Below are positions 1-61,427 of a DNA stretch of 61,427 nt, piece after piece (positions within the stretch are counted from its first letter, which is position 1; each line of letters starts with the position of its first letter). The position numbers and the translations under genes are program-made. Location of the stretch: positions 1-61,427 of IMG/VR virus record IMGVR_UViG_3300029179_000001; one strand, written 5' to 3'. This DNA comes from a virus (Duplodnaviria > Caudoviricetes). The notes under the pieces are model-generated. The model was given only the letters and a program-made list of their open reading frames with translations. It was not told the DNA's origin and searched no databases.

Positions 1-104
1 AAGCACGTTCCTGATTTGACAGTCAAGAATATATTTAGCTCTCCTGTTGAAGTCAAAACAGTCCAATGCGATCCTGCACGTGGGCGTTATGAAGAGGTAA
101 TGAT
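1..104. repeat. Terminal overlap, copy 1 (circular assembly join)
   Basis: Bases 1-104 match 61324-61427 except one C/T difference at position 6. Confidence 0.95.
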
Positions 105-441
105 CATTGCTGTGTTGACGCGCATCGCTCCACGTAACGAAAATGATCAACAAAACATCATCAAGCGGAACGGAAAGCTATATGATGCGACTGCTGAGGA
201 TGGTTCCGCTTGGGCCCTTAACATCTTTGCGCGCGATGACACTGATGAAATCTTTTGTAAGATCAATGCATGGGATTATTACCGTATGGCCCCAGCAATC
301 ATGGACCGGGGGCGCGCGGGGAAGGCAATCTATGCAATAAAGGGAACAGTTCCACAAAACTTTCGGATGATCTCTGTAAAGGCAATCCGATACCTTTGTG
401 ATGTGGATGGAATACCTGATGAACTTAAACAGGAGAAATGA
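1..441 (+). CDS. dnaE: DNA polymerase III alpha subunit, C-terminal part (continues from 58867 across the join)
   Basis: The frame KHVPDLTVKN is continuous with the open frame at the window end; OB-fold-like tail. Confidence 0.88.
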   Translation, partial: KHVPDLTVKNIFSSPVEVKTVQCDPARGRYEEVMIIAVLTRIAPRNENDQQNIIKRNGKLYDATAEDGSAWALNIFARDDTDEIFCKINAWDYYRMAPAIMDRGRAGKAIYAIKGTVPQNFRMISVKAIRYLCDVDGIPDELKQEK

Positions 442-831
442 ATGCGCAATCTTCTTGAACCAGCAGTCGACCAATACCGCATACGGACAGCGGAAGCCTT
501 TGCTATCTTCAAGGGAAGCTTCGGCAACGAGTTTGCGGGAGCGTTTCTTGTCCCCTCCCCTATCGATGGAAAAATGCTGAAGGTTCTTGCGACAATTGAT
601 GGTGAGCCGGGTGATTCTATGGAGTGGGAACACCTATCAGTGTCACGTCAGAACCGTATTCCCAACTGGACCGAAATGGATTCAATGAAGCATCTGTTCT
701 TTCTACCTGAAGAGGTTTGCTTCCAGATTCATCCTCCAGTTTCCGAACACGTCAACATTCACAACAACTGCCTTCACATTTGGAGGCCAGTCAGCGGATC
801 GATCTACATGCCGCCAAAGAGGTTTGTGTGA
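442..831 (+). CDS. Conserved phage hypothetical protein
   Basis: WEHLSVS...P.W.EM...K..FF...HPP....VN.H..CLH.W pattern common in phages; abuts the dnaE stop. Confidence 0.7.
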   Translation: MRNLLEPAVDQYRIRTAEAFAIFKGSFGNEFAGAFLVPSPIDGKMLKVLATIDGEPGDSMEWEHLSVSRQNRIPNWTEMDSMKHLFFLPEEVCFQIHPPVSEHVNIHNNCLHIWRPVSGSIYMPPKRFV

Positions 832-1043
832 TGGCTAATTACAAGTCAGACCTTATCGATGTTGAAGGGCAAATCATTTATGATAAGCCCGAGAAGAAAG
901 CCATTCTATTCAAGTGGGACGATAATAAAGAGGCTGTCTGGCTTCCCCGGTCTCAGATCGAATATGTCAAGAAGCCATCATCAAAGACCTTGTGGGTTGT
1001 AACTCTCCCGCAATGGCTCGCAGAAAGGAATGACATGCTATGA
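831..1043 (+). CDS. Hypothetical protein
   Basis: ATG at 831 coupled to the upstream TGA; WLPRSQI motif. Confidence 0.6.
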   Translation: MANYKSDLIDVEGQIIYDKPEKKAILFKWDDNKEAVWLPRSQIEYVKKPSSKTLWVVTLPQWLAERNDML

Positions 1044-1234
1044 ACAACAAACCTCTGCCCTGCCCATTTTGCGGCTTCCCTCCTGTTGTTGAAGAATGGT
1101 TGGGACGTGACAAGCGGGGCAATATCACAATCTATTGTAATCATGAGTTCTGTTCGATTGGCCCTGCAGCTATTGGACGGACATTCTCGATTGCCCTTCA
1201 ATACTGGAACACGAGGGATGGGAAACAACAATGA
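1040..1234 (+). CDS. Lar-family restriction alleviation-like Zn-finger protein
   Basis: LPCPFCG...C....C...WNTR signature. Confidence 0.65.
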   Translation: MNNKPLPCPFCGFPPVVEEWLGRDKRGNITIYCNHEFCSIGPAAIGRTFSIALQYWNTRDGKQQ

Positions 1235-1458
1235 CTCAAATACTTATTCCCTTTTCTGGGCTAGAACTGATTCAAGTTGAACCTGGAACAGTCATCAAGG
1301 ATGATAAGACGGGGGCGCAATACACTGTAACAGATGATATGTCTGTTTACCATGGAACAAAAATGTACATGACTCAAAAGGTCTATGAACAGCTCAAAGC
1401 AGTGATTCAGGAGAAGGACTATGGCAAAGACGAAAACGGAAAACCAATCCTCAACTAG
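1231..1458 (+). CDS. Hypothetical protein
   Basis: ATGA coupling to the upstream ORF. Confidence 0.55.
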   Translation: MTQILIPFSGLELIQVEPGTVIKDDKTGAQYTVTDDMSVYHGTKMYMTQKVYEQLKAVIQEKDYGKDENGKPILN

Positions 1459-1690
1459 CAATGAGCGCAAGGAGATTGAAGTGCTCAATGCTGAATACGG
1501 AAAAGGGAAGGGTTACAAGTACAAGCATGTAGATGGTAAGGACAGTTATGAGTTTGTCGAGGCGGGTGCTGCTAAGTGCCGCATAGATGGAACATGGTAC
1601 ATTGCTGTGTACTACCGCCAATCCAGCGGAATGCTTTGTTGTACTGCTGCTGACCGTTGGCGGCTAAGGTTTCAAAGGGTTTCCAAATGA
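1421..1690 (+). CDS. Hypothetical protein
   Basis: RBS (GGAGAAGGAC) upstream; stop overlaps the helicase start. Confidence 0.55.
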   Translation: MAKTKTENQSSTSNERKEIEVLNAEYGKGKGYKYKHVDGKDSYEFVEAGAAKCRIDGTWYIAVYYRQSSGMLCCTAADRWRLRFQRVSK

Positions 1691-3378
1691 GCAAGATCAA
1701 GATTGTCATCGAGAACGGATGGGCGAAAGCGGAAGCCCCTTTCCCTTATGCCTTTGTTCTGTTGGTCGCGGGATTGAGTGGCCGGAAGATTTGGAACGGA
1801 AGCAAGACTGTTTCTTTCGAAGCAATCAAGGTCAACATGAAGAAACTTGCAGCATCGAGTCTTGAGTTTGATTATGAGGATAAGGGGAACCGGCTTTCTG
1901 AACTGGCTGAGCTCGAAAACCTCGCAACGCAGAATTCATTCGTTGCAGAAGTGAAGACCCATTACAAGCCAAAGCTTCCCCTCTTTGATCACCAAAAGAA
2001 AGCAATCAATCTTTCCGCGCAACGTCAATCATATGCTTGGTTCCTTGAAATGGGATTGGGTAAGTCAGCAATTGGCATCACCAATGCAGGAATGTTGTAC
2101 AAGGAAGGTAAGCTGACTGGATGGCTAATCATCGCTCCAAAAGGCGTTCATCGCCAATGGCTAGAAGAACAAATCCCCCTTCACATGGATCCATCAATCA
2201 AGGTGAATATGATCCTTTGGCGTGGGAAAGATATTGACACACGTGTTTTCAACAAGTCTAAGGTTCTCAATATCTTCTCCATAAACATTGATGCTATACG
2301 GACACCAGATGGACGGGATTATGCGACCGATTTTCTTAGGAAGCATTCCGGGAAATCAATGATGTTGATTGATGAGAGCCACTTGATTAAGAATGGAACA
2401 GCGAGCCGGACACGTAATGCTTGGAACCTTGGAAGGATCGCAACCTATCGCCGCATCATGACTGGAACACCAATCTCCCGGAACATTGTTGATGCGTGGT
2501 CTCAGTTTATGTTCCTCAATCCAGACATCTTGGGACACAAGTATGTCGGAACTTTTAAGGCCAGGTACACAATCATGGGAGGATGGGAAGGCAGGAATAT
2601 CGTTGGCCAAAAGAACACTGAGGAGTTCTACAGCATAATTGCCCCCCACTCCTATCGTCTCACGAAGGCGGAAGCCCTCAAGCTTCCTCCCAAGATTTAT
2701 TCGAAACGTGTCTATGAGTTAGGCCCTCAAGTTAGGCGGCATTATGAAAACCTCAAGAACACGTTCATGACTGAGATGAATGATGGAAGCATTGTGGATG
2801 TAAAGTCAGCAATTGAAATGATCTTGCGCCTCCAGCAAGTTGTTTGCGGATACCTTCCTATTGGCGAGGGGGAGGTTGAGGTTATTTCAGATGAACGAGT
2901 TCAAGTCCTACTTGACATTGTGGAGCAAATTGAAGGGAAGATTATTATCTGGGCACGCTTCATCGAGGATATCAAGCGCATTGAGGCAGCACTTAAGAAA
3001 GCTTCCAACCAGAAGATTGTAACCTATTACGGCGCAACAAAGTCCAAGGACCGGGAAGCAGCAGTCAACAGATTCAATTACGGTGATGCTCGTTTCTTTA
3101 TCTCCAATCCAGCAGCAGGCGGTACAGGACTCAATCTACAAATTAGTGGATGCACGGACGTTATCTATTACAGCAATGACTTCGATGCCCTTCACCGTTG
3201 GCAATCCGAGGATCGTGTTCACCGGATGGGAACTGTAGGAGCAGTCAACTACTATGATTTGATTGCCCGGAACACTGTTGACAAGATGCTGCTCTCAAAC
3301 CTTCAACGCAAGAAGAACATATCCAGTTTGACGCTGGACGAAATACGCTTAGCAATCTCTCAAGGAGAAGAACAATGA
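1687..3378 (+). CDS. SNF2-family (SF2) DNA helicase
   Basis: EMGLGKS (motif I), DESH (II), MTGTP (III), GGTGLNL (V), QSEDRVHRMG (VI). Confidence 0.93.
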   Translation: MSKIKIVIENGWAKAEAPFPYAFVLLVAGLSGRKIWNGSKTVSFEAIKVNMKKLAASSLEFDYEDKGNRLSELAELENLATQNSFVAEVKTHYKPKLPLFDHQKKAINLSAQRQSYAWFLEMGLGKSAIGITNAGMLYKEGKLTGWLIIAPKGVHRQWLEEQIPLHMDPSIKVNMILWRGKDIDTRVFNKSKVLNIFSINIDAIRTPDGRDYATDFLRKHSGKSMMLIDESHLIKNGTASRTRNAWNLGRIATYRRIMTGTPISRNIVDAWSQFMFLNPDILGHKYVGTFKARYTIMGGWEGRNIVGQKNTEEFYSIIAPHSYRLTKAEALKLPPKIYSKRVYELGPQVRRHYENLKNTFMTEMNDGSIVDVKSAIEMILRLQQVVCGYLPIGEGEVEVISDERVQVLLDIVEQIEGKIIIWARFIEDIKRIEAALKKASNQKIVTYYGATKSKDREAAVNRFNYGDARFFISNPAAGGTGLNLQISGCTDVIYYSNDFDALHRWQSEDRVHRMGTVGAVNYYDLIARNTVDKMLLSNLQRKKNISSLTLDEIRLAISQGEEQ

Positions 3379-4487
3379 CCTTCGATCACTACAAAGTGCT
3401 CGCTCAAAAGCGGCTTCCCAAAATGTTCTTCGATTACATTGAAGGAGGATCGTGGGATGAGTCGGGTGTTCGGCGGAACCGGGAAGCGATAGATGGGATT
3501 GAGGTCATTCACAGGGTCTGCGTTCCTTGGGATAATCTTTCGCTTGAAACGAGAATTGTGACTCAGAAATCCTCAATGCCTGTTTATCTTTCGCCTTGCG
3601 GATTGACTGGAATGTTACGTGCCAATGGTGAAATTCTAGCTGCCAAGGCCGCTGCTGAAATAAACATTCCATATTGCTATTCTATGATGAGCATCAATGA
3701 CTTGACGTACATTCCTAATCCGCCAGAATGGAACAAGCTTTGGTTTCAACTTTATCCATTGAAGGATCGAAAGATTATGGAATGGATGATTGATCAAGCC
3801 AAGTTCAAGGAATGCTCTGCACTTGTCCTTACACTCGATGCTCCTGTTATTGGAACACGAATGCGTGATATACAAAATGGGCTTTCCGTTCCTCCCCGCT
3901 TTAAGATGAAACACATTTCACAAGTCATGTCCAAGCCCTTTTGGTTTATGGATCAGATGTCGAGTGATAGCTACACCTATCAATTCCTTTCCCGCGCGCT
4001 AGGCGGAGGCACGATCCCTTCCCTTAGTTCTTGGGTCAAGACTCAAGCTGATCCAACTTGGGACTGGGATGGGGTTAAATGGATAAGGAACATTTGGAGC
4101 CGGAAGCTAATTCTGAAAGGGCTTCTCCATATCCATGATGTAGCTTCAGCATTCAAGATAGGAGCAGACGCTGTGATTCTATCTAATCATGGAGCGAGAC
4201 AACTCAATTTCTCTAGCGCTCCTGTTGATGTATTGTCAGAAATCGCCCGCCAGTTTCCGAAGAATGAAATTATGATTGATGGTGGAGTACAAAGTGGATG
4301 CGATGTTGCGAGACTTCTTGGATTGGGAGCTACAGCGGTAGGAATTGGACGGGCATATTTGTACGCACTCGCGGGCAGCGGGCAAAATGGAGTTTCTTCC
4401 TTCCTTTCCTCAATGAGCCATGACCTTCTTTCGGCGCAAATTCTAGCAGGGATTGAGTCCCGCTCCCGCTCGCTAGGGGAGGTTTAG
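3375..4487 (+). CDS. lldD: FMN-dependent alpha-hydroxy-acid dehydrogenase (L-lactate dehydrogenase LldD-like)
   Basis: FDYIEGG, WFQLY, TLD...G.R.RD, LILKG, SNHGARQL, DGG..SG.D and GRAYLY motifs. Confidence 0.88.
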   Translation: MTFDHYKVLAQKRLPKMFFDYIEGGSWDESGVRRNREAIDGIEVIHRVCVPWDNLSLETRIVTQKSSMPVYLSPCGLTGMLRANGEILAAKAAAEINIPYCYSMMSINDLTYIPNPPEWNKLWFQLYPLKDRKIMEWMIDQAKFKECSALVLTLDAPVIGTRMRDIQNGLSVPPRFKMKHISQVMSKPFWFMDQMSSDSYTYQFLSRALGGGTIPSLSSWVKTQADPTWDWDGVKWIRNIWSRKLILKGLLHIHDVASAFKIGADAVILSNHGARQLNFSSAPVDVLSEIARQFPKNEIMIDGGVQSGCDVARLLGLGATAVGIGRAYLYALAGSGQNGVSSFLSSMSHDLLSAQILAGIESRSRSLGEV

Positions 4488-4755
4488 GACGTTTCGCCGG
4501 AAGCCCTTCTAGGATCGAAGGGTGACACCGCCCGCTGGCCGTTCAGGGGAGGAAGGGGATTAGAAGCCCCTCCCCGCTCCCGGTAGCGTAGCGGCTTCCT
4601 AGCGTGCTAGGCTCTAGGACACGAAAGTCTCCATAATTCTTGTGTTTTTGGGTGTCTCTCCCTCCCGTCCCCTCATACATCCCTATATGGGCCTATATAT
4701 AAAGACAGCATTAACCTAGCTCGCTGGTATCCTCCTAGGGCTCACTTTCTTTCTT

Positions 4756-4782
4756 TCTTTCTAACATATTTCAGCGTATAAC
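4756..4782 (+). promoter_or_regulatory. Candidate early promoter
   Basis: Pyrimidine tract then TATAAC upstream of the early array; TCTTTCTAACA..TTTCAGC recurs at 43782-43799. Confidence 0.35.
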
Positions 4783-5164
4783 ACTGCGTGTTAGTGAGAG
4801 CGGAACGCCCCTAACCTGCTGTTTGAAATGTAAATCGATCTTGAGGCTTTCCGTGACCAAGTCACAGGATTAGCGCCTCTCCCCTTTCCCCCTCGCCAGC
4901 GCTCGACAGTAGCCAGAGCCGGGAAACGTCTTTAGCCCTATCCGCCGCGATATGATCGCGGGTTTCCGAATAGGCCATAAGCAGAGGGAAGGCAGATAAG
5001 CTAACCGCCGCAGTGTCCCAAGCCCCTCACTCCCGCTCCCGCTTCTCTAGCGCGCGAACGGTAGGCCCTAGAGCCGAGCAGTTGAGTTGATCCCGCTTCT
5101 AATTGAAATTGTAAACGTCTAACCCGGAACACCCTAGCAAGGTGTTTCGATAACATCCGCAAAA

Positions 5165-5241
5165 TCGAAACAAAGAGGGAAGCGACCGCGTTTCCTTCTT
5201 TGTATTGCGTGTTGAGCAAACGCAACTGATGAGAAGCTCAA
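5165..5241 (+). ncRNA. Hammerhead ribozyme, type II with pseudoknot
   Basis: C-GAAA (5166-70), long stem III, GUA cleavage triplet (5202-04), stem I UUGCGU/ACGCAA, CUGAUGA-G (5226-33); loop I UUGAGC pairs with 3' GCUCAA. Confidence 0.88.
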
Positions 5242-5259
5242 ACAAAAAGGACCACGACA

Positions 5260-5490
5260 ATGAATATCGAAATCATCAATGCTGACTTCCTCTCAATGTT
5301 CAAGGGAAAGGAGCGACCGATGAACAAGCCTAGCATCGGGGAATTTTTCAACTACACAATCCGTACTCCTCGCGGGATTGAGGCGGATAGCCTTCGCTTC
5401 TCTCAAACATCAGCACAAGCTGATCATTCTGAAGAGGTTGCGCGCCGCGAATACCTTGCGCGCTACTCGTTGACGCTGGAGGCTTTGTAA
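5260..5490 (+). CDS. Early hypothetical protein
   Basis: AAAGGACC RBS; first ORF after the ribozyme. Confidence 0.65.
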   Translation: MNIEIINADFLSMFKGKERPMNKPSIGEFFNYTIRTPRGIEADSLRFSQTSAQADHSEEVARREYLARYSLTLEAL

Positions 5491-5693
5491 TGAGCTGGAA
5501 GCGCAATCAAACTGGATGGATTGTGAAACATTGCAACCTTCACGGAGTCATGACAATCTACTATGAGCCAATGACTGTTGTTGAAGTGGATAAAAACGGA
5601 CACATCAAACTGTATCGCAAGGGACACAACGAAAACCGGCACCACAAGTCCAAAAAGGCTTTCAATGAAAGCTTCGTTCATAACAGGAGCTAG
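5490..5693 (+). CDS. Early hypothetical protein
   Basis: TAATG coupling with a GGAGG RBS. Confidence 0.6.
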   Translation: MSWKRNQTGWIVKHCNLHGVMTIYYEPMTVVEVDKNGHIKLYRKGHNENRHHKSKKAFNESFVHNRS

Positions 5694-5696
5694 CTG

Positions 5697-5867
5697 ATGG
5701 AAATCCTGATTGCTATCTGGCTCATGCGCCGCGCCTATCATGGTGTGTGGCCATTTGAATTTCTCCGGCTCAAAGACGGGACATCTGCAAAAGACCATTT
5801 TGTTTCAACCGTCCCCGCACGTGCGGAGAAACCCAACCTCACTCTCATCAAAGGATCGAAACAATGA
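5697..5867 (+). CDS. Small early protein (56 aa, not in ORF track)
   Basis: AGGAG RBS; MEILIAIWLMRR...KGSKQ; stop overlaps the next ATG. Confidence 0.55.
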   Translation: MEILIAIWLMRRAYHGVWPFEFLRLKDGTSAKDHFVSTVPARAEKPNLTLIKGSKQ

Positions 5868-5971
5868 CTGAACGTCAAATTCACTACACCCTCATTGCGG
5901 GCTTATTGCTTGCTATCTCTGTCTGCTGGATTGTTGGAGGCTTCCTTGGCCTAGGGGAGTTGCCACAATGA
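5864..5971 (+). CDS. Small membrane peptide (35 aa, not in ORF track)
   Basis: AAAGGA RBS; ATGA overlaps at both ends; one hydrophobic helix. Confidence 0.55.
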   Translation: MTERQIHYTLIAGLLLAISVCWIVGGFLGLGELPQ

Positions 5972-6696
5972 CCCTTACCCCTGAACAACGGCGATCTATC
6001 GCAGACAAGATAAAAGCCCTTCTCTCTAAGACAGTCGACAACGGTGCCAGTGAAGCGGAAGCAATGGCTGCCGTTATGATGGCTCAAAAGCTTATGGATA
6101 AATATCAAATCACCATGAGTGAAACTGAGGTGCAAGAGGAAGGCTTCTTGCATGAATCAATTAAGATAACCGATTGCTATCACCGCTGGTTCTGTCATGG
6201 AACAGTGAATGCTATTGCTGAACTGACCAATACAAGAGCGATCTATCACGGCAGCAAAAGCATCTTGTTCTATGGTTATGGGCAAGATGTTGAGTTTGCG
6301 TCTTGGGTCTATCGCTCCCTGCGTGACCTTATCGTGAAGGCATCTGTTCAGCATTCGAATTCTGATCCTGAAAATTCCTCCTACATGCTGCGCAAGTCAT
6401 TTATCTTTGGCGCTGCTTCCCGGATTTCCTCCCGCATGTACAAGGAAGTGCGCGAACGCGAAGCCGCGCGGGAAGGGTTTAGCAAAAGCACAGCTCTTGT
6501 TGTTGTCGACAGAGGGACTTTGGTCGACAACAAGATTAAAGAAATGTTCCCCAAGCTAGGGAAAGCAAGCCATCAAAGCTCAAGGAACCTATCCGTGGAA
6601 GCCTTCCGCGCTGGTCAAGCCAAGGGCGATAATGCCCGCTGGGACAAGCCAATTGAAACTAAGCCTAGCCACAACATCAAACTGATCAACAACTAG
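5968..6696 (+). CDS. DUF2786-domain protein
   Basis: KIKALL......ASEAEA..A...AQKLM.KY N-terminus; RKSF..G C-terminal motif. Confidence 0.75.
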   Translation: MTLTPEQRRSIADKIKALLSKTVDNGASEAEAMAAVMMAQKLMDKYQITMSETEVQEEGFLHESIKITDCYHRWFCHGTVNAIAELTNTRAIYHGSKSILFYGYGQDVEFASWVYRSLRDLIVKASVQHSNSDPENSSYMLRKSFIFGAASRISSRMYKEVREREAAREGFSKSTALVVVDRGTLVDNKIKEMFPKLGKASHQSSRNLSVEAFRAGQAKGDNARWDKPIETKPSHNIKLINN

Positions 6697-6713
6697 AGAA
6701 AGGACCGACTACA

Positions 6714-7103
6714 ATGAACAAGGACCGCAGACAGGAAATTTCTGATGTGCTCAACTACATTGTGAGTTTCACATCTTCACTCGAACAATTGTTCGATCAG
6801 GAATTTGCTGTAAGTTTTGAACATGGAAAATCAAGAACTGTCAAGACAGAAACAGCAAACATCGTTCAACACCTTGAACGGATCAAGGAAGATATTGAAG
6901 ACATCAAGAATGCTGAGGAGGAATACAAGGACAATCTCCCGGAAAACCTTCAGTCAAGTGAACGGGCGGGGCAATCTGAAAATGCTATCTCTTCCCTTGA
7001 AGATGCCTACAGTGCTATCGAGGAAACCCTTGAGTGGTTTACGAATGAAGAAGCGGACAGCAAGCTTCAAGAAGCAATTGATGCATTGGGAGGGATTGAA
7101 TGA
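6714..7103 (+). CDS. Acidic helical conserved phage protein
   Basis: MNK.RR... and EEEY.DNLPENLQ.SER pattern; AAAGGACC RBS. Confidence 0.65.
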   Translation: MNKDRRQEISDVLNYIVSFTSSLEQLFDQEFAVSFEHGKSRTVKTETANIVQHLERIKEDIEDIKNAEEEYKDNLPENLQSSERAGQSENAISSLEDAYSAIEETLEWFTNEEADSKLQEAIDALGGIE

Positions 7104-7318
7104 AAAGACGTGATGAAATCCCTACTTGCTACACTCGCAAGAGCCTGCGTCAGTCAACCAATGCTCAAGATGAGAAGCTGAAAGAGCTAAAGGCCAAAAT
7201 GATTGGCCTCACAATCTTCGGAACCGTCAAGGCTGCGACTAGGCATCATGTGTTCCTAATCGAGCGTGATGGCTTCGTGTCGATGAAAGCTAAGGCGTAT
7301 GCGAGGTGGGTCCGATGA
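7100..7318 (+). CDS. Hypothetical protein
   Basis: ATGA-coupled at both ends. Confidence 0.55.
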   Translation: MKRRDEIPTCYTRKSLRQSTNAQDEKLKELKAKMIGLTIFGTVKAATRHHVFLIERDGFVSMKAKAYARWVR

Positions 7319-7692
7319 CGCGCATCAATGTTGTTCCTCCTGGCGAGCTATCCCGGCTCCACTTAATTGCGGAATACCGGGAGTTGCCGAGAATTTTTAA
7401 TCTTGTGAAGGCAGCTCAAGGGAAGGGGCACACGCCGCAAACCCTCAGCAAGAAAATTCCTCCCCATTACACAATGGGGAAGGGACATGTACTGTTTTTC
7501 TTCGACAAATTGGCTTGGCTAGAGAAGCGGTACAATGCTGTTGTCCGGGAAATGATTTGTCGTGGATACAACACCCGCTATCAATATCCCCCAACAGCAG
7601 GCATCAACAGGAAATGGTTCGGCGATTATCGCCCAACCAACATTGCACGCGAAATCAACCGTCAACGAATCAAGGAAAGGACCAAGACATGA
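7315..7692 (+). CDS. denV: Pyrimidine-dimer DNA glycosylase (T4 endonuclease V family)
   Basis: MTRIN N-terminus, AEYRELPRIF, Y.MG.GHV.FF.DKL. Confidence 0.92.
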   Translation: MTRINVVPPGELSRLHLIAEYRELPRIFNLVKAAQGKGHTPQTLSKKIPPHYTMGKGHVLFFFDKLAWLEKRYNAVVREMICRGYNTRYQYPPTAGINRKWFGDYRPTNIAREINRQRIKERTKT

Positions 7693-7976
7693 GTAAGCAA
7701 GACATGAGTAAGAAAGTGTTGACTGAACTTGAATGGGAGTATGTCGCCAATGAAGCAATCTTCTTCCAGCTTGAAGACAAGATCAATGAGTTGGATCCTG
7801 AATCATCGCCCGAAGAAATCGCCGCCCACAAAGTGACGGTTCAAGAAGAGGCGTTCGCAATCGCGTATGAGCGATTGAAATCGATGGGACAAAGACACAA
7901 GGAAGCCTTTGCCATCGCCAAGAGAGTCAGCCAACGCTACGGCATTGCGGTGACTCATCACGATCAAAACCTGTAA
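7689..7976 (+). CDS. Hypothetical protein
   Basis: AAAGGACCA RBS; ATGA overlap with denV. Confidence 0.55.
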   Translation: MSKQDMSKKVLTELEWEYVANEAIFFQLEDKINELDPESSPEEIAAHKVTVQEEAFAIAYERLKSMGQRHKEAFAIAKRVSQRYGIAVTHHDQNL

Positions 7977-7998
7977 CCCTAAAGAAAGGACTACCAAG

Positions 7999-8895
7999 AT
8001 GACGACCATTGCAACAATTGTTCCAGCTCCTGTTGAACGCGCACTCTTAGAGCGGCCCAATGGGTTCACCAACATGCGCAATTTGCGCCGCCCGCTTACG
8101 GAAGATGAGATGAAGCAATATGCTTCCTCTCTTTTTGCGAAGCACAAGCACGATTCACGCAGCGAGAAATACACGTACATTCCAACCATCGACATTATCC
8201 GCTCCTTGCGCAAGGAAGGGTGGGAAGTGTACGCAGTCTCTCAAGGTGGAGCACGCGCTAAGGAGCGGCGTGGCTTCACAAAGCACCTTGTGCGCATGCG
8301 CCGTCCTAATGAAGAGGTCAAGGCAATCGGCGACACTGTTGGTGAGCTAATCCTCCGCAATGCTCACGATGGGACATCGTCCTACAAGATGCAATGTGGA
8401 TGGTTCCGCTTAGTCTGTCTGAATGGAATGATTTCCTCCGACAAGGAGCATCCTGAATTCTCGATCAAGTTCCCTCACCGTGGCGACATCATTCGTGAAG
8501 TCACGGATTCATCGTACAAGATTATCGGCCAGATGAAAATTGCCGCCGATCAAATCAAGGCGATGAAGGGGCTTCAGTTGAATCTCAAGGACCAGCGTTG
8601 GCTTGCTAACGAGGCAATCAAGCTTCGCCATGAAGATCACGTCATTGCCGTCTTGACTGCTGACTCTGTCCTGACTGCAAGACGCAAGGAGGATACGGGC
8701 AATGATCTCTGGAACACGTTCAATCGTATTCAGGAGAACATCACGAAGGGCGGACAACGCTATTACACCTTCGAAGGAAATGAGCAGCGGCGCAATACGA
8801 CGCGCGCATTGACTGGCGTTGTTGCTGATACGAAGGTGAATAGTGGGTTGTGGAGCCTTGCTGCCGATCTGCTTCACAAGAGAAGCGCCAACTAG
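7999..8895 (+). CDS. DUF932-family protein
   Basis: RS.KY.YIPT, FTKH.VR.R, N.HDG.SSY, FR.VC.NG, DLW..FNRIQEN. Confidence 0.88.
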   Translation: MTTIATIVPAPVERALLERPNGFTNMRNLRRPLTEDEMKQYASSLFAKHKHDSRSEKYTYIPTIDIIRSLRKEGWEVYAVSQGGARAKERRGFTKHLVRMRRPNEEVKAIGDTVGELILRNAHDGTSSYKMQCGWFRLVCLNGMISSDKEHPEFSIKFPHRGDIIREVTDSSYKIIGQMKIAADQIKAMKGLQLNLKDQRWLANEAIKLRHEDHVIAVLTADSVLTARRKEDTGNDLWNTFNRIQENITKGGQRYYTFEGNEQRRNTTRALTGVVADTKVNSGLWSLAADLLHKRSAN

Positions 8896-8908
8896 ACCAA
8901 TGTAATGA

Positions 8909-8950
8909 GAAAGAAAGATTAGGTTCATTCAATCTTTCTTTCTTCTTTCC
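8909..8950 (+). terminator. Inverted repeat / candidate terminator after DUF932
   Basis: AGAAAGAAAGATT pairs with AATCTTTCTTTCT, followed by a pyrimidine run. Confidence 0.45.
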
Positions 8951-8972
8951 TTTCCTCACGAAAAGGTCTATC

Positions 8973-9032
8973 GGGAGCGGGCATTCGATTTGCCTAGGTG
9001 GTTATGGTCCTTTCCATCTAGTGCCCGCTCCC
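8973..9032. ncRNA. Candidate structured small RNA (hairpin with anti-RBS loop)
   Basis: 11-bp outer stem, 8-bp inner stem, loop TTATGGTCCTTT. Confidence 0.4.
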
Positions 9033-9098
9033 CCTCTGCTTTCGAATCAGCTAGCAGAGGGGGAGATCATTAGAAGGATCGAGCGCAGGAGAAGGGCC

Positions 9099-9413
9099 AT
9101 GAAGCATTCTGAATTAACAGAAGACATTCTGGATGTGTCAGAAATACCGGACAAAATGCTGATTGTTTGGATTGAGAATGATTGTCAACTCCTCTTTCCA
9201 ATAGGCTATGAACCAGTAACATCCAAAATGATGATGGCTGTTGAAGCGATTGTCAACAGCATCACACAACACAATCCAGTTTGCGATCCTAATTGCATGT
9301 CTTGTAAATTTTCGCAAATTCTGGCTGAAAAAATCTCTAAAACAATCCTGTCATTTTCGAAAAACAATCCTGAATTAGCAATGATGGAGGCGAAAGGACA
9401 AACAAAACAGTAG
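9099..9413 (+). CDS. Hypothetical protein with Cys cluster
   Basis: AGGAG RBS; HNPVCDPNCMSC. Confidence 0.55.
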   Translation: MKHSELTEDILDVSEIPDKMLIVWIENDCQLLFPIGYEPVTSKMMMAVEAIVNSITQHNPVCDPNCMSCKFSQILAEKISKTILSFSKNNPELAMMEAKGQTKQ

Positions 9414-9443
9414 TGCTTAAAAAGGACAACACGGAGTTACACA

Positions 9444-10430
9444 ATGAGCAAGATGGAATATGTAGTGACTTGGATGGAGGCGAAAAATCCTCAAACCAAG
9501 TCATTCGGCTCTGAGTACAGGGCAAAGGACAAGGCAGTGGAAATGTCCCAGATGTGGGGCATTGCTGAAGTGCATCAATGGAATGACGGGGAAGACAAAA
9601 GCTTTCATCCTCTTGGTTGGCTCCAGAAATGGACCTACACCAAAGGGCGTCTTTCCGGTCAATTCGATCCTCCAGGACCAGGGCCAGGCAACGAGCCAGG
9701 TCCAAACAAAGTCAAGTCAGCGGAAGCCTCTGCGGTTGAAGCTGGATTGATGAAGCCAGAAGAGGTTATTGGCGATGGCCTTGACCTTCCTGCTTCACTT
9801 GATCGCAAGAAGAATGGAATCAAGCCAGCCTCATCGCCCATTAAACCGGGATCATCGACTGGCTCCGCTTTCTCTCCCTCTTCTGCGAGCAAGAAGAACG
9901 TGCCTATCAACCCAACATCAAAACAGGAGACTACCATGACTGAATCTCAAACCGAAACCAACACTGCAACAACCAAGAAGCCCGCCGCCAAGAAGGCTTC
10001 CCCTCCCGCGAAAAAAGCAGCCGCAAAGCCCGCCGCCAAGAAGGCAGCAGCGAAAGTGCCCGCCAAGAAGCCGGCAGTCAAAACGGCCAAGAAGGAAGGC
10101 AAGCCCAAGAAGGAAAGCAAGCCCAAGGTCGAAGCGAAGCCATATGTTGGCCCCCACGAGAAAATCTGGGAAGCCATCGGCCAAAAGACCACTTCGAAAA
10201 TCGGCATGCTGTTGGCCCTTCTCCTCAAGAATGAAGGCAACCAAGTCAAGCTGTCGAAGGTGACGCAGGTTGTCTATGGCGGTGATGAGGAGGCTGCTAG
10301 CGGCTTCAATACACGCGTTAACCAGCTGGTCTCCGACATCGAAGCATCCACAGTCGCCAAGCGTGTCGAGATCAAGCGGGAGCGCAAGACAGCTGACAAG
10401 GAAGGAACCATCGGCATCTACATCAAGTAA
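9444..10430 (+). CDS. Histone H1-like Lys/Ala/Pro-repeat DNA-binding protein (likely second start at 9936)
   Basis: KKPAAKK repeats; in-frame ATG at 9936 preceded by AGGAGACTACC. Confidence 0.7.
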   Translation: MSKMEYVVTWMEAKNPQTKSFGSEYRAKDKAVEMSQMWGIAEVHQWNDGEDKSFHPLGWLQKWTYTKGRLSGQFDPPGPGPGNEPGPNKVKSAEASAVEAGLMKPEEVIGDGLDLPASLDRKKNGIKPASSPIKPGSSTGSAFSPSSASKKNVPINPTSKQETTMTESQTETNTATTKKPAAKKASPPAKKAAAKPAAKKAAAKVPAKKPAVKTAKKEGKPKKESKPKVEAKPYVGPHEKIWEAIGQKTTSKIGMLLALLLKNEGNQVKLSKVTQVVYGGDEEAASGFNTRVNQLVSDIEASTVAKRVEIKRERKTADKEGTIGIYIK

Positions 10431-10441
10431 GCCAGGAGGAA

Positions 10442-10735
10442 ATGAAATTGGCTTTCACTCTCAATGGGGAAGCCAAGCTGAAATATTCTCCATCGGAGCG
10501 GCTTGTGTTTGAAATTCTTGGACGCAAGCTGCTCCCGGTCCCTTCAACAGCAATTGTGTATCAATTCTACAAGGCCAAGAAGCAACAAGCCCCGTACAAC
10601 TCGCGTGCGATTGTTATGGGGTCTTGCCGCAGTCTTGTCCAGAAGATTGAGATCAACAAGGAACCGTTCACCATCAAACGGATCAAGCATCAAGGGAACA
10701 AGGTTCTGGAGTATCAGCTTGTTGAGCGCTCGTGA
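10442..10735 (+). CDS. Basic protein, possible winged-helix
   Basis: AGGAGG RBS; helix pattern resembles a winged HTH. Confidence 0.55.
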   Translation: MKLAFTLNGEAKLKYSPSERLVFEILGRKLLPVPSTAIVYQFYKAKKQQAPYNSRAIVMGSCRSLVQKIEINKEPFTIKRIKHQGNKVLEYQLVERS

Positions 10736-10742
10736 CGACATA

Positions 10743-10774
10743 GGGTCACGCAGAATAACCTGCGTGACCCGTTT
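10743..10774 (+). terminator. Hairpin terminator candidate
   Basis: GGGTCACGCAG/CTGCGTGACCC 11-bp stem followed by GTTT. Confidence 0.5.
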
Positions 10775-10797
10775 CCTATTCAACAAAGGAACGTACC

Positions 10798-11247
10798 ATG
10801 TTAAACATTTTCGATGAGGCTGCCGCAACAATGCGGCGTGCAGTTCAAGAACAAACTAACCAACTCCTATCAGAGATCAAGTCAGCCAACGATCAACTCA
10901 ATTCTGCTCAAGTAGAGTTTGATCAAGAGATCAATGCAATCCTCAAGGACTATTCGACCCTTGAAGGTGGCATCATCAAGGAGCGTGCTGCTCTAGACGA
11001 TAAGGAACGGCGCAACAAACTCCAGCTACAACAGCGGGAGAAGGCCGCTAGGGATAAGCTACTGGACGTTATGTCGGACGCGCGGGCTGTTCTACATGCT
11101 GTTCATATACAAATCAACGCTGGCGTAATGTACACAGGCTTCGATGCGGGCGAGAAGGACAACAGCGCAAAATATCCTACGGCTGCTGTTGAGAGACGCG
11201 ATTCAATGCCGCTCCAGCCATTAGCGAAGAAAGAGGGGGATCAATGA
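10798..11247 (+). CDS. Coiled-coil hypothetical protein
   Basis: AAAGGA RBS; heptad-rich sequence. Confidence 0.6.
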   Translation: MLNIFDEAAATMRRAVQEQTNQLLSEIKSANDQLNSAQVEFDQEINAILKDYSTLEGGIIKERAALDDKERRNKLQLQQREKAARDKLLDVMSDARAVLHAVHIQINAGVMYTGFDAGEKDNSAKYPTAAVERRDSMPLQPLAKKEGDQ

Positions 11248-11441
11248 GCAGGGTTGATGTTGGGGTTAAGCCCCCTAGCCGGGAACGCAGCTATCTTGGG
11301 GATGGGGTGTACGCAAGCTTCGATGGATACCATATTGTTCTCGAAACAATCAATGGAATGTCTGTAACTAATCGTATTCTCCTAGAGCCAGGAGTGTACG
11401 CATCCCTAACCCTCTACATGGAAAAACTAGGGAAGGAATAG
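11244..11441 (+). CDS. Conserved phage hypothetical protein
   Basis: YLGDGVYA.FDG motif. Confidence 0.6.
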   Translation: MSRVDVGVKPPSRERSYLGDGVYASFDGYHIVLETINGMSVTNRILLEPGVYASLTLYMEKLGKE

Positions 11442-11474
11442 CCTTCCCAACAACTCATCAGAAAGGACTCATCA

Positions 11475-11627
11475 ATGAAAACCATCTATCAATTGATCAA
11501 GGAAGGCTTCAAGAAGCAATTCAGCAGGAAGCCAACTCCTCTTGAAGTGGCTCACAACCTTCCGAAAGGGGCTAGCGACAGTCAAGCAATGCTGGCAATG
11601 GTTGCTGCGCTGGAGGACCAATCATGA
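11475..11627 (+). CDS. Small protein (50 aa, not in ORF track)
   Basis: GAAAGGAC RBS; stop overlaps the next ATG. Confidence 0.55.
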   Translation: MKTIYQLIKEGFKKQFSRKPTPLEVAHNLPKGASDSQAMLAMVAALEDQS

Positions 11628-12094
11628 CCAAGCTGTATGTCGCCTCTAGTTGGCGCAACACGGTCTACACCACCCTGCTTCAAAATCTTCGTGATACAGG
11701 GCACGAGTGCTATGATTTCCGCAATCCAGGGGATGGGGATGATGGCTTCTCTTGGAGCAAGGTTGACCCGGAATGGAAATCATGGACGCTCGATCAGTAC
11801 AACAATGGCCTGCTTCATCCTGCTTCTCAGCAGGGATTTAAGCTAGACAAGTCTGCCCTCGATTGGTGTGAGCAGCTTGTCCTAGTCCTTCCTTGCGGCA
11901 AATCAGCTCATGTGGAAGCGGGTTACGCATCAGGCTGTGGCAAGAAAGTTCACGTGTACATTCCGCAGGGAATGAAAGAAGATTACAAAGGCAATCCCAT
12001 TTGGGAGCCAGAGCTCATGTACCTTCTCTTCACGACAATTTGCGGCAACTTGGACGGGCTCAACTATGCCCTTCACAAGCACCGTCCAAAGTGA
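11624..12094 (+). CDS. Nucleoside 2-deoxyribosyltransferase-like protein / nucleotide N-hydrolase
   Basis: LYVASS, D..ALDWC..LVLV, G.SAHVEAGYA.G.GK with the catalytic Glu position retained. Confidence 0.7.
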   Translation: MTKLYVASSWRNTVYTTLLQNLRDTGHECYDFRNPGDGDDGFSWSKVDPEWKSWTLDQYNNGLLHPASQQGFKLDKSALDWCEQLVLVLPCGKSAHVEAGYASGCGKKVHVYIPQGMKEDYKGNPIWEPELMYLLFTTICGNLDGLNYALHKHRPK

Positions 12095-12097
12095 AAT

Positions 12098-12126
12098 AAA
12101 AAGGGCGGCTAACCGCCGCCCTTCTT
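12098..12126. terminator. Bidirectional terminator between converging early and late transcripts
   Basis: AAGGGCGGC/GCCGCCCTT stem flanked by A and T runs. Confidence 0.7.
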
Positions 12127-12339
12127 GATGTTGCAATAGGCTTCTTGCCTGTTGTTGCTTGCCCTTATTCCCGCGACCGTTTCCGGCGTATCATTCTTGC
12201 GCGAGTAACTGAGCTGAGTCCACTGGGAGCAAACAGGCGGAGCCTCCCCCTCATTGACCGGCGTTGTCCCGGTTATTCGGGTCCACGAGCATCCGCTCAG
12301 GGTCAAGAAGGCCAGGATCAGACCCAGCCTTAGAAGCAC
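12109..12339 (-). CDS. o-spanin (outer-membrane lipoprotein)
   Basis: GTG start after AAGGA; lipobox LSGC; overlaps the i-spanin in another frame. Confidence 0.7.
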   Translation of the reverse strand: MLLRLGLILAFLTLSGCSWTRITGTTPVNEGEAPPVCSQWTQLSYSRKNDTPETVAGIRASNNRQEAYCNIKKGGG

Positions 12340-12508
12340 GTGTGATCCTTCCCAGTTCATCCCTCAAGTCTCCCTCTCTTTGTTTCGATGCGCCTAGCTC
12401 CTTGTGAGTCCGTTCATCCCTAAGCTCCTTGAGGAAGCCTGTAAAAGACTTGAGAAGAGAGTTCATCACTATCTCCCCGAACGTTGCAACAAGATAGCTC
12501 CACATCAC
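12251..12508 (-). CDS. i-spanin candidate
   Basis: N-terminal hydrophobic segment and helical periplasmic part; overlaps the o-spanin. Confidence 0.55.
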   Translation of the reverse strand: MMWSYLVATFGEIVMNSLLKSFTGFLKELRDERTHKELGASKQREGDLRDELGRITRASKAGSDPGLLDPERMLVDPNNRDNAGQ

Positions 12509-12510
12509 AT

Positions 12511-13035
12511 TTACGCCTTAGCAGCAATGAACTGCGGCATAATCGCTACGCTGGCTGAAGAGGGATGCATTACGGAGGAAACTGACGCGCTTTCCTCCAC
12601 CTCCAGACGCGCAATAATCTTCTTGCGCAACACATCGACACCGCCGAACGTCTTGACGAGACGTGGGGCATTGTCGACAGCATATTGAACTGCCTCGCGC
12701 AACACATCATTGGCAATTGGAACTGTAAGCTTCTTATCATGGCTTGCATCAGCCACAGAGTTGATTCCGTAGCTGATCGAGCGCTCAAGAAGCTGATCTG
12801 CACGTGCGGCAATCAACATGTTTGCCCACTGCCCCGGAAGTGCCCGGAAAAGCCACGCAACAGCAGGCACAGTCAGCGCTGCAACCGTTGTCGCAAGGTC
12901 TGAAACATACTTGCCCCAAGGGATCGTGACCCCTTCGACAGCGACAGCCGTTTCTTGAGCCATGCTTGTGGAAGCGAGCGTAATGGCTGCAACAGCCAAG
13001 ATAGGCACAGCAAGCCAATAAAAGAATTTCTTCAT
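12511..13035 (-). CDS. Membrane protein of lysis cassette (holin-like)
   Basis: Signal/TM segment plus a second TM; lies between endolysin and spanins. Confidence 0.5.
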   Translation of the reverse strand: MKKFFYWLAVPILAVAAITLASTSMAQETAVAVEGVTIPWGKYVSDLATTVAALTVPAVAWLFRALPGQWANMLIAARADQLLERSISYGINSVADASHDKKLTVPIANDVLREAVQYAVDNAPRLVKTFGGVDVLRKKIIARLEVEESASVSSVMHPSSASVAIMPQFIAAKA

Positions 13036-13078
13036 GTTAGTCTCCTTGTTTGAGGATCATTTGCTCAGGCCGATCCAA

Positions 13079-14113
13079 TTAGCCTTTTTCAAACTCCAAA
13101 TATGCTGATTCAAGCTTCTCATCATATTTGTTCTTGCGGTAGGCAGCTCCATTGTAACACTCAGCAGCAGTCGCGAAATCGAGACGCTTGAGTGCGTTGT
13201 AGAGTGTCGCATTGTTAAGAATAAAGGAACCCATCGCAGCCATTTGATTTTCCTCGTCAGCTGCGAAAGCCCTTACCATCGAAACACCATCAATGTAGCC
13301 GCAAGACCTTGCGTTGAAGCCGCATATCTGAGGGCCACCCCATGAGGAGGAGTCAGCAGCAACCTCTGCACCCGCGATCTTCGTGCACAAGTCAATCTGC
13401 TTGTAGCGATCATCCATCGTCTTGGGATATGGCTTCGTTCCCCATTTCACATAGGCCAATCCCTCGCTCATGAGTTCCGCACGGATTTCTCCGCTGGTAA
13501 AGCGGTAAGCTAGATGAGGCTCATAGAGAACCGTTGGCCTGTTCTTCGCATCGAATGGCTTTCCATTACTTTCCACTTGGAGGAAAGCCTTGACAATAGA
13601 TACCTTCAGCTTGATGTTGTTTGCGATCCTTGGAATGTCTTCAAGGTCCAAACGTTTAGCATTTCCAAGATAGAACTTGGATGAGGAAGGGGAGGAGGTT
13701 GGCGGTGGAGTGACTTGAATGTCTGGCCCATCATCTTTTGGAAAGAGTTTCGCAAGCGTTCTGGGTCCAGCAATTCCATCATCATCAAGACCGTTTTGAC
13801 GCTGAAAGACCTTGATTGCAGATACAGTCATTGGGCCTGCGATGCCGTCGCATTTTCCATTGTAGATGCCGAGAGAGAACAATGTGACTTGAATCTTGTA
13901 GAGGTTGCCCCGGCTTTCCGCTCGCTGCTCGACACTCGCCATAATGCGGCGGGTATCCGGTCCAACGATCCCATCTTGAGCCAATCCGAATTGACGTTGT
14001 AATGACTTGATTGCCTGTTCAGTTCTTGGCCCCATCAATCCATCAATTGTTGAGCGGTAGTATCCTTGTTGCTTGAGCCAGGTTTGAATCTGTGTGATGT
14101 CGTTCTTATTCAT
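13079..14113 (-). CDS. Modular endolysin: two peptidoglycan-binding domains plus N-acetylmuramidase (DUF3380-like)
   Basis: DG..GP.T repeats; VES.G, LYEPH, SSWG..QI.GFN, YNG..Y....YD.KL. Confidence 0.9.
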   Translation of the reverse strand: MNKNDITQIQTWLKQQGYYRSTIDGLMGPRTEQAIKSLQRQFGLAQDGIVGPDTRRIMASVEQRAESRGNLYKIQVTLFSLGIYNGKCDGIAGPMTVSAIKVFQRQNGLDDDGIAGPRTLAKLFPKDDGPDIQVTPPPTSSPSSSKFYLGNAKRLDLEDIPRIANNIKLKVSIVKAFLQVESNGKPFDAKNRPTVLYEPHLAYRFTSGEIRAELMSEGLAYVKWGTKPYPKTMDDRYKQIDLCTKIAGAEVAADSSSWGGPQICGFNARSCGYIDGVSMVRAFAADEENQMAAMGSFILNNATLYNALKRLDFATAAECYNGAAYRKNKYDEKLESAYLEFEKG

Positions 14114-14116
14114 GAC

Positions 14117-14674
14117 TTACTCCTGAGTTGATGTTACTGGGGGTTCAAGGATTTGATTTTGCGCAGGAAGATTTGCAGAATCATGCACCATAAAGATCGC
14201 ACTTTGCTTGCAATAATGAACTACAGAAGCACGGTATCGGTAAACATCCCAACAAGCTTCAATCCGGTAAGACCCTGCAGGGATGTCGCATTTCTTTCCA
14301 AGGAACCAGCTCAATGTAGGCCCATCTTCTGGAAGCTTCTTTTCTGGACTATAGTTGATGGTGTTTCTCCCGATACAGGATTCAAGCGGCTGGAGGGTTC
14401 CTGCCTTTTGAATCTCAATATTGTATGTTCCGCGAAAAGGCTTGTGTACTGTCCGATCATAAATAATGATTGGATCCTCTCCTTGCGAATGATCAGGAAT
14501 TGCGATCTGGCGCACTTCGAAATATTCAGTGACTGGAGCTAGCTCCCTGCGTTGATCTTGAACATAGTCATATGAGATCACAAACAGCATAAACAAGAAT
14601 AGGGAAATTGTGATCTCAAGAAGGCGTTTTTTGACCAATTCCAGCGTTGACCAGTTCTTAGCAAGATACAACAT
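14117..14674 (-). CDS. Single-TM protein with Cys-containing periplasmic domain (holin or antiholin candidate)
   Basis: AAGGA RBS; one N-terminal TM; four Cys; directly upstream of the endolysin. Confidence 0.5.
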   Translation of the reverse strand: MLYLAKNWSTLELVKKRLLEITISLFLFMLFVISYDYVQDQRRELAPVTEYFEVRQIAIPDHSQGEDPIIIYDRTVHKPFRGTYNIEIQKAGTLQPLESCIGRNTINYSPEKKLPEDGPTLSWFLGKKCDIPAGSYRIEACWDVYRYRASVVHYCKQSAIFMVHDSANLPAQNQILEPPVTSTQE

Positions 14675-14675
14675 G

Positions 14676-14933
14676 TCAGTTTCCTTTTCCGAGGATGTGC
14701 TGTGAGAACCAATCGCCAAGTTGCGACCAAGCAATTAGAAGCCCACCCAGCAGCAAGAGGATGTTTTTGATAACAGTCCCCAACCAACCAAGTGCTTCAA
14801 CTCCACGTACAACCTTAATGACTTTTCGAAGCACTGCCGCTTCTTCAGGGGAGAATTCCACAGGGCCTCCCCCATCATCCGCAACATGCGAAAGTTTATC
14901 GATCACCGTCTGTTCCTCTAAAAGGCGTGACAT
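14676..14933 (-). CDS. Small membrane protein (holin candidate)
   Basis: C-terminal hydrophobic helix; GGAGG RBS; first gene of the lysis cassette. Confidence 0.55.
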   Translation of the reverse strand: MSRLLEEQTVIDKLSHVADDGGGPVEFSPEEAAVLRKVIKVVRGVEALGWLGTVIKNILLLLGGLLIAWSQLGDWFSQHILGKGN

Positions 14934-15275
14934 AATTGGCCTCCATCCTTTATCTGGTGGCTGTTATTCCCGCTGGTCCTTTTTCAATGAGGCGAGCACC
15001 TAGAAACAGCCGCGCGAGTGAGGCTAGCTCTAGGGACACCTTCCCCGGTTAAGTTGTCTCGGGGCCTTTTTTAAGGCTCCCGGAACACCTTTCTTGTATC
15101 ACTTCCCCCGCTACGGCCACTTCCGCCCCCGGAACGTTGGCCCTAACCCTTAATTCTACACACCTAGGAACAGCGCTCGCAAGCCTTTCCCGGCTTCCCG
15201 CTACTTCCCCCGTGTCTCCTGGCTTCCGGCCCTTCCTAGCTGTCCGTAATCCTAGGAATTTGTTCCATCCAGAGC

Positions 15276-15920
15276 CTAAGTCACAGCCCAAAAGAAAACA
15301 CTGCGGCCAGCCACAGGAGCAGGAACGGGCAGAATAGGTAGTGTACGCTCCCGGAACCTTCGAACAGGAATGCCCAGCAATCCCTTTGGCCCAATTCGAT
15401 CCTTTGGGATAACAATATCAGGAACAAAAGGTGGGATAAAAGGAGGAGCATTCCAATATGGAGTGTCAGAGCGCTCCCGGAATTTACGGACTGGAATTCC
15501 GAGCAGTCCATTCGGTCCAAGATGATTTCCCGGAATGACGATTGTTTGAATCGGCGGTGGAGTAGCGAAGACAAAGCTATCTAGTGTACGCTCCCGGAAT
15601 TTGCGTGGCGGTATTCCGAGAAAGCCCTTTGGCCCTAGCTCCGCTCTCGGCAGAATAGAAATAGAAGCTGGTTTAATGCTAATCCAGACTTCAAGGCCAA
15701 TTTGAGTTACTTGAAGAGAGGGGGTTGCCTGAAACCAGGGTTCTAAGCCTGCTTGGGTAACACGAAGGTTAGGTGATGCTTGAGCCCAAGCTTCAAGGCT
15801 GATCTGCGTAACGCGAAGGTTAGCATTCCATCCAAAGTTGAATTGCCTTTGAGGGCTTTTTGAGTTCCAGGCCCCCTTAAATGGACCAGCACGAAATGGT
15901 CCTTTAATGGGGCCTGGCAT
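15276..15920 (-). CDS. Repeat-containing tail-associated protein
   Basis: Three L.VTQ..LE.W repeats and three [LI]GP.G.LGIP.R.FRER repeats. Confidence 0.65.
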   Translation of the reverse strand: MPGPIKGPFRAGPFKGAWNSKSPQRQFNFGWNANLRVTQISLEAWAQASPNLRVTQAGLEPWFQATPSLQVTQIGLEVWISIKPASISILPRAELGPKGFLGIPPRKFRERTLDSFVFATPPPIQTIVIPGNHLGPNGLLGIPVRKFRERSDTPYWNAPPFIPPFVPDIVIPKDRIGPKGLLGIPVRRFRERTLPILPVPAPVAGRSVFFWAVT

Positions 15921-15941
15921 TGTTCAAATTCCTTCCGTGCC

Positions 15942-16490
15942 TTAGTTCAAGGCTTCGAGGACAAACTGATTGATCGTCAAGTTTGTCGGGTTTGTCGCCA
16001 CAGAGAACTGAGCCGTGAAACTAAGTGTGCTTGCAGATGTCAGATCGAGCGAAGCGACAACAGCGTTCCCGGAAGCTGGAATGTTGTCGAGCAAGCCTTG
16101 AGTTGCGCGTGAGTTTCCGAGCGCCGCCTTACCGCTGGTCCAAAGCGAACCAGAAGTGGCCGACCATCCAGCAGCACGACAAGTCAGGAGGAACTCAATC
16201 CAAATTTGCGCATTGGTTTGCGCTGTCGTGTTGAGAGCGAGCGCAGCAGAAGCCGCTAGGACCGTTCCCGCAACACCGCCAAAACGTGCACGCAAGGTCA
16301 ACGTTCCGGGAGTAGTCACGACATTGCTCATTACTCCGTTGAGTGTAGCTTTCAGCGTCCTTCCCGGATACCAATACCTGGCCGGGATTGAAGTGTCCGG
16401 CACCATGATGGTTTCTGTCGTGCTGTTGCTGATTTGGGTTGCATCAGCAATTGAACTGTATAGGGCTTCTTCCCAAGTTTGAAGTGACAT
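15942..16490 (-). CDS. Virion structural protein (tail fibre component)
   Basis: Ala/Thr/Ser-rich beta protein; strong AGGAGACTACA RBS. Confidence 0.65.
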   Translation of the reverse strand: MSLQTWEEALYSSIADATQISNSTTETIMVPDTSIPARYWYPGRTLKATLNGVMSNVVTTPGTLTLRARFGGVAGTVLAASAALALNTTAQTNAQIWIEFLLTCRAAGWSATSGSLWTSGKAALGNSRATQGLLDNIPASGNAVVASLDLTSASTLSFTAQFSVATNPTNLTINQFVLEALN

Positions 16491-16509
16491 TGTAGTCTCC
16501 TTGTTTGAG

Positions 16510-17565
16510 TTAGACGGTTACGATTGGGCCAAACACTGCAGCAGCAACACCAGCCTGGCTCCAAGGGGCTGATGTTGCTGGATCAAGATCAATATAAGCC
16601 CATACTGGCGAGCTTGATGCGTTTGATGCTGCTGTTATTGATTCTCCTTGTACTACTGATGCGCCACTTCGAAGGCGGCACGCAACTTCACGAGGGCCAG
16701 CATTGTCCTTAAGCATTTGTCCTCTTATTGATAGTCCAAGAATGGAAGCAGGGTTGAATGCTCCCCATCCAGCATTCGAATACTCATCATATTGACCTGC
16801 GGTATTCGAGAAATTGTAATCTGTCGTGCTGTTAATCAATTCATCGATGTTCGAAAAATTTGTAACTCCTGCTGATCTGCTAAATTGAGTAAATGTATCC
16901 CCATTGGCAACGATCTGAATGGGACGAACATCACCAATGTAATCAAAAGGAGCACCATCGCCAAGATTTTGATTATCATATATCCAAACATCATCAAAGA
17001 GCTGAACAGCGCTTGCTGTTGTCCGGCAAATAGTGTCCATTCCTGTCGTGCGATTATTTCCGCTGGGGGCATTATTAACCCCAGTCAAAGCAAAATTGTC
17101 TACATTAGAACCATTCTTTCTAAAGTGGAATTCGCCCACTGTTGCGCTCAATATGACTTTAATCTCGAAATGAGACCAAGTTGTAGAACCTCCAAAAGCA
17201 TTCAAGTATGTTCCAAGCAGCGTCACATCGTCTCCACGATAGATAGATATTGATCCATTGTCAAGGAAACGGAAGGCAAATTGCCTTGTAAGCCCATCAT
17301 AGAACCTAAGTGATTGACAAGCGGTCCCTCCTCCTAGGGCAGCGGTCTGGGCGTGAGTTAAATGAATAAACATTTGATCTGTTGTGCTGGACCAAACTCC
17401 AGTTGGTCCAACTTGCAGGTTTGTTGTAGGTAGGGAAATAGATTGTCCAGCACCGAAACGGGTTGTAGCGCTCAGTGTAGCGAGGCCAAATCCATTCCAA
17501 ATTCCATTCACAGCTTGATTGACTGCTCCATACCAATCAAAACTATCCCTGAGCTTGTTTGCCAT
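16510..17565 (-). CDS. Tail-associated lectin/ConA-like protein (paralog of 22535-23629)
   Basis: Shared DxFDxY start, IGD.....L.A.GD, N...IDE, KD.A..R and P.T...W motifs. Confidence 0.7.
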   Translation of the reverse strand: MANKLRDSFDWYGAVNQAVNGIWNGFGLATLSATTRFGAGQSISLPTTNLQVGPTGVWSSTTDQMFIHLTHAQTAALGGGTACQSLRFYDGLTRQFAFRFLDNGSISIYRGDDVTLLGTYLNAFGGSTTWSHFEIKVILSATVGEFHFRKNGSNVDNFALTGVNNAPSGNNRTTGMDTICRTTASAVQLFDDVWIYDNQNLGDGAPFDYIGDVRPIQIVANGDTFTQFSRSAGVTNFSNIDELINSTTDYNFSNTAGQYDEYSNAGWGAFNPASILGLSIRGQMLKDNAGPREVACRLRSGASVVQGESITAASNASSSPVWAYIDLDPATSAPWSQAGVAAAVFGPIVTV

Positions 17566-20214
17566 TTATGTTGTCCTTGTTCCAATGATGCTGTAGGCGA
17601 CCCCTTGACATGTTGCATCCTGAATTACAGGGGCTTCCGTTTCTAGATAATCATTGACTGCGAAGGTAACTGTTGATGCGAAGCTATAGGAACCAACTGT
17701 GTTGCCTGCAAGGATTGTTCCTGTTCCGATGCTGACTCCATTATTCCTGATCGTCATGACCCAGTTGTTGGTTGGAGCGACATCACATTGGAGAAGAGAG
17801 CCAGGAAGCGAGGAGGCGAGCCTATCCCCCGCGAGCATCGCAACAGCCATCATTATTTCGCCTGCTTCCGGCTTACGGCCGGGAGTAGAGCCACGAAGCT
17901 GTAAGGATTGAGTTATGACTGCAGAGGTTTGATTTACTCCCGAACTGGGGAGAGAGGAGCCTACAACATTGACAGCAACAATAAAATACGTCCAAGCTGA
18001 ACCGCTCGCCACAATGTGATTGTAGCTTGTCGCAAGCCCTTCCCAAATCTTTGCTGCTGAGCCAAATGGCTGTCCAGTTCCAGCTGCTGCCCAAACTTGA
18101 TAGAGGGTTACGTTATCGCCAGCAGCATTCGCTGACCAGCTCAGCGCATTATAGCCTGAACCTGGAGTTGATGAAACTCCTGTTGGAGCTGCCGGGACAC
18201 CGCCTGCTCCTGTCCCGAAACCTTTGCCTGTTGGAATGTACTCATATGCAATCAGACCAGACATGTCCTGAAGGGCATTTTCGAAGATATTGTAGGATTG
18301 AAACTTGAGATAGATCGTTTCACCAATGTACTGAGGCGGAAGATCATACCCAATAGTGCTTCCAGAAGTAAGTGAAACATCAAGAAGTGTGAATTGATCT
18401 CCGCTCTGCCAAGCATCAATATCCGAACCATACAACCCGCGCCTCAAATAAGTAAGGTTGGCAGAATATGTTCCAGTCACAGACACATTTCCGAAAGCAA
18501 TCAATTCCCCATCATTGTCGAGAACGTCAGCAACAGGCTGATCCGCAAGCTGGGAAAGTGTTCTGAATGAATTGGCATCATCATTCGAAACTGCCGTTGG
18601 CGTTGACACGCTTTGAGTCGCATCAATAGAAAGTGTATTGACTAAATCAGGATCAGCTGCGCTCGGAAGCGTAGCAGTCAATAACCCTTGAATCGCTTGC
18701 TGTGTAATTGTTCCAATTTGTAGATAGTTGACACCATCAAATGAAACCCAAACAAAACAACCACCCCAATTGATCCCGCCAGAGGCAGAGATCAAGAGCC
18801 TAGGGACACCTCCTGTGAAAGAGGAGTCAGGCTCAACAACGGAAGGGGTATTGACGTCTCCAGGATCAACATTGCTATTTGGAAAGCCTGTCCCTCCTCC
18901 ACTGCTAACCTCTATTCCTGTTGATGTTCCAATTGTTCCAGGAAACTCCTCAGCGACAACATCCAATCCACCTTCTTCATTTTCCGAAATTGATCTAATC
19001 CGAACAGGGAATTGAGTCAGTCCTATATTCGGATCATTCAACGTCACAATGCTTCCAGGAAGCAAAAGGATGTAGCGATAGCTGAGAGAGAATTCATATG
19101 TGTTACGGATATACGCATTACGTTTCCCGATTAGCTCCGCAATAACAGAACCAACATCAGGATCGCAAACCTCATCCGAGCTAACTGACGAAGCATCGCG
19201 CAAACCAAACTGATCAACAAGAGTTTGGTCCTTGAACTCAACTGGATTTGTTACATAAGCCTTTGTCCTGTCCGTAATTTGAAGACGCAAGCGATTGTAT
19301 GAATCAGCAGGATCAGACCGAACAACCTTGATTGGTGGATCAGTACTGATAACATCTTCTAGTCCAATGTCATATGCGACACTCGTTTCCGGGTTGTATG
19401 TTGCTCCATTTGCCGTAATTGATACATCACCAAGAGGGACAAACTGAATTTGATACCCAGACCAGAATATCCAACTGTTGGTAAGTTGAGCCCAACGGTC
19501 AAGAATGCTGTTCCCATCTTCTTGCGATGAGAGAAGGGGAGAGAAGAAAAGCCCTTGTGCACGGCAATAGTTCGCGTACTGCGTCATTGACGCAAGATCG
19601 CCCGGATCAAGCCCAAGTCCATACTGTGTATTGGTAAGAAGATCATTGATGATGTCAGACATCAAGCAATCAAACGCTGTTGTGCTTCCGAAACCAGGGC
19701 TGGAATGAGAGTAAGCGAACGGAAGCCGGAGCAATTCGAATGAGTTGGTTGGGACTGATGCGCTGCCCCCTAGATCAAACTGCGGACTGGCAACATATGC
19801 GGTCTGAGGATAAGCGCGCGCCTCGCTAGGATAGTTCGAAACAGTATATGACCAAGGAGTTTGACCTGGTGCGCCATCAAAGAAGGTAAGATTCAACCCG
19901 CTCAGAGTTGTCGTATCCTTTGATGACCCTGAATCCCAAACTGTCTGAACGCTATCAACCTCCCCCTCGCACAGAGCAAGGATCATTGCGCAAGAGTATT
20001 CATATTGCCCAGCGCCCTTTCCTCCCCCGCCCTTTCCGCCTTTCCCGCCCTTCTTGCGGCGGCGAAAATTGTTATACCAAATCAAGTTTGGCTCAAGCCT
20101 TCTTGTTCCCCAAAAAATTGCAATGGGAAGATCAAGCTGGGATGTGCCAACTTGAAGTGCAGAGTATTTGACTGGCTTCGCGGTCTTTGGACCTAATCCA
20201 AGAAGAACAGCCAT
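17566..20214 (-). CDS. Central tail tip / host-specificity protein with FN3 domain
   Basis: GGKGG, LALCEG, TAYV, LRRG.YG motifs; FN3-like segment near the C-terminus. Confidence 0.85.
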   Translation of the reverse strand: MAVLLGLGPKTAKPVKYSALQVGTSQLDLPIAIFWGTRRLEPNLIWYNNFRRRKKGGKGGKGGGGKGAGQYEYSCAMILALCEGEVDSVQTVWDSGSSKDTTTLSGLNLTFFDGAPGQTPWSYTVSNYPSEARAYPQTAYVASPQFDLGGSASVPTNSFELLRLPFAYSHSSPGFGSTTAFDCLMSDIINDLLTNTQYGLGLDPGDLASMTQYANYCRAQGLFFSPLLSSQEDGNSILDRWAQLTNSWIFWSGYQIQFVPLGDVSITANGATYNPETSVAYDIGLEDVISTDPPIKVVRSDPADSYNRLRLQITDRTKAYVTNPVEFKDQTLVDQFGLRDASSVSSDEVCDPDVGSVIAELIGKRNAYIRNTYEFSLSYRYILLLPGSIVTLNDPNIGLTQFPVRIRSISENEEGGLDVVAEEFPGTIGTSTGIEVSSGGGTGFPNSNVDPGDVNTPSVVEPDSSFTGGVPRLLISASGGINWGGCFVWVSFDGVNYLQIGTITQQAIQGLLTATLPSAADPDLVNTLSIDATQSVSTPTAVSNDDANSFRTLSQLADQPVADVLDNDGELIAFGNVSVTGTYSANLTYLRRGLYGSDIDAWQSGDQFTLLDVSLTSGSTIGYDLPPQYIGETIYLKFQSYNIFENALQDMSGLIAYEYIPTGKGFGTGAGGVPAAPTGVSSTPGSGYNALSWSANAAGDNVTLYQVWAAAGTGQPFGSAAKIWEGLATSYNHIVASGSAWTYFIVAVNVVGSSLPSSGVNQTSAVITQSLQLRGSTPGRKPEAGEIMMAVAMLAGDRLASSLPGSLLQCDVAPTNNWVMTIRNNGVSIGTGTILAGNTVGSYSFASTVTFAVNDYLETEAPVIQDATCQGVAYSIIGTRTT

Positions 20215-20772
20215 CTAGCTTCCCCAAACATTGAAATACTTAACTGGACGTGGCAACTCTTGATTGGCAGTTGACTTGTAGCCAAGAACAGGCTCATCCA
20301 ACCGGCTTAACAAACAACAGTTTGCTGCAGCATATGCGTGAACAACCTCAAGGTTGTTTACAAGAATGGCGCCGTGAGAGTAACAACGGCCAAATTGAAA
20401 AACGACAATGTCTGCGAGCCTGGGCTTATCAATCTCAACACCGCCAAGCTTCTTTATCCAGTCAAGGAATAGTTCTTGATCCTTGTGAACATGCCAGCGT
20501 GGAGGATATGGCCGGGGATCAAAATCAGGAAGCCTTCCAGCATCAACATAGCAACGCTTCAAGAGCATTGCACAATCGATAGCTCCATCCTTTCCCTTGA
20601 TGTCTCCGCAATCAACAAATGGGGTGCCAATCCAAGAGAAGGCTTCCTGGATAATGGCGAGCCTTCCTTGAGCCTCTTTCGAAGATGAAAACTCATGAAC
20701 CTCCTGCTTGCGCCCGCGCGTAACAGTAAGCAAGTTGTCATGTAGAGTTATTCTTTGATACTGTTCCATCAT
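20215..20772 (-). CDS. NlpC/P60 tail-associated peptidase
   Basis: WIGTPF...G...IDCA...SHGAI...VHAY. Confidence 0.88.
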   Translation of the reverse strand: MMEQYQRITLHDNLLTVTRGRKQEVHEFSSSKEAQGRLAIIQEAFSWIGTPFVDCGDIKGKDGAIDCAMLLKRCYVDAGRLPDFDPRPYPPRWHVHKDQELFLDWIKKLGGVEIDKPRLADIVVFQFGRCYSHGAILVNNLEVVHAYAAANCCLLSRLDEPVLGYKSTANQELPRPVKYFNVWGS

Positions 20773-20774
20773 AG

Positions 20775-21650
20775 CTAGTATGCCGCATCTGGTGGAGGGA
20801 CAAACTCATATGCTCTGAAGTTTTCTTCATTCAGAAGGGAGGAGCATCGTGAAAATGATTTGTCACACCCCTCGAACGCTGTATATGAATCCCCTGCGAG
20901 TGGAGTGTAATACATCGGATAGGAAAGGGTTAGGCCGCTTGTGCTTGAAGCAGCAATGTTGCGCTTTTGTCCGCTGTTCAACCCTGTTGTAAAGGTGACT
21001 GTTCCGAACTTGTAAAGTGCCCAGTTACCAGGGGCAGCACCATTCCAAGGGATAAAGAAACGTGTGGGAGAAGGGCCGACTATCTGGGATGTGGTGAATG
21101 TAGCCCTGTTAAGGGTGCAGTTCACATCGCAAAAGCTTCTGAGGCAAAGGGTTTGATAGACGTTTCGGGGAACATTTTGAGTTAGCAGGTTGTTCTTGCC
21201 CTTGACTGTGATTACTGCCTTACCTCCATCGAGGTTTACCGCTCCAACAGTTCCACCGAACAAGTCAACAGAGCCCAACGTTGTAATGTCTCCCGGCGTA
21301 GTCATGTAAGCCCGGCGCAGGTTGAATGCTGCTCCATCAAGAAGCCCATTGTGTATCTGAAGCTTGATGTTAGCTCCTCCATCGAAATCCGTATTGAGCG
21401 CCATCAGCGTAACATCCATGGTTGGAATGGCCATTGTATTTTCAACACTCCATGAGGAGCGCTTCAACCAAGGATTACGTGATGAAAATGTATTCAGTCC
21501 TTCAACAAGATCAGTTGGCCAGCCTGTCCAGCGATATGTTGTTGATCCATCAACAAGGGTAAACTCGAACAAGTCAGCTGACCAAAGTTCCACCCCTCCT
21601 TGTAGAGCTAAGGCAAGACCAGCAGAGCAAGGCCGGAGAAAAGCAGGCAT
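20775..21650 (-). CDS. Baseplate hub protein (DUF2163 / BR0599-like)
   Basis: C....CD..C and GCDK....C....N..NF Fe-S-type Cys motifs. Confidence 0.85.
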   Translation of the reverse strand: MPAFLRPCSAGLALALQGGVELWSADLFEFTLVDGSTTYRWTGWPTDLVEGLNTFSSRNPWLKRSSWSVENTMAIPTMDVTLMALNTDFDGGANIKLQIHNGLLDGAAFNLRRAYMTTPGDITTLGSVDLFGGTVGAVNLDGGKAVITVKGKNNLLTQNVPRNVYQTLCLRSFCDVNCTLNRATFTTSQIVGPSPTRFFIPWNGAAPGNWALYKFGTVTFTTGLNSGQKRNIAASSTSGLTLSYPMYYTPLAGDSYTAFEGCDKSFSRCSSLLNEENFRAYEFVPPPDAAY

Positions 21651-21651
21651 A

Positions 21652-22533
21652 TCAGGCTCCTGGCCGGCATGATTGAATACGGATACTACTCAATTGCCAA
21701 AGCTGATTCATAAACTTTTCGAATGAACTGATGTTGTCTGCAAAGCGGCAATAGTAAAAATAGCTGCAATCAATTGTGATGACTTGAGAAGCAGAGGGAG
21801 CAGCAAAAAACTTGATCATGATGTTCCCAGGAGTGGATTGATCTAGCTCCCAGATTGATGATGACTGTTCGACCCCATTAAGATAGACACGGACAGGCGA
21901 TGTAGTGTCCACATAACCGATTGGCTCAATACCGACATTGTCTCCAGAGCCGAATGTCCGTTTGATAGGACCATACAATGTGCTGGTCCCATTTGTTGTT
22001 CCTACGTTCTCTGCTATCGTTTGATAGTCATCAACGTTCTTAAAGAGGAAGCGCCCGACAGTCCCTCCAAGCCTCAAGAAGAAACCCATCATGCGTTTGA
22101 ATTCGTTTTGTCCCAGTCCATCACGCAAGAACTCATAGATGAGTTCAAATTCATGTGTTGGAGTATCCGCATAAGCAAGATCAATCTGAGCTCCACTTGC
22201 GGTGATCTGCGTTGGCATGTTGTAGAAGGTTGGCATCCACTTTACGTTGAATGCCAATCCAGGAAGGTTCTGTGGATAGATTGGAAGCATTGGAGCCTCT
22301 ATGTTGACTTGTAGAACCTCAATTACAAACTGAGACACATAGGTGAAAGGTGACGCGGTGTTGAATGACTCGATGACCTCTTGCGAGACATAGGCAAAAG
22401 GAGACGCGGTGTTGAGTGACTCGATGACCTCTTGCGAGACATATGTATAGAGCAGATTGAAGTATGGCTGAGGCTTACGATCCCCAACACCCCTCCAAGG
22501 TCCAAATCTAGCAAAGCCAAACGGAATAGGCAT
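21652..22533 (-). CDS. Distal tail protein (DUF2460-like) with repeat-bearing N-terminal extension
   Basis: GFF...GG....FLF and Y.CRF.D motifs; three YVSQ.VIE repeats. Confidence 0.8.
   Translation of the reverse strand: MPIPFGFARFGPWRGVGDRKPQPYFNLLYTYVSQEVIESLNTASPFAYVSQEVIESFNTASPFTYVSQFVIEVLQVNIEAPMLPIYPQNLPGLAFNVKWMPTFYNMPTQITASGAQIDLAYADTPTHEFELIYEFLRDGLGQNEFKRMMGFFLRLGGTVGRFLFKNVDDYQTIAENVGTTNGTSTLYGPIKRTFGSGDNVGIEPIGYVDTTSPVRVYLNGVEQSSSIWELDQSTPGNIMIKFFAAPSASQVITIDCSYFYYCRFADNISSFEKFMNQLWQLSSIRIQSCRPGA
22335..22443. repeat. 51-bp period tandem repeat in the distal tail gene
   Basis: GACGCGGTGTTGA.TGACTCGATGACCTCTTGCGAGACATA at 22352 and 22403. Confidence 0.9.
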
Positions 22534-22534
22534 A

Positions 22535-23629
22535 TCATGCGATCAACTTGTAGCCTGCAGCTAGTCCATTCACATCAAGAATAGTCCAATTCAAAAGTGT
22601 ATTCGGATTCAGCACCCACAGATCGACAAAATACGTATATTCCCCATCAGGAACATTGTGATTGATCGTTGCAGGATACTTGATGGCTGATATTTCGAGA
22701 CGCTGACTGATTGTCCGGACAAGCGCATCATCCTTCCTATAAGCCCCAGTCAGTTGAATAGCGTGAACGTTAGTTACCCCTGCAGGAAGGGTCTCAAAGG
22801 CAAAAATATCCTCCGCACTAACCGTCAATGTCCGGTTATACGTTGTATCACTATCCATTGCTTGTTCATCGATCATCGCATAGTTCAAAATGCCTGTCTT
22901 AGGAAGCCATTGAACAGAGTTATCTCCCGTTGCCCAGAGTGTGCTGACCTTTGCATCCCCAATTGGAGAATTAGCTGGTGCCGCTCCCGGCCCATTGGTT
23001 GTGTCTCCAAAATAGTGATCATCGATAATGATCGCATCAAAATTATCTGTTGGATATAACTCCCACATATCCCACCAAGCAAAGGCGCTTTCTTGCGTAT
23101 CAACTCCCGTTATGTCACAAACAAGATTGTTGTTGAAATAAACTTTAACGCCGCCCGCACCATTGCTGATTGTCGGCCAAATCTCAAAATAGTTCCACGT
23201 CCCTCCGTACCATACATTATTAGGACTAGTTCCAATTGGAGTTAGAGGGATCGATGCACCAGGAACAAAAAATCCATGATACAGCTGAATAGAATAACTG
23301 AGTGGATTAAATGCTACAGTGCATTGAACTTCATTCATTGTAGTATCATAGAAAGCGAAATTCATCCCGATGTTTGTTCCCAGATAAACTGCCAATCCGA
23401 AAAAATTGTTTGAGTTCCTGTTCCCTCCATATGAACAATACAATCCGTGGTTATTTCCTGCAGAAGTGCTTTCAAAGGAAAATGCTTTCCCAAATCCATT
23501 CCGTCCAGTTACAAAAAGTGCGTTAATAATTCCACCCAATGGACGCTGATATTGGATAGAAGAGGAGCGCTGCTCCATATCATCAATAGAATTGTAATGA
23601 TCGAAGCCATCAAATCCTAACAGAGCCAT
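22535..23629 (-). CDS. Tail-associated lectin/ConA-like protein (paralog of 16510-17565)
   Basis: DGFDHY start; motifs shared with 16510-17565. Confidence 0.7.
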   Translation of the reverse strand: MALLGFDGFDHYNSIDDMEQRSSSIQYQRPLGGIINALFVTGRNGFGKAFSFESTSAGNNHGLYCSYGGNRNSNNFFGLAVYLGTNIGMNFAFYDTTMNEVQCTVAFNPLSYSIQLYHGFFVPGASIPLTPIGTSPNNVWYGGTWNYFEIWPTISNGAGGVKVYFNNNLVCDITGVDTQESAFAWWDMWELYPTDNFDAIIIDDHYFGDTTNGPGAAPANSPIGDAKVSTLWATGDNSVQWLPKTGILNYAMIDEQAMDSDTTYNRTLTVSAEDIFAFETLPAGVTNVHAIQLTGAYRKDDALVRTISQRLEISAIKYPATINHNVPDGEYTYFVDLWVLNPNTLLNWTILDVNGLAAGYKLIA

Positions 23630-23638
23630 CTCAGCACC

Positions 23639-25951
23639 TTATGTAAACTTGAGCATGCCATTACGCTTTTGTTTCATCAACCAGCCCATCATCGCACGCC
23701 CTTCATCAGCCAGCTGTTGTTCAAGAGACTTAGCATTCTGAGAGTTGATTGTTGGGCTATAGGTAAGGTTGTTGTCCCCTCCCTTATTCATATCGCCACC
23801 GCGTGAAATGATGTTAGTCAAGCCTTTCGAAATGTTGGATGGAAGGACTTGTTCATCCTTGTGCGCAAAGACCAGCCTGTCCCGATCAACAACCATTCCT
23901 TTTTCAGCGAAAGCGAGCCCTTGATAAGACATCGCTCCTGCATAAGCTGCTGCGCCTGCTGCTGGGGCTGCTGCTGGGCCTGTTATCGGGATTGCGGCCG
24001 TTGAGGCGAAAGCGGCTGCGCCTGCTTGCGCTGCTGAAGCGGCAATCGATGATGATGCTGCCACACTTTCAGTCGCCTTAGTGATAAACAACTTTTCAAT
24101 ACTGGTGGTAAGCCAGTTTGTTAGAAGCTCAATTCCCATATCAATGAATGAGTCAACAACACTATCGATAATTGATCCCAGGGCTTCCTTCCAGGTCATT
24201 GTTCCGTGAATCATTCCCTTGATTGCGTTGCCAAATGATCCCGTCACAGAGGAAAGCATCCCTTTCCAAGACTGAGAGCTATTGGTCGCAGTTTCCTTGA
24301 CATCTTTCTCGATGGCATTGTTGGCTGCCTTAACGTCCTTGACCTTTTGGTCCTGTTGTAACTTGTGATCCTTGACTGCCGCTGCACCAATGGCCTTTGA
24401 CTTGGTTGCTCCTTGCGCCTCGATTTGTCCAATCTCTTGCTGATGCTTTAGCTCAAGCAGCTTAAGTTCATCGAGCGCCTTCTGTTTTGCAAGGGTATCG
24501 TTTCCAGCTAGCTGAACCTTGCGTTCTAGGGCTTGACGGGCGGATTGATACTCTGCGTCCGAAATCTCCTTGGCGCGTGCCTTGTGTTGCTGGGCATTGA
24601 TCTTGCCAAGTGCTAGATCATTATCGTTTGACTGCTTTGCAATCTGTTCCTTGATCTGAGCTGTCTCACGATCAGTTTGAATTTCTTGCTGCTTGAATTT
24701 CTTGTATAGCTGAACTTGTTCATCCTGCTGCTTGCCTCCTGACTTACTTTCATTGTCTGCTGGAGTAAATTCCTTGCTCCCACCTTTCCCCGGAACAACA
24801 ACATCCTTGTTACGCAAATCCGTTTCGCTGAAATCCCCATAGATGGACTTGATGTTGGATACAGTATCCTTAGCCCCCTGTTCCATGTTCTTGAAACGGG
24901 CATCTAGGTCTGATCCAATCTTTCCGAATGAATTGCTGATTGTTTGTCCAGCACCTTCAAAGTCTCCACTCAATGCTTGATTGAGAGCGCCACCCATATT
25001 GGCTGCAGCTTGAAGAGAGTTCAAGATTGCTTCAGCAGCACCAATCGCTACCTGTGCTGTTTGATAGAATGCACCAGCCAACATTTCTAGGAAGGCGATG
25101 ATGTCTTGAATGACTGGGAGAATAGCTAGAAGGGCTTCCTTGAGAGGCCCTGCCATCATTTCCATCCAATGAGTAAGTGTCGGCAAAAGCATTTCACCAA
25201 TGCGTGTGGAAAATGCTTCTGTTATATCCCCTAGTTCATTTTGTGCATTGGAGAAGGCTTGTGCCTGTTCTGCAGCACCACTTGTACGTATTCCAAACTC
25301 CTCAACAAGGCGAGCCGAGTTTTCAAGCTCAGCATTAGTCAGCCTCATGTAATCATAAACTTGAGATGCAGAGCGCCCAAAGACTTCAAGAGCAAAACTG
25401 TTTTGATCAACACCGCTCTTATAAGTCTGCATTGTGGAAATGGCTGATTGCATCAAGTCCCTGCCCTGAAGCAAGGCACCATTTGCATCACGTGTTTTCA
25501 TTCCGTATGACTGCCAAGCCTGCTCACTTGTTTTGAGCCGCTGAGTCATACGCATTACCATGCCAGTATAGTCTTCAAGGCTCTTTCCCGTTTGATCGAG
25601 GGAAAGCCTCAATGCAGCAACATTCTTGTATGAATCACCGAGGATTGCCGCTGCCTTTTGATTCTCCAATGCAAAGTCACGTGCATGAGTGACTGTTTGT
25701 ACGAAGGCTTGCCCAAGGTTCTTGAGCATGGCGATGGCTGCGTCTCCCGCTGCAACCAGCGCTCCGCCAATCACCCCACCAGCAAGACCAGTTAGAAAGT
25801 TTCCGAGATTTTGACCGCTTGATGTAACCCCCGAAAATGAACTGCGAATGCGGTCCATAGCGGATTGAACGGTGTTTCCTGCTCCGCTCATCGATGAGTT
25901 TAGCTGGTCAGTTTTACCAACTACCTCAACTTGAATTTTTTCATCAGCCAT
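23639..25951 (-). CDS. Tape measure protein
   Basis: 770 aa, Ala/Gln-rich helical protein between chaperones and distal tail gene. Confidence 0.88.
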   Translation of the reverse strand: MADEKIQVEVVGKTDQLNSSMSGAGNTVQSAMDRIRSSFSGVTSSGQNLGNFLTGLAGGVIGGALVAAGDAAIAMLKNLGQAFVQTVTHARDFALENQKAAAILGDSYKNVAALRLSLDQTGKSLEDYTGMVMRMTQRLKTSEQAWQSYGMKTRDANGALLQGRDLMQSAISTMQTYKSGVDQNSFALEVFGRSASQVYDYMRLTNAELENSARLVEEFGIRTSGAAEQAQAFSNAQNELGDITEAFSTRIGEMLLPTLTHWMEMMAGPLKEALLAILPVIQDIIAFLEMLAGAFYQTAQVAIGAAEAILNSLQAAANMGGALNQALSGDFEGAGQTISNSFGKIGSDLDARFKNMEQGAKDTVSNIKSIYGDFSETDLRNKDVVVPGKGGSKEFTPADNESKSGGKQQDEQVQLYKKFKQQEIQTDRETAQIKEQIAKQSNDNDLALGKINAQQHKARAKEISDAEYQSARQALERKVQLAGNDTLAKQKALDELKLLELKHQQEIGQIEAQGATKSKAIGAAAVKDHKLQQDQKVKDVKAANNAIEKDVKETATNSSQSWKGMLSSVTGSFGNAIKGMIHGTMTWKEALGSIIDSVVDSFIDMGIELLTNWLTTSIEKLFITKATESVAASSSIAASAAQAGAAAFASTAAIPITGPAAAPAAGAAAYAGAMSYQGLAFAEKGMVVDRDRLVFAHKDEQVLPSNISKGLTNIISRGGDMNKGGDNNLTYSPTINSQNAKSLEQQLADEGRAMMGWLMKQKRNGMLKFT

Positions 25952-26165
25952 CGATATGGACCCTTAAGACACGTCCGCTTATCCGGTTAGCTCCTAACCC
26001 CACTTCCCTACACAGGGAAAAGGCCAGGGAATTTCACCCCCCGCAAGAAATCTAAGGGAGGGGTGTACCCTACCCTGTCCGGGAACTCCACACACTCCTA
26101 CGCTGTCGCGCGATGAAAACGATTACGTAGCGTAAGAACATCTCAAAAGAGAAGGACCAGAGACA

Positions 26166-26211
26166 GGAAAAGCCCACCCAGCGCCGGGATAGAACGGGAT
26201 GGGATGGGCTT
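26166..26211 (-). terminator. Intrinsic terminator candidate between chaperone and tape measure genes
   Basis: AAGCCCA..TGGGCTT stem ending in a T run on the minus strand. Confidence 0.5.
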
Positions 26212-26212
26212 C

Positions 26213-26545
26213 TCAGTTGATAGATATTTTTCCACTTGGGAACATTTGGAATAGCTCCTGAACCTGAGATTGCGTCAAACGCTGTTTCTTCGGATGAGCA
26301 ACTTCAGGATCGCCAACATTCATTGGGGCAGCAACCTCTAAGCGAGGGGGATCAGATTTCTTTTCATAACCAAGCCACGCTGCCATAAGAACATCGCTGG
26401 GAGGAACTTCACGCCAGTAAGCTTCCAGCGCTTCCATCTGCGGCATAGTGAGATTGTTCTCGATATAATCCCAAGTCCATCCCGTTCTCAGGGCAAATCG
26501 AGCGATGATCTCATCCCAGTCTATGCCGCTATCGCTTCCCCCTTT
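26213..26545 (-). CDS. Tail assembly chaperone GT, -1 frameshift portion
   Basis: Frame open from the slippery site (GIDWDEIIARF...TGWTWDYI) into ORF 26213-26446. Confidence 0.8.
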   Translation of the reverse strand, partial: KGGSDSGIDWDEIIARFALRTGWTWDYIENNLTMPQMEALEAYWREVPPSDVLMAAWLGYEKKSDPPRLEVAAPMNVGDPEVAHPKKQRLTQSQVQELFQMFPSGKISIN

Positions 26546-26961
26546 TGTTTCTCGCCTTCCCTAGGCGCACGCAGGACGCCCGTTTGTTTCGCAAGGATCA
26601 GGATTGCATCGATCATTTCGAACGTCCCAATAGGCATGTTCTCCACTTCCTCCAGCGTAATATCCGGGTGTCCCCGCTTGAGACCGTGATAGATCGCGCG
26701 TGTAATACTGTCGATGTTTTTTTCAGTTAGAACCTCTGACAGCTTCTCAAGGTCAGCAACTGACTTTGGGTATTCAATCCCATCATCGTCTTTGACCATA
26801 ATTGTCGTGTAGCTGGCGGTGATCTTTGGAACAATGTAAAGCAGTAAAGGCACAACAGTCCTATTCTGCTTTGGAGCGAGCATCGGAACAGGCCAATGCT
26901 TTCCATCAAGGATGAGGGTTGGAAGGCCCTCATCCAGAAGTGCTTTGTTCGGTTCAGTCAT
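26521..26961 (-). CDS. Tail assembly chaperone G
   Basis: Between tail tube and tape measure genes; slippery A AAG GGG at 26545-26539. Confidence 0.8.
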   Translation of the reverse strand: MTEPNKALLDEGLPTLILDGKHWPVPMLAPKQNRTVVPLLLYIVPKITASYTTIMVKDDDGIEYPKSVADLEKLSEVLTEKNIDSITRAIYHGLKRGHPDITLEEVENMPIGTFEMIDAILILAKQTGVLRAPREGEKQKGEAIAA

Positions 26962-26987
26962 GGGTTTCCTCCCTGTTAGTGGTTAGG

Positions 26988-27758
26988 TTACTCGTTGGTT
27001 GAAATCGATCCCCAGTTGTTGGCCTGATCGGCGAATGCCGTGAAATCGAATTCACTGATTGTGTAATCGATATTCTTGAACGGCATCGTCATCTTCGATG
27101 ACCGGCAGGCATTCAACTTGAGGTACAGGTAGTTGGTCTGGCCGGCATTGTTGGTGTAGACCTCCTGCAAGTTGAGCTCGAAAGAGGGGCCTGTTCCCAT
27201 CAGCTTGTTGTCCATGCTGATCTGCTTGAGGTTGGTGACTGTGTAATTGTAGTAGATCAAGACCCCAACAGCTTGATCAGCAGCCGCAAAGGTATAGACC
27301 CCTTGTCCTGGAGTTATGTCATCAACACTGTACTGTCCAACAGCCGGGGCAGAAGCAACACGGATCAGTTGAACGCCAGATGAGGCATAGAACACGCCCA
27401 AATCATTCTGGAACGTAGCGTTCTGAGCCACAGTGATCGTGTAAGGGCCGGGAGTAGCGGGGATGGTTGCAGCCTCAGCAATCGACATCCGCTCACCAGC
27501 GCTCAGCGTAACACTGTCGCCAAGAAACAAGTCATTGATCGTGTAGGCGCTGATGCGGGCGAATTTGGCCTTGCCCGTAACCTTGAGTTGAGCAGGTGCC
27601 ACATCCACAGGCATCTTGTACTGGCCCATGAGCTCCTTGAGGGTCTGATCAAAGCTGATGTCCACTTCCTGGAGAATGCCGAGGAAAGAGGGAGTTGGGT
27701 TCGACACGTCAGTACGGCGTCCAATCGCTGTGCCAACGCCAAAGTTGATCGAGGTCAT
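26988..27758 (-). CDS. Major tail tube protein
   Basis: Position, size and strong RBS; C-terminal F...D....EFDF.AF pattern. Confidence 0.8.
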   Translation of the reverse strand: MTSINFGVGTAIGRRTDVSNPTPSFLGILQEVDISFDQTLKELMGQYKMPVDVAPAQLKVTGKAKFARISAYTINDLFLGDSVTLSAGERMSIAEAATIPATPGPYTITVAQNATFQNDLGVFYASSGVQLIRVASAPAVGQYSVDDITPGQGVYTFAAADQAVGVLIYYNYTVTNLKQISMDNKLMGTGPSFELNLQEVYTNNAGQTNYLYLKLNACRSSKMTMPFKNIDYTISEFDFTAFADQANNWGSISTNE

Positions 27759-27773
27759 TGTAGTCTCCTTGGT

Positions 27774-28238
27774 TTAAGGCAGAAGCACCGCGACCGGAAT
27801 GGCCGCGATTGACTTGCCGTCTGAGGTCACATTTTCGTAATACTCGACTGATCCATCAATGCGACATGACTGGACCAATCCTCCCAAATTCTGAACCCCT
27901 GTCAAAGGAGAAGGGCTCAGTGCAGCTTCCACAGCATCAACAAAGTTGTTCAGTTGTTGAGCAGGGATAACGCTATCAACTTGCGGGTCACAAGTGTACA
28001 ACCAGAATTCAAAATTCATAATCCGTTTTGCAGGAAGGCCAAGAACATCACGCTCCTGGCTTTCAGGAAGTTGAACCATGAACAATGCCGGCATTTGGCT
28101 AGGATCAACTTGATCATAGGAACGAAGGCGGCGTGAAGAGGTTCTCAGATCAACGACAGTCGCTGCTGCAGCATCAACAAGAAGGTATAATGCGGCCGCA
28201 ATTGATTCGCGGCGATAGACAGGAGCAGGTCCAGTCAT
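27774..28238 (-). CDS. Tail terminator protein
   Basis: RE.I, Q.PAL and LGGLV..C.I.G motifs; synteny. Confidence 0.7.
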   Translation of the reverse strand: MTGPAPVYRRESIAAALYLLVDAAAATVVDLRTSSRRLRSYDQVDPSQMPALFMVQLPESQERDVLGLPAKRIMNFEFWLYTCDPQVDSVIPAQQLNNFVDAVEAALSPSPLTGVQNLGGLVQSCRIDGSVEYYENVTSDGKSIAAIPVAVLLP

Positions 28239-28729
28239 GACTTAATAGCCTCCATAACCGCACGCCTCATAGCGCCACGTATAGTTGGATCACGATCACG
28301 AAGCGAGGAGCGCAAGAAAGAGCGCTCAGGCATTCTCATCGTGTATGAACGAACATTCATGACTCCCGGCTCAACAGGACGCCCGTACACTTGAGTGAAA
28401 CGGCGTGTGTGAGCCTTGATCGTAAACGTTCCCCCAAACTCGTGAACACGTCCATAACGGACTTTCGTGCCGACACGTCCAATAATGTCCCCTTGTCCTG
28501 TATTCACAAACTCGCTGGCGCTGTTCCTTCCCCCAACATTGATCGAGGAAGCAAGGTTTCCAGTGACGCGCCTAAGAACTTGCCCGGATAGCTTGCGCTG
28601 AACGACATGCGCTTGTAAGGCAAACCACTGCTTCTTGATTTCATCCGCAAGCTTTGCGCGGATTTGTTGCGGCATTGAGCGAAGCTTCTTGATGACTTCA
28701 GCATCGCCAGTGACTGTCCCAATAATCAT
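28235..28729 (-). CDS. Tail completion / neck protein (HK97 gp10-like)
   Basis: TG.L..SI, YG.VHEFG, P.R.FL. Confidence 0.75.
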   Translation of the reverse strand: MIIGTVTGDAEVIKKLRSMPQQIRAKLADEIKKQWFALQAHVVQRKLSGQVLRRVTGNLASSINVGGRNSASEFVNTGQGDIIGRVGTKVRYGRVHEFGGTFTIKAHTRRFTQVYGRPVEPGVMNVRSYTMRMPERSFLRSSLRDRDPTIRGAMRRAVMEAIKS

Positions 28730-29517
28730 CAGTGAACCACATTCATGTACTGATTTAATAGGGACTTGTTCGCAGAATTGAAATTGACAAGAGAGAAATT
28801 GACCACTTGTCCATCACCCATGTTGACGCTCGATTGACCAATGCGATTACGGCGCTTGAATGCTTCTGCAACAGCCTCAATAACAACCTGTTCAAGGTCA
28901 AACGGAGTGTAACCAAATGTAATGGCCGCAGATGATCCTGCATCCGCAACATTGAATGTGTACTGCGGATAACCTTTATTGTTGATGTCGACTTTGTATT
29001 GTCCTTGAGCGGGAGAGCCTGATGTGATTGCGGTGAATGGAACTCCACCAACACTTACTCCCATATCAGCATTCCAAGGAAGAGGGAACCCTTCTGTGCT
29101 TAGAATGGCTGCGATGTTTTGCGTTGTAACGGATTGGAAGCCCGAAACATAATCGATGGAAATGTTTTGATGGCCACGCGAGAAAATCCATCCACGAAGG
29201 TAAACCCGCGTATCATCGAAAACGAAGCCGCTCGACAGCGTATCTGGAGCAGCAATAATCGATGTTCCATTGATCGATACTGCAGTCACATTGATGATTG
29301 GCCGATTGGTCAGCCATAAAACATCTTGTCCTGTTCCATTGTACTTTTCAGAATGCACTGCAGGAACAATATTCCGGCTCAAGTAGTTTTGGACGAAGCC
29401 AGAACAAGCGGTGATCAAACGAGTCAGCATAGCATCTGCATCCGGCGGAAAAGGGGCAGTTGTCCCTGCATTCAGCCAGGCTTGAACATTTGCTAGTGTT
29501 GTGAGATCACCGATCAT
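28729..29517 (-). CDS. Head-tail adaptor protein
   Basis: LTTL..V..WL, LI.A.S, P.DL motifs; synteny. Confidence 0.75.
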   Translation of the reverse strand: MIGDLTTLANVQAWLNAGTTAPFPPDADAMLTRLITACSGFVQNYLSRNIVPAVHSEKYNGTGQDVLWLTNRPIINVTAVSINGTSIIAAPDTLSSGFVFDDTRVYLRGWIFSRGHQNISIDYVSGFQSVTTQNIAAILSTEGFPLPWNADMGVSVGGVPFTAITSGSPAQGQYKVDINNKGYPQYTFNVADAGSSAAITFGYTPFDLEQVVIEAVAEAFKRRNRIGQSSVNMGDGQVVNFSLVNFNSANKSLLNQYMNVVH

Positions 29518-29539
29518 GTTCTAGCTCCTGAGGAGAAGA

Positions 29540-29932
29540 TTACTTGCTCTTTTTGCCGGAAGGGGTTGCTGTTGCTGTTGCCGCTGCCGCTTCGTCTGCG
29601 GCTGCCTTCTCTGCGGCTTCAACGCGGGCTTTTGCCTCCGCTTCCAGCCGCGCATCTTCATCTGCCTTGGCTTGATCTGAAGCTGCCTGTTCTGCAGCGG
29701 CTTTCTCTGCGGCTGCCTTGGCTTCGATTTCATCTTTCTCGATCAGCTCAATGGGCTTTTGCAAACCCATTTCAGAAGCTGGCGTGCAGCCAAGTGCACG
29801 GAAAGCTTCGACGTGAACATCATGAACATCCACGATTGCGCCGAAACGATCATCCGCCGAAAACTTGTATTCGATCCCTTCATGAATGGCAGAGCGCCAA
29901 TCAGCAGAAGGGGCAACCATGCGAGTTGTCAT
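29540..29932 (-). CDS. Capsid-associated small protein with Ala/Glu/Lys tail
   Basis: Follows the capsid gene; N-terminal ~50-aa module resembles other head proteins. Confidence 0.6.
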   Translation of the reverse strand: MTTRMVAPSADWRSAIHEGIEYKFSADDRFGAIVDVHDVHVEAFRALGCTPASEMGLQKPIELIEKDEIEAKAAAEKAAAEQAASDQAKADEDARLEAEAKARVEAAEKAAADEAAAATATATPSGKKSK

Positions 29933-30028
29933 TGTAGTCTCCTTGATGATTGAATTGATTTAGATAGGAGGGGGAAGCCGGTCTGACCTCCCCCTCCCGC
30001 ACCGCATTTGCCTTGTGGGAGGAAACCC

Positions 30029-31546
30029 TTAGCCAGCGGTGATGTTGTAGAGCAGCGCCATGGATGGCGGGAAATAGTTCTGGAGAACTTCATCCATGTA
30101 CACGCCATACTCATACTTGCGCGAACGCAGCGGCCACTCGATCTGGTAATAATCCTGCCGCGTCCTGATCTGGCAGACGTTGCCGACATTGGAAATCGGA
30201 TAGGGCAGCTTCTTGCTCGTCATCAAGATCATGCCGGCAGGCATGTTGGGATGAATCTTGATGTCAATGGTCGTTCCCCCTGCCATCGAGTAGCGGTTCA
30301 GGTAGGTGCGGACCATCACACCAGCATTCAGCGCATCCTGGACGCTGTTGAAGACAAAGCGCTGGGCGCCAGAAGCACCGCCCGCCAAAATCTTCGTGCT
30401 GATGTCGAGAGCCTGCTGGCTGTTCACCCACATCGTGTCCGGGCCCAAGCGGTAGTTGTCCCACATGGACTTGAGTGCCGTTTCGATCTGGACAATGCCG
30501 CCCGCATTGTCGGCGGTCAGTGTAGAAGCAACATTGGCAATGTAGGAACCAGAGTTGGCTGTCAATGCCTGATAGATAAGGCCATCGAAAACCAGCGTGT
30601 TGCGGGAATTGTCCGCAGCGCCCAACGAGGAAGCCAGCTGACCAGCACCATTCAGCGCAGTCAACGAAGCGGAAGGTGACGAAGTGATCGCAACCAAGCG
30701 CTCCGTGCCGGCAGTTGTCCCAAGGAACCAAGCATAACCAGCGGCGCCAGGAATGGCAGCCGCAAGCGAGGCGTTGATCCTGTGAGTGTTGACGGCATCG
30801 TTGGCTGTCGTGATCGTCTGTGTGGCTGATACCTGTGCTGTGCCGCCGCCGAAAACGTCAACAGAACCATCAGCATTGGTACGGCTGATCGAGCCTTGAA
30901 CGCCACCAGCAACAGAACCCCACGTCACAGCATCAACCGAAAGAGCGGCGCAGATAACGCGATATGTGGTGTTGAACAGGAGTGAACCGCCCGTCGCAAC
31001 ATCAGCAAGCGTTGGAGTTGTCGTGGCCGCACCACCATTGATCTGGAAGGATGAATTGCCGCCAAGGATAACAATTTCCTCCGCAATCATCGAGGCTTCC
31101 AGCAGTGTCTTCGTTGCGATGGCACGGATGTCATCGAAACCCATGCCAGCATATTGCGCTTCGAAGTCAACGTTGTCTTCCAGTCCCAGTCCCTTGTAGT
31201 TGGCGGTATAGTCCTGAGTACTGACAGTGATCACGCCAGAACGGTTGCCGCCCGAAACGCCGGGACGCATGCCAGTGGTATTCACGCCAGTAACCGCACG
31301 CCACGATGCCTGAATGCCGCCTTTGCCAGAGACGCGCGGAATTTCGTTGCGCAGTGGCGTGAGAACGGGATACAGGAACTTGGCGCCTGCTTCGAGGTCA
31401 TAGTAGGTGAGGCCGCTCGTGGGGGAGCCGGATTGCGAGAACGTTGCCTTTCCAAGACCCATGGCATCAAGGCGTGGATCACCCATCGGGCTTTTCTGGG
31501 CCTTGATGATTGCATCAAGGGTCTGCTTGAGGATTTCGGGATTCAT
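30029..31546 (-). CDS. Major capsid protein
   Basis: 505 aa after the protease gene; YPVLTPLRN.IPRV, EE..ILGGN, DYYQIEWP motifs. Confidence 0.85.
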   Translation of the reverse strand: MNPEILKQTLDAIIKAQKSPMGDPRLDAMGLGKATFSQSGSPTSGLTYYDLEAGAKFLYPVLTPLRNEIPRVSGKGGIQASWRAVTGVNTTGMRPGVSGGNRSGVITVSTQDYTANYKGLGLEDNVDFEAQYAGMGFDDIRAIATKTLLEASMIAEEIVILGGNSSFQINGGAATTTPTLADVATGGSLLFNTTYRVICAALSVDAVTWGSVAGGVQGSISRTNADGSVDVFGGGTAQVSATQTITTANDAVNTHRINASLAAAIPGAAGYAWFLGTTAGTERLVAITSSPSASLTALNGAGQLASSLGAADNSRNTLVFDGLIYQALTANSGSYIANVASTLTADNAGGIVQIETALKSMWDNYRLGPDTMWVNSQQALDISTKILAGGASGAQRFVFNSVQDALNAGVMVRTYLNRYSMAGGTTIDIKIHPNMPAGMILMTSKKLPYPISNVGNVCQIRTRQDYYQIEWPLRSRKYEYGVYMDEVLQNYFPPSMALLYNITAG

Positions 31547-31645
31547 GATTGAACTCCAAATGTTGAGGTTTATTGCTGTTGCCTAAGCAGCGATTGTCTT
31601 GGCTCCCGGTTCGGCTTCCCGGTTGCCTTACTCTTTCGGCGATTG

Positions 31646-33640
31646 TTACCTGTTCAGCATCTGGCGCGGGTTTTGCTGCGCGAGCTTAATGAGGGTTGTC
31701 GCCAAAACTTCAGGATTGTCCTTTGCCAGCTGTTCAAGCTGAGCAATGGATCCATCTTGATCCTTGGTCACTGCCCGAACTGTGTCCATTGGACGTGGCT
31801 TGGGCATATCTTCAATTGTCTGAATGCGCTTCTGAAGGGCACTGATCAATGGAATGGCATCATTGATTGCCTTTTCAAGGCGAGCAGTCTTGTCCTGCTC
31901 AACCTTGAGGGCTTTGCGGAGGGGGCTTGAAGCTGCTTTGTCAGCATCATCCTTATCCCCCTCACCGACACCTTCATCAAGGTCAACATCTTGATCATCT
32001 GTGAAGCACATAGCTCCCAGATCGCAAGCCTTGTCGTGAATCTCCTGAAGCTTGGCTTGATCAGCGCGCGAGTTGCGTGCACCTGCCTTCTTGAGAGGCT
32101 CAGCTGTTTCTCCGACAAGCTTAATCAACGAGGAAAGGCCACGTGGTGCTGCTGACGTTTCGAGGATTTCAATTGTCTCAGGTTTCATGCTGGCAATCAA
32201 CTCGCCAGTTTCCTCGACACACAGCATCATCAATGTCTCGCACAGATCAGCAATTTGCCCCTTGAGCTTCGCGGGAACTGCTGAGTTATCCCCCTCGCAC
32301 TCCGCTTCCCAGACAGTGTTGTTCTGAAGCCAGCGCAATTCATCGATGCAACGTGCCATGCACGCGACAAGATCAAGCCCCTTCTTGAGATCACCGTCGA
32401 ATGATTTGTTGAGAAGGCCCAAGGCAAATTTCTTCTTGGATTTGTCCTTGTCCTTGTCCTTGGACTTGTCCTTGGTGCCTGCCGAAGCTTCCATGTCCTT
32501 TTTGGACTTGTCTTCGTCAGCATCTTCATGTTCCTTCTTGGCCTTGTCTTTCTTCTTGTCCTTGGGCTTGGGCTTTGTTTTATCAGCCTCTTCAGTTTCT
32601 TCTTCATCGCCCTTTGGATCATCGTCATCCGAATCATCGTCATCCTTCTTGGCCTTGCCGATTTCATCTACAGACTTGTTGAGGGCTTCCAGTGAGGCAG
32701 ACAGCTTCAAAGCGGGATCATCCGCCTTCGCAAGCGCTTCATTGTGAGCGAGGGCATCTGCCTTCTTGCTGAATGTCGATCCATCCTTCGCTTTCCACAC
32801 CTGCTCCAGTTCAGGCGAAGGGGCATTCGGCTTCAAAACATCCTTAGTAAGGGCATTGCTTGCCCCTGAATCAACGCCAGAAGGGAGAGAACCCTTGTTC
32901 ACATCATCAGCAGAATGAACACCAACACCCACACCACTGCCATCAGGACTATTCCCGCCGCTACCAGTCCCATCACCAACAGGATCAGCCCCAGAACCTG
33001 AAGCGCCAGAAGGAAGGCCCTTCTCCAGTTCCATCCGTGCAGCATCCAAGAATTGTGACCATTTGTTTTCATCGCCAGCAGCCTTTGCCATTTCCTTGGC
33101 CTTCGCTGCAACCATGTCGTTGGTAATCATGTTTGTCTCCTTGTTGATTGCGAAGGCACGCTGTTCAGTTGTGCCATCCATCTTGACCATTGTGAACAAC
33201 GCATTTGGAACGCATGGATTGTCCACGATACTGATTTCAGACGGAATGGCGGTGTAACGGGTTGCCTCTCCATCCTTCCACTTCCGGGAATAGGAGCCGC
33301 CAATGGAGAAGCCTGTGTAGACTGCCTCATGGACTTTCTTCCATTCCGTATCATCGATGATCTTCGCACAGACTTGAATCTGCTTGTCATCATCGTTGAA
33401 TTCAATTTGTTCCAGCCGCCCTGCCGCAACCTTGCCGTGCATCGCGCGAACATTACCGAAACTTCTGCCATCAGTTGCTTCCACGAAGCTTTGGGACCAT
33501 GACTCAAAGTTTGGCTTCGAAGAATCATAGTCAAAAATCTCATTGGCCTTGTCGAGGATTTCCGCTGCTGCGATCCCATACACAAGGCGCTTCTCTTCAT
33601 CAATCTTCGTGATCGGAACAAACAGCAGGTTACGGTCCAT
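31646..33640 (-). CDS. Prohead serine protease (XkdF-like) fused to scaffold
   Basis: N.RAMH, YTGFSIGG, EISIVD.P; long charged C-terminal region. Confidence 0.85.
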   Translation of the reverse strand: MDRNLLFVPITKIDEEKRLVYGIAAAEILDKANEIFDYDSSKPNFESWSQSFVEATDGRSFGNVRAMHGKVAAGRLEQIEFNDDDKQIQVCAKIIDDTEWKKVHEAVYTGFSIGGSYSRKWKDGEATRYTAIPSEISIVDNPCVPNALFTMVKMDGTTEQRAFAINKETNMITNDMVAAKAKEMAKAAGDENKWSQFLDAARMELEKGLPSGASGSGADPVGDGTGSGGNSPDGSGVGVGVHSADDVNKGSLPSGVDSGASNALTKDVLKPNAPSPELEQVWKAKDGSTFSKKADALAHNEALAKADDPALKLSASLEALNKSVDEIGKAKKDDDDSDDDDPKGDEEETEEADKTKPKPKDKKKDKAKKEHEDADEDKSKKDMEASAGTKDKSKDKDKDKSKKKFALGLLNKSFDGDLKKGLDLVACMARCIDELRWLQNNTVWEAECEGDNSAVPAKLKGQIADLCETLMMLCVEETGELIASMKPETIEILETSAAPRGLSSLIKLVGETAEPLKKAGARNSRADQAKLQEIHDKACDLGAMCFTDDQDVDLDEGVGEGDKDDADKAASSPLRKALKVEQDKTARLEKAINDAIPLISALQKRIQTIEDMPKPRPMDTVRAVTKDQDGSIAQLEQLAKDNPEVLATTLIKLAQQNPRQMLNR

Positions 33641-33649
33641 GTCAGCCTC

Positions 33650-34177
33650 CTAGGAAATTGGGTACGCATCACCAAAGATATACAAGTCAGCCGTTGCGGC
33701 CGCACCTTGTGCTGTGGTGAGGGAAAGAAAGAGGGGTGTTCCAGCCGGCAAAACGATATTGGGCGAGTTAAGCGTCAACTCCAGCGCAATGTTTGCTGCC
33801 GTCAAGGTAGAATAGGCTTGGGCTGCAGCAACAATGATTGTTCCTGTCTTGCCAGCGCCAGTGTACAATCCACCTTGAGCTGTGGTGAGAGAGATTGATG
33901 CATTGGTGACGATGATGCGTTTGGGACGGAACTTGAGCGAGTTGTTGAGGTTCGATATTGCTTGATCAGTCGTCACATTCATGTTGCAAGCAATACGGTA
34001 TCCGAGCATATCATCCGGCGCATTGGCAAGAAGGGTTGCGCAACCTGCAGTCGTCAAATCTTCTTGATCAGCAGTAGAAACGACATTCGCAATAATGCCA
34101 TACTGATCGCTCACGTAGACATTGCCAGAGCTCACAACAAATGTGCGCTGTGGAACTTGCGAAAGCATAATGATCAT
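33650..34177 (-). CDS. Head decoration protein
   Basis: N-terminal module shared with 36508-37059. Confidence 0.6.
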   Translation of the reverse strand: MIIMLSQVPQRTFVVSSGNVYVSDQYGIIANVVSTADQEDLTTAGCATLLANAPDDMLGYRIACNMNVTTDQAISNLNNSLKFRPKRIIVTNASISLTTAQGGLYTGAGKTGTIIVAAAQAYSTLTAANIALELTLNSPNIVLPAGTPLFLSLTTAQGAAATADLYIFGDAYPIS

Positions 34178-34211
34178 GACAGTCTCCTTGTTCTTTCTTA
34201 ATAGCTTGCTG

Positions 34212-35651
34212 TTACAGCCAGAAGCCTTTTACCCCGGCCAATCCACGAATGATTTGAGATGCTGTGAGCACTCCAGTTGGTATCCTGAGGATGATGTGAA
34301 TAAACTCACCAGGATTAACCATCAACTTCATTGCTGAAAAATCAGATGAGATTGGATTAGTGAAAAGTGTCCCGATTGCGGCCGCATTCGCGAGTGTCAT
34401 TGCTCCCAAGGGGAAGCGCTGAGGGGCTTTCGTTGTTACCGCATCTGCTGTGGCAAGGGACACTGCGGTGGAACCAATCCCAAGAAACCAGTTCAACACA
34501 TAGATTGCGGCGCCATTTGCTGCCCCTGTGTTCCATGCAGTGAGTTCCACCCCCGTAACAACAAAGCCCTTGCCGACAAGGCTGACACCGTTCGCGGGAA
34601 CTTGATATGCGAACAAGGCAAAATCCGTTTCCGCTCCCGCAACAGAAGCGAATTGAAAATGTCCTCCCAGCGTCGTGTAGCCTGCTGCTGTGTTGGAAAG
34701 AGTAGCGGAAGCTGGAACAGTGCTATTGCCCATTCCATTCGTATTACCAACTGCAACACTATCAGGAACTGCGATTGAGTGTTCACCTTGAAGGGTCTTG
34801 AAATCCCCGACTGGCATTTGATAGGGAACATCCCGATTTTGAACCCCCCAAGAGCCAATACGAAGCTGCTGAGCAGCGCCTGTGGCTGCTGTGTTACGGA
34901 TTTGCCCAAATAGATAGCCCTCATTGTTGAGGGAAAGAGAGTTACCGTTTGGCAACGATGTTGGGCGGGAGAGAGACGCATACAAGACATCATCAATGTA
35001 AAGTTCAACCCTATTCCGCTGGATCAAAATCTTCGAATCATACATACGTCCAGCAGTCCAAGTGAAAGCGATATTCCCACTTGTTACAATGCTTCCATTG
35101 TTGTTTGCAACAAGTTGAAAAGCCCCAGTATTGGTCCAGAACATATACAACCCGTCCAGCGGGACAGTTACTGCTGTATTGGGAATACCAACTCCAAGAT
35201 AGATTTCATTGTTCGCTTGAGGAACAACAGAAAGGGCAAATGTAATGTCGATGCTGATTGATTGTTCACTCCAAAGGGGGAATGACTTGTAGGTGCGTTG
35301 GATGATGCCTGTTGCTGTTGCTACAGAGTTGCCAGAGTTCAATGCAAGATAACCCGAGGCGACTGCTGCAGCCATTGTTGTCGCAGCTTGGATGTACTTT
35401 CTTGAGTTCAGGATCGTATGATTGAAAACATCATCCCAAAGAGAGTTGTCCATCCCCGCTTTTATACGCTTGAATGAAGAAACTCCGATGGAACGGCGCA
35501 AAGCGGCAGCGCCAGATGACCCATCATGCTGCTCGCCTGTTGCGATAGCATAGCCTGCATTCGCAAGTATTTTCGTGAGAGCGATAGATAGTTCACTATC
35601 TGATGTTACGTCAGCAGTGAATGTACCAGTTGCGTCTTGAATCGTTGCCAT
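34212..35651 (-). CDS. Head fibre / virion protein with lectin-like domain
   Basis: Ala/Thr/Gly/Ser-rich beta protein inside the head module. Confidence 0.55.
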   Translation of the reverse strand: MATIQDATGTFTADVTSDSELSIALTKILANAGYAIATGEQHDGSSGAAALRRSIGVSSFKRIKAGMDNSLWDDVFNHTILNSRKYIQAATTMAAAVASGYLALNSGNSVATATGIIQRTYKSFPLWSEQSISIDITFALSVVPQANNEIYLGVGIPNTAVTVPLDGLYMFWTNTGAFQLVANNNGSIVTSGNIAFTWTAGRMYDSKILIQRNRVELYIDDVLYASLSRPTSLPNGNSLSLNNEGYLFGQIRNTAATGAAQQLRIGSWGVQNRDVPYQMPVGDFKTLQGEHSIAVPDSVAVGNTNGMGNSTVPASATLSNTAAGYTTLGGHFQFASVAGAETDFALFAYQVPANGVSLVGKGFVVTGVELTAWNTGAANGAAIYVLNWFLGIGSTAVSLATADAVTTKAPQRFPLGAMTLANAAAIGTLFTNPISSDFSAMKLMVNPGEFIHIILRIPTGVLTASQIIRGLAGVKGFWL

Positions 35652-35654
35652 GTT

Positions 35655-35996
35655 TCACCCAACAAGATAATTAACTTTGAACTTGCCGCTTGCTCTGCCC
35701 GTCAACACATACACATACAAGGCAAAGGAACCCCCTCCAGCAAAACGAGCATTCATTGCTAGAAGGTCCATTTGATTCTCATCAAACTGGCGGCCAGTTG
35801 CCGCTTCCCCAGATTGAAAGGCGATGATCCTTGAAGAACTATCAACAGCCTCATTCTCAACAGCAAACGTAGCTTCCTTGACTGCTACTGGGCCGAGATC
35901 AATCTCTGTCTGATAAATGATGCCAAGTTGATCTACTGTTTGAAGCTGTTGAAAAAAGCCATTTGCTCCTAAAACAATTGGTGGTCTCTTGGCCAA
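35655..35996 (-). CDS. Head appendage protein
   Basis: TTG start after GGAGG; N-terminus P.VLGA.G..QQLQT.D shared with 36009-36497. Confidence 0.55.
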   Translation of the reverse strand: MAKRPPIVLGANGFFQQLQTVDQLGIIYQTEIDLGPVAVKEATFAVENEAVDSSSRIIAFQSGEAATGRQFDENQMDLLAMNARFAGGGSFALYVYVLTGRASGKFKVNYLVG

Positions 35997-36008
35997 AAGC
36001 CCCTCCCA

Positions 36009-36497
36009 CTACAGAAGAATTGGAGAGTCAACAGACAAGTCAAACTTGGTAGAGGAGAGGGCCTTGCCCAGTTTGACGACATACTGTCCCACTGTCGATG
36101 GAGGTGTTGTCGTCATTTGTCCTTCCGTCGCTGCGCTGAGGAAATAGTCTGACCCAGGAGTGAGGCCGCCAGATTGACCTGTAACTGCATCCCATTGTGT
36201 CGTTGTCGCGGTCACGATCCCGTCTGTCGCAACAGAGCCGCTGGCGCCATTGGCGATGTTGGGAGAATCATACACCATGCCCCACGCCTTCGATGAAGCG
36301 GAAGCGTTGGCTTGTGCACGCATAAATGTATCTGCTGAAGATACATAGACAGGAGCCCCAATGACTGCTGCGGTCGCTTCTCCATTGGTCATTGTGACAA
36401 CATCCGTGTTGGCTGTCGCAATAACAATTGAATCGCCAGTTTGAAGCTGCTGAATATTTCCATCAGCCCCAAGCACAAGCGGAATTTTTGTGGCCAT
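36009..36497 (-). CDS. Capsid cement/decoration-like protein
   Basis: G.PVY and YFLS....G.MT.TPP motifs. Confidence 0.6.
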   Translation of the reverse strand: MATKIPLVLGADGNIQQLQTGDSIVIATANTDVVTMTNGEATAAVIGAPVYVSSADTFMRAQANASASSKAWGMVYDSPNIANGASGSVATDGIVTATTTQWDAVTGQSGGLTPGSDYFLSAATEGQMTTTPPSTVGQYVVKLGKALSSTKFDLSVDSPILL

Positions 36498-36507
36498 GTT
36501 CTATCTC

Positions 36508-37059
36508 CTAGAGTTGAATTGGATTGTTGGTTAGGATCGCGAGCGTTTGTCCATCAATCGCTAATCCCATACGCAGTACAATCTCCCCGGCTGCCGATGG
36601 AGGGGTGCTTGTCATTGTTCCCGCAACAGAGGCAGAGAGGAAATACATCACATTGGCTATCAGCGAAGGGGAGCCAATCACACCGCTCCAATCACTCAGC
36701 GTAAGATAGGAAGCTGCCAGCTGAACTGATTGGCCTATGTTCCCTGAAGTCCCTGCGATGACTGGGGCCTTACAATTGTTGATGAAGTTAGCTTGAGCGA
36801 GAATTAGCTGGCCTGTTAGGTTCGATATGACTGGTTGTCCAGCTAGAATGTTCTGTGCTGCTTGCTTCGTGATGCCTGTTGGAACTACGTAAGTTGGAAC
36901 TGGAATAATCGTGACGCATCCTGCTGCCAGCAAATCATTTTGATCTGATAAGCTAACAACATTCTCGATCAATCCATACCGGTCACTTACATAAACGTTC
37001 TCACTACTGACTATGAACGTTCTGTACGGAACCGAAGTGTACATAACGATCAAAGCCAT
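36508..37059 (-). CDS. Capsid cement/decoration-like protein
   Basis: N-terminus like 33650-34177; C-terminus like 36009-36497. Confidence 0.6.
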   Translation of the reverse strand: MALIVMYTSVPYRTFIVSSENVYVSDRYGLIENVVSLSDQNDLLAAGCVTIIPVPTYVVPTGITKQAAQNILAGQPVISNLTGQLILAQANFINNCKAPVIAGTSGNIGQSVQLAASYLTLSDWSGVIGSPSLIANVMYFLSASVAGTMTSTPPSAAGEIVLRMGLAIDGQTLAILTNNPIQL

Positions 37060-37364
37060 CAGGAGAATACTCCATCAGTCAAGAACCCATGCCAATGAGA
37101 TACTAACCCGCCATTTCCATCATCGATCTGTAGATTGATGCTTGGCTTGATGGAGGGGATGTGCTGACTTCCATTCCACCACCAGCCTGAACGCTTCCCC
37201 GGAATTTCGAAACGTACCGACCCAATCCTTTCACAGCCACAAGGGCAAGTGAAGTTGAATCCACGTATCTCATTTGATCCCTCAACAGTCCAGTACTTGA
37301 TTGCCCCTGGAATAGATCGATTGTCCCAAAGGCTATCCTCAATCAGAACTGCCATCTTGGACAT
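37059..37364 (-). CDS. DUF6527-like Cys/His protein
   Basis: CPCGC, W.WNG....P...PSI, HG.L.DG. Confidence 0.6.
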   Translation of the reverse strand: MSKMAVLIEDSLWDNRSIPGAIKYWTVEGSNEIRGFNFTCPCGCERIGSVRFEIPGKRSGWWWNGSQHIPSIKPSINLQIDDGNGGLVSHWHGFLTDGVFS

Positions 37365-38263
37365 TACGCGCCACCTTGCGAATCAATCTCTGGTGCTTCA
37401 TCCGCAATAACAGCGACAATGACGCAGCGGCAATTCGGATGAGCTGGAGCTGCATCGTCTCCCGATAGGAATACGTCATCCAAGGGGATTGGTCCTTGTT
37501 CCTCGTTTTCCGTACAAATATCACAGACATCGCCATCCTCCGCAGTTGACCACTCTTTCATCTGAACAACGCCGCTTTCGCGGAACGCAATCATGTGGCC
37601 TTCGTTATTGGCGCGGATAATCTCTGTCCTTGCGATCATGAGTGCGCGTTCCGGGGAAAAGGAGCCAACAGACTCAATCTCATCAGCAAGGTCATCAGAA
37701 CTCCATCCTTCATCGATGGCGCGCGTCACCTTCGATTGAATGTCATCACGGGCACTCTCAGTGATATTGTACTCTGCATCTGGATTTGGTTCGAGGTCTC
37801 CATCATCATTGTACCGCATGCCAACCATCTCAGCAGCACGGTCCTTTGCCCATTCACGGGCTTCCTCGAAAACCTGATCAGTGATGTCCCTGTCCGAAAT
37901 GCCAAGACGCAAGAACGCCTGCTTAAGGCCATCGATTGTTACTGCTTCGATTTCCTCTTGAGTGGCATTGATGAGAATGTCCCATTCAAGGTTATCGGCT
38001 GCGCGTTGCGCAGCATCGCTTGCGATCCTTGCGTTATCATCACTCTCTGCCTTGCCGAGTAAATCAGAAGGGATTGCCGCCAGAACCTCAACAATGACCT
38101 TACGCCCTAGCTGCCTTAGCTTCTGGCGAAGCTTACGGCCTAGGGCTTTCTCCCCTTTGCTCACTGCCTTTGTGCGGTGAGTCATGGCGATGACTGTGCG
38201 AGCCTTCTTGAGGGTTGTAGTAGTTGAACCGCTTGCGAAAGGTGCTCGATGCTTTCTCAGCAT
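37364..38263 (-). CDS. Minor head protein (SPP1 gp7 / Mu gpF-like); start uncertain
   Basis: RA..IARTE, KEW....D..VC..C, PAHPNCRC. Confidence 0.85.
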   Translation of the reverse strand: MLRKHRAPFASGSTTTTLKKARTVIAMTHRTKAVSKGEKALGRKLRQKLRQLGRKVIVEVLAAIPSDLLGKAESDDNARIASDAAQRAADNLEWDILINATQEEIEAVTIDGLKQAFLRLGISDRDITDQVFEEAREWAKDRAAEMVGMRYNDDGDLEPNPDAEYNITESARDDIQSKVTRAIDEGWSSDDLADEIESVGSFSPERALMIARTEIIRANNEGHMIAFRESGVVQMKEWSTAEDGDVCDICTENEEQGPIPLDDVFLSGDDAAPAHPNCRCVIVAVIADEAPEIDSQGGA

Positions 38264-39866
38264 CGCCTCCCTTGTCATTGGAGGGGGAAGGCGAATCACC
38301 GCTACCATTTCCGTTGGCTTGCGCTTTCGGTGCCCCTGGGGCGGGTTCAGCGGCTTCCCCCTCCTTGCGCCCGCTAGGGTCATCACTCCTATTGGGACGC
38401 AATCCGAATGCTGCTGCGGCTTCCGCTGCCTTTTGGTCTGCTGCTTCCTTTTCCTCTGCTGAGGTCTTGAGAAGTGTTCCGTTGTAGCGGAGTTCATCCC
38501 CCTTCGGATCAGGCGGCAAACCAAGCCTGTCGCGCCCCTCATTGGGACGCATCAACGCACCATTGGTCAGCTTCGTAATGATATCGGCTTGTTTGACTGG
38601 ATCAACATCTTCCTCTTCAAGCCAAACAAACTCAAGCTTGGATGATGGCCAATACTTGCGTATGATAAGGTCAATGGACCGCTTGACCCAGTTCATGATT
38701 GGGTTCAAGCCTTCCTCAAGTGCAACCTCTTGCGCTGTGTCTGCTGTTGCGCGGTTCATCTTCGTTTCGATCCACGCATAGGAGATTGAGAACGCAAAAG
38801 ACACGATCTTCGCAAGATACGTGTCCATGACTCCAGTGAGCTCAACCTCTTTGGTCGCAATGAAGGTTTTTGCTACACCACCCGGAACAAACTTGATGCG
38901 GCGGCGATTGGACATGTTGCCGGCAAGCATTGCATCAAAGTTGTCTTGGAAATCCTTGATCTGTTTTGGGGTCCACATCTCAGGTGTTCCCACGAGCGCT
39001 TCCGGGATATTGCCCTCAGTGTAGTATTGAAGTTGGAACAATTGGCGCCGCAGGCCAATGTTGATTGTCATAATGATTTGTTCCACCGGCGAGTATCCAT
39101 ACACCTTGTGGACGCGGGCGTTGCGTGGAAGATAGATCAATTGATCTGCAGTGTAATCGACTGCTGGCAGCCCCTTGAGAACCTGTTGATAGGCAGGGAC
39201 AGGGGGCTCAGGTGTCCTGCCCCAATCATCAATGACCCGCTTGATTGTTGCACCATCGATCTGTTCGAGCCCAAGAAGCTTTCCGCCATATGTCTCATGG
39301 CAATAGAGAGAGGCAGCATCAATGACAAGCATGTCCTCAAGAATACCACGAAGCCAAGCACCCCAGTCATTCTTGCCATCAGGCCTTTCAAGGAACCGGG
39401 AAATCTCCACAATGGCAGAGTCATCCTCATCATTGATCTGTTCGCCTTTGTGGTTCTTGCGGGGCTGAATAGACCAGTTCAGCTTTTCCATCTGATCCTT
39501 GCGTGTCTCAATAACAAGCCGCAAGATGTCATAAGCATCCGCAAGCGCACGCATTTCAGAGAAGCTGATTGACTCATAGGCGCGCGGAATTTGAATGAGA
39601 TTGTAGCCAGAGGGGAAATCAAAACGCCGTCCTTCCACCTCGATTGGCGCTGTTGGCGACATTGGGTTGAGAGGCCCAAACCAATCCGCTCCATTCCCTT
39701 GCTGAATGCCAGGAGTAAAGCCAAGGCTGACCGTAGTTCCATATGACATGAAACCATAGTCATTGCCGCCACTGTTCACTGTCAAGGACCGCTTGTTACC
39801 TTGGTCCTGAGTGTCGCGTGTCCCGCCAGGATTTGGAAGGCGAAAGTTGCGCTGGCCTTTTGCCAT
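38133..39866 (-). CDS. Portal protein
   Basis: YG.SPVEQ, G.IP.A, NE.R..LG motifs; follows TerL. Confidence 0.88.
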   Translation of the reverse strand: MAKGQRNFRLPNPGGTRDTQDQGNKRSLTVNSGGNDYGFMSYGTTVSLGFTPGIQQGNGADWFGPLNPMSPTAPIEVEGRRFDFPSGYNLIQIPRAYESISFSEMRALADAYDILRLVIETRKDQMEKLNWSIQPRKNHKGEQINDEDDSAIVEISRFLERPDGKNDWGAWLRGILEDMLVIDAASLYCHETYGGKLLGLEQIDGATIKRVIDDWGRTPEPPVPAYQQVLKGLPAVDYTADQLIYLPRNARVHKVYGYSPVEQIIMTINIGLRRQLFQLQYYTEGNIPEALVGTPEMWTPKQIKDFQDNFDAMLAGNMSNRRRIKFVPGGVAKTFIATKEVELTGVMDTYLAKIVSFAFSISYAWIETKMNRATADTAQEVALEEGLNPIMNWVKRSIDLIIRKYWPSSKLEFVWLEEEDVDPVKQADIITKLTNGALMRPNEGRDRLGLPPDPKGDELRYNGTLLKTSAEEKEAADQKAAEAAAAFGLRPNRSDDPSGRKEGEAAEPAPGAPKAQANGNGSGDSPSPSNDKGGDAEKASSTFRKRFNYYNPQEGSHSHRHDSPHKGSEQRGESPRP

Positions 39867-41557
39867 CAGAGAATTTCCTTGAATCCAGAGTCAACTAGCT
39901 CTTGTGATGAATTACGCAGCACCTTGATTGTTCCATCCTCGATGTTGTATACACGGCCTGAACGTGAATAGAATGTACCAGCTATTCCTTCCGGCGCACT
40001 CATCATGATCATTTCATTCGAAGGCCGGATAGCTTCCCGTTCTAATGACACAACATGTGGGAAGGATTGAGATGGCTGAATGACATCAGGAGAAGGAAGC
40101 GTTGGCGTTGGCGTTGAAGTAGAGTCATTGCTCTGCCGGTAGAACTCCATCAGCCCCAATCCCGAAATCAAATCCAATGCAAGATCACTAACGGCCCAAA
40201 CCATCGCATCAGCACGGTCAGGGCTCTTTTCCCCATTGTATCCCGAACTAGAGAACTGTAACAGCTGCTCCTCCAGCTCAGGAAAGTTACCAACCAGAAA
40301 GACCTTCCGCTTATCGAACAGCGTTGCGATTGGCTCAGCACGGACTGCCTTGCCTCTTGATGCGTGTAGCTCCTTAAAGGGAACGTCTGGATCAGCAATG
40401 TTGACGACAGCAGCAACCATCGCACCGCCAAAGTTCACTTCTCCAATGATCCGGTCTGCCTTGTACTTGTGATACAGGCGAGTGGCGATAGCTCCCCATC
40501 CATCTTCCCCTTGAGGGGGATAACGCCCTGAGGCATCTTCAAGAATGTAGACATTGCTATTGATATCTGTAGCGGCAACAACAATCCCCACCTCATCGCT
40601 CCGCTCATCCTCTTTCCCCTTCGTGCCGCTCGGATCAATAGCAACAACGACATTGGTCAATGTTTTAGGAGCAAACTCAATCCTTGATGCTTCAATGGAC
40701 TCATACGTCCAGAGGGGATTATCCGTTGACTCACCAAACTTACCCTCCCAGAACCTAACACGCTCCCGCTTAGGCAATGAGCGGAGAATGTTCTTGGTGG
40801 CCTCTGGGATATGAGGATTGTTCGCTGGCTGCATGAACACGTGACGATAGGATTTGGGATTGATGACTGGCGCTCCTGATGCTGGATCAACCCCCTTTAT
40901 CCAAAGACGATAAGACCAATGCCCCTCCATTGGCGGGTTCTCATCATTGATCTCCTTGAGTGGCATGTAGCCATAGCGCGATCCCGGTACAGCAATCTTC
41001 TGCGACAGGCGCGTTACCGCCTTGTTGCGGGAGGAATAGCTGATCTGGGAAATCTCATTGTTGAAGATGGTGAGGTGACCCTGTCCCAAAATCTTCTCTG
41101 TCCGGTCCTTGTCATCCAGTCCACCAAAATAGATTTTGTGTCCATTGGAGAACTCAGCAAACCAATCAGAGCGGTTAAAATAGAATAGGCGTTCCCCCGG
41201 CCACTCATTCTTGCAAACTGACGGAAAGGTATCGTTGATGATCGATGCCTTAAGATGATTGAAGCGGAAGCGGAGAATAACTTGCGAGCCTTCCGGGGCA
41301 TAGAAAGCACGAATGATCAAATACTTGATGATGAGATAGGTCTTGCCGGAACGCGCACCGCCTGCAAGCAATATGTGAGTGGATTCATCATCACACAATG
41401 CTGCCCAACCTTGCTTCTGGAAATCCTCGATGTTCGAATTACCACGTGGCTTCGCAACCAAGCCTTTCTTCTTGGACCACAAGTGACGGTTTTCGTCCAA
41501 CATCCTTGACAAGACCTTATCAGTGTCTGCCAAGGCAATCTTATTGTAGGCAGTCAA
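39866..41557 (-). CDS. terL: Terminase large subunit
   Basis: GGARSGKT Walker A, NNE Walker B, VAIDPS, E.N.GG, K..RAEP, SPDRADA. Confidence 0.93.
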   Translation of the reverse strand: MTAYNKIALADTDKVLSRMLDENRHLWSKKKGLVAKPRGNSNIEDFQKQGWAALCDDESTHILLAGGARSGKTYLIIKYLIIRAFYAPEGSQVILRFRFNHLKASIINDTFPSVCKNEWPGERLFYFNRSDWFAEFSNGHKIYFGGLDDKDRTEKILGQGHLTIFNNEISQISYSSRNKAVTRLSQKIAVPGSRYGYMPLKEINDENPPMEGHWSYRLWIKGVDPASGAPVINPKSYRHVFMQPANNPHIPEATKNILRSLPKRERVRFWEGKFGESTDNPLWTYESIEASRIEFAPKTLTNVVVAIDPSGTKGKEDERSDEVGIVVAATDINSNVYILEDASGRYPPQGEDGWGAIATRLYHKYKADRIIGEVNFGGAMVAAVVNIADPDVPFKELHASRGKAVRAEPIATLFDKRKVFLVGNFPELEEQLLQFSSSGYNGEKSPDRADAMVWAVSDLALDLISGLGLMEFYRQSNDSTSTPTPTLPSPDVIQPSQSFPHVVSLEREAIRPSNEMIMMSAPEGIAGTFYSRSGRVYNIEDGTIKVLRNSSQELVDSGFKEIL

Positions 41558-42270
41558 TGGGATGATCCATTGGTCTTGGGTGTCACATCCGTGTACTCGC
41601 CTTCTTGAATGTGATCTGTACCGATCCCTGCTGCCATCGCCTCCATCGGGGAGATTTGTACGGCAATGCCGCCCTTACCCCCATTGATGTTGACGTTGTT
41701 TTGAATCCCGATCTGTCCCCCGCCCGTCATCCTGTCAAGCAGTTCCATTGCCTTGATCTTGTCATGAAACTCCACCTCCATAGAGGGGGACTTGCCCTTT
41801 ACCTGCTTAACCCGCTTGAAGGCTTGCATTTGCCGTTCATCAAGCTTAACAGTGTCGTGAATCTGAACGGTGTTCTTACGGATAGCGATATAGTCACCAG
41901 TGTTGTAAAAGGAAAGCTTTGTGAGCTCATCAACCATCCGAACACGGAGAGAAGCATATTGTTCATTCTCGCCTTGACGAAATTGCTGGATAGCATCTTG
42001 GACGTTTTCATCCTTCAGATACTGAACCCCCTTGGTGTAGCAATCCTTCCTCTGAGCATTAAGGCCCGCTAGGTTAGAGCGCTGAACCGCGAGTGTTGCA
42101 TCCCAATCGCTGAAATACTCCCAACAGAACTTGACCTGATCGAGGCGGAGATTATCAGTCCAATCGCCCTTGGGCTTTTTGCCTGTTGCCTCAGCCAGTT
42201 CCTTCATGGTCATTGTTGCTGCTGAACGAGCAACGTGACCAGGATTGATCTTACGCCGGATACGTTTCAT
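41554..42270 (-). CDS. terS: Terminase small subunit
   Basis: Q..FC.EY..D.DAT.A N-terminal HTH and HDK.KA.ELL; upstream of terL. Confidence 0.8.
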   Translation of the reverse strand: MKRIRRKINPGHVARSAATMTMKELAEATGKKPKGDWTDNLRLDQVKFCWEYFSDWDATLAVQRSNLAGLNAQRKDCYTKGVQYLKDENVQDAIQQFRQGENEQYASLRVRMVDELTKLSFYNTGDYIAIRKNTVQIHDTVKLDERQMQAFKRVKQVKGKSPSMEVEFHDKIKAMELLDRMTGGGQIGIQNNVNINGGKGGIAVQISPMEAMAAGIGTDHIQEGEYTDVTPKTNGSSH

Positions 42271-42561
42271 TGATGATGATCTTTCGTTATGGTTCAAAGC
42301 AAAGCTTCACGCGCCATCGCGCGTAACTGCATTTGACATTGAACAGCATTTTGATGAAGTAGTTCTTGGACTCAGGTGCACATTGTAGCTCTTGCTGCAA
42401 TGTGGCTTGCGAACTCAACTTGTTGAGTTCGATCCTTCTTGATGTTGTTCAGATGGTAAACAACGACCACACCCTAAATGTAGGAGTTTGGTTGGTTGGG
42501 CCGCAACTCGCCGCATAGCGTTACAGGATCACCCAACAGCCGTCTTATTGGGGCCAGACCT

Positions 42562-43095
42562 TTAGGCGATTTTTTCCGCGAAAGCAACTGACATACGAAG
42601 CTTCAAGCCGCTTACAATAACAGAGACGTTCTGTTTATTGAGACAATTCTCCTGTACAATACCAACCTTTCCATTTATGTGCGATCCCAGAACACTATTT
42701 GTTATCAATACCCTATCACCTTTCACAAAGCTTTTCCGCTCTTTCGCCTTAGCGACTAACTGATCAAACTCCCCACTGTCCTCCCTGCGTTTTAGGTCAG
42801 CGATAACCTCTCCCGGAAGGGGGAACACATTCTCCCCGTCCTGTATATAGCCCAACAGGCCCTTAAGCTTCCCCTCGTGAAGCAGGCTAATCAGCATAAG
42901 AGGCCGGTACGTCACAAAGATATATCCCGCAAAGACAGGCTGACTGATATGAATAGGCTGATGCTTCCGCTTTGGCTTTGTGATTACCGTTCCAACTGGA
43001 TACCAACATTCAAGCTTATACTCTCCAGCGAAAACATTTTGAATCTCACGCTCCCTTCCAGCGACAACAACAGCTATTGCCCAATGCTGTTTCAT
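42562..43095 (-). CDS. NusG-paralog antiterminator
   Basis: NGN domain (W.....GRE, PVFAGYIFV) plus KOW motif (F.KGDRV.I). Confidence 0.85.
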   Translation of the reverse strand: MKQHWAIAVVVAGREREIQNVFAGEYKLECWYPVGTVITKPKRKHQPIHISQPVFAGYIFVTYRPLMLISLLHEGKLKGLLGYIQDGENVFPLPGEVIADLKRREDSGEFDQLVAKAKERKSFVKGDRVLITNSVLGSHINGKVGIVQENCLNKQNVSVIVSGLKLRMSVAFAEKIA

Positions 43096-43098
43096 TGT

Positions 43099-43683
43099 TC
43101 ACTCCCAGAAAGAGGGGGATGATAGTGTTTTGATGATCTTAAGCCGGGAAGCTTTAATTGAATCATCGCCCCCTTGCAAATCTCTTAAGCTGCCAACCTG
43201 AACTGCTTTACTCATATCGATCTTTTCATCCCCCATCGGACAATGCTTTCCCGCGATGACATAAACCTCCCAATGAATAATTCCTTGTATATGACATGAA
43301 AACATTATTGCTGTTTTCTCTCCCCTACGGGAGGACAGAATGTGATAGCGAACTTGAGCAGGCCTCATCTTTGCGACAACCCTGTTTTCTTCAGGCAGCA
43401 TCTTTTTGATGATTTTTCTCCCATCACGTCTCTTTGATTTCACAATCAACTTTTGATTCTTTCTGTAATACCAAGATTTGAGTTCAACAGGAATGCGGGA
43501 CTTTCCAACTTTCAGCAGCATGTCTGGCAGTCCAATTGTCGATCCCATGGAAGGCTCAACCCATTGAATCACGTCCTTGTCTGTGCTGTATTTCCACGTT
43601 GTGTAGGAGGACATGACTTGACGTATCCAGCTACGCAATTTCTTTTCATTCAACCGAGGGGCTTCCTTCACGTACTGACGCAT
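43099..43683 (-). CDS. PD-(D/E)xK / VRR-NUC-like nuclease (resolvase candidate)
   Basis: NE, GLPD, VELK, RPAQ..Y. Confidence 0.7.
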   Translation of the reverse strand: MRQYVKEAPRLNEKKLRSWIRQVMSSYTTWKYSTDKDVIQWVEPSMGSTIGLPDMLLKVGKSRIPVELKSWYYRKNQKLIVKSKRRDGRKIIKKMLPEENRVVAKMRPAQVRYHILSSRRGEKTAIMFSCHIQGIIHWEVYVIAGKHCPMGDEKIDMSKAVQVGSLRDLQGGDDSIKASRLKIIKTLSSPSFWE

Positions 43684-43710
43684 AATAAACTCCTATCTGT
43701 TATGAGTCAC

Positions 43711-43849
43711 TTGTCGTAGCGTAATACCCTTCACCCCCGTTCTTACCTTTTCTATACTCTACTCTAATATTATACCCTTCCTCTTTCTAACATTTCAGCC
43801 GGAATATAGAAAGATATAAACGGGGGTGAAAGGGTTTACGCTACGACAA
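43711..43849. repeat. ~31-bp inverted repeat around an AT-rich spacer (candidate origin)
   Basis: TTGTCGTAGCGTAA..CCC.TTCACCCCCGTT mirrored at 43819-43849. Confidence 0.75.
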
Positions 43850-43982
43850 ATTACATTAAGTCATTGTTCCTCCTCCTTTTATGGACCACGATCCGAAGCT
43901 GATTGTCATCACATTACGGAATTGAGATGCGTAAAATCAGCATTTTTCGTCCTTTTTTCACAATTTCTACCCCCTAATTTCA

Positions 43983-46310
43983 TCACATTAAGGAGCTAAA
44001 CCATGTGAGATCGGCAGGCTTCCGCCCCTCTTTTACAAGGTCTATCCAGCTGGTTTTGGCGAATTTCGCCGTGCTGTACAGGATGGTTGACCGGACACCA
44101 CGGGTATTCCACTGTGGATTTTGTGCCATTCCTACCTCACCATTTCTGGCAAACCACCCCCTGTTCAAGGCCAGCTTCCGGATGGTCAAATAGCTTTCGA
44201 GCCGGTCATTGTGCCGCCCATCATACATCTTGTTACGGATTAGGTCTTGAAGCTGTGAATCAATCAGGAACACTTCCTCATTTTTAGCCTCAGCATCCTC
44301 TTTGACCTTATCGATGACGCCTGCAACCATGAGAAGCCCCTTCGAAAGGTTCTCGTTGATCACTTGTTGCTTAAGGGAGGAGCTGGGGGGCATGTCGCCT
44401 TTATAGATAGGGGAGTGTCCTGTGTATATGCTCTTATCCTTGCCGGAAGCGGGGGATAGGAATTTCTTGAGCCATCCATAGACAATGCTGATCCCGTCCT
44501 CATCCTCCAGCCAGTTAAAGAAGCGCTCCCAGTACGCGGGCGGCTTCTTTGTATTGTTCAAGCTAGGGATAAACCAGCGGCGGTCATTCTCATCAAGCTT
44601 CAAGGCTTTTAGCGAGTTAGAGCAGGCGATGACGTGGACCCAGTTGTCTATCTCATATGCCTTTTGAAACTTTTCATTGATCGAGATAGTCCCCTCTGTG
44701 ATGACTGACTTGAGGTTATCATAAGCCTTGAGGTTGTGTCCGTGGTAAATTTCATTACAGATGATGAGGCGCTTGTGCGCTGCCCAGCCATTGAAATTCG
44801 GATTCACAAGGCTTTCCCCACTCACCACCGACGAATTGTTCATGCCCACGATTGGCCTCATGATCCGTTCGCCTAGCGTTGTTTTGCCGATACCTTGAGT
44901 CTCTGATATGAGCAGCATTGAATACTGGATACGGATTTCAGGGTGATGCGCCAGCGTCGCCATATAGCGTAGCGTTTCGATCCGGTCCTTTTCCTCTGGG
45001 ATGAGATACTCCATGTATTCAATGAATGTCGAAGCATCACCCTCCCTAGCCACAAGGCTAGTCGGGATGTGAGTGTTGATCCTTCTCCTATTATCTGATG
45101 TTGCGTAGATGCCTGGTTCACGTGATGGGTTGTAGTCTAGCTGAATAGCTTTCGAGGCATTGTCCCTTAGAACGATTGAACTGGTGTTCACACTGTTGGA
45201 GAAGGGGGCGACAACATTGTCAAATTCATCAGCACTATAGATCAGGTCATAGCGGTGCTTGAACACGAACAAGAGGGGCTTCACTGAATGTTCGATTGAT
45301 TCGAGGAAAATTGGTCTCAGGCGGATTTGCGCTGCGCCTTTTCCGCTTGGATTGGGCACGAGGTCTGTGGCCCATGTTGCTGGTTGTATGAGTTGCTTAA
45401 TCGAGGGGCCAATGTATTTCCCCTTCTTGTTGAAGAGGCGGGCACAATCCTTCCCCGGCTCCATAGGATCAGCAAGGTCAAATCCGTATTTCCAACGGTT
45501 GTCAAACTTCACAATGTAGAGCAGCCCGCCATAAGCCCTGCTCACATCAGAGTCAGCCCTCATTCCTGGCGGATCATTGTCGCATACATAGACAACCTCT
45601 GTTGGCTTCTCTTTCGCTACCTCGCGGTAGTCTGCGCGGTGTGCTGCTAGGGCTCCACCCACCTGTCCCCAGTGTTCATACTCCTTGAGCTCTTCATACC
45701 AAGGATGGACTGTGCGGATGGCCGCATATTCCTTTTCCTTTGATGTACATAGCTCTTCAACGAAGCGTGCTGTTTTAGCACCTTCGTGAATCATGATCTT
45801 GTTTGAGCGCTTGACCTTAGGCTTCCAAAGTGGAAGCTTATCGGGCGGCTCCATCTGTCTCCAACGGCCATCGTTATAATAGGTCCATGGGAAATAGTCC
45901 TTTGTCCCGTCCTTGTGGTTGCGGCGCTCCTGAACAAAGTCGATGAGCCCTGTTTGACGGTTCCAGAACACAAAGAGCATATCGAGGTTAGTTTGAGCAA
46001 CACTCATCAATGATCTTAGAAGGGCTTCTGTCGCTCCAATATGTTCAGGCCATTTTACATCCCGGATTGCGGCTGCAATTTCTTCCACTTCTTTCTTCGT
46101 TGGCGCGTAGTCCTTGTGAGTGCAATTGATGATGTGTTCTTCATCGATCCTGATGATGGCTACCTCTTTGTAGTAACCATTTCCCAATTGTTCACGCACC
46201 ATGTACTTGCGGTAGCTCATCATGGTCGCGCCCACACGGTCTATATAAGCCGCTAGGGCAGGGATCGATTTGTAGTTGAATGTCTCTGGTGCTCTCGGTT
46301 TGCGAGCCAT
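43983..46310 (-). CDS. Primase-helicase (TOPRIM plus SF3/DUF5906-like ATPase)
   Basis: IHEG and CDND (TOPRIM); QGIGKTT (Walker A), IICNE (Walker B), ACSN, DRRW; start 46310 after GAGGACCA. Confidence 0.88.
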   Translation of the reverse strand: MARKPRAPETFNYKSIPALAAYIDRVGATMMSYRKYMVREQLGNGYYKEVAIIRIDEEHIINCTHKDYAPTKKEVEEIAAAIRDVKWPEHIGATEALLRSLMSVAQTNLDMLFVFWNRQTGLIDFVQERRNHKDGTKDYFPWTYYNDGRWRQMEPPDKLPLWKPKVKRSNKIMIHEGAKTARFVEELCTSKEKEYAAIRTVHPWYEELKEYEHWGQVGGALAAHRADYREVAKEKPTEVVYVCDNDPPGMRADSDVSRAYGGLLYIVKFDNRWKYGFDLADPMEPGKDCARLFNKKGKYIGPSIKQLIQPATWATDLVPNPSGKGAAQIRLRPIFLESIEHSVKPLLFVFKHRYDLIYSADEFDNVVAPFSNSVNTSSIVLRDNASKAIQLDYNPSREPGIYATSDNRRRINTHIPTSLVAREGDASTFIEYMEYLIPEEKDRIETLRYMATLAHHPEIRIQYSMLLISETQGIGKTTLGERIMRPIVGMNNSSVVSGESLVNPNFNGWAAHKRLIICNEIYHGHNLKAYDNLKSVITEGTISINEKFQKAYEIDNWVHVIACSNSLKALKLDENDRRWFIPSLNNTKKPPAYWERFFNWLEDEDGISIVYGWLKKFLSPASGKDKSIYTGHSPIYKGDMPPSSSLKQQVINENLSKGLLMVAGVIDKVKEDAEAKNEEVFLIDSQLQDLIRNKMYDGRHNDRLESYLTIRKLALNRGWFARNGEVGMAQNPQWNTRGVRSTILYSTAKFAKTSWIDLVKEGRKPADLTWFSSLM

Positions 46311-46601
46311 GGATTGGTCCTCTTGGTTTTCTAGGGATGAATGATTCCCTGTCGCGCCGCTACTATTAGAACGAAACAATGATAGAAAAAAGAGGGGTTA
46401 ATTTATTTTCTGAAATCTTCAAAAATTGCTACTTCATTAGAAATCCTGAAAATACCGTAACGACATGGAGGGAATCAGTATCGATTGAAACGAATATTGA
46501 ATCACTTAAGCCCACAAATAAATCAAATAGACTTTCTTCAATGTTTTCGTGTAACCTCTTCCCGCTCCTAATTCCGGGAGCACAAAACAAGGGAATAGAC
46601 G

Positions 46602-47459
46602 ATGGCTAAGGTAGCGCCGAAACCCGTGGCAAAGGGGAAACCCGTGCCCGAAAAGACAAAAGGACCAACTCCCAATCTTCCAGCAGTCAAGAAAGCCGCT
46701 CCCAGCGGCATTATTGCGTATGAAGAGTTTGAAGGGGATCGTTCTGGGTTCGAGAATGTCACTGCACGTGATGTTTCCGTTCCACGCATCACGATCCTTC
46801 AAAAGCTTTCCCCACAGTTGGACAAGAAGAAACCCAACTATGTGGAAGATGCTCAGCTGGGTGATTTTTGCGACGTGAGCACTGGTGAAATTTTCCGGGA
46901 GCAGCTTCGCATCATTCCTGTTTTCTATGCGATGATTCATCTCGAATGGGCACCCCGCTCAACAGGCAAGGGCATTGTCAATAACTACGGGACAGACCGC
47001 TCAATCCTCGACAAGTGCACTCAGGATGAAAAGCGCAAGATGGTTCTGCCCAACGGCAACTATGTCGCTGAAACGGCAACCTATTTCGTCCTCAATCTGG
47101 ACGCCAATTACCGGCGTTCCTTTATTCCGTTGTCGTCGACTGGATTGCGTGCGAGCCGCAACTGGATGAATGCGCTGACGGGCGAGCGGGTGCCTAAGCC
47201 GGACGGGTCAACGTTCCAGCCGCCAATGTTCTATCGCTCTTGGATTGCGAAACCTGTTGAGGTTTCCAATAATGATGGTGATTGGTACACTTGGAAATTC
47301 GATCCATCTGATACCATCATTGAACTTGATCCGAGCAAGGAGCTATTGGCTGAGGCCCGTTCCTTCTATGAAGCCGCCTCCAGCGGCCTCATCAAGGGTG
47401 ATTTGTCCGGTCTTGAACAGGCTGGCGAGGATCGCAGCGACGGCGACGGCCGCATGTAA
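46602..47459 (+). CDS. Putative ssDNA-binding / annealing protein
   Basis: GFEN....D..VPR...LQ.LSPQ pattern; acidic C-terminus; first gene of the replication operon. Confidence 0.6.
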   Translation: MAKVAPKPVAKGKPVPEKTKGPTPNLPAVKKAAPSGIIAYEEFEGDRSGFENVTARDVSVPRITILQKLSPQLDKKKPNYVEDAQLGDFCDVSTGEIFREQLRIIPVFYAMIHLEWAPRSTGKGIVNNYGTDRSILDKCTQDEKRKMVLPNGNYVAETATYFVLNLDANYRRSFIPLSSTGLRASRNWMNALTGERVPKPDGSTFQPPMFYRSWIAKPVEVSNNDGDWYTWKFDPSDTIIELDPSKELLAEARSFYEAASSGLIKGDLSGLEQAGEDRSDGDGRM

Positions 47460-48124
47460 TGTCTAGGCCACTCCCGAAAGCCTCCCCGGCTCAAAAGCCG
47501 GGGAGGCCTTCTGTAAACGCTAGCAAGAGCAAGCGTGCACAGGATGATGAAGACCTTGAAAGCGTTCTTGGAAAGACAACCCCAAGCAATTCCCAGCTCA
47601 ACGAGATCAGTGTGGCTGTGGATTCAGCAGTTCACCTCATGAGGTCTATCGAGAACCTTGAAGAGGCTGTCGCGGGATACAAGAAGGAGCTGCGTGAGAT
47701 CATCGAGAACCGGATACCAAACATCATGGTGTCTGCCGGATCGAAGAATTTCGAAACAATCGAAGGCGTAAAAGTGGAGCTAAAGGACATTGTGTCGGCT
47801 ACGCTTCCGCCTGATGATGATGAAAACGAGGCCAGGCGCAAGGCAGCGATGGCTTGGCTTCGCAAGAATGGCGCTGATTCCTTGATCAAGGTAGCGATCA
47901 AGGCAGAGCTCAACAGCAAGGATAAGGCTGCACTCAAGGTCTTGCTTTCAGAAATGAAGAAGCTGAAGGTGGACTATCTTGCGAAGGAAAGTGTTAATCC
48001 AATCTCTCTTTCCGCACTCATGCGCAAGCGCATTGCTGATGCGCAGCCCATCCCAACTGACCTGATGACTATCTTTTCAGGCAAGCGGGCGAAGATCACC
48101 CTGCCAAACAAACAGGAGAAATGA
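47459..48124 (+). CDS. Conserved phage replication-region protein
   Basis: Coiled coil followed by A..WLR.NG...LIK. Confidence 0.6.
   Translation: MSRPLPKASPAQKPGRPSVNASKSKRAQDDEDLESVLGKTTPSNSQLNEISVAVDSAVHLMRSIENLEEAVAGYKKELREIIENRIPNIMVSAGSKNFETIEGVKVELKDIVSATLPPDDDENEARRKAAMAWLRKNGADSLIKVAIKAELNSKDKAALKVLLSEMKKLKVDYLAKESVNPISLSALMRKRIADAQPIPTDLMTIFSGKRAKITLPNKQEK
47480..47511 (+). terminator. Strong hairpin after the SSB-like gene
   Basis: GCCTCCCCGGCT-CAAA-AGCCGGGGAGGC, 12-bp stem. Confidence 0.45.
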
Positions 48125-48125
48125 A

Positions 48126-48419
48126 ATGTCTGAACGTGTTATCCGTGAGCAATTGATTGCCCTTGATGCCCTTATGGGCAGGGAGGGAGCTGACTCTATT
48201 ACAGGGTTCAAGGGCAAATTGGTTGCATACACAGTCCACATCACTGGCTGCGATCAGGTCTATCTCTTGCCTCAAGTCGGGAGTGATGGAAAGAAAGCCG
48301 AGGGTGCTTGGTTCGATTTCCCTCGCATCGATTGGAACATGGACAAGTCACCATTGACTGTTCCGAAAGGTGATAAGCCGGGAGCGAGTGAAGCAACAAC
48401 CAGCGGCAGGAGGGTCTAA
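48126..48419 (+). CDS. Conserved phage hypothetical protein
   Basis: D.ITGF.G...TGC.Q...WFD..R motif. Confidence 0.65.
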   Translation: MSERVIREQLIALDALMGREGADSITGFKGKLVAYTVHITGCDQVYLLPQVGSDGKKAEGAWFDFPRIDWNMDKSPLTVPKGDKPGASEATTSGRRV

Positions 48420-48646
48420 TGGATAAGGAGCCTATCCTTCAATTCTTTGCATGGAATCACCTTCCACTACCCCTCCGAGAAATCTCCATGCAATTCCAAG
48501 TTGTTGCGAATCAGCTTATCACTTCCCTTCCCCGTAACCCAGAACGCACTGTTGCGCTTCGAAAGCTTCTGGAGGCGAAGGATGCAGCAGTCCGTGCACG
48601 CCTCTACAAGGACCCAAATGCCCCAGAACACTCCAATTCCGCATAA
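48419..48646 (+). CDS. Small helical-hairpin protein, possibly Acb2/Tad1-like
   Basis: QFF...HLP..L...S..F...PE..VALRKLLEAKD..VRA. Confidence 0.5.
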   Translation: MDKEPILQFFAWNHLPLPLREISMQFQVVANQLITSLPRNPERTVALRKLLEAKDAAVRARLYKDPNAPEHSNSA

Positions 48647-48809
48647 CGCGGGATAGCGATGGCGAGCCGCTCGCTCGCTAGGTTTTGTAACACAGGACAC
48701 TGAAACGCAATAATATCGAAAGCCCCTAATGTAACTGGGGCCTCCAGCTGATAGGCCCCTCCCGCTTCCCCAAATCTATGCGGGAGGGGTTCTCGAAAAG
48801 GACCAACCA

Positions 48810-49064
48810 ATGAGAATAGCCCTTCTACATGTTGAACAACTGCTGGCCTACTACAAGCGGGGATCGAAACCCCGCTGCGAGGCTGAAATCTCTTATTCTG
48901 GAAAGATGTACCGGGATATGAGAAAACGCGATTACCGTTGCGAGCGCCAAGCCAAATACTGCATCAATGGAAATCACTATTGCTCAACTCACGCAGGTCA
49001 TATCGCACTCGAACACCTCATCAAGGTCTACAAGGAAGATAATCCCAATGAGCACGCTGGCTAA
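48810..49064 (+). CDS. Cys/His Zn-binding hypothetical protein
   Basis: RCEA, RC.R.A, YC..HA; AAAGGACCA RBS. Confidence 0.55.
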   Translation: MRIALLHVEQLLAYYKRGSKPRCEAEISYSGKMYRDMRKRDYRCERQAKYCINGNHYCSTHAGHIALEHLIKVYKEDNPNEHAG

Positions 49065-49311
49065 CCGTAACTCCTTGCGGTTCAAGGGGTTCAATGTTGG
49101 CGAGGCCAACATGATTGATGCGATCCTCTATGTTGGCGAGGCAATCAATCGTCTTGCGGATGCAGTTGAAAAGATGCCATCAGAAGGGTCCATCGAAGAA
49201 ACCCCCGCCAAGGGGTTTCTCGCAAAAGCGTTCGAGGAAACGGGCGCAGAGATTTTAGCTTCAACGCAATTTCATATTGCGGAGCTCATCAACAAGGAAG
49301 GGCAAAAATGA
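49048..49311 (+). CDS. Hypothetical protein
   Basis: RBS present; ATGA coupling to the next gene. Confidence 0.5.
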   Translation: MSTLANRNSLRFKGFNVGEANMIDAILYVGEAINRLADAVEKMPSEGSIEETPAKGFLAKAFEETGAEILASTQFHIAELINKEGQK

Positions 49312-50291
49312 AAGTTTCAATCATTGGTGCAGGGATGGCTGGCCTTCTAGCAGCCAACATGTTGAGCCGTTACAAGCCATGTGTTTTTGAGAAACAACCC
49401 ACCCTTCCAAACAATCACTCCGCAGTCCTTCGCTTCCGCTCGCCTATTGTTGGGGATGTCCTAGGCATTCCATTCAAGAAGGTAACAATGATCAAGACGG
49501 TTTTGCCTTGGACCAATCCTGTTGCGGATGCGCTTGCATACTCATTCAAGAACACAGGACAATATTCGAGTGATCGCAGCGTAGTGTCTTCCTCATTTGT
49601 GCGTGAAGACCGTTACATTGCACCTCAAAACCTAATATCCCAGATGTATCAAATGATTCCGGGAGAACAGTTTCGTTTTGGAGAAAGTTATTTCGATCCC
49701 CAGGAAGATTTGATTGGCCCAAGCAAAGATGCCAAGAGGCAAGGCATCGCGATCATTTCAACGATGCCAATGCCGATGCTAATGAACGCTCTCAACTATA
49801 AGGGCCAAGGTTCTTCTCCATTTATTTTCCCGTCTCAAAGAGGAGTAAATGTAAAGGTGAAGCTGTATGCAACAGATGCCTATGTGAGTTTGTACATCAC
49901 TAATCCTGAATATCCAATGAGCCGCATATCGATTACGGGAAATGAAATGATCATCGAGTTTCCCGGAATGACAAAGGAACAAGCAACCCCAGCATTGATA
50001 CAGAAGATGATCGATCAATCATTCTTGTTCCTAGGAATGAGTTATGAGGCTTCAGCTAAGGATGGAAGCTTTCAAATTTATGATCAAATGTATCACAAGA
50101 TACTCCCCATCAGCGATGTTGTGCGGAAGGACTTCATGAGTTGGGCAACACGTGAGTTCAATATCTATAGTCTTGGACGTTTTGCTACGTGGCGCCCTTC
50201 GTTGTTGCTGGATGATCTTGTTCAAGATGTCCGGCTCATCGAACGTTGGTTCAATGGTAGTAGCTTGTATGAGATTAACAGGAGGAAGTGA
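49308..50291 (+). CDS. FAD-dependent oxidoreductase (UDP-galactopyranose mutase-like fold)
   Basis: IIGAGMAGL...VFEK Rossmann motif; C-terminal YSLGRFATWRP. Confidence 0.8.
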   Translation: MKVSIIGAGMAGLLAANMLSRYKPCVFEKQPTLPNNHSAVLRFRSPIVGDVLGIPFKKVTMIKTVLPWTNPVADALAYSFKNTGQYSSDRSVVSSSFVREDRYIAPQNLISQMYQMIPGEQFRFGESYFDPQEDLIGPSKDAKRQGIAIISTMPMPMLMNALNYKGQGSSPFIFPSQRGVNVKVKLYATDAYVSLYITNPEYPMSRISITGNEMIIEFPGMTKEQATPALIQKMIDQSFLFLGMSYEASAKDGSFQIYDQMYHKILPISDVVRKDFMSWATREFNIYSLGRFATWRPSLLLDDLVQDVRLIERWFNGSSLYEINRRK

Positions 50292-50292
50292 A

Positions 50293-50757
50293 ATGAGCGA
50301 TGAACCTTGCCGTCAATTATCGAACCTGGCAACTGTGAATGGAGAATGCATTCGCTGTGGTGCTTATGCTGGAGAAGCTTGCCGGGACAATTTGCCCAAG
50401 CCACCAAAGTCCGTTCGTTCTTCCCTCAACAAACCTTCAGGGTTCACTCGCTTTTCCCTCGACAAGACCCCACGCCACCGTCAGCCACCCAATAAGGCAG
50501 ATGGTAAGCTGTTGTTGTCTTCTCCCCCGCGTGTAACGAGGGATGAAGCCCTTGAGCTGATGGTTCATCATCTTCAACTCGCAGCAATGTATTATGAAGC
50601 CACCAGCCATGATGAGTCAGCTGTTGCTATAGAAGTGAACCGGATTATGTCGGAGGATGTTATTGGCTTCGATCCGCCCGGAAAGCTTGCGGCTCAAGCT
50701 TGGCTTCGCTCAATGAACGATACATATGGGAGTTACAAGAATGTTGAAGAAGATTGA
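50293..50757 (+). CDS. Hypothetical protein with N-terminal Cys finger
   Basis: CIRCGA..GEAC; GGAGG RBS. Confidence 0.55.
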   Translation: MSDEPCRQLSNLATVNGECIRCGAYAGEACRDNLPKPPKSVRSSLNKPSGFTRFSLDKTPRHRQPPNKADGKLLLSSPPRVTRDEALELMVHHLQLAAMYYEATSHDESAVAIEVNRIMSEDVIGFDPPGKLAAQAWLRSMNDTYGSYKNVEED

Positions 50758-50971
50758 AGCTGTCCATCAATCCGTTGGTATCCGTATCCGCATGATCCGC
50801 GAAGCTCTAGGATTGAATCAGGGTGATCTATCTAAGCGGGTTGGTCTTGATAGAACATCCATCACAAACATCGAATCAGGAAGACAGCGGCTCCTGCTTC
50901 ACAACATTGAAGCTTTCGCTTTGGCGCTTGGAACGACACCTAAGAACTTGATGAAAGGAATATGGTGGTAA
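50741..50971 (+). CDS. XRE-family HTH transcriptional regulator
   Basis: RIRMIRE..GL.Q..L...VG..R.SI.NIE.G. Confidence 0.85.
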   Translation: MLKKIEAVHQSVGIRIRMIREALGLNQGDLSKRVGLDRTSITNIESGRQRLLLHNIEAFALALGTTPKNLMKGIWW

Positions 50972-50972
50972 G

Positions 50973-51155
50973 ATGAAGCTGACTTGGATGGAATGTAATT
51001 GTGGTTCTCCTATTTGCGACCGCAAGTGGCCATTGGAAATTGGAACCTATTATCAAGGCTCTGGTTTCAGCAATCTTGAACGGGAGGTCATGGACAAGGC
51101 TTTCTCTTCAATGACTAAAGAGCAATTCCATAAGATATTGGACAAAACAATATGA
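50973..51155 (+). CDS. Hypothetical protein
   Basis: CNCG.P.C motif; coupled to the next gene. Confidence 0.5.
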   Translation: MKLTWMECNCGSPICDRKWPLEIGTYYQGSGFSNLEREVMDKAFSSMTKEQFHKILDKTI

Positions 51156-51484
51156 TGAAGGATCGAGTGGACAGGCAAATCAAAGCCGCGCAACAATTCT
51201 CTCTTTTGTTTGGGGAGGAGAAGCTGAACAATGATCGCATTCAGGTGATGCGCTTCATTAAGGAAGCCCTGCGCCTTGTTCATTCTATGAATATCTCACG
51301 GGCGAAACTGAATGAGATGTTCGAAACCGTCTATCATCAAAAGCGATTTAGTACAAAGCAACAAGTCGGCAAAGTTGGGCTATCGCTCCTAACGCTCGGA
51401 CATTCTCTAGGCCTGAATGTAGATGACCTAGAGGAGTTTGAGCTAGGGAAGATGATTGAAAAGGGGAGAGACGCTAGTGATTGA
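51152..51484 (+). CDS. MazG-like all-alpha protein, degenerate paralog
   Basis: Aligns by eye to 51477-51851 (RFIKEA/RFIEEA), but acidic residues are lost. Confidence 0.55.
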   Translation: MMKDRVDRQIKAAQQFSLLFGEEKLNNDRIQVMRFIKEALRLVHSMNISRAKLNEMFETVYHQKRFSTKQQVGKVGLSLLTLGHSLGLNVDDLEEFELGKMIEKGRDASD

Positions 51485-51851
51485 ACCTAAATCAAGAATG
51501 ATTGACCGTCAGCAGCGTCAGCGTGCTGTTGCTGAATGGGTTGAGGAAACCTTCGGAAAGGATCAAGCAAAAAGCCAGCGCATTCGTTGCTTGCGCTTTA
51601 TTGAGGAAGCCTTTGAACTGGTTCAATCCCTCAATCTATCGAAGCACGAATGCATCAAGGTTGCTAATGCAGTCTACAAGCGCAAGAGCGGAGCGCCAAT
51701 TCAAGAGCTAGGGGGAGTTGGGATAACTCTTTTGGCACTTGCTGATTCGATTGGGCACGATGCAGATTGTGCTGAGTCAATGGAACTCAACCGCGTCCTA
51801 TCTAAGGACAAGGCCCACTTCCAAAAACGCAACGCAGAGAAAATCAAGTAA
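51477..51851 (+). CDS. MazG-like nucleotide pyrophosphohydrolase
   Basis: W...TFG, RFIEEAFEL, QELGGV. Confidence 0.65.
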   Translation: MIEPKSRMIDRQQRQRAVAEWVEETFGKDQAKSQRIRCLRFIEEAFELVQSLNLSKHECIKVANAVYKRKSGAPIQELGGVGITLLALADSIGHDADCAESMELNRVLSKDKAHFQKRNAEKIK

Positions 51852-51863
51852 CAGGAGCTCATC

Positions 51864-52166
51864 ATGCTAGAGTTTTCGGCCAAGTCCATCCTCATCATCC
51901 CCGAACAACAAGTCAAGGAAATGTTCGAGCAAACGATGAAAGGCGCAACACAACACGCTGGCGATGCTGCGAGCGTTGCCAAGCTTTTAACTCGGATAAA
52001 CACTCAGCAAGTTCCCTTCATGTTGCTAGGGGTTCCAGGGCAATCCTACATTGTCGCAAACCTTCGCATGGCAGCTGGCCTTCCTCCTGGACAATTGATT
52101 CAAATGATGAATCAATCTCAAGGTGTAAAGCCACCTTTCAACCCAATCATCAATGGGAGCAACTAA
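51864..52166 (+). CDS. Hypothetical protein
   Basis: AGGAG RBS. Confidence 0.55.
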   Translation: MLEFSAKSILIIPEQQVKEMFEQTMKGATQHAGDAASVAKLLTRINTQQVPFMLLGVPGQSYIVANLRMAAGLPPGQLIQMMNQSQGVKPPFNPIINGSN

Positions 52167-52920
52167 CATGAGAGTGTCTCTTATTGATTACACTGGCGCC
52201 GGTCACCCGGATAAGTTGTATGCTGCGAAGCTTCTTTGCTACACGAAGGACACTCGCCTAGAGCAAGGTTCAGATAGCTTCGAAAAGACTATGCTTATGA
52301 GCGAGGCTGAAACGCTGGAGAAACTCAAATACATCGCCAACACGATCCGTTCATCATGGGAGTTTGTTGATTACACATTCCAGATTGTTGGGGTTACACG
52401 TGCCTTTACCCATCAATTCGTCCGTACAAGGACAGGCAGCTATGCACAACAATCACAGCGCAGCGTTGACATGTCCGGCTTTACAGATGTTAAGCCTGTC
52501 TCTGTTTTGAATAACAGCGAGGCTTCTGCTTGCTGGGACAATGCTATGAAATTCATTGACCTGGCATATAGGGACTTAAGAAAGAACGGGATTGAGGCTG
52601 AAGATGCACGTGGCCTTCTCCCAACGAATATTAGCACCAACATCATTGCTAAGTTCAACTTACGGACCCTCGCAGATTTAGCAGGAAAGCGCGACAACCT
52701 ACGGGCTCAAGGCGAGTACACTTCAGTGTACAAGAAGATGGCTGAGTGTGTAATGCACGTTATGCCTTGGACAAGGGATTTTCTTTACCCAGAACGGACG
52801 GCAACCCCTATGCTAGATACCATTCTCAAGGAAGCGCTCGGAAGCGCAACGCCATTCAGCAAGCCAAGAATCAATGATGCACTCAAGGAGTTAGACCGTC
52901 TCAAGGGAGCTTGGGGTTGA
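52153..52920 (+). CDS. thyX: Flavin-dependent thymidylate synthase-like protein (variant)
   Basis: RAFTHQFVRTR(x7)S, EDARGLLP, NLRTL, R....AQGE. Confidence 0.85.
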   Translation: MGATNMRVSLIDYTGAGHPDKLYAAKLLCYTKDTRLEQGSDSFEKTMLMSEAETLEKLKYIANTIRSSWEFVDYTFQIVGVTRAFTHQFVRTRTGSYAQQSQRSVDMSGFTDVKPVSVLNNSEASACWDNAMKFIDLAYRDLRKNGIEAEDARGLLPTNISTNIIAKFNLRTLADLAGKRDNLRAQGEYTSVYKKMAECVMHVMPWTRDFLYPERTATPMLDTILKEALGSATPFSKPRINDALKELDRLKGAWG

Positions 52921-53044
52921 TGGACCTGTCCTTTCACTTTCCGTTCGACTATCCATTCAGTGAGTTTCTAGCAACTCTCTTTTGGGTAGGATTGTTCTGT
53001 TACATTTTTGTGTACTTTTTTTCAGCATGGATAAAGGGGAAAGA

Positions 53045-53269
53045 ATGAGCCAGACATTCTCAAAACGCCAATCGTTCTTTAAGCAGGCACTCAAGGACAA
53101 TGTTTCTCAATTTGCCTTGCGGCATTCTGCTTCACTTGACAAGATGTCTGGGAGTGCTTGCGAGAATTGCGGCCGCAAATTCTATAACCCGGATGACCCT
53201 CTATCAAAGCCTTTCGGGCGTTTGTGTACTGCTTGTTACAAATTTGCAACAATGGAGAAGCTTATATGA
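53045..53269 (+). CDS. Zn-finger hypothetical protein
   Basis: CENC...CTAC. Confidence 0.55.
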   Translation: MSQTFSKRQSFFKQALKDNVSQFALRHSASLDKMSGSACENCGRKFYNPDDPLSKPFGRLCTACYKFATMEKLI

Positions 53270-53865
53270 TCCTTGTTGCTCCTTTCTTTCCTTCCCGGAA
53301 AAAGTGCCTTGCTTACTGTGGGGATGATCTTTGCGATTGTGCCCATTTCCCTCGCTACAAACCCTTTCAATGGAGACAAATGATGACCGCCCCTCATACA
53401 ACCTACAAAGTCCTCAACGACATCGCCAAGGAACGCGAATGCCAGATTGATGTTGAAGGCTTCGATCCCAATCAAGATGACAATCGTACTGATAGAAGCC
53501 TTGCAATTGCAGCGGCGGCTTATATCGATTGCGCTAGCTGGTCCACGGAGAAGCGTGAAAGGCGGAAAGAGTTCAATCAACCTCCATCATGGTGGCCATT
53601 CGATAAGAAGTGGTGGAAGACAACTGACCGGCGGCGCGATTTAATTAAGGGGATTGCGCTTGCTGTTGCTGAGGTGGAACGGTTGGATAGGATCGTGAGC
53701 AAGGGCGGAGAAATCGATGAAGAAAGTCAATCCAAGACGGCGCAAGGCAATCTTCAAAAAGAAGCAAATGGCGAAGGGGAAACCCAGCAAGATGGACTTT
53801 CGCAACGCGAAGCTGATAAAGGCGGAGAAGCTGATAAAGGCGGAGAAACTGATAAGCATCATTGA
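53266..53865 (+). CDS. Conserved phage protein (Ead/Ea22-associated domain; alternative start 53380)
   Basis: ER..QI..EG.....DD, WPF...WWK, RRDLIK..AL..AE.ERLDR. Confidence 0.65.
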   Translation: MILVAPFFPSRKKCLAYCGDDLCDCAHFPRYKPFQWRQMMTAPHTTYKVLNDIAKERECQIDVEGFDPNQDDNRTDRSLAIAAAAYIDCASWSTEKRERRKEFNQPPSWWPFDKKWWKTTDRRRDLIKGIALAVAEVERLDRIVSKGGEIDEESQSKTAQGNLQKEANGEGETQQDGLSQREADKGGEADKGGETDKHH

Positions 53866-53932
53866 CCTAAAAGCCAACAAGCCTCATCCGCCACACTCAT
53901 ACATCTACACAATGGAGACAGAAGATGACTAA
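53717..53932 (+). CDS. Basic hypothetical protein
   Basis: GGAG RBS; overlaps both neighbours. Confidence 0.4.
   Translation: MKKVNPRRRKAIFKKKQMAKGKPSKMDFRNAKLIKAEKLIKAEKLISIIDLKANKPHPPHSYIYTMETEDD
53809..53855. repeat. 18-bp tandem repeat, ~2.6 copies
   Basis: GAAGCTGATAAAGGCGGA twice, then GAAACTGATAA. Confidence 0.85.
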
Positions 53933-54623
53933 CATTCAGACAGTTCTCGTTACGGGCGGCGCGGGAACACTCGGCAGCTACATTGCCAATCGTCTTGCCG
54001 ACACTTACGGATATAATGTTGTGACGCTCGATGTGCCTGGAACGGATGCTGACATCCAAGTTAATTTGAAAGACAAAGGAAAATGGATTGATGAACTTGG
54101 CAAAGAACAAATTGACGCCGTCGTTCACGTTGCCGGCCTAAACAAGATCGCTCCTCACAAGGATGTTGATGGGGACTTGCTTTCTGAGTTGATGTATGTG
54201 AACTGTTACTCTCAATTCTATCTCAACCGTTTCCTGATGGGCAATAGTCTTTCTCCATTACAACTTGCCCTTCATATTGTCAGTGATGCGGCTCTTCAAC
54301 CGTTCACACACTCCCTAGCCTACAATCTATCGAAGGCAGCACAGCTCATGCTTGTGCGCCAGATGGCTCATGAGATCAAGCCCCAAGAATGTGTTATCTT
54401 TTCCGTATCGCCGGGGAAGATTGCGAACACAGGAATCAGCAATTACATTGACAAGGCGTTCCCTCCCCTTCGTGGCATGACGTTTAAGGAGGGCCGCGCC
54501 TATCAATTGTCGCGCCTTCGAACGGGAGAAATGGAAGTGGGATTGACTGCTGACTTTATCTGCGGGCTATTTCACAGCGCATCTGTTCACAATCATGGTC
54601 ACAACTATGTAATAGGGGGCTAA
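53925..54623 (+). CDS. Short-chain dehydrogenase/reductase
   Basis: TGGAGTLG, VH.AG, catalytic Ser (IVS), YNLSK, VSPG. Confidence 0.88.
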   Translation: MTNIQTVLVTGGAGTLGSYIANRLADTYGYNVVTLDVPGTDADIQVNLKDKGKWIDELGKEQIDAVVHVAGLNKIAPHKDVDGDLLSELMYVNCYSQFYLNRFLMGNSLSPLQLALHIVSDAALQPFTHSLAYNLSKAAQLMLVRQMAHEIKPQECVIFSVSPGKIANTGISNYIDKAFPPLRGMTFKEGRAYQLSRLRTGEMEVGLTADFICGLFHSASVHNHGHNYVIGG

Positions 54624-54624
54624 C

Positions 54625-55110
54625 ATGGAACAAGTATCTCTTCACGATAAGATCGAGCAAATTGCCTTTGGATGCTGGAACTTGTATGAGTGGGAATATC
54701 AAGCACAAAAGTGTTCTGTTACAGACAGAGTTGTCTTTGATGGACGTTTCCGCCGCAATAGCTCTGAACCTTGGATCGAGATCAAGGATAAGGTTGGTTA
54801 TCTAGCGTTCGACTACCTGACTGGGCTGGAGCGGGAATATCTTCACTATCCTAATCGAAAGGACACCTTTCACGAGCTCATCCCATTCAACTTTTCCGAG
54901 TTGTACCTGTCTCATTTTGGACAGCATTGTGATGACATCCAGGGTTATATTGAACAGCATGGGGAAACCAATCTCATCATGGATGTCAGAACGAAATCTC
55001 ATACCAATGCATACTTGATCGATAAGAAACGGACCTATCGCTATGTTATCTTCGACAAGCGGGCTGAGTCAGGGTACTTTTGGAAACTCATACAGAGGTT
55101 CGAATCATGA
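54625..55110 (+). CDS. Hypothetical protein
   Basis: Fills the gap between neighbours; ATGA coupling downstream. Confidence 0.55.
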   Translation: MEQVSLHDKIEQIAFGCWNLYEWEYQAQKCSVTDRVVFDGRFRRNSSEPWIEIKDKVGYLAFDYLTGLEREYLHYPNRKDTFHELIPFNFSELYLSHFGQHCDDIQGYIEQHGETNLIMDVRTKSHTNAYLIDKKRTYRYVIFDKRAESGYFWKLIQRFES

Positions 55111-55670
55111 CAGAGACAGTCGGCGAAAGCCTATCAAGGATCGCGGACCAATTTATTGCTAAGTCCAGCGAATACGGCGACAGCTACAAGCAGATGGGGC
55201 CAGTGCTAAAGTCTCTCTTTCCAAACGGCATAGTCCTCAATACAGAAAGGGAGTTCAACCGCTTCTCTCACTTCGTTCAACTGGTCTACAAACTCAATCG
55301 CTATGCTTTCAATTTTGAACAGGGAGGGCACTGCGACAGCATGAATGATCTTGCCATTGGGTCTCAACTCATGAACGAGATTGATTCACATTCAGACAAT
55401 GTTGAACGGGTTTTGAATCGTCTTAAGAATGATCAGCCTCTAACCCTCAACAAGCCTGCCTTTCTGGGTCACGATCTATACAAAACAGGCGATAAGGATT
55501 GCCCAACCAGCATTCTCGACAGCAATGGCGAGGTTGTCTTAGGGCTTTGCCGTAAGTGCGGGAAGGGGGAGAGCGAACTAGAAGCCCCTTGTCCAGTTAC
55601 TGCTATTCCTCCCGCAAAGCCAACAATGCCCCCTGTTTGGGCAGGAGAAGATGAGGATGGCGATCCATGA
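55107..55670 (+). CDS. Nmad1/DUF1599-like protein with C-terminal Cys domain
   Basis: K..EYGDSY, FP.G..L, FNRF, K..RY, GH.DS..D; paralog of 57003-57323. Confidence 0.6.
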   Translation: MTETVGESLSRIADQFIAKSSEYGDSYKQMGPVLKSLFPNGIVLNTEREFNRFSHFVQLVYKLNRYAFNFEQGGHCDSMNDLAIGSQLMNEIDSHSDNVERVLNRLKNDQPLTLNKPAFLGHDLYKTGDKDCPTSILDSNGEVVLGLCRKCGKGESELEAPCPVTAIPPAKPTMPPVWAGEDEDGDP

Positions 55671-55866
55671 ATTGCGGCCACAATCCAAACTTGCTATTGC
55701 TCTTGTCGCTCAATGGAACAAGCCGGGAGTTGCTGACGCTTACCGCAAGTGCCGTTGGTCCTTTGTGGATTGGCCAAATAGTGGAGAAGTTTGGATGTGG
55801 TCTCTTAGTCTTATCCGTTCCCGCTCCTGGAAACGCTCCCCTTACCGCACACCTAGGAATGTGTAA
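55657..55866 (+). CDS. Hypothetical protein
   Basis: RBS present; ends at a CTAG-rich island. Confidence 0.35.
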   Translation: MAIHELRPQSKLAIALVAQWNKPGVADAYRKCRWSFVDWPNSGEVWMWSLSLIRSRSWKRSPYRTPRNV

Positions 55867-55996
55867 TCCCGGAAATCTCCCCGCCCTAGGTCTAGAGGGA
55901 GAAAGCCCTATAGGGAGTGATCCTAGGTGTGTTTTCGAGCCTATCCGGGAGGGATAGGGTAAGAAGGAAGGGAAGCGGAGCGCTATACGAAGCGAA

Positions 55997-56248
55997 GTGA
56001 TACAAGAAAATGCTGAAACGATGCTAGAAAACAGGAACGATGGACTAAGCTTCTTTCGCGGCATCATCAATGCTCTCATTCTTGCCTGCCCATTCTACCT
56101 CGCTTTCTTGTTCTGGGTGTTTGGAGTAGTATCCTATTGGGCTTGGGGCTTTGCTTTGATCATCATTGTTTATTGGGGACACTTGATGGCCAAAGGGATT
56201 AAGATTTGGCGGCAGAAGGAAAGGGAACAAAATGATCGGCACAGATGA
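55997..56248 (+). CDS. Two-TM membrane protein
   Basis: Two hydrophobic helices. Confidence 0.55.
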   Translation: MIQENAETMLENRNDGLSFFRGIINALILACPFYLAFLFWVFGVVSYWAWGFALIIIVYWGHLMAKGIKIWRQKEREQNDRHR

Positions 56249-56555
56249 AAATGGCTTTAAGCAAAAGCCAACAGTTGAAGGATCGCAAACACAAGATGAT
56301 CCCTTGTTGCTTTGCTATTGCGATTTGGCTTGTGAATACTTCGTGAGAAAAAAATCTGACATGTGCGAGGTTTGTGATTGTACGCATCCTTTCACACCTC
56401 AAAATGCTCAGCAAGCCTTAACCTGGCTTCACGAGGAACGGGTCAAGGTTACTCATCAGCTGAATGAGCAAAGGAATATCATTACAAAGCTCAGAAGGGC
56501 TTTCAATGATTTGTTCAAAGTTCTTTCAGACAACAAAGGAGCATTCAATGAATAG
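56232..56555 (+). CDS. Hypothetical Cys-rich / coiled-coil protein
   Basis: C.C...C and C..C.C motifs; RBS. Confidence 0.5.
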   Translation: MIGTDENGFKQKPTVEGSQTQDDPLLLCYCDLACEYFVRKKSDMCEVCDCTHPFTPQNAQQALTWLHEERVKVTHQLNEQRNIITKLRRAFNDLFKVLSDNKGAFNE

Positions 56556-57000
56556 GCGTATTGTTCTGTGCGACATTGACCACGTTATCTCTGATGCGTT
56601 CTGGCGGGACAATATGTTGTCTGGGGCCTCTCCTGACTATGATTCGTATCACTATGCGAGCCGGGAGGATAATCCAAATCCTGCAATTGTCTCCATGCTT
56701 CAAACTCTTTGCTTTGCCGGTAGTTATCACATTGTGGGCCTGACTGCACGGCCTGAGAAATGGCGAAAGCTAACTATGGACTGGATGATTAAGCACTATG
56801 TCCCAATGGATGAGCTTTTTATGCGTCCTATGGATATGCTGTTTGAGCCAACGCCAAAGCTCAAAGCACACCTCATCAAGATCAATTACCCTGAAGGTTT
56901 CAAGAACATTTCGCTGGTCATTGATGATCGCGAGGATGTTTGTGCTGAGCTAAGGGGGATGAATTTGAACGTAATGCAATACACAATGAGGAGGGCTTAA
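56548..57000 (+). CDS. HAD-family phosphatase (PNKP phosphatase-like)
   Basis: CDIDH (DxD), LTARPE, conserved Lys, IDDR. Confidence 0.85.
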   Translation: MNRRIVLCDIDHVISDAFWRDNMLSGASPDYDSYHYASREDNPNPAIVSMLQTLCFAGSYHIVGLTARPEKWRKLTMDWMIKHYVPMDELFMRPMDMLFEPTPKLKAHLIKINYPEGFKNISLVIDDREDVCAELRGMNLNVMQYTMRRA

Positions 57001-57002
57001 CA

Positions 57003-57323
57003 ATGTCTGAACAATCTCACCCTGTCGCTGAAAGCCTTAAGAAGCTGGGAGCGTTGTTTGATGAGCGGGCTGCAGTGTATGGGGACAACTACAAATTCTT
57101 CGGCAAGGTTATGCTGGGAATGTTTCCTCATGGCCTTGAGCTTAAGAGCGAGGATGATTTCAATCGCTTCTCCATGTTCCTCATAAGTGTGGTCAAGATG
57201 ACGCGCTACGGACAGATGTTCAAGAAGGGCGGGCATGATGACTCTCTTGATGACAGTTCTGTGTATCTACAAATGCTAGCCAAGATGGATCAAGAAATCC
57301 GCGCAGGAGGAAAGAATGTCTAA
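57003..57323 (+). CDS. Nmad1/DUF1599-like protein
   Basis: ER..VYGDNY, FP.G..L, DFNRF, K.TRY, GHDDSL.D..VY. Confidence 0.6.
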   Translation: MSEQSHPVAESLKKLGALFDERAAVYGDNYKFFGKVMLGMFPHGLELKSEDDFNRFSMFLISVVKMTRYGQMFKKGGHDDSLDDSSVYLQMLAKMDQEIRAGGKNV

Positions 57324-57858
57324 TTTCTCTCTTAACCTCCCCCTCTCCCTTCAAGAGAACTATGAAGCAGCAATGTTGAGAGACATTGGAAATTGGAATT
57401 TTCTTTCCGGTCCAGTCATCCTCAACATTGGAGCAGGCAACAAGCTCATCAAAGGAACAATCCCCCTTTCGCTTGATCAAGGGTGGTCAGCCCCTTTGCT
57501 ATCCGATTTTGCAAATGAAAGTGTTGATGGGATCATCACATATCATTTCCTCGAATTTCTGACACGCGAACAATTCATGCTTCAGCTTCGTGAGTTTCAG
57601 CGCGTTCTTAGGACAGAAGGGCTTGTTAACATTGCTGTCCCCTACTTTGCCAGTGAGCAAGCCTTTCACGACATCAACAATCAGTTGTACTTCACTGAGA
57701 AAACCTTTGTTCATGTGCTTGAAAAGAAATACTACAGCATGAACCTTGTAAATGGGCTAGAGGAGGAAAAGTGGAGGCTCAGGATCAATAACTCTTGCAT
57801 CATGGGGCATTCACACATGAACCTTATGCTTATGATTCAACTGGAGAAAACCCCATGA
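57316..57858 (+). CDS. Class I SAM-dependent methyltransferase (small-molecule type)
   Basis: LNIGAG, SVD.I...HFLE, RVL..EG...I.VP. Confidence 0.75.
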   Translation: MSNFSLNLPLSLQENYEAAMLRDIGNWNFLSGPVILNIGAGNKLIKGTIPLSLDQGWSAPLLSDFANESVDGIITYHFLEFLTREQFMLQLREFQRVLRTEGLVNIAVPYFASEQAFHDINNQLYFTEKTFVHVLEKKYYSMNLVNGLEEEKWRLRINNSCIMGHSHMNLMLMIQLEKTP

Positions 57859-58445
57859 AAAGGAAAATCAAGAAAGTGACAGTCAGTAAGCCTGTCATCA
57901 AGAAGCCAAAACTGCGTTGGTTTGCGTTCGATACAGAAACCACTGGCCTAGTCGAAAACCGGAAGCTGAGTCTAGACCGGCTTCCTGAGATTGTTGAGTT
58001 TTATGGAGTTGAATTCGATCCTGTCAGTGGAGAAATGTTCCGGGAGATCAATCAACTCATCAAGCCACGTAAGTCTATGAATGCAGAACAAATCAGCCAT
58101 CACATGATTACCAATGAGATGTTGGCAAATGAGCCTGTCTTTGCTTTTGTTGCTCCAAGAATCAAGGAGTTTATTGAAGGACAATCCCTCGTGTTCGCCC
58201 ATAATCTATCATTCGACATGGACATGGTCGACATCGAGTTTGAGCGTCTGGAGCAAAAGATAGCTTGGCCAAGACGCTTGTGTACAGTTGAGCAAACGAT
58301 TCATTTGCGTGGTCATCGCCTCTCTTTAACGAAGCTTCACGAACATCTATTCAAAACTCCATTCAGCGGAGCGCACAGGGCAAAGGTCGATGTGGCAGCC
58401 CTTGTTCGTTGTATTTGCGAACTACACAAGTTGGGAGAGCTATGA
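57855..58445 (+). CDS. dnaQ: DEDDh 3'-5' exonuclease (Pol III epsilon-like)
   Basis: FDTETTG, AHN..FD, HRA..D. Confidence 0.9.
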   Translation: MKRKIKKVTVSKPVIKKPKLRWFAFDTETTGLVENRKLSLDRLPEIVEFYGVEFDPVSGEMFREINQLIKPRKSMNAEQISHHMITNEMLANEPVFAFVAPRIKEFIEGQSLVFAHNLSFDMDMVDIEFERLEQKIAWPRRLCTVEQTIHLRGHRLSLTKLHEHLFKTPFSGAHRAKVDVAALVRCICELHKLGEL

Positions 58446-58870
58446 TGGAAAACATTGATCTCAATAAACTGCGCCGGGAACTCATAAAGATACGGGAATG
58501 GGCTCAAAACTACATCGATAAGCTACAGCCCCCTCCCGCAACAGAAGCAGGCTCCCTCCCTATCAATCCCCCTCCTCCAGCAGCTGCGCAAGTTATTGCA
58601 GGCGCTTCTCCGCGTGCTGCGGATGCTGCGTCAGCAAAAGAGGTTGATAAGAAGCTTCCGATGTTGGTGTGGAAGAAAACATTGAAGGGCGGATACACTC
58701 CAGAGTTTTGGCCTCATGGAGAGGTTGTGATTGGAGGACAAAGCAACAGCTACGTCAAGGCATACAATGTGTCTAATCTTCACTATGGTCTTTCAATTTC
58801 AATGTTGACAATTCACTATCCATTGCCTGATGAGTTTCATCAAAAACCTATTGGGGAGAAAGCATCTTGA
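58442..58870 (+). CDS. Hypothetical protein
   Basis: Coupled at both ends; Pro/Ala linker. Confidence 0.55.
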   Translation: MMENIDLNKLRRELIKIREWAQNYIDKLQPPPATEAGSLPINPPPPAAAQVIAGASPRAADAASAKEVDKKLPMLVWKKTLKGGYTPEFWPHGEVVIGGQSNSYVKAYNVSNLHYGLSISMLTIHYPLPDEFHQKPIGEKAS

Positions 58871-61427
58871 GAATACGAACAGGCTATAGTTTCCGTGTGG
58901 CAACAGGCCACATCGAGGATGTGCTAGCGAGGATCAAGGAGCTAGGTTGGAATGTTGCTCCAATCACAGACCGCAACTCGACATTCGGATTTAACCGCTA
59001 TACAAAGGCCGCGAAGAAACTCGGATTGCGTCCTATCTATGGTGTTGAGCTTGGTGTGGTCACTTCTTTAGGGGAGAAGCAGCCAAACATTGACTATTGG
59101 ACATTTATTGCGAAGAATGATCTAGAGCCTCTTCACAAGCTCATTGGGCTGGCAACAGCCAATCCCGGAAAACAACCAACAATTGATTATGCTCAAGCAT
59201 TCGACACTGAAGGGCTTTTTCGTATAGCAGGCCACACTGCTGTCCTAAGTGAGTGTGATGCTGATGACCCTGATTTCTATTTGGGTTTGTCTCCCTCACT
59301 TCCGAAAGGACAATTCAAGGCAGGACAATTGGGCGGCTTCCGTTGGCTAGCTGTTTCCGATAACTTGTACACGACAGTTGAAGACCGTGAATTCTATCGC
59401 GTCATGATGGGACGCCGCAACAATAGCCAAAGCTATCCACAACACATTCTTTCAGACAAGGAATGGATGGAAGCTGTTTCAATGATTTGTTCTGAGCCGC
59501 AGGCGGAGAAGGCATTACAAAATCGTAATTTTGTTGCCGATGAATGCCGGGCAGAGCTCAAGAAAGCAACCCTTCTAATCCCAGAACACCCAATGACACT
59601 AAGAGCGATGTGTGAGAAAGGGGCAAAGCGCCTAGGTATAAACCTCAAGGACAAGGTGTATGGTCCCCGGCTCACGCGTGAGCTAGAAATGATAACACTC
59701 AAGAATTTCGAGGATTACTTTTACATCATTGCAGATATGGTCCAGTGGGCTAAGGAACGGATGATTGTTGGGCCTGCAAGAGGATCATCCTGCGGCTCTC
59801 TCGTTTGCTACTTGCTCGATATTACGACAATCGATCCTCTCAAGTATGACTTGTTGTTTGAGCGCTTTATCGATACCACACGCAAGGACTTGCCCGACAT
59901 CGACATCGATTTCAGCGATGATAAGCGCTCGCTTGTGTTTGATTATGCGGAAAAGAAATATGGGTTGGACCGTGTTGCACGTCTAGGAACAATCGGCCTT
60001 TTCAAACCCCGTTCAGCCTTGAATCAAGCAGCATTGGCCCTACAAATACCTAAATGGAAGATGAACAAGGTCATCGACTCAATCATTGACCGCTCTGACG
60101 GTGATTCGCGTGCTAAGCAGGCCATTGAGGACACATTGAACGATACAGAAGCAGGCCGCGACATCCTAACCGAATATCCAGAGATCATAATCGCAGCAAA
60201 GATGGACCGTCACCCAAACAACCCTGGACAACACGCAGCTGGCATTGTCATCACTCAAGAACCAATCATCAAATACGTCGCAGTCAACTCCCTTACAAAG
60301 TCTATCATGTGCGATGGCCGTGATTCCGAGGATTACAACTTTCTCAAGATCGATGCACTAGGTCTAACTCAGCTATCAATCTTCGAACGCACCTTAGAGC
60401 TAATCGGCAAGGAGCCGCGCAACGGGTTTCTTGAAAAGCTTCCTACCAACGATAAGAAAGCATTCGATGTTCTTAACAAGGCTCACTTCAGTGGCATCTT
60501 CCAATTCAATGGATTGGCAATCCAATCACTGGTAAAATCTATTGTCATTGAGGACATTGAAGACATCATCAGCATTATTGCCCTAGCGCGCCCTGGTCCA
60601 ATGTCAACAGGAAGGGCTCAACAATGGGTAAGGCGGCGCATGAACCTAGAAGAATTCACTGCACCACATCCCATCTTCGAGCCATACTTGCGCCCCTTTC
60701 TAGGCATCGTCATGTACCAAGAAACAGTCATGAAGATAGGTAAGGACATTGGTGATTTGACTTGGGAAGATGTTACACAGCTTCGTAAGGCAATGTCCAA
60801 GTCCTTGGGTAAGGAGTATTTCGATCAATACGGGGACAAGTGGAAGACAGCAGGAGAAAAGAAGGGTATCCCGCGCGATGTGCTTGATGTTTTCTGGGAT
60901 GACTTATGCTCTTTTGGCTCCTATGGATTCAACCGCTCACATGCTGTTGCTTATGGAATGGTCTCCTATTACAGCTGTTACCTCAAGGCTCACTATCCCC
61001 TAGAATTTGCGGCCGCAACATTAGATGCGGAAAGTGATCCAGCGCGGCAAATCCTTATGTTGCGGGAGCTAAGGGATGAAGGTGTTGATTACATTCCTGT
61101 TGATGCGGAAGCTTCTACAGACAAGTGGGTTCCAACGAAAAAGGAAGGCAGACACCTCCTTGTGGGACCACTCACTCAGATAAAGGGGTTTGGCCCTGCT
61201 ACTGTTTCAGAGATTATGGAATGCCGCAAGAAGGGGAAGCCAATACGTCCTGCGCTTCTAAAGCGATTGGAGAATGCTAAGACTGAAATTGACTCATTGT
61301 TCCCTGTTAGGGATGCTGTTGCCAAGCATGTTCCTGATTTGACAGTCAAGAATATATTTAGCTCTCCTGTTGAAGTCAAAACAGTCCAATGCGATCCTGC
61401 ACGTGGGCGTTATGAAGAGGTAATGAT
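58867..61427 (+). CDS. dnaE: DNA polymerase III alpha subunit (about 965 aa including 1-441)
   Basis: TTG start; RTGYS/TDR/PIYGVE (PHP), GPARGS, LLFERF, PDIDID, HAAG, KID.LGL, YGFNRSHA; frame open to the window end. Confidence 0.93.
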   Translation, partial: MRIRTGYSFRVATGHIEDVLARIKELGWNVAPITDRNSTFGFNRYTKAAKKLGLRPIYGVELGVVTSLGEKQPNIDYWTFIAKNDLEPLHKLIGLATANPGKQPTIDYAQAFDTEGLFRIAGHTAVLSECDADDPDFYLGLSPSLPKGQFKAGQLGGFRWLAVSDNLYTTVEDREFYRVMMGRRNNSQSYPQHILSDKEWMEAVSMICSEPQAEKALQNRNFVADECRAELKKATLLIPEHPMTLRAMCEKGAKRLGINLKDKVYGPRLTRELEMITLKNFEDYFYIIADMVQWAKERMIVGPARGSSCGSLVCYLLDITTIDPLKYDLLFERFIDTTRKDLPDIDIDFSDDKRSLVFDYAEKKYGLDRVARLGTIGLFKPRSALNQAALALQIPKWKMNKVIDSIIDRSDGDSRAKQAIEDTLNDTEAGRDILTEYPEIIIAAKMDRHPNNPGQHAAGIVITQEPIIKYVAVNSLTKSIMCDGRDSEDYNFLKIDALGLTQLSIFERTLELIGKEPRNGFLEKLPTNDKKAFDVLNKAHFSGIFQFNGLAIQSLVKSIVIEDIEDIISIIALARPGPMSTGRAQQWVRRRMNLEEFTAPHPIFEPYLRPFLGIVMYQETVMKIGKDIGDLTWEDVTQLRKAMSKSLGKEYFDQYGDKWKTAGEKKGIPRDVLDVFWDDLCSFGSYGFNRSHAVAYGMVSYYSCYLKAHYPLEFAAATLDAESDPARQILMLRELRDEGVDYIPVDAEASTDKWVPTKKEGRHLLVGPLTQIKGFGPATVSEIMECRKKGKPIRPALLKRLENAKTEIDSLFPVRDAVAKHVPDLTVKNIFSSPVEVKTVQCDPARGRYEEVM
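61324..61427. repeat. Terminal overlap, copy 2
   Basis: Matches bases 1-104. Confidence 0.95.

Follow-up and report, generated by a model that had tools for sequence, protein, structure and literature searches.

Type II hammerhead ribozymes beside phage genes have been known since 2011, when Perreault et al. (PMC3088659) described a consensus in which loop I forms a pseudoknot with the tail right past stem II, having at least four pairs in the majority of the sequences, and in which a stem II of two pairs is common. According to the same report, these ribozymes often flank prophage genes. One metagenomic ribozyme described there, with a stem II of a single pair and a 6-bp pseudoknot, cleaves fast; its activity was destroyed when the pseudoknot was shortened or mutated and was lowered by extra pairs in stems I or II. 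Minor alterations in the length of helices close to the pseudoknot can slow cleavage by orders of magnitude (PMC3088659), so that activity is not readable from sequence alone. A polycistronic transcript of the halovirus HF2 has a mapped 5' end at most 3 nt away from a hammerhead cleavage site (PMC3088659). Olzog et al. 2021 (PMC8782182) reported that three type II hammerheads of Desulfovibrio vulgaris, located near phage-like genes, cleave both in vivo and in vitro, cleavage in vivo having been demonstrated by capture of the 2',3'-cyclic phosphate and 5'-OH ends. The roles of bacterial ribozymes were called largely elusive in a 2019 review (PMC6765202), in which the processing of polycistronic transcripts was given as a suggestion, and in which it was also described that RNase J1 attacks the mRNA after cleavage by the glmS ribozyme and thereby destabilises it. 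The hammerhead analysed here is an ordinary new example of this known family in a typical phage context, the role of which in phages is still unproven, and finding it is in itself unsurprising.

The phage record and the anatomy of the ribozyme

The window, that is, the whole stretch of DNA that was analysed, is an entire viral record of 61,427 bases with a GC content of 48.5%, and the genome it represents was estimated to be 68% complete. The record is that of a tailed phage. Genes for tape-measure, tail, portal and large-terminase proteins were located on the - strand at about 12.2-46.4 kb, and blocks of + strand genes were found at both ends of the record. When the terminase was compared with a collection of named phages, the nearest matches were those of two Synechococcus phages, with 42.9% identity over 73% of the protein, and Pseudanabaena phage Pan1 was a more distant terminase relative. 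This kinship may serve as a lead to a cyanobacterial host and not as its demonstration. The stretch was present in two DNA sequencing runs from one aquatic study, from which it may have come, and no RNA sequencing run containing it was listed.

The ORFs on the + strand span 717-12094, with the hammerhead in between. Upstream of it are an ORF with a marginal Lar-like match (27.4 bits, the cut-off being 28.6), the gene for an SNF2-type helicase (1657-3378) and the gene for an FMN-dependent dehydrogenase (3375-4487, E = 2.4e-101). Downstream, three small ORFs that overlap or abut one another are followed by genes for a DUF2786/DUF7168 protein, a pyrimidine-dimer glycosylase and a DUF932 protein. 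The region between the two groups, 4488-5259, is the largest gap in the record, and the hammerhead occupies the 3' end of this gap. The features of the locus are listed below.

4488 to 5164, + strand: non-coding stretch from the dehydrogenase gene to the hammerhead, C-rich, with GC up to 61%
5150 to 5276, + strand: extent of the nucleotide similarity to the hammerhead modules of two metagenomic relatives, L122 and L127 (alignment A4)
5165 to 5166, + strand: 3'-side strand of stem II (U11.2, C11.1), from the sequence and the descriptor, with 100% of the cells paired in the family alignment
5167 to 5169, + strand: core G12 A13 A14, from the sequence, aligned to the RF02276 consensus
5170 to 5203, + strand: stem III hairpin of 15 bp (5170-5184 with 5189-5203) and loop ACCG, from the sequence and the fold
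5204, + strand: A17, with the predicted scissile bond A5204/U5205, from a GUA triplet in the hammerhead register
5205 to 5225, + strand: stem I hairpin of 6 bp (5205-5210 with 5220-5225) and a 9-nt loop (5211-5219), from the sequence and the fold
5212 to 5217, + strand: pseudoknot strand UUGAGC in loop I, complementary to 5236-5241
5226 to 5232, + strand: core C3 U4 G5 A6 U7 G8 A9 (CUGAUGA), from the sequence, aligned to the RF02276 consensus
5233 to 5235, + strand: 5'-side strand of stem II (G10.1, A10.2) and the single spacer A5235, in the order G-N-A as in the tail of the RF02276 consensus and identical in 14 metagenomic relatives
5236 to 5241, + strand: pseudoknot strand GCUCAA in the 3' tail, from the sequence, loop shuffles and the family alignment
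5242 to 5259, + strand: A-rich leader, with AAGGA at 5247-5251, 8 nt before ATG 5260; unpaired in the fold of the 3' product
5260 to 5490, + strand: first ORF past the ribozyme, 76 aa, of no known family; its stop overlaps the start of the next ORF (TAATG)

The elements follow one another as in type II hammerheads: loops close stems I and III, and stem II is left open. The invariant core (C3 U4 G5 A6 N7 G8 A9; G12 A13 A14) is complete, with CGAAA at 5166-5170. The open stem II has two pairs, C5166-G5233 and U5165-A5234. Stem III is closed on the side of the core by the pair A15.1-U16.1 (A5170-U5203), and 13 of its 15 pairs are Watson-Crick pairs (87% complementarity); the two others are the G-U pairs G5177-U5196 and G5182-U5191, which would be A-C mismatches on the other strand, so that this helix is specific to the RNA of the + strand. 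The cleavage triplet is G5202-U5203-A5204, with A, hence not G, as H17. Stem I is made of the strands UUGCGU and ACGCAA, and its loop is GUUGAGCAA. The pseudoknot between 5212-5217 and 5236-5241 consists of six Watson-Crick pairs and is separated from stem II by one spacer A. The initial annotation had described a complete type II hammerhead at 5165-5241 with a pseudoknot between loop I and the 3' tail, and every element and coordinate of it was found again, base for base; the pseudoknot is a typical feature of the family (PMC3088659). Its remark that stem II has only 2 bp, made as if this were an oddity, was not upheld, as the Rfam consensus also models 2 bp and such stems are no rarity among described members (PMC3088659). 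Judged by its sequence, 5165-5241 on the + strand is very probably a real hammerhead of the well-known type II. Peculiar to the site are a stem III of very great length, the extended non-coding stretch upstream of the ribozyme and the fact that the record has no second copy.

The frequency of such a motif by chance was assessed with a descriptor comprising the core, the pair A15.1-U16.1 and an H17 other than G, and requiring 4 bp or more in stems I and III and 2 bp or more in stem II. Over both strands of the window, the descriptor gave one match, the hammerhead at 5165-5241. Any minimal match was present in 11 of 300 dinucleotide shuffles, and none of the 300 had stems I and III both of at least 6 bp. 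A 6-bp pseudoknot in register was reached by 7 of 2000 shuffles of loop I. The 86-nt stretch folded (RNAfold) with a z value of -3.88, one of 200 shuffles being as good. The minimum-energy fold contained stems III and I, and both were kept when the 772-nt intergenic region was folded.

The earlier claim that the hammerhead lies on the coding strand, directly ahead of an ORF, agreed with the orientation of the + strand genes. It does not lead a gene array, however, as had been stated; given the co-directional + strand block on both sides, the ribozyme splits the block and is not at its head. The term "early" for this array came from gene content only. Neither a sigma-70-type promoter nor an intrinsic terminator was found in 4300-5500 by a simple consensus scan, other promoter types being outside its scope, and it is thus the orientation of the genes alone that points to transcription across the site. 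The non-coding stretch upstream of the ribozyme, about 680 nt long, had no ORF with a family match, and it would be part of the 5' cleavage product if transcription runs through. In 4450-5200, Rfam at E <= 5 gave no second ribozyme or known RNA, except for a match to a microRNA model with an E value of 1.2. The proposed release of an upstream RNA of about 400 nt was not substantiated, since no promoter, terminator or second ribozyme marks its 5' end, and the product released upstream could range in size from a short leader up to the entire helicase/dehydrogenase mRNA. Coding by the minus strand over the hammerhead was considered and rejected, as the minus-strand ORFs over the site (5001-5225 and 5099-5260) had no Pfam match and the G-U pairs in stem III favour the + strand.

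Covariance models and relatives of the ribozyme

No Rfam model gave a match at its gathering score in the window. The model of type II hammerheads, RF02276 (Hammerhead_II), aligned 5163-5242 to model positions 1-66 of 66 with 25.2 bits, below the gathering cut-off of 37. The Infernal search that the initial annotation had suggested as a check yielded an alignment from end to end and not a score above the cut-off. The E value was 0.0026 in an all-family scan of 201 nt and 1.8e-4 in a search with this single family over the 61-kb record; the hammerhead site was absent from an all-family scan of the whole window at E <= 1. The loss of score is due to an insertion of 20 nt in the long stem III, to an A in place of the consensus C at the cleavage site, and to the pairs of stem II, which were drawn one position off the C11.1-G10.1 register with one of them flagged as non-standard. 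The tail of the consensus, G-c-A-G-C-C-a, and that of the window, G-A-A-G-C-U-C-A-A, are alike in the 2-bp stem II, the A spacer and a pseudoknot strand beginning with GC; the pseudoknot itself is not scored by the covariance model.

The score was calibrated on five other viral records with descriptor-valid type II hammerheads. In these, RF02276 gave 42.2, 35.5, 35.3, 27.4 and 24.6 bits, plus one match at 12 bits; two records, one holding two descriptor-valid motifs and the other three, had no match at E <= 1, and a match above the cut-off was obtained in only one of the five records. The cut-off of RF02276 is conservative for phage members, and, because 25.2 bits falls in the range of phage type II hammerheads, the fact that it was missed weighs little. 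Neither RF00008 (type III) nor RF00163 (type I) gave a match anywhere in the record at E <= 1. The same was true of RF02277 (HH10), a weak negative result given that the control search was equally blank. The best match to RF02275 (HH9), with 12.9 bits and an E value of 0.12 at 58815-58865, did not qualify.

Attempts to find a copy of the hammerhead by descent in related phages were not successful among the loci of helicase relatives and the nearest named cyanophages. The 25 loci around helicase relatives (25-51% identity) gave descriptor matches with stems of 3-4 bp only and no convincing type II hammerhead, and in the two Synechococcus phages with the nearest terminases and Pseudanabaena phage Pan1 the matches were at noise level or absent. 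When viral contigs were scanned with the proteins of ORF 5260, the DUF2786 gene and the FMN dehydrogenase gene as guides, no close relative of the locus was recovered, nor was one recovered from metagenome contigs with the DUF2786 protein, and there was no match in a phage collection with megablast (4500-9500) and blastn (4440-5330). An exact 17-mer from the ribozyme occurred at 6 viral loci, which were read as chance coding matches and not as hammerheads.

Relatives of the ribozyme itself were obtained with sequence patterns. A pattern made of the site's core and closing pairs retrieved 50 loci from viral contigs, 37 of which have a descriptor-valid type II hammerhead, often several per contig. 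A second pattern, ending with GAGAAGC (stem II, spacer and start of the pseudoknot), retrieved 10 loci from viral contigs; hammerheads were present only at L085 and L087, which are identical, and the other 8 were rejected, being one GC-rich conserved stretch that fails to parse as a hammerhead. In metagenome contigs, the pattern with this ending retrieved 50 loci in one scan, and 33 of them, 14 distinct, parse as hammerheads of identical geometry; the remaining 17 fail the strict descriptor. The 14 distinct relatives have the same stem II, spacer and pseudoknot geometry as the hammerhead of the window. The closest relative, L119, has the loop I CUUGAGCAA and the tail GCUCA, so that its loop I and pseudoknot are almost as in the window; its stem I, UAUGUA/UGCAUA, differs from that of the window in four of the six pairs on both sides and in one pair on one side. 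In L122 and L127, the pseudoknot is UGGC/GCCA. When 15 sequences were compared, all had at least four pseudoknot pairs counted from the first base past the spacer, with position 3 being U-A in 2 sequences and C-G in 13, and position 4 being C-G in 8, A-U in 6 and G-U in 1. Members of this subgroup might already stand in the alignments (Dataset S1) or figures of Perreault et al. 2011.

A covariance model, R1, was made from alignment A2, which contains the 14 relatives with the window left out. On the window, R1 matched 5160-5248 with 48.9 bits and an E value of 2.2e-9, a score that is not independent, since the comparison set was picked with patterns taken from the window hammerhead and about 22 positions match by construction. 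The only other R1 match in the window was to the tail alone (46497-46522, 12.1 bits, E = 1.2). Over 100 sources, R1 gave 81 matches, 55 of them distinct. In alignment A3 of these 55 sequences, which was fitted to the structure of the model and in which many rows are close kin, 90.0% of the pair cells were standard as compared with 68.6% after shuffling. None of 500 shuffles reached any of five measures, and pairing fell to 31-45% when the partner was shifted by 1-3 columns. Among the 55 distinct sequences, changes on both sides of a pair were found in 6 of 6 pairs of stem I, in 3 of 5 of stem III and in 4 of 6 of the pseudoknot (14 of 19 overall), the compensatory pattern that was looked for. 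The columns of the pseudoknot were paired in 63% of cases overall in A3, a low value that is due to subgroups in which a 4-bp stem II or a longer spacer puts them out of register. Stem III of the window, with 15 bp, was longer than that of any comparator (maximum 10 bp).

The leader, the first ORF and the shared module

In the fold of the 3' product, which was no more structured than shuffles (z = +0.32), the stem I hairpin persisted at the 5' end. The ORF starting at 5260 contains an alternative start in frame, ATG 5320, with AAAGGAG upstream of it at 5307-5313. For the 76-aa product, just two homologues were found, having 55 and 56 aa, and both begin at the residue that matches Met21, encoded by ATG 5320. 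The leader of 55 nt with a 5'-OH end that had been proposed earlier (5205-5259) would therefore be correct if ATG 5260 is used, and the start indicated by the homologues would make it 115 nt. Given this ambiguity, the description of the ribozyme as lying directly ahead of the ribosome-binding site may fail for the start actually used. A search of the ESM Atlas with ORF 5260 gave no usable feature match, and the structure matches name no family (the model was poor, with a pLDDT of 0.48). A pairing of the 3' strand of stem III, CCUUCUUUGU, with a near-repeat of its partner in the leader (5240-5250), by which AAGGA would be masked until cleavage, was also considered and was set aside, as the local 15-bp hairpin should win easily.

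Alignment A4 showed that the 5' flank, the core, the region of loop I and the pseudoknot, and the GACAATGAATAT stretch are common to the window, L122 and L127. ATG 5260 is inside this common part, which reads GACAATGAATAT, one differing base, then GAAA. The proteins encoded downstream of the modules in L122 and L127 are unlike that of the window, and the genes behind the modules vary from contig to contig. L127 has two modules, 432 nt apart. One reading that would fit both facts about the start codon is that a module of hammerhead, leader and start was joined in frame to a conserved 56-aa gene.

The position of such ribozymes ahead of genes was examined with the hammerheads of the 50 viral loci, for which 5 bp or more in stems I and III and 2 bp or more in stem II were required; duplicate sequences entered the count once, and the window was left out. 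Of the 32 distinct type II hammerheads, which are not independent, several being from one subgroup, 24 had within 60 nt downstream a Shine-Dalgarno-like tetramer together with a start codon that opens an ORF of 45 aa or more; the same test at random positions on the same loci and strands was positive in 699 of 6400 cases (10.9%). In the window, the distance from stem II to ATG 5260 is 25 nt.

A portable module of ribozyme, leader and start across unrelated aquatic phage contigs is the most interesting thread of this analysis. We can suggest, tentatively and with more doubt than confidence, that about 5150-5276 is an expression cassette in which an A-rich flank is followed by a type II hammerhead with its pseudoknot, then by an A-rich leader free of structure, and lastly by a start codon and the first few codons, and that it moves among unrelated aquatic phages, in which it stands ahead of unrelated small accessory ORFs. 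Each of these ORFs would receive, whatever is transcribed upstream, a 5' end that is defined by the ribozyme and capped by a hairpin. The repeated copies would also be junctions of gene shuffling, and the one in the window would have landed in frame, adding 20 residues to a conserved 56-aa gene.

The same resemblance of 5150-5276 to L122 and L127, which extends to the first codons and has unrelated proteins behind it, could also mean that the module of about 125 nt acts at the level of DNA, as a repeated homology patch for the swapping of small accessory genes, with cleavage being secondary. Hardly any genes are common to this phage and the contigs bearing such hammerheads (all window ORFs of at least 50 aa gave 4 tblastn hits against 110 loci), and modules recur in tandem within contigs, as in L127. 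However, pairing in stems I and III and in the pseudoknot is kept by compensatory changes, which argues for selection on the RNA and not on DNA identity, and the single copy in the record leaves no internal recombination partner. We regard this alternative as improbable, although it is compatible with the explanation preferred here, that of a self-cleaving ribozyme acting on the mRNA.

The proposed role of cleavage and known systems

In our judgement, 5165-5241 on the + strand is likely to be a genuine self-cleaving type II hammerhead ribozyme of the pseudoknotted subgroup, for which the most likely role would be that of an uncoupling element or insulator. Gene orientation suggests that the site would be transcribed within a + strand RNA crossing 4488-5259. 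The complete agreement with the features of the family suggests that this RNA would fold and cut itself at A5204/U5205. The upstream product would then end with the 15-bp hairpin of stem III and the GUA carrying a 2',3'-cyclic phosphate, and the downstream mRNA would have its 5'-OH end at the base of the stem I hairpin, followed by the unstructured A-rich leader and the small ORF (from ATG 5260 or ATG 5320). It is known that 3' hairpins hinder 3' exonucleases, and that 5' ends which are paired or not monophosphorylated are poor entry points for nucleases of the RNase E and RNase J types; both cleavage products could thus be stabilised. For the mRNA, any stabilisation by the 5'-OH end, as proposed in the initial annotation, would depend on which RNases the host has. 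The most likely consequence of cleavage would be that the mRNA of the small downstream genes is uncoupled from the upstream RNA and receives a fixed, hairpin-capped 5' end near the ribosome-binding site. In this way the hammerhead would serve a polycistronic phage transcript as a processing site or natural insulator, keeping the downstream 5' end constant whatever the upstream transcription. Processing of the mRNA, which was also the idea put forward in the initial annotation, is the standard and still unproven hypothesis of the field, as reviewed in 2019 (PMC6765202).

Cleavage might also have a negative effect. The 5'-OH end would in that case be exposed to a 5'-end-dependent RNase of the host, and the life of the downstream mRNA would be shortened, or read-through from upstream would be limited. 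The sign of the effect is not fixed by the data. Cyanophages are the source of the nearest terminases (42.9% identity), and RNase E and RNase J both occur in cyanobacteria. A precedent is given by glmS and RNase J1 (PMC6765202). On the other hand, the 5' end of the 3' product is paired from its first nucleotide in a 6-bp hairpin, which would hinder RNases dependent on the 5' end, and a module that precedes many different ORFs with good ribosome-binding sites fits a part that enables expression better than a destabiliser. A negative role thus appears unlikely.

It is still less probable that the site is a decayed or fortuitous look-alike which folds without a useful rate of cleavage or a role in processing: it does score below the Rfam cut-off, it is the sole hammerhead of any type in the record whereas related modules are often paired, no copy was found in related phages, and stem III is atypically long for a ribozyme whose rate is sensitive to helix geometry (PMC3088659), but all invariant core positions are intact, the six Watson-Crick pairs of the pseudoknot are perfect and in the register of the family, an unselected relic would be expected to have lost some of these features, stems I and III of at least 6 bp were reached in 0 of 300 shuffles, and the geometry is that of 14 natural relatives.

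For the preferred reading, that of a self-cleaving hammerhead with a proposed insulator function, several described systems can be compared. The D. vulgaris hammerheads, as described by Olzog et al., are likewise of type II and adjoin phage-like and hypothetical genes; they differ in being at chromosomal or prophage loci of a cultured bacterium, and the comparison is one of description. The HF2 hammerhead resembles that of the window in being placed shortly before the first ORF of a viral transcript with several genes (PMC3088659). HF2 is, however, an archaeal virus, with a core-variant hammerhead for which a salt-dependent role was proposed (PMC3088659), and the comparison is again one of description. 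The glmS ribozyme offers a parallel, being an RNA that cleaves itself within the 5' leader of a bacterial mRNA and thereby settles what becomes of this mRNA (PMC6765202). It differs in its fold, in being activated by a metabolite, no ligand site being evident in the window, and in that its cleavage destabilises the mRNA.

The family model RF02276 and the window have in common an identical core, closed stems I and III, an open 2-bp stem II, the A spacer, the pairing of the tail with loop I and the phage context. They differ in stem III, which has about 6 bp in the consensus versus 15, in H17, which is C in the consensus versus A, and in the sequence of the pseudoknot, UGGY/GCCA in RF02276 versus UUGAGC/GCUCAA (6 bp) in the window. 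The metagenomic subgroup (L119, L122, L127, L133, the L085 group and others) resembles the window in a stem II of U-A and C-G, an A spacer, a pseudoknot starting with GC, an A-rich 5' flank and leader, and an ORF that mostly starts 18-35 nt past the pseudoknot. In contrast to the window, its members have a stem III of 4-10 bp, short intergenic gaps and unrelated genes behind the module, and several of the contigs carry two copies, 430-600 nt apart. What the present locus adds to the known family is a clear case of a hammerhead immediately in front of a gene. With it comes a subgroup, small and coherent, of aquatic metagenomic ribozymes that keep the company of the same leader and start codon while the small ORFs behind them are unrelated.

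The arrangement also bears on the question whether such hammerheads insulate phage mRNAs in nature. RiboJ, an engineered part, goes back to the hammerhead of a plant satellite RNA, which has another topology. By analogy, insulators of the RiboJ type may be compared with the window in that the hammerhead is placed between a promoter or upstream RNA and the ribosome-binding site, and in that a constant 5' leader headed by a hairpin would be left after cleavage.

Repeats upstream of the hammerhead and the start of the following ORF

The hammerhead (5165-5241, + strand) is preceded on its 5' side by an unusual non-coding stretch of 680 nt (window 4443-5164), characterized by repeats, an excess of CTAG and C-rich tracts. 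A motif of about 21 nt, beginning CCCGCTCCCG and followed by CTAG or TAGCG, was found in three copies, at 4459, 4573 and 5032. With no more than one mismatch allowed, the window contains 10 occurrences of the 11-mer, where 0.7 would be expected. CTAG was counted at 11 sites in 4443-5137, compared with about 1.5 predicted from the window average (134 sites in 61.4 kb), and several tracts within 4443-5164 are rich in C and poor in G. This stretch may be a regulatory region, or may carry sites resembling those of Rho utilisation. The sequence TTGAAAT(N)GTAAA has two occurrences in the whole window, at 4823-4838 and 5103-5118, both inside the intergenic region, and the second copy is located about 60 nt 5' of the hammerhead. 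This sequence may act as a promoter element of unknown type.

The first ORF downstream of the ribozyme (5260-5490, + strand, 76 aa) has only two homologues, 55 and 56 aa long, and both lack its N-terminal 20 residues. The conserved core begins at the alternative in-frame ATG at 5320, where the Shine-Dalgarno sequence is also better.

Other features of the window

Four further features were recorded:
1040-1234, + strand block: small ORF whose match to the restriction-alleviation protein Lar is marginal (27.4 bits versus a cut-off of 28.6)
3375-4487, + strand block: FMN-dependent alpha-hydroxy-acid dehydrogenase or oxidase carried by the phage (PF01070, E 2.4e-101)
43706-43854: large inverted repeat, with arms of 45 nt, 82% complementary and 59 nt apart
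46497-46522: weak match to the subgroup model, built from metagenomic relatives of the hammerhead (12.1 bits, E 1.2), covering the 3' tail only (AAGCCCACAAAUAAA)

The marginal Lar-like ORF fits an early + strand block of anti-defence type. The dehydrogenase or oxidase gene, for which no PHROG match was found, may be an auxiliary metabolic gene; the terminases closest to that of this phage come from cyanophages. The inverted repeat is situated in the gap separating two - strand genes, next to a primase-like gene, and could function as an origin or terminator. The tail-only match, close to where the second + strand block begins and without a ribozyme body, is probably due to chance.

Pattern matches and paired hammerheads in other contigs

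Eight viral contigs (L083, L084, L086 and L088-L092) matched the core pattern by chance in one near-identical GC-rich stretch that they have in common and in which the hammerhead stems are not formed. This stretch is likely a conserved coding region.

In related metagenome contigs the hammerheads are paired, 290-980 nt apart (mostly about 430-670), and flank one small ORF on both sides.

Hammerhead pairs in related metagenome contigs
L127: 590-657 and 1022-1089
L108: 5100-5174 and 5578-5647
Further contigs with pairs: L098, L099, L104, L105, L109, L111, L114, L128, L129, L132, L139, L141

In pairs of the L108 type, the A-rich spacer before the pseudoknot strand is longer in the upstream copy, by three extra A.

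What the first reader, a model, noticed from the sequence alone, without database searches (positions are those of the whole stretch)
49308..57858. Candidate undescribed DNA base hypermodification pathway
Seen: one co-oriented operon leading into the phage's own DnaQ/DnaE holds a UGM-like flavoprotein, two MazG-like proteins, a variant ThyX, an SDR, two Nmad1-like proteins, a HAD phosphatase and a SAM methyltransferase. An FMN hydroxy-acid dehydrogenase ends the same transcript, and an NDT-like hydrolase sits in the early region. I recognise no dUMP/dCMP hydroxymethylase, glycosyltransferase, PurZ, Que/DpdA or aGPT-PplPase gene, so this matches none of the well-known hmU, hmC, Z or 7-deazaguanine routes. 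Known: phages with substituted bases often carry their own polymerase plus pool-clearing pyrophosphatases, and Bacillus phage SP-15 makes 5-(4,5-dihydroxypentyl)uracil at the nucleotide level. Inference: the ThyX variant attaches a non-methyl (possibly sugar-derived) group at pyrimidine C5, and the redox, phosphatase and methyltransferase enzymes tailor it.
Basis: partly seen in the sequence, partly recalled or inferred. Interest (0 to 1): 0.88.

Follow-up and report, generated by a model that had tools for sequence, protein, structure and literature searches.

The report
Candidate sugar-thymidine DNA modification cassette
This phage carries, just ahead of its own DNA polymerase, a widely conserved gene set (a sugar-handling flavoprotein, a thymidylate-synthase relative, a phosphatase and tailoring enzymes) that is the best candidate for making the sugar-bearing thymine recently found in the DNA of related therapeutic Pseudomonas phages.

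Summary
I confirmed the UGM-like flavoprotein, ThyX, SDR and HAD phosphatase, all co-oriented and leading into DnaQ/DnaE. The MazG-like, methyltransferase and NDT-like calls rest on weak evidence, and the 'Nmad1' label could not be tested.

The cluster is not unique to this phage. UGM-like, ThyX, HAD and a DUF6378-like helical domain, in that order ahead of DnaQ/DnaE, form a conserved cassette. It occurs in Pbunavirus, Wifcevirus, Myosmarvirus, Carpasinavirus and hundreds of metagenomic phages. Among 30 IMG/VR records with the UGM-like gene, ThyX was in 29, HAD in 27 and the helical domain in 25. An SDR+VOC pair is an optional insert.

A 2025 preprint (PMC12191111) reports that about a quarter of thymidines in Pbunavirus F8 and 14-1 DNA carry sugar-derived groups of 362 and 390 Da. 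It names no biosynthetic genes. A Wifcevirus study reports restriction resistance with no known mechanism.

My best reading, at about 0.55, is that this cassette is the unassigned locus for that kind of thymidine hypermodification. The enzymology is inferred, not shown. The FMN dehydrogenase is not co-conserved (0 of 30). The main rival is an ordinary dTMP and nucleotide-supply module.

The parts
49308..50291 (+). UGM-like FAD flavoprotein (327 aa), first gene of the conserved core
50726..50971 (+). XRE/HTH_3 DNA-binding protein embedded in the block
   Evidence: Pfam HTH_3 2.2e-11. I did not look for it in the relatives' cassettes.
51152..51484 (+). Small helical protein, paralogue of the next gene, possibly a degenerate MazG-like fold
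   Evidence: phrog_8593 2.1e-9. 36% identity to 51456-51851. The acidic motif is largely lost in the sequence.
51456..51851 (+). Small helical protein, possible MazG-like NTP pyrophosphatase
   Evidence: phrog_8593 8.5e-29. Atlas feature neighbours include MazG clusters, scores 0.89-0.95. PDB 5ie9 reaches only E 0.68. An EExxE motif is present and the second motif is incomplete.
52153..52920 (+). ThyX-family flavin-dependent thymidylate synthase, R-T-R clade
   Evidence: Pfam Thy1 118.2 bits. TIGR02170 98.3 bits against 87.9. The motif is RTRxxSxxxxSxR rather than RHR, and T. maritima His53 aligns to Phe. 40% identity to the Pbunavirus ThyX.
53224..53865 (+). Protein of unknown function carrying a C-terminal domain shared with many phage proteins
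   Evidence: phrog_6628 and eight other PHROGs, all 'unknown function'. No Pfam or PDB match. Not similar to the MTx HAD protein.
53925..54623 (+). Classical short-chain dehydrogenase/reductase (optional tailoring module)
   Evidence: adh_short 6e-15. 35% identity, E 7e-34, to the Serratia phage MTx SDR at the same position. TGxxxGxG and YxxxK are visible in that alignment. Nearest solved structures are butanediol and alcohol dehydrogenases.
54625..55110 (+). VOC (glyoxalase/bleomycin-resistance/dioxygenase) fold protein, partner of the SDR
   Evidence: Homologous to MTx gp071 and XcP1 gp046. Family profile A5 hits PDB 3gm5 at E 1.5e-4. Glyoxalase_4 matches 14 of 38 family members, but not the window's own protein. 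It co-occurs with the SDR.
55080..55670 (+). Protein with an N-terminal DUF6378-like four-helix domain (first copy)
   Evidence: phrog_4889 C-terminal region 2.7e-9. Aligns to the C-terminal domain of the Pbunavirus gp73 HAD fusion, E 7e-9. Shares the YGD...NRF...RY...GGH.DS..D motif.
56464..57000 (+). HAD-superfamily phosphatase of the PNKP/GmhB type
   Evidence: Pfam HAD_PNKP 4e-10. phrog_415 2.9e-23. A DxDxV motif, 'DIDHV', is visible.
57003..57323 (+). DUF6378-like four-helix domain protein (second copy); together with the HAD gene it is the split form of the Pbunavirus fusion protein
   Evidence: phrog_4889 5.5e-14. 35% identity to the gp73 C-terminus, E 1e-10. AF2 pLDDT 88. No informative fold match.
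57316..57858 (+). Putative SAM-dependent methyltransferase (weak call)
   Evidence: phrog_6636 'methyltransferase' 3.8e-20. Pfam Methyltransf_11 is below its cut-off. Present in 5 of 30 relatives, once inside the cassette.
57795..58445 (+). DnaQ-like 3'-5' exonuclease
   Evidence: Pfam RNase_T 8.1e-17.
58867..61425 (+). DnaE-type DNA polymerase III alpha subunit (runs off the record)
   Evidence: tblastn at 34-37% identity to phage DnaE genes of Myosmarvirus, Pbunavirus and others.
3375..4487 (+). FMN-dependent alpha-hydroxy-acid dehydrogenase; not part of the conserved cassette
   Evidence: Pfam FMN_dh 2.4e-101. Present in 0 of 30 relatives.
11624..12094 (+). Weak nucleoside 2-deoxyribosyltransferase-like hit; membership doubtful
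   Evidence: Pfam Nuc_deoxyri_tr2 E 0.006, 17.4 bits against a cut-off of 30.

Best explanation
The block 49308-57858 is this phage's version of a widespread cassette that sits directly ahead of the phage's own DnaQ/DnaE. The conserved core is a UGM-like flavoprotein, a ThyX of the R-T-R clade, a HAD phosphatase and a DUF6378-like helical domain. I propose that the cassette makes a sugar-derived substituent on the C5 position of thymine/uracil in the phage's DNA, the kind of hypermodified thymidine found chemically in Pbunavirus F8 and 14-1.

The steps below are all inferred.
1. ThyX acts on dUMP and provides the C5 one-carbon chemistry, yielding dTMP or a 5-methylene/5-hydroxymethyl intermediate.
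2. The UGM-like flavoprotein activates a sugar by UGM-type covalent catalysis, in which flavin N5 attacks the anomeric carbon. It supplies an open-chain or furanose sugar unit to the C5 substituent.
3. The HAD phosphatase removes a phosphate from a sugar-phosphate or nucleotide intermediate.
4. Where present, as here, the SDR+VOC pair and the methyltransferase-like protein tailor the sugar by redox, epimerisation or isomerisation, and O-methylation. This would give lineage-specific side chains.
5. The phage's own polymerase copes with the modified substrate or template.

What is shown: the gene families, their order, their co-conservation, and homology to the cassette of phages with a chemically detected modification. 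What is inferred: that this cassette is responsible, and every enzymatic step.
For: - Synteny. The order UGM-like, ThyX, HAD(+DUF6378-like), (SDR, VOC), DnaQ, DnaE was seen in all 5 annotated relatives inspected: Vibrio VA-RY-3, Serratia MTx, E. coli Bas98, Xanthomonas XcP1 and Pseudomonas Ab28.
- Co-occurrence. IMG/VR holds 409 stretches encoding the UGM-like protein. I searched the whole records behind 30 of the 80 loci kept, choosing those from contigs of at least 30 kb. ThyX was in 29 of 30 and in 14 of 14 records that are at least 90% complete; the one miss has the UGM-like gene about 100 bases from a contig end. HAD_PNKP was in 27 of 30. The DUF6378-like domain was in 25 of 30. In the nine records whose coordinates I checked, ThyX lay within about 1.5 kb downstream of the UGM-like gene on the same strand.
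- Optional module. The SDR was in 7 of 30 and VOC in 6 of 30, and all 6 VOC records are among the 7 SDR records. A variable insert like this is what a tailoring module would look like.
- Chemistry in relatives. F8 and 14-1 both carry the core region at 100% coverage. PMC12191111 section 8 reports novel nucleosides of 362 and 390 Da replacing about a quarter of T. [quoted passage not shown] Its discussion says Pbunavirus lacks known modification genes.
- Wifcevirus, which has the cassette including SDR and VOC, is reported not sensitive to the RM systems tested, apart from one type III system, without a known mechanism.
- The only sugar-related fold in the block is the UGM-like protein. One of the UGM structures it matches, 5hhf, is titled as carrying a covalent FAD-galactopyranose adduct.
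- One complete relative, G005, carries a second, very different Thy1-family gene beside an RNR-like ORF in addition to the cassette copy. This hints that the two are not redundant.
- My own mass arithmetic, which no tool computed. 362.3 equals dU bearing a 1-deoxypentitol chain at C5, or 5-hmdU ether-linked to a tetritol. 390.3 equals dU C-linked to a hexosyl group, or 5-hmdU O-linked to a pentose. Both masses therefore fit a sugar joined at C5.
Against: - No experiment links any cassette gene to the modification, and the window's own virion DNA has never been analysed.
- The ThyX passes the equivalog cut-off for an ordinary thymidylate synthase and keeps the dUMP-binding arginines. It may simply make dTMP.
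- The UGM-like protein has no Pfam GLF match; its only Pfam hit is a sub-threshold NAD_binding_8. Protoporphyrinogen and amine oxidases score only about 3 Z units lower, so a non-sugar redox role is possible.
- The Pbunavirus modification is reported in a TG context. That implies at least one step acts on DNA, and none of the cassette proteins is shown to bind DNA.
- No glycosyltransferase or kinase was found.
- The window is only a distant relative: 32-40% protein identity to Pbunavirus.
- The F8 and 14-1 products differ although both carry the same gene set in this region at about 88-96% nucleotide identity to Ab28. The determinant of the difference may lie elsewhere.
Confidence: 0.55

Rival explanations
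1. This is an ordinary nucleotide-supply module. ThyX is a normal dTMP synthase that boosts thymidylate for fast replication. The UGM-like protein is a flavin oxidoreductase serving it, for example by reducing its FAD, or has an unrelated redox role. The HAD enzyme is a nucleotidase or a PNKP-like end-repair phosphatase. SDR, VOC, the methyltransferase-like protein and FMN_dh are accessory metabolic genes. In this reading the Pbunavirus modification is made by other, still unrecognised genes.
For: - ThyX exceeds the TIGR02170 equivalog cut-off and keeps the substrate-binding arginines.
- Annotators call these genes thymidylate synthase and polynucleotide kinase/phosphatase.
- The position ahead of DnaQ/DnaE, among helicase, primase and ligase genes, fits replication support.
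Against: - As far as I recall, ThyX needs no dedicated reductase in characterised systems.
- The best structural match of the partner protein is consistently the sugar mutase UGM, not a reductase.
- The tight UGM-like/ThyX/HAD linkage (27-29 of 30) and the variable SDR+VOC insert look like a small-molecule pathway.
- Pbunavirus DNA does carry a sugar-derived T, and no other sugar-related gene is annotated in the 33 kb I inspected in phage 109.
- One relative has an additional Thy1 gene next to an RNR-like ORF.
Confidence: 0.3
2. The cassette makes or remodels a sugar compound that does not end up on DNA. Examples would be a furanose nucleotide-sugar used to alter host envelope glycans, or a modified nucleotide that acts as a signalling or anti-defence molecule.
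For: - The UGM fold, the sugar-type HAD phosphatase, SDR, VOC and methyltransferase-like protein are all typical of nucleotide-sugar tailoring.
- A genuine phage UGM that supplies a furanose donor is known in Rhizobium phage RL38J1 (PMC13326640, Table 1 passage).
Against: - No glycosyltransferase was found in the window.
- The cassette is always embedded in the replication module, next to ThyX and the polymerase.
- Relatives have a sugar-derived base in their DNA.
Confidence: 0.1

Closest known systems
Replication-module cassette of Pbunavirus (F8, 14-1, PB1, Ab28: 'polyamine oxidase'/hypothetical gp81, ThyX gp75, HAD_PNKP fusion gp73, DnaQ, DnaE), whose virion DNA carries sugar-derived hypermodified thymidine (PMC12191111)
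   Same: Orthologous UGM-like protein (32% identity, E 3e-35). ThyX of the same R-T-R clade (40% identity). HAD phosphatase and DUF6378-like domain. Same order and the same position ahead of DnaQ/DnaE.
   Different: In the window the HAD and the helical domain are separate genes and the helical domain is duplicated. The window adds SDR, VOC, a methyltransferase-like gene, two MazG-like paralogues, an HTH protein and an unknown 213-aa protein. Pbunavirus has no SDR or VOC in the annotated region. The window's DNA chemistry is unknown.
Wifcevirus (Bas98), Myosmarvirus (MTx) and Carpasinavirus (XcP1) cassettes
   Same: The full extended set is present in the same order: UGM-like, ThyX, HAD, SDR, VOC-like, DnaQ, DnaE. 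Wifcevirus is reported resistant to the RM systems tested, apart from one type III system, with no known mechanism.
   Different: Protein identity is 30-42%. These phages lack the window's extra genes at the positions I inspected. No nucleoside analysis of them was found in my searches.
Known thymidine hypermodification pathways (phages M6, ViI, SPO1-like: ThyA-type dUMP hydroxymethylase, 5-HMUDK kinase, aGPT-PplPase; PMC5889632 and PMC8989533, seen as listings and abstracts only)
   Same: The end result is a partial replacement of T by a C5-substituted derivative that protects against nucleases. The genes sit with replication functions.
   Different: No ThyA-family gene is present. A ThyX-family enzyme and a UGM-like flavoprotein take its place. 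5-HMUDK and aGPT-PplPase were not tested here.
Bacillus phage SP-15, 5-(4',5'-dihydroxypentyl)uracil
   Same: A pentose-derived carbon chain sits on uracil C5 and is made at the nucleotide level, according to titles in the reference list of PMC5977210. SP-15 has a cluster NDT, SDR, weak Thy1-family protein, and further on a HAD-like 'PNK'. These are the same superfamilies as in the window.
   Different: There is no detectable pairwise similarity between the window's ThyX or SDR and SP-15 gp130 or gp129. No UGM-like protein was found in SP-15 (no positive control). SP-15 uses a family A polymerase and glycosyltransferases. This is analogy, not orthology.
UDP-galactopyranose mutase (Glf/UGM)

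Membership tests
ThyX (Pfam Thy1 / TIGR02170) | Profile match above the curated cut-offs | tested here: met
   Thy1 118.2 bits against 24.8. TIGR02170 98.3 bits against 87.9.
ThyX (Pfam Thy1 / TIGR02170) | ThyX motif RHRxxSxxxxSxR (motif recalled from the literature) | tested here: not met
   The window has R-T-R-T-G-S-Y-A-Q-Q-S-Q-R, so the His is replaced by Thr. In the 5 relatives aligned the same position is Thr in four and Asn in one. The Arg and Ser/Thr positions are kept.
ThyX (Pfam Thy1 / TIGR02170) | dUMP-binding arginines and the folate-stacking His53 of T. maritima ThyX (roles recalled) | tested here: inconclusive
   Arginines aligning to T. maritima R78, R80, R90, R147 and R174 are present and invariant in the clade. 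His53 aligns to an invariant Phe. The residue numbering and roles come from memory.
ThyX (Pfam Thy1 / TIGR02170) | Makes dTMP from dUMP with CH2-THF, FAD and NADPH | not testable with these tools
   Needs an enzyme assay.
UDP-galactopyranose mutase | Three-domain UGM fold with an FAD-binding Rossmann domain | tested here: met
UDP-galactopyranose mutase | Sequence-profile membership (Pfam GLF) | tested here: not met
   No GLF hit at E<=0.01; only NAD_binding_8 below its cut-off. PDB profile search gave UGM 1i8t at E 0.068.
UDP-galactopyranose mutase | UDP-sugar binding residues and mutase activity | not tested
   No residue-level superposition was possible because the script machine was lost. 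Activity needs an assay.
HAD superfamily, PNKP-type phosphatase | Profile above cut-off and the DxDx(T/V) nucleophile motif | tested here: met
   HAD_PNKP 40.4 bits against 27.6. 'DIDHV' at residues 37-41 is seen.
Classical SDR | adh_short profile, TGxxxGxG and YxxxK | tested here: met
   55.7 bits against 26.6. 'VTGGAGTLG' and 'YNLSK' are visible.
VOC (glyoxalase/bleomycin-resistance/dioxygenase) superfamily | Profile similarity to VOC proteins | tested here: inconclusive
   The window's own protein has no Pfam hit. Its family profile hits 3gm5 at E 1.5e-4. 14 of 38 family members hit Glyoxalase_4, best E 1.8e-7.
MazG / all-alpha NTP pyrophosphatase | Profile match and the EExxE...ExxD metal-binding motifs (motif recalled) | tested here: inconclusive
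   No Pfam hit at E<=0.01. The Atlas gives a lead only. 5ie9 reaches E 0.68. 51456-51851 has EEAFE but lacks the second Asp, and 51152-51484 is more degenerate.
Pbunavirus-type UGM-like/ThyX/HAD cassette (defined here) | Orthologues of all three core genes plus the DUF6378-like domain, co-oriented and directly upstream of DnaQ-DnaE | tested here: met
   Searches give the homology. One search gives order and strand.
Pbunavirus-type UGM-like/ThyX/HAD cassette (defined here) | Hypermodified thymidine in virion DNA | not testable with these tools
   The window comes from a metagenomic virus record, so no DNA chemistry is available.
5-hmdU-based thymidine hypermodification (ThyA-type hydroxymethylase route) | ThyA-family dUMP hydroxymethylase | tested here: not met
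   PF00303 gave 0 matches in the record, while the control rang in 10 of 14 genomes. The record is only about 68% complete.

The most novel reading that the evidence does not exclude
The UGM-like flavoprotein and the R-T-R ThyX together form a previously unknown flavin-iminium system that joins a whole sugar carbon chain to C5 of dUMP through a C-C bond. The sugar C1 is carried on flavin N5, as in the UGM covalent adduct. It is attacked by the activated C5 of dUMP, as the methylene is in ThyX. The product is then either reduced to an open 1-deoxy-alditol chain (dU + pentose, 362 Da) or ring-closed to a C-glycoside (dU + hexose, 390 Da). HAD, SDR, VOC and the methyltransferase diversify the chain. 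SP-15's pentose-derived dihydroxypentyluracil would be a chemical cousin.
Probability: 0.2. Interest if true: 0.92.

Novelty: new variant of a known kind. Interest (0 to 1): 0.75.

Why it matters
Pbunaviruses are among the Pseudomonas phages most used in therapy. A 2025 preprint showed that their DNA is hypermodified and that this decides their fate against END nucleases. The genes responsible are unassigned, both in that preprint and in everything my literature searches returned.

This window and its comparative context point to one compact cassette, conserved across at least four named genera and hundreds of uncultured phages. That makes the question directly testable by a few knock-outs plus LC-MS.

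If the cassette is responsible, three things follow.
- It adds a ThyX/UGM-type route to the known ThyA-based thymidine hypermodification routes.
- It may explain the unexplained restriction resistance of Wifcevirus.
- It gives a sequence marker for predicting modified DNA, and hence sequencing, cloning and defence-system behaviour, in many phages.

Tried and rejected
- Megablast of the block against 50,697 phage records found no match. A single-protein scan of IMG/VR found no relative. An alignment-based scan then worked.
- My one Python script failed because the script machine was lost. No gene-by-gene BLAST table, tree or residue-level superposition could be made, so I used pairwise comparisons instead.
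- The MazG-like protein at 51456-51851 shows no similarity to the Pbunavirus MazG-like gp65.
- The methyltransferase-like protein is not similar to the MTx protein at the same position. That MTx protein is instead the VOC homologue of 54625-55110.
- PDB searches with the methyltransferase-like protein and with 53224-53865 gave nothing useful.
- The word-index search for VOC relatives found only one. The exhaustive search found 102.
- The SP-15 Thy1-like and SDR proteins show no pairwise similarity to the window's, and no UGM-like protein was found in SP-15 (no positive control). I therefore rejected orthology with the SP-15 pathway and keep it as an analogy only.
- I rejected FMN_dh as part of the pathway: 0 of 30 relatives have it.
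- The Pam3_Gp34/DUF7307 pair at 46602-48124 sits elsewhere in Pbunavirus, so I do not count it as part of the cassette.
- The promoter and terminator scan was no better than shuffles.
- I did not run complex prediction, because I do not claim that the proteins bind each other.

Full report
**What the window is.** The window is a complete IMG/VR virus record of 61,427 bases. It is linear and estimated to be about 68% complete. It has no near-identical relative among 50,697 GenBank phage records. Its DnaE is 34-37% identical to the DnaE of Myosmarvirus, Pbunavirus, Burkholderia, Luteibacter and some Vibrio and Cronobacter phages.

**Checking the observation.** From about 48.8 kb to the end of the record every plausible gene lies on the + strand, with short gaps or overlaps. 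Consensus promoter and terminator scans give counts no higher than shuffled sequence. A single long transcription unit is therefore compatible with the data but not shown.

Profile searches confirm these genes:
- ThyX at 52153-52920. Thy1 scores 118 bits, and TIGR02170 scores 98.3 against a cut-off of 87.9.
- A classical SDR at 53925-54623.
- A HAD_PNKP phosphatase at 56464-57000.
- DnaQ and DnaE.
- An FMN-dependent dehydrogenase at 3375-4487.

The other labels are weaker.
- The two 'MazG-like' genes, 51152-51484 and 51456-51851, are real paralogues. They have only a language-model lead to MazG, and their acidic motifs are incomplete.
- The two 'Nmad1-like' genes are a duplicated four-helix domain with a striking conserved motif, YGDNY...NRF...KxxRY...GGHDDSLDD. 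It is weakly DUF6378-like and has no informative structural neighbour.
- The methyltransferase call rests on a PHROG name.
- The NDT-like hit is below threshold.

The absences it noted largely hold for the record as far as it goes. There is no ThyA-type, TGT/DpdA, GT1, GT2 or adenylosuccinate-synthetase-type gene. The Tet/JBP search was uninformative. aGPT-PplPase and 5-HMUDK were not tested.

**The cluster is a conserved cassette.** A tblastn search with the UGM-like protein found it in 102 phage records. In the records I inspected it lay next to the ThyX gene, or within about 3 kb in the Rhizobium jumbo phages. The annotated loci of Vibrio VA-RY-3, Serratia MTx, E. coli Bas98 (Wifcevirus), Xanthomonas XcP1 (Carpasinavirus) and Pseudomonas Ab28 (Pbunavirus) all show the same order: UGM-like, a few small genes, ThyX, a HAD protein, then DnaQ and DnaE. 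In MTx, Bas98 and XcP1 an SDR and a protein of about 175 aa stand between HAD and DnaQ.

Pairwise tests support orthology with the window.
- UGM-like: 32% identity to Ab28 gp81, E 3e-35.
- ThyX: 38-44% identity to the five relatives.
- SDR: 35% identity to MTx, E 7e-34.
- The window's 161-aa protein is the homologue of the 175-aa protein.
- The window's HAD gene and the adjacent helical-domain gene together correspond to the single Pbunavirus HAD fusion gp73.

**Co-occurrence in metagenomes.** The UGM-like family has 2860 members at E<=1e-3 in the large protein collection and 409 confirmed stretches in IMG/VR. From the 80 loci kept I took the 30 that lie on contigs of at least 30 kb and searched their whole records.

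| Gene | Records of 30 |
|---|---|
| ThyX | 29 |
| HAD_PNKP | 27 |
| DUF6378-like domain | 25 |
| SDR | 7 |
| VOC | 6 |
| Methyltransferase family (phrog_6636) | 5 |
| FMN dehydrogenase | 0 |

- ThyX was also in 14 of 14 records that are at least 90% complete. The single miss has the UGM-like gene about 100 bases from a contig end.
- All 6 VOC records are among the 7 SDR records.
- The methyltransferase family lay once inside the cassette.
- In the nine records whose coordinates I worked out, the genes lie within a few kb on one strand in the same order. An example is G006, 12962-16487.

So there is a core (UGM-like, ThyX, HAD, helical domain), an optional SDR+VOC pair, and sporadic extras. 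The window has the core, the optional pair and several extras.

**What is known about relatives.** PMC12191111 is a 2025 preprint. I read its abstract, sections 7, 8 and 11, and further passages. It reports that F8 DNA resists five restriction enzymes whose sites contain TG. It also reports that F8 and 14-1 nucleoside digests each contain a new nucleoside, of 362 and 390 Da, replacing about a quarter of thymidines. [quoted passage not shown] The discussion states that Pbunavirus lacks genes previously implicated in modification, and the paper names no biosynthetic gene.

Both F8 and 14-1 carry the core region.

Six literature searches and passages of two later papers that cite the preprint turned up no assignment of genes to this modification.

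**How it most likely works.** The homology and the chemistry in relatives make the cassette the best candidate for the pathway. It contains the only sugar-related fold in the module. It also has an enzyme family that does C5 chemistry on dUMP, a sugar/nucleotide-type phosphatase, and a variable redox/isomerase pair of the kind that diversifies sugars.

From memory, UGM works through a covalent flavin N5-sugar C1 adduct; one of the matched structures, 5hhf, carries such an adduct in its title. Also from memory, ThyX relays a methylene through flavin N5 to C5 of dUMP.

My own arithmetic shows that 362.3 Da equals dU with a 1-deoxypentitol chain at C5, or equally 5-hmdU ether-linked to a tetritol. 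It shows that 390.3 Da equals dU C-linked to a hexosyl group, or equally a 5-hmdU O-pentoside. Mass alone cannot separate these alternatives.

I therefore commit to the general statement: the cassette makes a sugar-derived C5 substituent on thymine/uracil destined for DNA, at about 0.55. I hold the specific flavin-iminium C-C coupling as the bold variant, at about 0.2.

**What speaks against it.**
- The ThyX looks functional as an ordinary thymidylate synthase. It exceeds the equivalog cut-off and keeps the arginines. Its clade-wide changes, RHR to RTR/RNR and T. maritima His53 to Phe, are suggestive only.
- The UGM-like protein is not a sequence-level UGM.
- The TG context reported for Pbunavirus implies a DNA-level, sequence-reading step. 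No cassette protein is an evident candidate for it.
- No transferase or kinase was found.
- The window is a distant relative with no chemistry of its own.

One hint of non-redundancy comes from G005, a complete relative. It has both a cassette ThyX (59% identical to the window's) and a second Thy1-family gene (23% identical) beside an RNR-like ORF.

**Comparison with SP-15.** SP-15 has NDT, SDR, a weak Thy1-family protein and a HAD-like 'PNK' in one region. According to titles in the reference list of PMC5977210, its side chain is labelled from ribose and is made as a nucleoside triphosphate. But there is no pairwise similarity to the window's proteins, and no UGM-like gene was found.

**Verdict.** The finding is best described as a new variant of a known kind: phage thymidine hypermodification, with a ThyX/UGM-type gene set that has not been assigned to it. 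Its main value is that it names a compact, testable locus for a modification already seen chemically in clinically used phages.

Noticed in passing
L088:759-1490 (-) and L089:2737-3489 (-), IMG/VR record G005: A complete 62,982-base relative carries two Thy1-family genes. One is the cassette copy (59% identical to the window's, R-T-R motif). The other is a 23%-identical copy with an 'RH' motif, lying beside an RNR-like ORF and a cytosine-methyltransferase-like ORF.
   Followed up: partly
window 3375-4487 (+): A very strong FMN-dependent alpha-hydroxy-acid dehydrogenase (2.4e-101) follows the SNF2 helicase. It is absent from all 30 related records searched, so it looks like an accessory metabolic gene specific to this lineage.
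   Followed up: partly
window 46602-48124 (+): A Pam3_Gp34-like gene and a DUF7307 (Pam3 gp33-like) gene sit together upstream of the block. The same pair exists in Pbunavirus Ab28 (gp67/gp68), but there it lies downstream of the helicases. Function unknown.
   Followed up: partly
window 53224-53865 (+): A 213-aa protein whose C-terminal ~100 residues match the C-terminal ends of nine different PHROG families of unknown function and very different lengths. This looks like a mobile domain. It has no Pfam or PDB match.
   Followed up: partly
window 7306-7692 (+) and 7999-8895 (+): A T4 endonuclease V-type pyrimidine-dimer DNA glycosylase (Pyr_excise, 8.4e-18) and a DUF932 protein (3.5e-38) lie in the other + strand block.
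   Followed up: no
L091 (Bacillus phage SP-15, 113729-121105): In SP-15 the genes for NDT (127), an SDR (129), a 413-aa protein with a marginal Thy1 match (130; 26.2 bits against 24.8), a 691-aa unknown (131) and a HAD-like 'polynucleotide kinase' (135) lie together. This could be the unassigned core of dihydroxypentyluracil synthesis.
   Followed up: partly
IMG/VR records G002, G003, G008, G009, G011, G015, G017, G019, G025, G027, G028: 12 of the 26 matches to the DUF6378-like profile contain one to three in-frame stop codons within the matched span. The likeliest cause is that the match runs over the boundary with the neighbouring HAD gene, but I did not inspect them.
   Followed up: no
window 48660-48714 (+): A terminator-like hairpin (48660-48680) is followed directly by a promoter-like site (48685-48714) in the only sizeable intergenic gap before the co-oriented block. 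The overall counts are not above shuffled controls.
   Followed up: no

Follow-up and report, generated by a model that had tools for sequence, protein, structure and literature searches.

Introduction

Flavin-dependent thymidylate synthase (ThyX) is a textbook enzyme and drug target, which is customarily defined by the RHRx7S motif, His53 and Tyr91. In the half of the canonical cycle that covers carbon loading and flavin re-reduction, His53 stacks folate or NADPH, and Ser88 and Tyr91 serve as acids on the flavin carbinolamine/iminium; in addition, the Tyr91 hydroxyl contacts the 3'-OH of the sugar. The functions attributed to His53 and His79 rest in part on PDB entry titles. UDP-galactopyranose mutase (UGM) forms a flavin N5 iminium with open-chain galactose. 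Pbunavirus phages, which are considered below, belong to the phages most often employed for Pseudomonas phage therapy.

Bou-Nader et al. (2021; PMC8316439) describe Tyr91 and Ser88 as strictly conserved and as critical when the flavin carbinolamine is consumed, a step greatly slowed by S88A, R90A and Y91A (more than 100-fold by Y91A); they also report that free formaldehyde is accepted on the ThyX flavin and that R174 polarises and deprotonates N3 of uracil. Virion DNA of the Pbunavirus phages F8 and 14-1 contains novel sugar-type thymidine derivatives of 362 and 390 U according to a 2025 END-nuclease preprint (PMC12191111), in which about a quarter of T is replaced, in TG context, about three quarters is canonical, and the authors describe both phages as being without known hypermodification genes. 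Wifcevirus phages show an unexplained resistance to restriction. Among the papers that our literature searches returned, none links a ThyX-family enzyme to phage hypermodification.

Here, we describe a non-canonical ThyX-like gene and its flavoprotein partner in a 61,427-nucleotide virus sequence (Caudoviricetes; IMG/VR record IMGVR_UViG_3300029179_000001), the whole of which is referred to as the window.

Results

A ThyX-fold protein with four altered hallmark residues

The ORF at 52153-52920 on the plus strand is present and open in the window, as the sequence-only reading of this DNA had it, but the true start of the gene is probably ATG 52168 and not 52153, because GGGAG lies 8 nt upstream of this ATG, the preceding ORF stops at 52166, and the homologues are of 250 aa and begin with MRVSL or MKVSL. 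The ThyX-like CDS would thus occupy 52168..52920 (+) and encode 250 aa. The product is a full-length Thy1/ThyX-fold protein and belongs to the ThyX family by both domain and fold. It matches positions 2-191 of the 191 in Pfam Thy1 (PF02511; E 5e-34, 118 bits, cut-off 24.8), and its score with TIGR02170, the NCBI equivalog model for thyX, is 98.4 bits, above the cut-off of 87.9. In the AF2 model (pLDDT 95.9), the best Foldseek matches were the M. tuberculosis and T. maritima ThyX (E 1e-10, TM about 0.65). At the nucleotide level, megablast of window positions 46000-61427 against GenBank phages gave no match.

Residues were mapped by HMMER alignment to T. maritima ThyX 3n0b (native number = chain number minus 12), which bears out the claim of the sequence-only reading that both named His are lost and the Ser and Arg residues kept. 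TIRSSWEF (52342..52365, +) stands where canonical ThyX has GHxSxxEH, its Ile occupying the column of H53 and its Phe that of H59; since canonical sequences on the same profile carry His in both columns, the equivalents of H53 and H59 are absent from the window protein. RHRx7S reads RTRx7S (RTRTGSYAQQS, nt 52423-52455), and the longer stretch RTRTGSYAQQSQRS (52423..52464, +) replaces RHRx7SxRY, having Thr at H79 and Ser at Y91. In this alignment, W-E-F falls on F57-E58-H59, R-T-R on R78-H79-R80 and S-Q-R-S on S88-G89-R90-Y91, so that S88, R78, R80 and R90 have their equivalents in the window. Tyr91 to Ser is a fourth lost hallmark, which the earlier reading had missed.

The same changes were found throughout a 115-sequence alignment. 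The H53 column holds I86 L13 V8 H4, the H59 column F105 H5 M4, the H79 column T80 H19 N6 S6 and the Y91 column V52 T17 I14 A10 Y6, and only 2 rows have H,H,H,Y at the four hallmark columns. Ser88 is itself variable (S67 A26 T21; Ala or Thr in 47/115). RTR occurs in all 120 best database matches of the window protein, and together with the column pattern this shows that the residue changes are not due to chance. Moreover, the new motif, T-I-x-S-S-W-E-F, shows conservation of its own (T98, I86, S95, S89, W93, E113 and F105 of 115), which argues that the active site was remodelled and not decayed.

The nucleotide-binding part of the site is retained. Near-invariant residues kept in the window protein (250-aa numbering) are E65, Q83, R86, R88, R98, R148, N164, R166 and R175, which align to T. 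maritima E58, Q75, R78, R80, R90, R147, N163, R165 and R174, respectively; the dUMP-binding set R78, R80, R90, R147, R174 and Q75/E58 is present with each residue in at least 107 of the 115 sequences. By alignment, the non-canonical proteins thus keep the Arg, Asn, Gln and Glu residues that bind dUMP and FAD in canonical ThyX. This bears on two ideas: that the enzyme, as had been suggested for it, acts on another pyrimidine, for which dCMP, UMP or CMP may be considered, or that it is a relic without catalytic activity and with a structural or regulatory role. The Tyr91 hydroxyl with its sugar contact is lost, which would suit either idea, and changed substrates are known in the unrelated ThyA family (PMC13326640). 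However, Arg is aligned to R174 in 112/115 sequences and to R90 in 107/115. Another pyrimidine is unsupported because the R78, R80, R90, R147, R174 and Q75 equivalents are kept and nearly invariant in the clade, and a dead enzyme is unlikely because nine active-site residues are near-invariant across sequences that are 30-70% identical. We therefore consider this explanation very improbable, the least probable of those weighed here.

A large, mainly viral clade

The gene had been treated as an isolated oddity, a view which does not hold. Its altered residues characterise a very large clade of ThyX relatives, which is mainly viral and has more than 3000 members. In a FastTree tree, all 14 canonical rows lie on one side of a single branch (support 89), and the window protein groups with those of Pbunavirus in a clade of 111 rows (support 99). 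The H53, H59 and Y91 equivalents were lost together on one branch of this tree, and the His79 column shows 6 changes between His and Thr/Ser/Asn within the clade. For the content of other thymidylate synthases, we compared 24 related records, including 14 IMG/VR records that are at least 90% complete and 6 GenBank genomes: ThyA was found in 0/24 and a single Thy1 match in 23/24. The window has no match to the ThyA family (PF00303).

These data have to be weighed against the possibility that the protein is an ordinary flavin-dependent thymidylate synthase, converting dUMP, CH2-THF and NADPH to dTMP, in which other parts of the pocket make up for the lost His and Tyr and the flavoprotein gene described below is just one of the core genes of this phage group that happens to lie nearby. 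The complete match to the Thy1 profile, the fold, the passed TIGR02170 cut-off, the complete set of dUMP-binding Arg residues and the status of the gene as the only one of a thymidylate synthase family in 23/24 related records would all be expected of such an enzyme, and the 6 flips of His79 suggest that this residue, at least, is dispensable. On the other hand, the joint loss of H53, H59 and Y91 on one branch, with a conserved new motif in their place, speaks against simple compensation, as do the strongly deleterious effects of Y91A and S88A in the canonical enzyme (PMC8316439). An ordinary synthase is therefore a serious, though less likely, alternative.

A co-inherited flavoprotein gene

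The partner gene (49308..50291, +; phrog_4828) encodes a 327-aa protein with an FAD/NAD Rossmann domain and a UGM/amine-oxidase fold; its size is 300-330 aa across loci. The AF2 model (pLDDT 85) gave UGMs, renalase and PPO as the top Foldseek matches (E 8e-11 to 5e-9), and its Atlas neighbours have TM 0.75-0.78, with the closest relatives being almost all viral. The likeness to UGM is in fold only: the GLF sequence signature is absent, neither Pfam GLF nor Amino_oxidase matched the protein, and the only Pfam match was NAD_binding_8 at E 4e-4, below cut-off. Homologues number 2860, and none of the 120 listed carries a functional name.

Where 1500 nt or more of upstream sequence was available, the partner lies upstream of the non-canonical ThyX gene and on the same strand at 151/152 loci (76/77 window-like and 75/75 P0192-like). 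In contrast, it was found at 0/9 canonical (H,H,H) ThyX loci. Its end is at most 100 nt from the ThyX frame at 82 of these 151 loci; in the window, a distance of 1.9 kb that holds about seven small ORFs separates the two, which is a point against a functional link. The pair spans unrelated genome types, namely 40-kb podovirus-size records, 66-kb myoviruses and a 207-kb jumbo phage. The ThyX/partner gene pair is a new finding, and its distribution across such genomes speaks against an ordinary synthase with a chance neighbour. However, the linkage may reflect module synteny and not a shared reaction, because the order of helicase, exonuclease and DnaE genes is conserved too.

The surrounding module

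Neighbour genes were counted over 83 related loci. A short-chain dehydrogenase/reductase (SDR; 53925..54623, +; Pfam adh_short, E 6e-15), an accessory member of the module with homologues in 34/83 loci, shares 34% identity with XcP1_047, encoded downstream of ThyX in XcP1. A HAD phosphatase domain of the PNKP type (56464..57000, +; PF25109, E 4e-10) has homologues in 64/83 loci, about 1 kb downstream of ThyX. In 14-1, XcP1 and PCSE1, the HAD domain makes up the N-terminal part of a fusion protein whose gene lies on the downstream side of ThyX, adjoining it in XcP1 and separated from it by one small ORF in 14-1 and PCSE1. The C-terminal part of the fusion protein is homologous to the products of 55080-55670 and 57003-57323 in the window. 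The first of these, a 196-aa protein (55080..55670, +; phrog_4889, E 2.7e-9) with BLASTP matches to XcP1_048 and a T35 homologue, has matches in 71/83 loci and no Pfam or PDB match; a PDB sequence search with a 213-aa neighbour also gave no match. The conserved module is closed by the replication genes (57795..61425, +) for a DEDDh exonuclease (57795-58445; Pfam RNase_T, E 8e-17; 77/83 loci) and a DnaE-type Pol III alpha (from 58867 to where the window stops; DNA_pol3_alpha, E 3e-63; 67/83 loci), in the same order in T35, XcP1, PCSE1, 14-1 and F8. A position among replication genes also suits an ordinary thymidylate synthase.

Two other candidates were set aside. For two small paralogous upstream ORFs (51152-51484 and 51456-51851), a MazG-like identity is not claimed, its sole support being a PDB match at E 0.68. 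An FMN-dependent hydroxy-acid dehydrogenase (3375-4487), considered as a supplier of an aldehyde (glyoxylate), is absent from 24/24 related records and is thus placed outside the conserved system.

A possible link to modified phage DNA

Both F8 and 14-1 carry the ThyX-like/partner pair (gp59 and gp65, respectively), with ThyX proteins that are 94% and partners that are 97% identical, and the pair is also found in Wifcevirus Bas98-101. Other genes differ more between the two Pbunavirus phages and may be candidates for variation with adduct type: the alignment of 14-1 ORF66 with F8 gp066 covers only 162 of 294 aa, and ORF57 has 79% identity to gp057. Homologues of M6 gp51-gp56 and gp59 were searched with phmmer in all ORFs of the window and of three related loci (L002-L004), and none was found at E<=1; the known 5-HMUDK-type pathway of thymidine hypermodification (ThyA-like dUMP hydroxymethyltransferase, 5-hmdU DNA kinase and aG/PT-PPlase; homologues sought were those of M6 gp51/gp54/gp55 and, in the window, of the ThyA family) is thus not seen at these loci. 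The pair is a candidate for the thymine hypermodification pathway of Pbunavirus. The TG specificity and the three quarters of canonical T point to a step at the DNA level, beyond what a mononucleotide enzyme could do by itself, and the prevalence of canonical T in the preprint (PMC12191111) also agrees with ordinary dTMP synthesis.

In another possible reading, the ThyX-like enzyme would be a direct sugar-aldehyde alkylase: the reduced flavin would form an N5 iminium with an open-chain aldose and hand the aldose on to dUMP C5, and reduction would give a 5-(1-deoxyalditol-1-yl)-dUMP. The partner has the fold of the enzyme that makes a flavin-sugar iminium, and an SDR and a HAD phosphatase are in the module. 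By our own arithmetic, dU with C5H11O4 at C5 is C14H22N2O9, 362.3 U, which equals the mass reported for the F8 nucleoside (PMC12191111), and the ThyX flavin takes a free aldehyde, formaldehyde (PMC8316439). However, 362 U also fits an O-linked tetritol on 5-hmdU, the F8 and 14-1 adducts differ despite the close identity of their ThyX and partner proteins, and the TG specificity favours a step on DNA. Direct alkylation is therefore improbable.

Discussion

We tentatively propose, with a probability of about 45%, that the window protein is still an enzyme of the flavin-relay type with C5 of dUMP as its target, whose handling of donor and reductant has been remodelled and tied to the partner, and whose product plausibly feeds thymidine hypermodification. 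As the retained residues suggest, the enzyme would still bind FAD and dUMP and still make a carbon bond at dUMP C5 via a flavin-N5 adduct. The lost residues point to the other half of the cycle, in which carbon loading and flavin re-reduction would be remodelled, and co-inheritance suggests that this half may work with the UGM/amine-oxidase-fold flavoprotein. The product would be dTMP that arises in an altered way or, slightly more likely, a dUMP with a substituent at C5, for example 5-hydroxymethyl-dUMP, which would serve as a source both of thymine and of the sugar-type thymidine hypermodification seen in Pbunavirus DNA. The TIGR02170 score, the nucleotide-binding Arg residues and the lack of a second thymidylate synthase gene fit a plain dTMP synthase equally well.

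The suggestion that methylene-THF may not be the donor of this enzyme, and that the group transferred could come from a different aldehyde, fares better than that of another pyrimidine. A putative change in one-carbon or aldehyde handling is indirectly supported by four lines of evidence. First, the folate-stacking His position and the Tyr91/Ser88 pair are replaced. Second, the replacing motif is conserved. Third, the clade co-occurs with a UGM-fold flavoprotein. Fourth, the pair is found in Pbunavirus, with its hypermodified thymidine, and in Wifcevirus, with its unexplained restriction resistance.

A more specific idea, which we regard as speculative and somewhat unlikely, is that the ThyX-like protein and its partner are the entry enzymes of a new, widespread and ThyA-unrelated flavin route to hypermodified thymidine, through 5-hydroxymethyl-dUMP or a non-folate aldehyde placed on dUMP C5. 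If so, the route would explain why Pbunavirus has sugar-type adducts and why Wifcevirus resists restriction, and modified DNA may then also be expected in thousands of uncultured phages, including the cyanophage-like virus of the window. If the protein is instead a plain thymidylate synthase, the essential residues of ThyX would be redefined and the enzyme would gain a new partner. In either case, thousands of viral proteins that are everywhere annotated as thymidylate synthase lack the defining ThyX residues and are strictly co-inherited with a flavoprotein.

Compared with canonical ThyX (T. maritima TM0449 and M. tuberculosis ThyX; PF02511, TIGR02170), the window protein has the same fold, a full-length profile match and the Arg/Gln/Glu/Asn set in common, but it has RTR for RHR, Ile and Phe for two His, Ser for Tyr91 and a C-terminal extension of roughly 45 aa. 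Its relatives have Val, Thr, Ile or Ala for the Tyr of SxRY, Ser88 varies in the clade, and the clade is accompanied by a flavoprotein gene that canonical loci lack. Compared with the UGM, amine-oxidase and protoporphyrinogen-oxidase flavoproteins, this partner has the same two-domain fold with an N-terminal GxGxxG FAD-binding Rossmann domain, but it is shorter (300-330 against 367-510 aa) and has its own invariant Arg/Lys/His set.

The actinobacteriophage proteins named ThyX-like thymidylate synthase (Gordonia phage OtterstedtS21 gp83 and Mycobacterium phage Butterscotch gp67) are likewise non-canonical, with RQR, no His at the H53 and H59 columns and Phe at Y91. Their genes too lie next to a DnaE-type polymerase, and that of Butterscotch is also near a FabG-like SDR. 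However, they differ from the window clade in their length of 366-399 aa and in forming a separate long branch; no partner gene was found within 5 kb of either, and the 102 hits of a tblastn search with the partner include no actinophage record. The likeness to the ThyA-family dUMP/dCMP hydroxymethyltransferases and 5-hydroxy-dCMP synthases of phages whose pyrimidines are hypermodified is by analogy only, the folds being unrelated: in those enzymes (PMC5889632 and PMC13326640), a thymidylate-synthase scaffold was re-tuned by a few active-site changes to make the first hypermodification intermediate.

Results

The ORF at window positions 52153-52920 (+) is open, and 52168-52920 was taken as the gene, because the second ATG (52168) is preceded at 8 nt by GGGAG, the upstream ORF stops immediately before it, and the nearest homologues are 250 aa long with their first Met at this Met. 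The product is a variant of a known enzyme kind. It matches the complete Pfam Thy1 profile (E 5e-34) and PHROG 85 'thymidylate synthase', and it passes NCBIfam TIGR02170 with 98.4 bits against an equivalog cut-off of 87.9. Its AlphaFold2 model, built from a 115-sequence alignment, had a mean pLDDT of 95.9, and the best Foldseek matches were M. tuberculosis and T. maritima ThyX (E ~1e-10, TM ~0.65). The viral record itself is estimated to be 68% complete (61,427 bases, IMG/VR); the best relatives of its terminase are two Synechococcus phages (43% identity), and Pam3-phage-like genes are present.

The sequence-only reading had reported both hallmark histidines of ThyX as changed, and alignment confirmed this. 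When the window protein was aligned by HMMER with the T. maritima ThyX chain 3n0b, W-E-F corresponded to F57-E58-H59, R-T-R to R78-H79-R80, S-Q-R-S to S88-G89-R90-Y91 and the Arg of GKR to R174, with T at H79 and Ile at H53, where canonical rows have His. H59 and Tyr91, beyond those two histidines, are also absent. In the canonical set aligned to the same profile (P0244, P0266, P0268, P0269, Clostridium phage 39-O and nine IMG/VR loci), His fills the H53 column and, among the rows listed, also the H59 column, where the window has Phe. We take His53 to be the folate-stacking residue, in agreement with PDB entries titled, for example, 'FDTS (H53A mutant) with FAD, dUMP and Folate'. Tyr91 and Ser88 are termed strictly conserved by Bou-Nader et al. 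2021 (PMC8316439).

Across the 115-sequence alignment (250-aa numbering), these positions and S88 have the following composition: I60, equivalent to H53, is I in 86 rows, L in 13, V in 8 and H in 4; F66 (H59) is F in 105, H in 5 and M in 4; T87 (H79) is T in 80, H in 19, N in 6 and S in 6; S96 (S88) is S in 67, A in 26 and T in 21; and S99 (Y91) is V in 52, T in 17, I in 14, A in 10 and Y in 6. Only 2 rows hold the complete canonical quartet H,H,H,Y. Since E65, Q83, R86, R88, R98, R148, N164, R166 and R175 are invariant or near-invariant and the replacement motif T-I-x-S-S-W-E-F is highly conserved, the site is remodelled under selection rather than decaying.

Judged from database searches, the non-canonical ThyX is no isolated variant. 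Of 3855 candidates in a word-indexed search, 3373 proteins passed E<=1e-5, and RTR is present in 120/120 of the matches listed; in an exhaustive search of 50%-identity representatives, 3103 passed E<=0.001, of which 830 also passed E<=1e-10. In a FastTree phylogeny of 131 sequences, a quick method applied to a sample biased to query hits and rooted only at the midpoint, a single branch (support 89) had all 14 canonical rows on one side, the window protein fell in a 111-row clade with Pbunavirus, Xanthomonas and Salmonella phage proteins (support 99), and the His79 state changed about six times inside the non-canonical side. GenBank phages with the non-canonical protein include Pbunavirus T35, 14-1 and F8, Xanthomonas phage XcP1, Salmonella phage PCSE1, Wifcevirus coliphages, Serratia MyoSmar-like phages, Rhizobium jumbo phage TM30 and Vibrio phage VA-RY-3. 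The ThyX-like proteins of Pbunavirus (L002:4013-4930), XcP1 (L003:4007-4765) and PCSE1 (L004:4004-4807) carry a Cys-rich C-terminal stretch, C-x4-C-AFPR-x-G-...-C, a possible metal site, which the window protein lacks. In one related record, complete at 62,982 bases with direct terminal repeats, the RTR-type gene is accompanied at a distance of 11 kb by a second, far more divergent Thy1-like gene (L092:3262-4017 (-), equal to G005:C1:6285-6860), which reads RHW...SQRW and lacks His in the H53/H59 columns.

Gene order is shared as well. In the window, T35, 14-1, F8, XcP1 and PCSE1, a helicase is followed by a 300-330 aa 'hypothetical protein' (the partner), the ThyX-like gene, a HAD-phosphatase fusion, a DEDDh exonuclease and DnaE polymerase; VA-RY-3 keeps this order for partner, ThyX-like, exonuclease and DnaE, and in TM30 ~2.4 kb separates the partner from the ThyX-like gene downstream of it. 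The window partner (49308-50291, 327 aa) is 29-32% identical to its T35, XcP1 and PCSE1 counterparts. Its family is phrog_4828, 'unknown function', and a functional name occurs in 0/120 of the matches listed from 2860 database homologues. It has an N-terminal GxGxxG dinucleotide-binding motif, and its AlphaFold2 model (pLDDT 85) most resembles UDP-galactopyranose mutases (UGM), then renalase, L-amino-acid oxidase and protoporphyrinogen oxidase; ESM Atlas gave the same fold picture, with viral nearest neighbours. The literature searches found no paper describing it.

To relate the two genes, three IMG/VR locus sets were searched whole with a partner HMM, counting at least 1500 nt before the ThyX gene as adequate upstream sequence. 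The partner was found in 76 of 80 window-like loci (not found in one with adequate upstream sequence, L016, and three with short upstream sequence), in 75 of 80 P0192-like loci, some of which keep RHR (none and five, respectively), and in none of the nine canonical P0266-like loci, all with adequate upstream sequence. Fisher's exact test (151/1 vs 0/9) gave p = 6e-14, which is not an independent-sample probability since the loci are related. Wherever both genes occur (151/151 loci), the partner precedes ThyX on the same strand; the distance from its end to the ThyX frame is <=100 nt in 82 loci, 101-1000 nt in 58 and larger in 11. Five P0192-like loci with enough flank keep RHR without the other three residues, and all have the partner; its presence therefore goes with loss of H53, H59 and Y91 as a set and not with loss of His79. 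By gene content, the partner is an obligate, previously undescribed genomic companion of the non-canonical ThyX.

Several other genes were also recorded. Just upstream of the ThyX-like gene, two small overlapping ORFs (51152-51484 and 51456-51851, both +) match phrog_8593 (E 2e-9 and 8.5e-29) and are possibly MazG-like (PDB 5ie9, E 0.68, the sole support); no homologue occurs among 83 related loci. A 213-aa protein (53224-53865 (+)) resembles, in its central portion, the C-termini of nine different unknown-function PHROGs (best E 2.4e-28); it ends in a Lys/Glu/Gly-rich repeat and has no match in Pfam or PDB. Near the ThyX-like genes of the distant relatives VA-RY-3 (L091:7336-8091) and TM30 (L090:8721-9443), one protein is sulfotransferase-like (PF13469, E 6e-7) and the other is annotated 'phosphoheptose isomerase', with only a weak HAD-like Pfam match. 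Directly after an SNF2 helicase gene, 3375-4487 (+) encodes a 370-aa FMN-dependent alpha-hydroxy-acid dehydrogenase/oxidase (PF01070, E 2.4e-101), which is unusual in phage and, being absent from 24/24 related records, probably serves this virus as an auxiliary metabolic gene.

Discussion

Judging from the retained residues, FAD and dUMP would still be bound and uracil C5 would still be the target. The lost residues are those of the half of the cycle that loads the donor and reduces the flavin. The earlier interpretation is supported in part: a changed donor has indirect support, and its suggestion of another pyrimidine is disfavoured by the retained residues, which argue for dUMP and C5. UGM-type enzymes perform the same flavin-N5 iminium chemistry on sugars. 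Free formaldehyde can load the ThyX flavin without folate, according to PMC8316439. We propose, with a probability of roughly 0.45, a partner-linked, donor-remodelled dUMP C5 transferase, whose product may be dTMP by an altered route or, slightly likelier, a 5-substituted dUMP feeding hypermodification.

An ordinary flavin-dependent thymidylate synthase is a somewhat less probable but serious alternative. It fits the equivalog-level thyX match, and it fits the gene's role: no ThyA-family gene occurs in the window or in 24 related records (14 are IMG/VR records at least 90% complete and six GenBank genomes), 23/24 of which have a single Thy1 gene, so that the non-canonical ThyX is the sole TS-family gene of these phages. 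It also fits Pbunavirus DNA, in which most T is canonical.

The END-nuclease preprint (PMC12191111) reports that F8 DNA is uncut by five enzymes with TG in their site and cut by five without, that the virion DNA of F8 and 14-1 includes two novel nucleosides (362 and 390 U), which derive from thymidine and take the place of roughly one quarter of T, and that Pbunavirus exemplifies phages without the genes earlier implicated in hypermodification; two later Pbunavirus papers only cite it. The ThyX-like/partner pair corresponds to 14-1 ORF59/ORF65 and F8 gp059/gp065 (94% and 97% identical between the phages), and Wifcevirus phages carry it too. By our arithmetic, 362.3 U is C14H22N2O9, fitting 5-hydroxymethyl-dU (5-hmdU) plus tetritol minus water or dU with 1-deoxypentitol at C5, and 390.3 U is C15H22N2O10, fitting 5-hmdU plus pentose minus water; 5-hmdU is the simplest common precursor. 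According to PMC5889632, 5-hmdU comes from a ThyA-type enzyme in all known cases, and these phages have no such enzyme. A link between the pair and this recently discovered hypermodification, observed in Pbunavirus DNA, is plausible. Against the proposed C5 transferase, TG specificity calls for an enzyme acting on DNA, the pair may be linked simply through synteny of a replication module, and 1.9 kb separates the two genes in the window. Separately, 14-1 and F8 differ in thymidine adduct, and their most divergent module genes are ORF66/gp066, aligned over only 162/294 aa, and the HAD-fusion ORF57/gp057, 79% identical (listed gene pairs L086:3796-4680 vs L182:20279-21172 and L086:8114-9130 vs L182:15772-16836).

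Regarding known systems, homologues of the M6 hypermodification genes gp51-gp56 and gp59 were undetectable both in the window and in three tested phage loci, and the literature searches found nothing linking a ThyX-family enzyme to phage hypermodification. Partner tblastn against GenBank phages matched 102 records, none from Gordonia, Mycobacterium, Microbacterium, Bacillus, Streptomyces, Corynebacterium or Clostridium phages, and the ThyX query matched 190 records from these groups. The actinophage 'ThyX-like' proteins, such as those of Butterscotch (L088) and OtterstedtS21 (L087), are a separate non-canonical type of 366-399 aa, with RQR, no His and Phe at Y91, and have no partner within 5 kb. 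Their genes adjoin DnaE, and that of Butterscotch also lies near a FabG/L-xylulose-reductase-like SDR, an echo of the window module.
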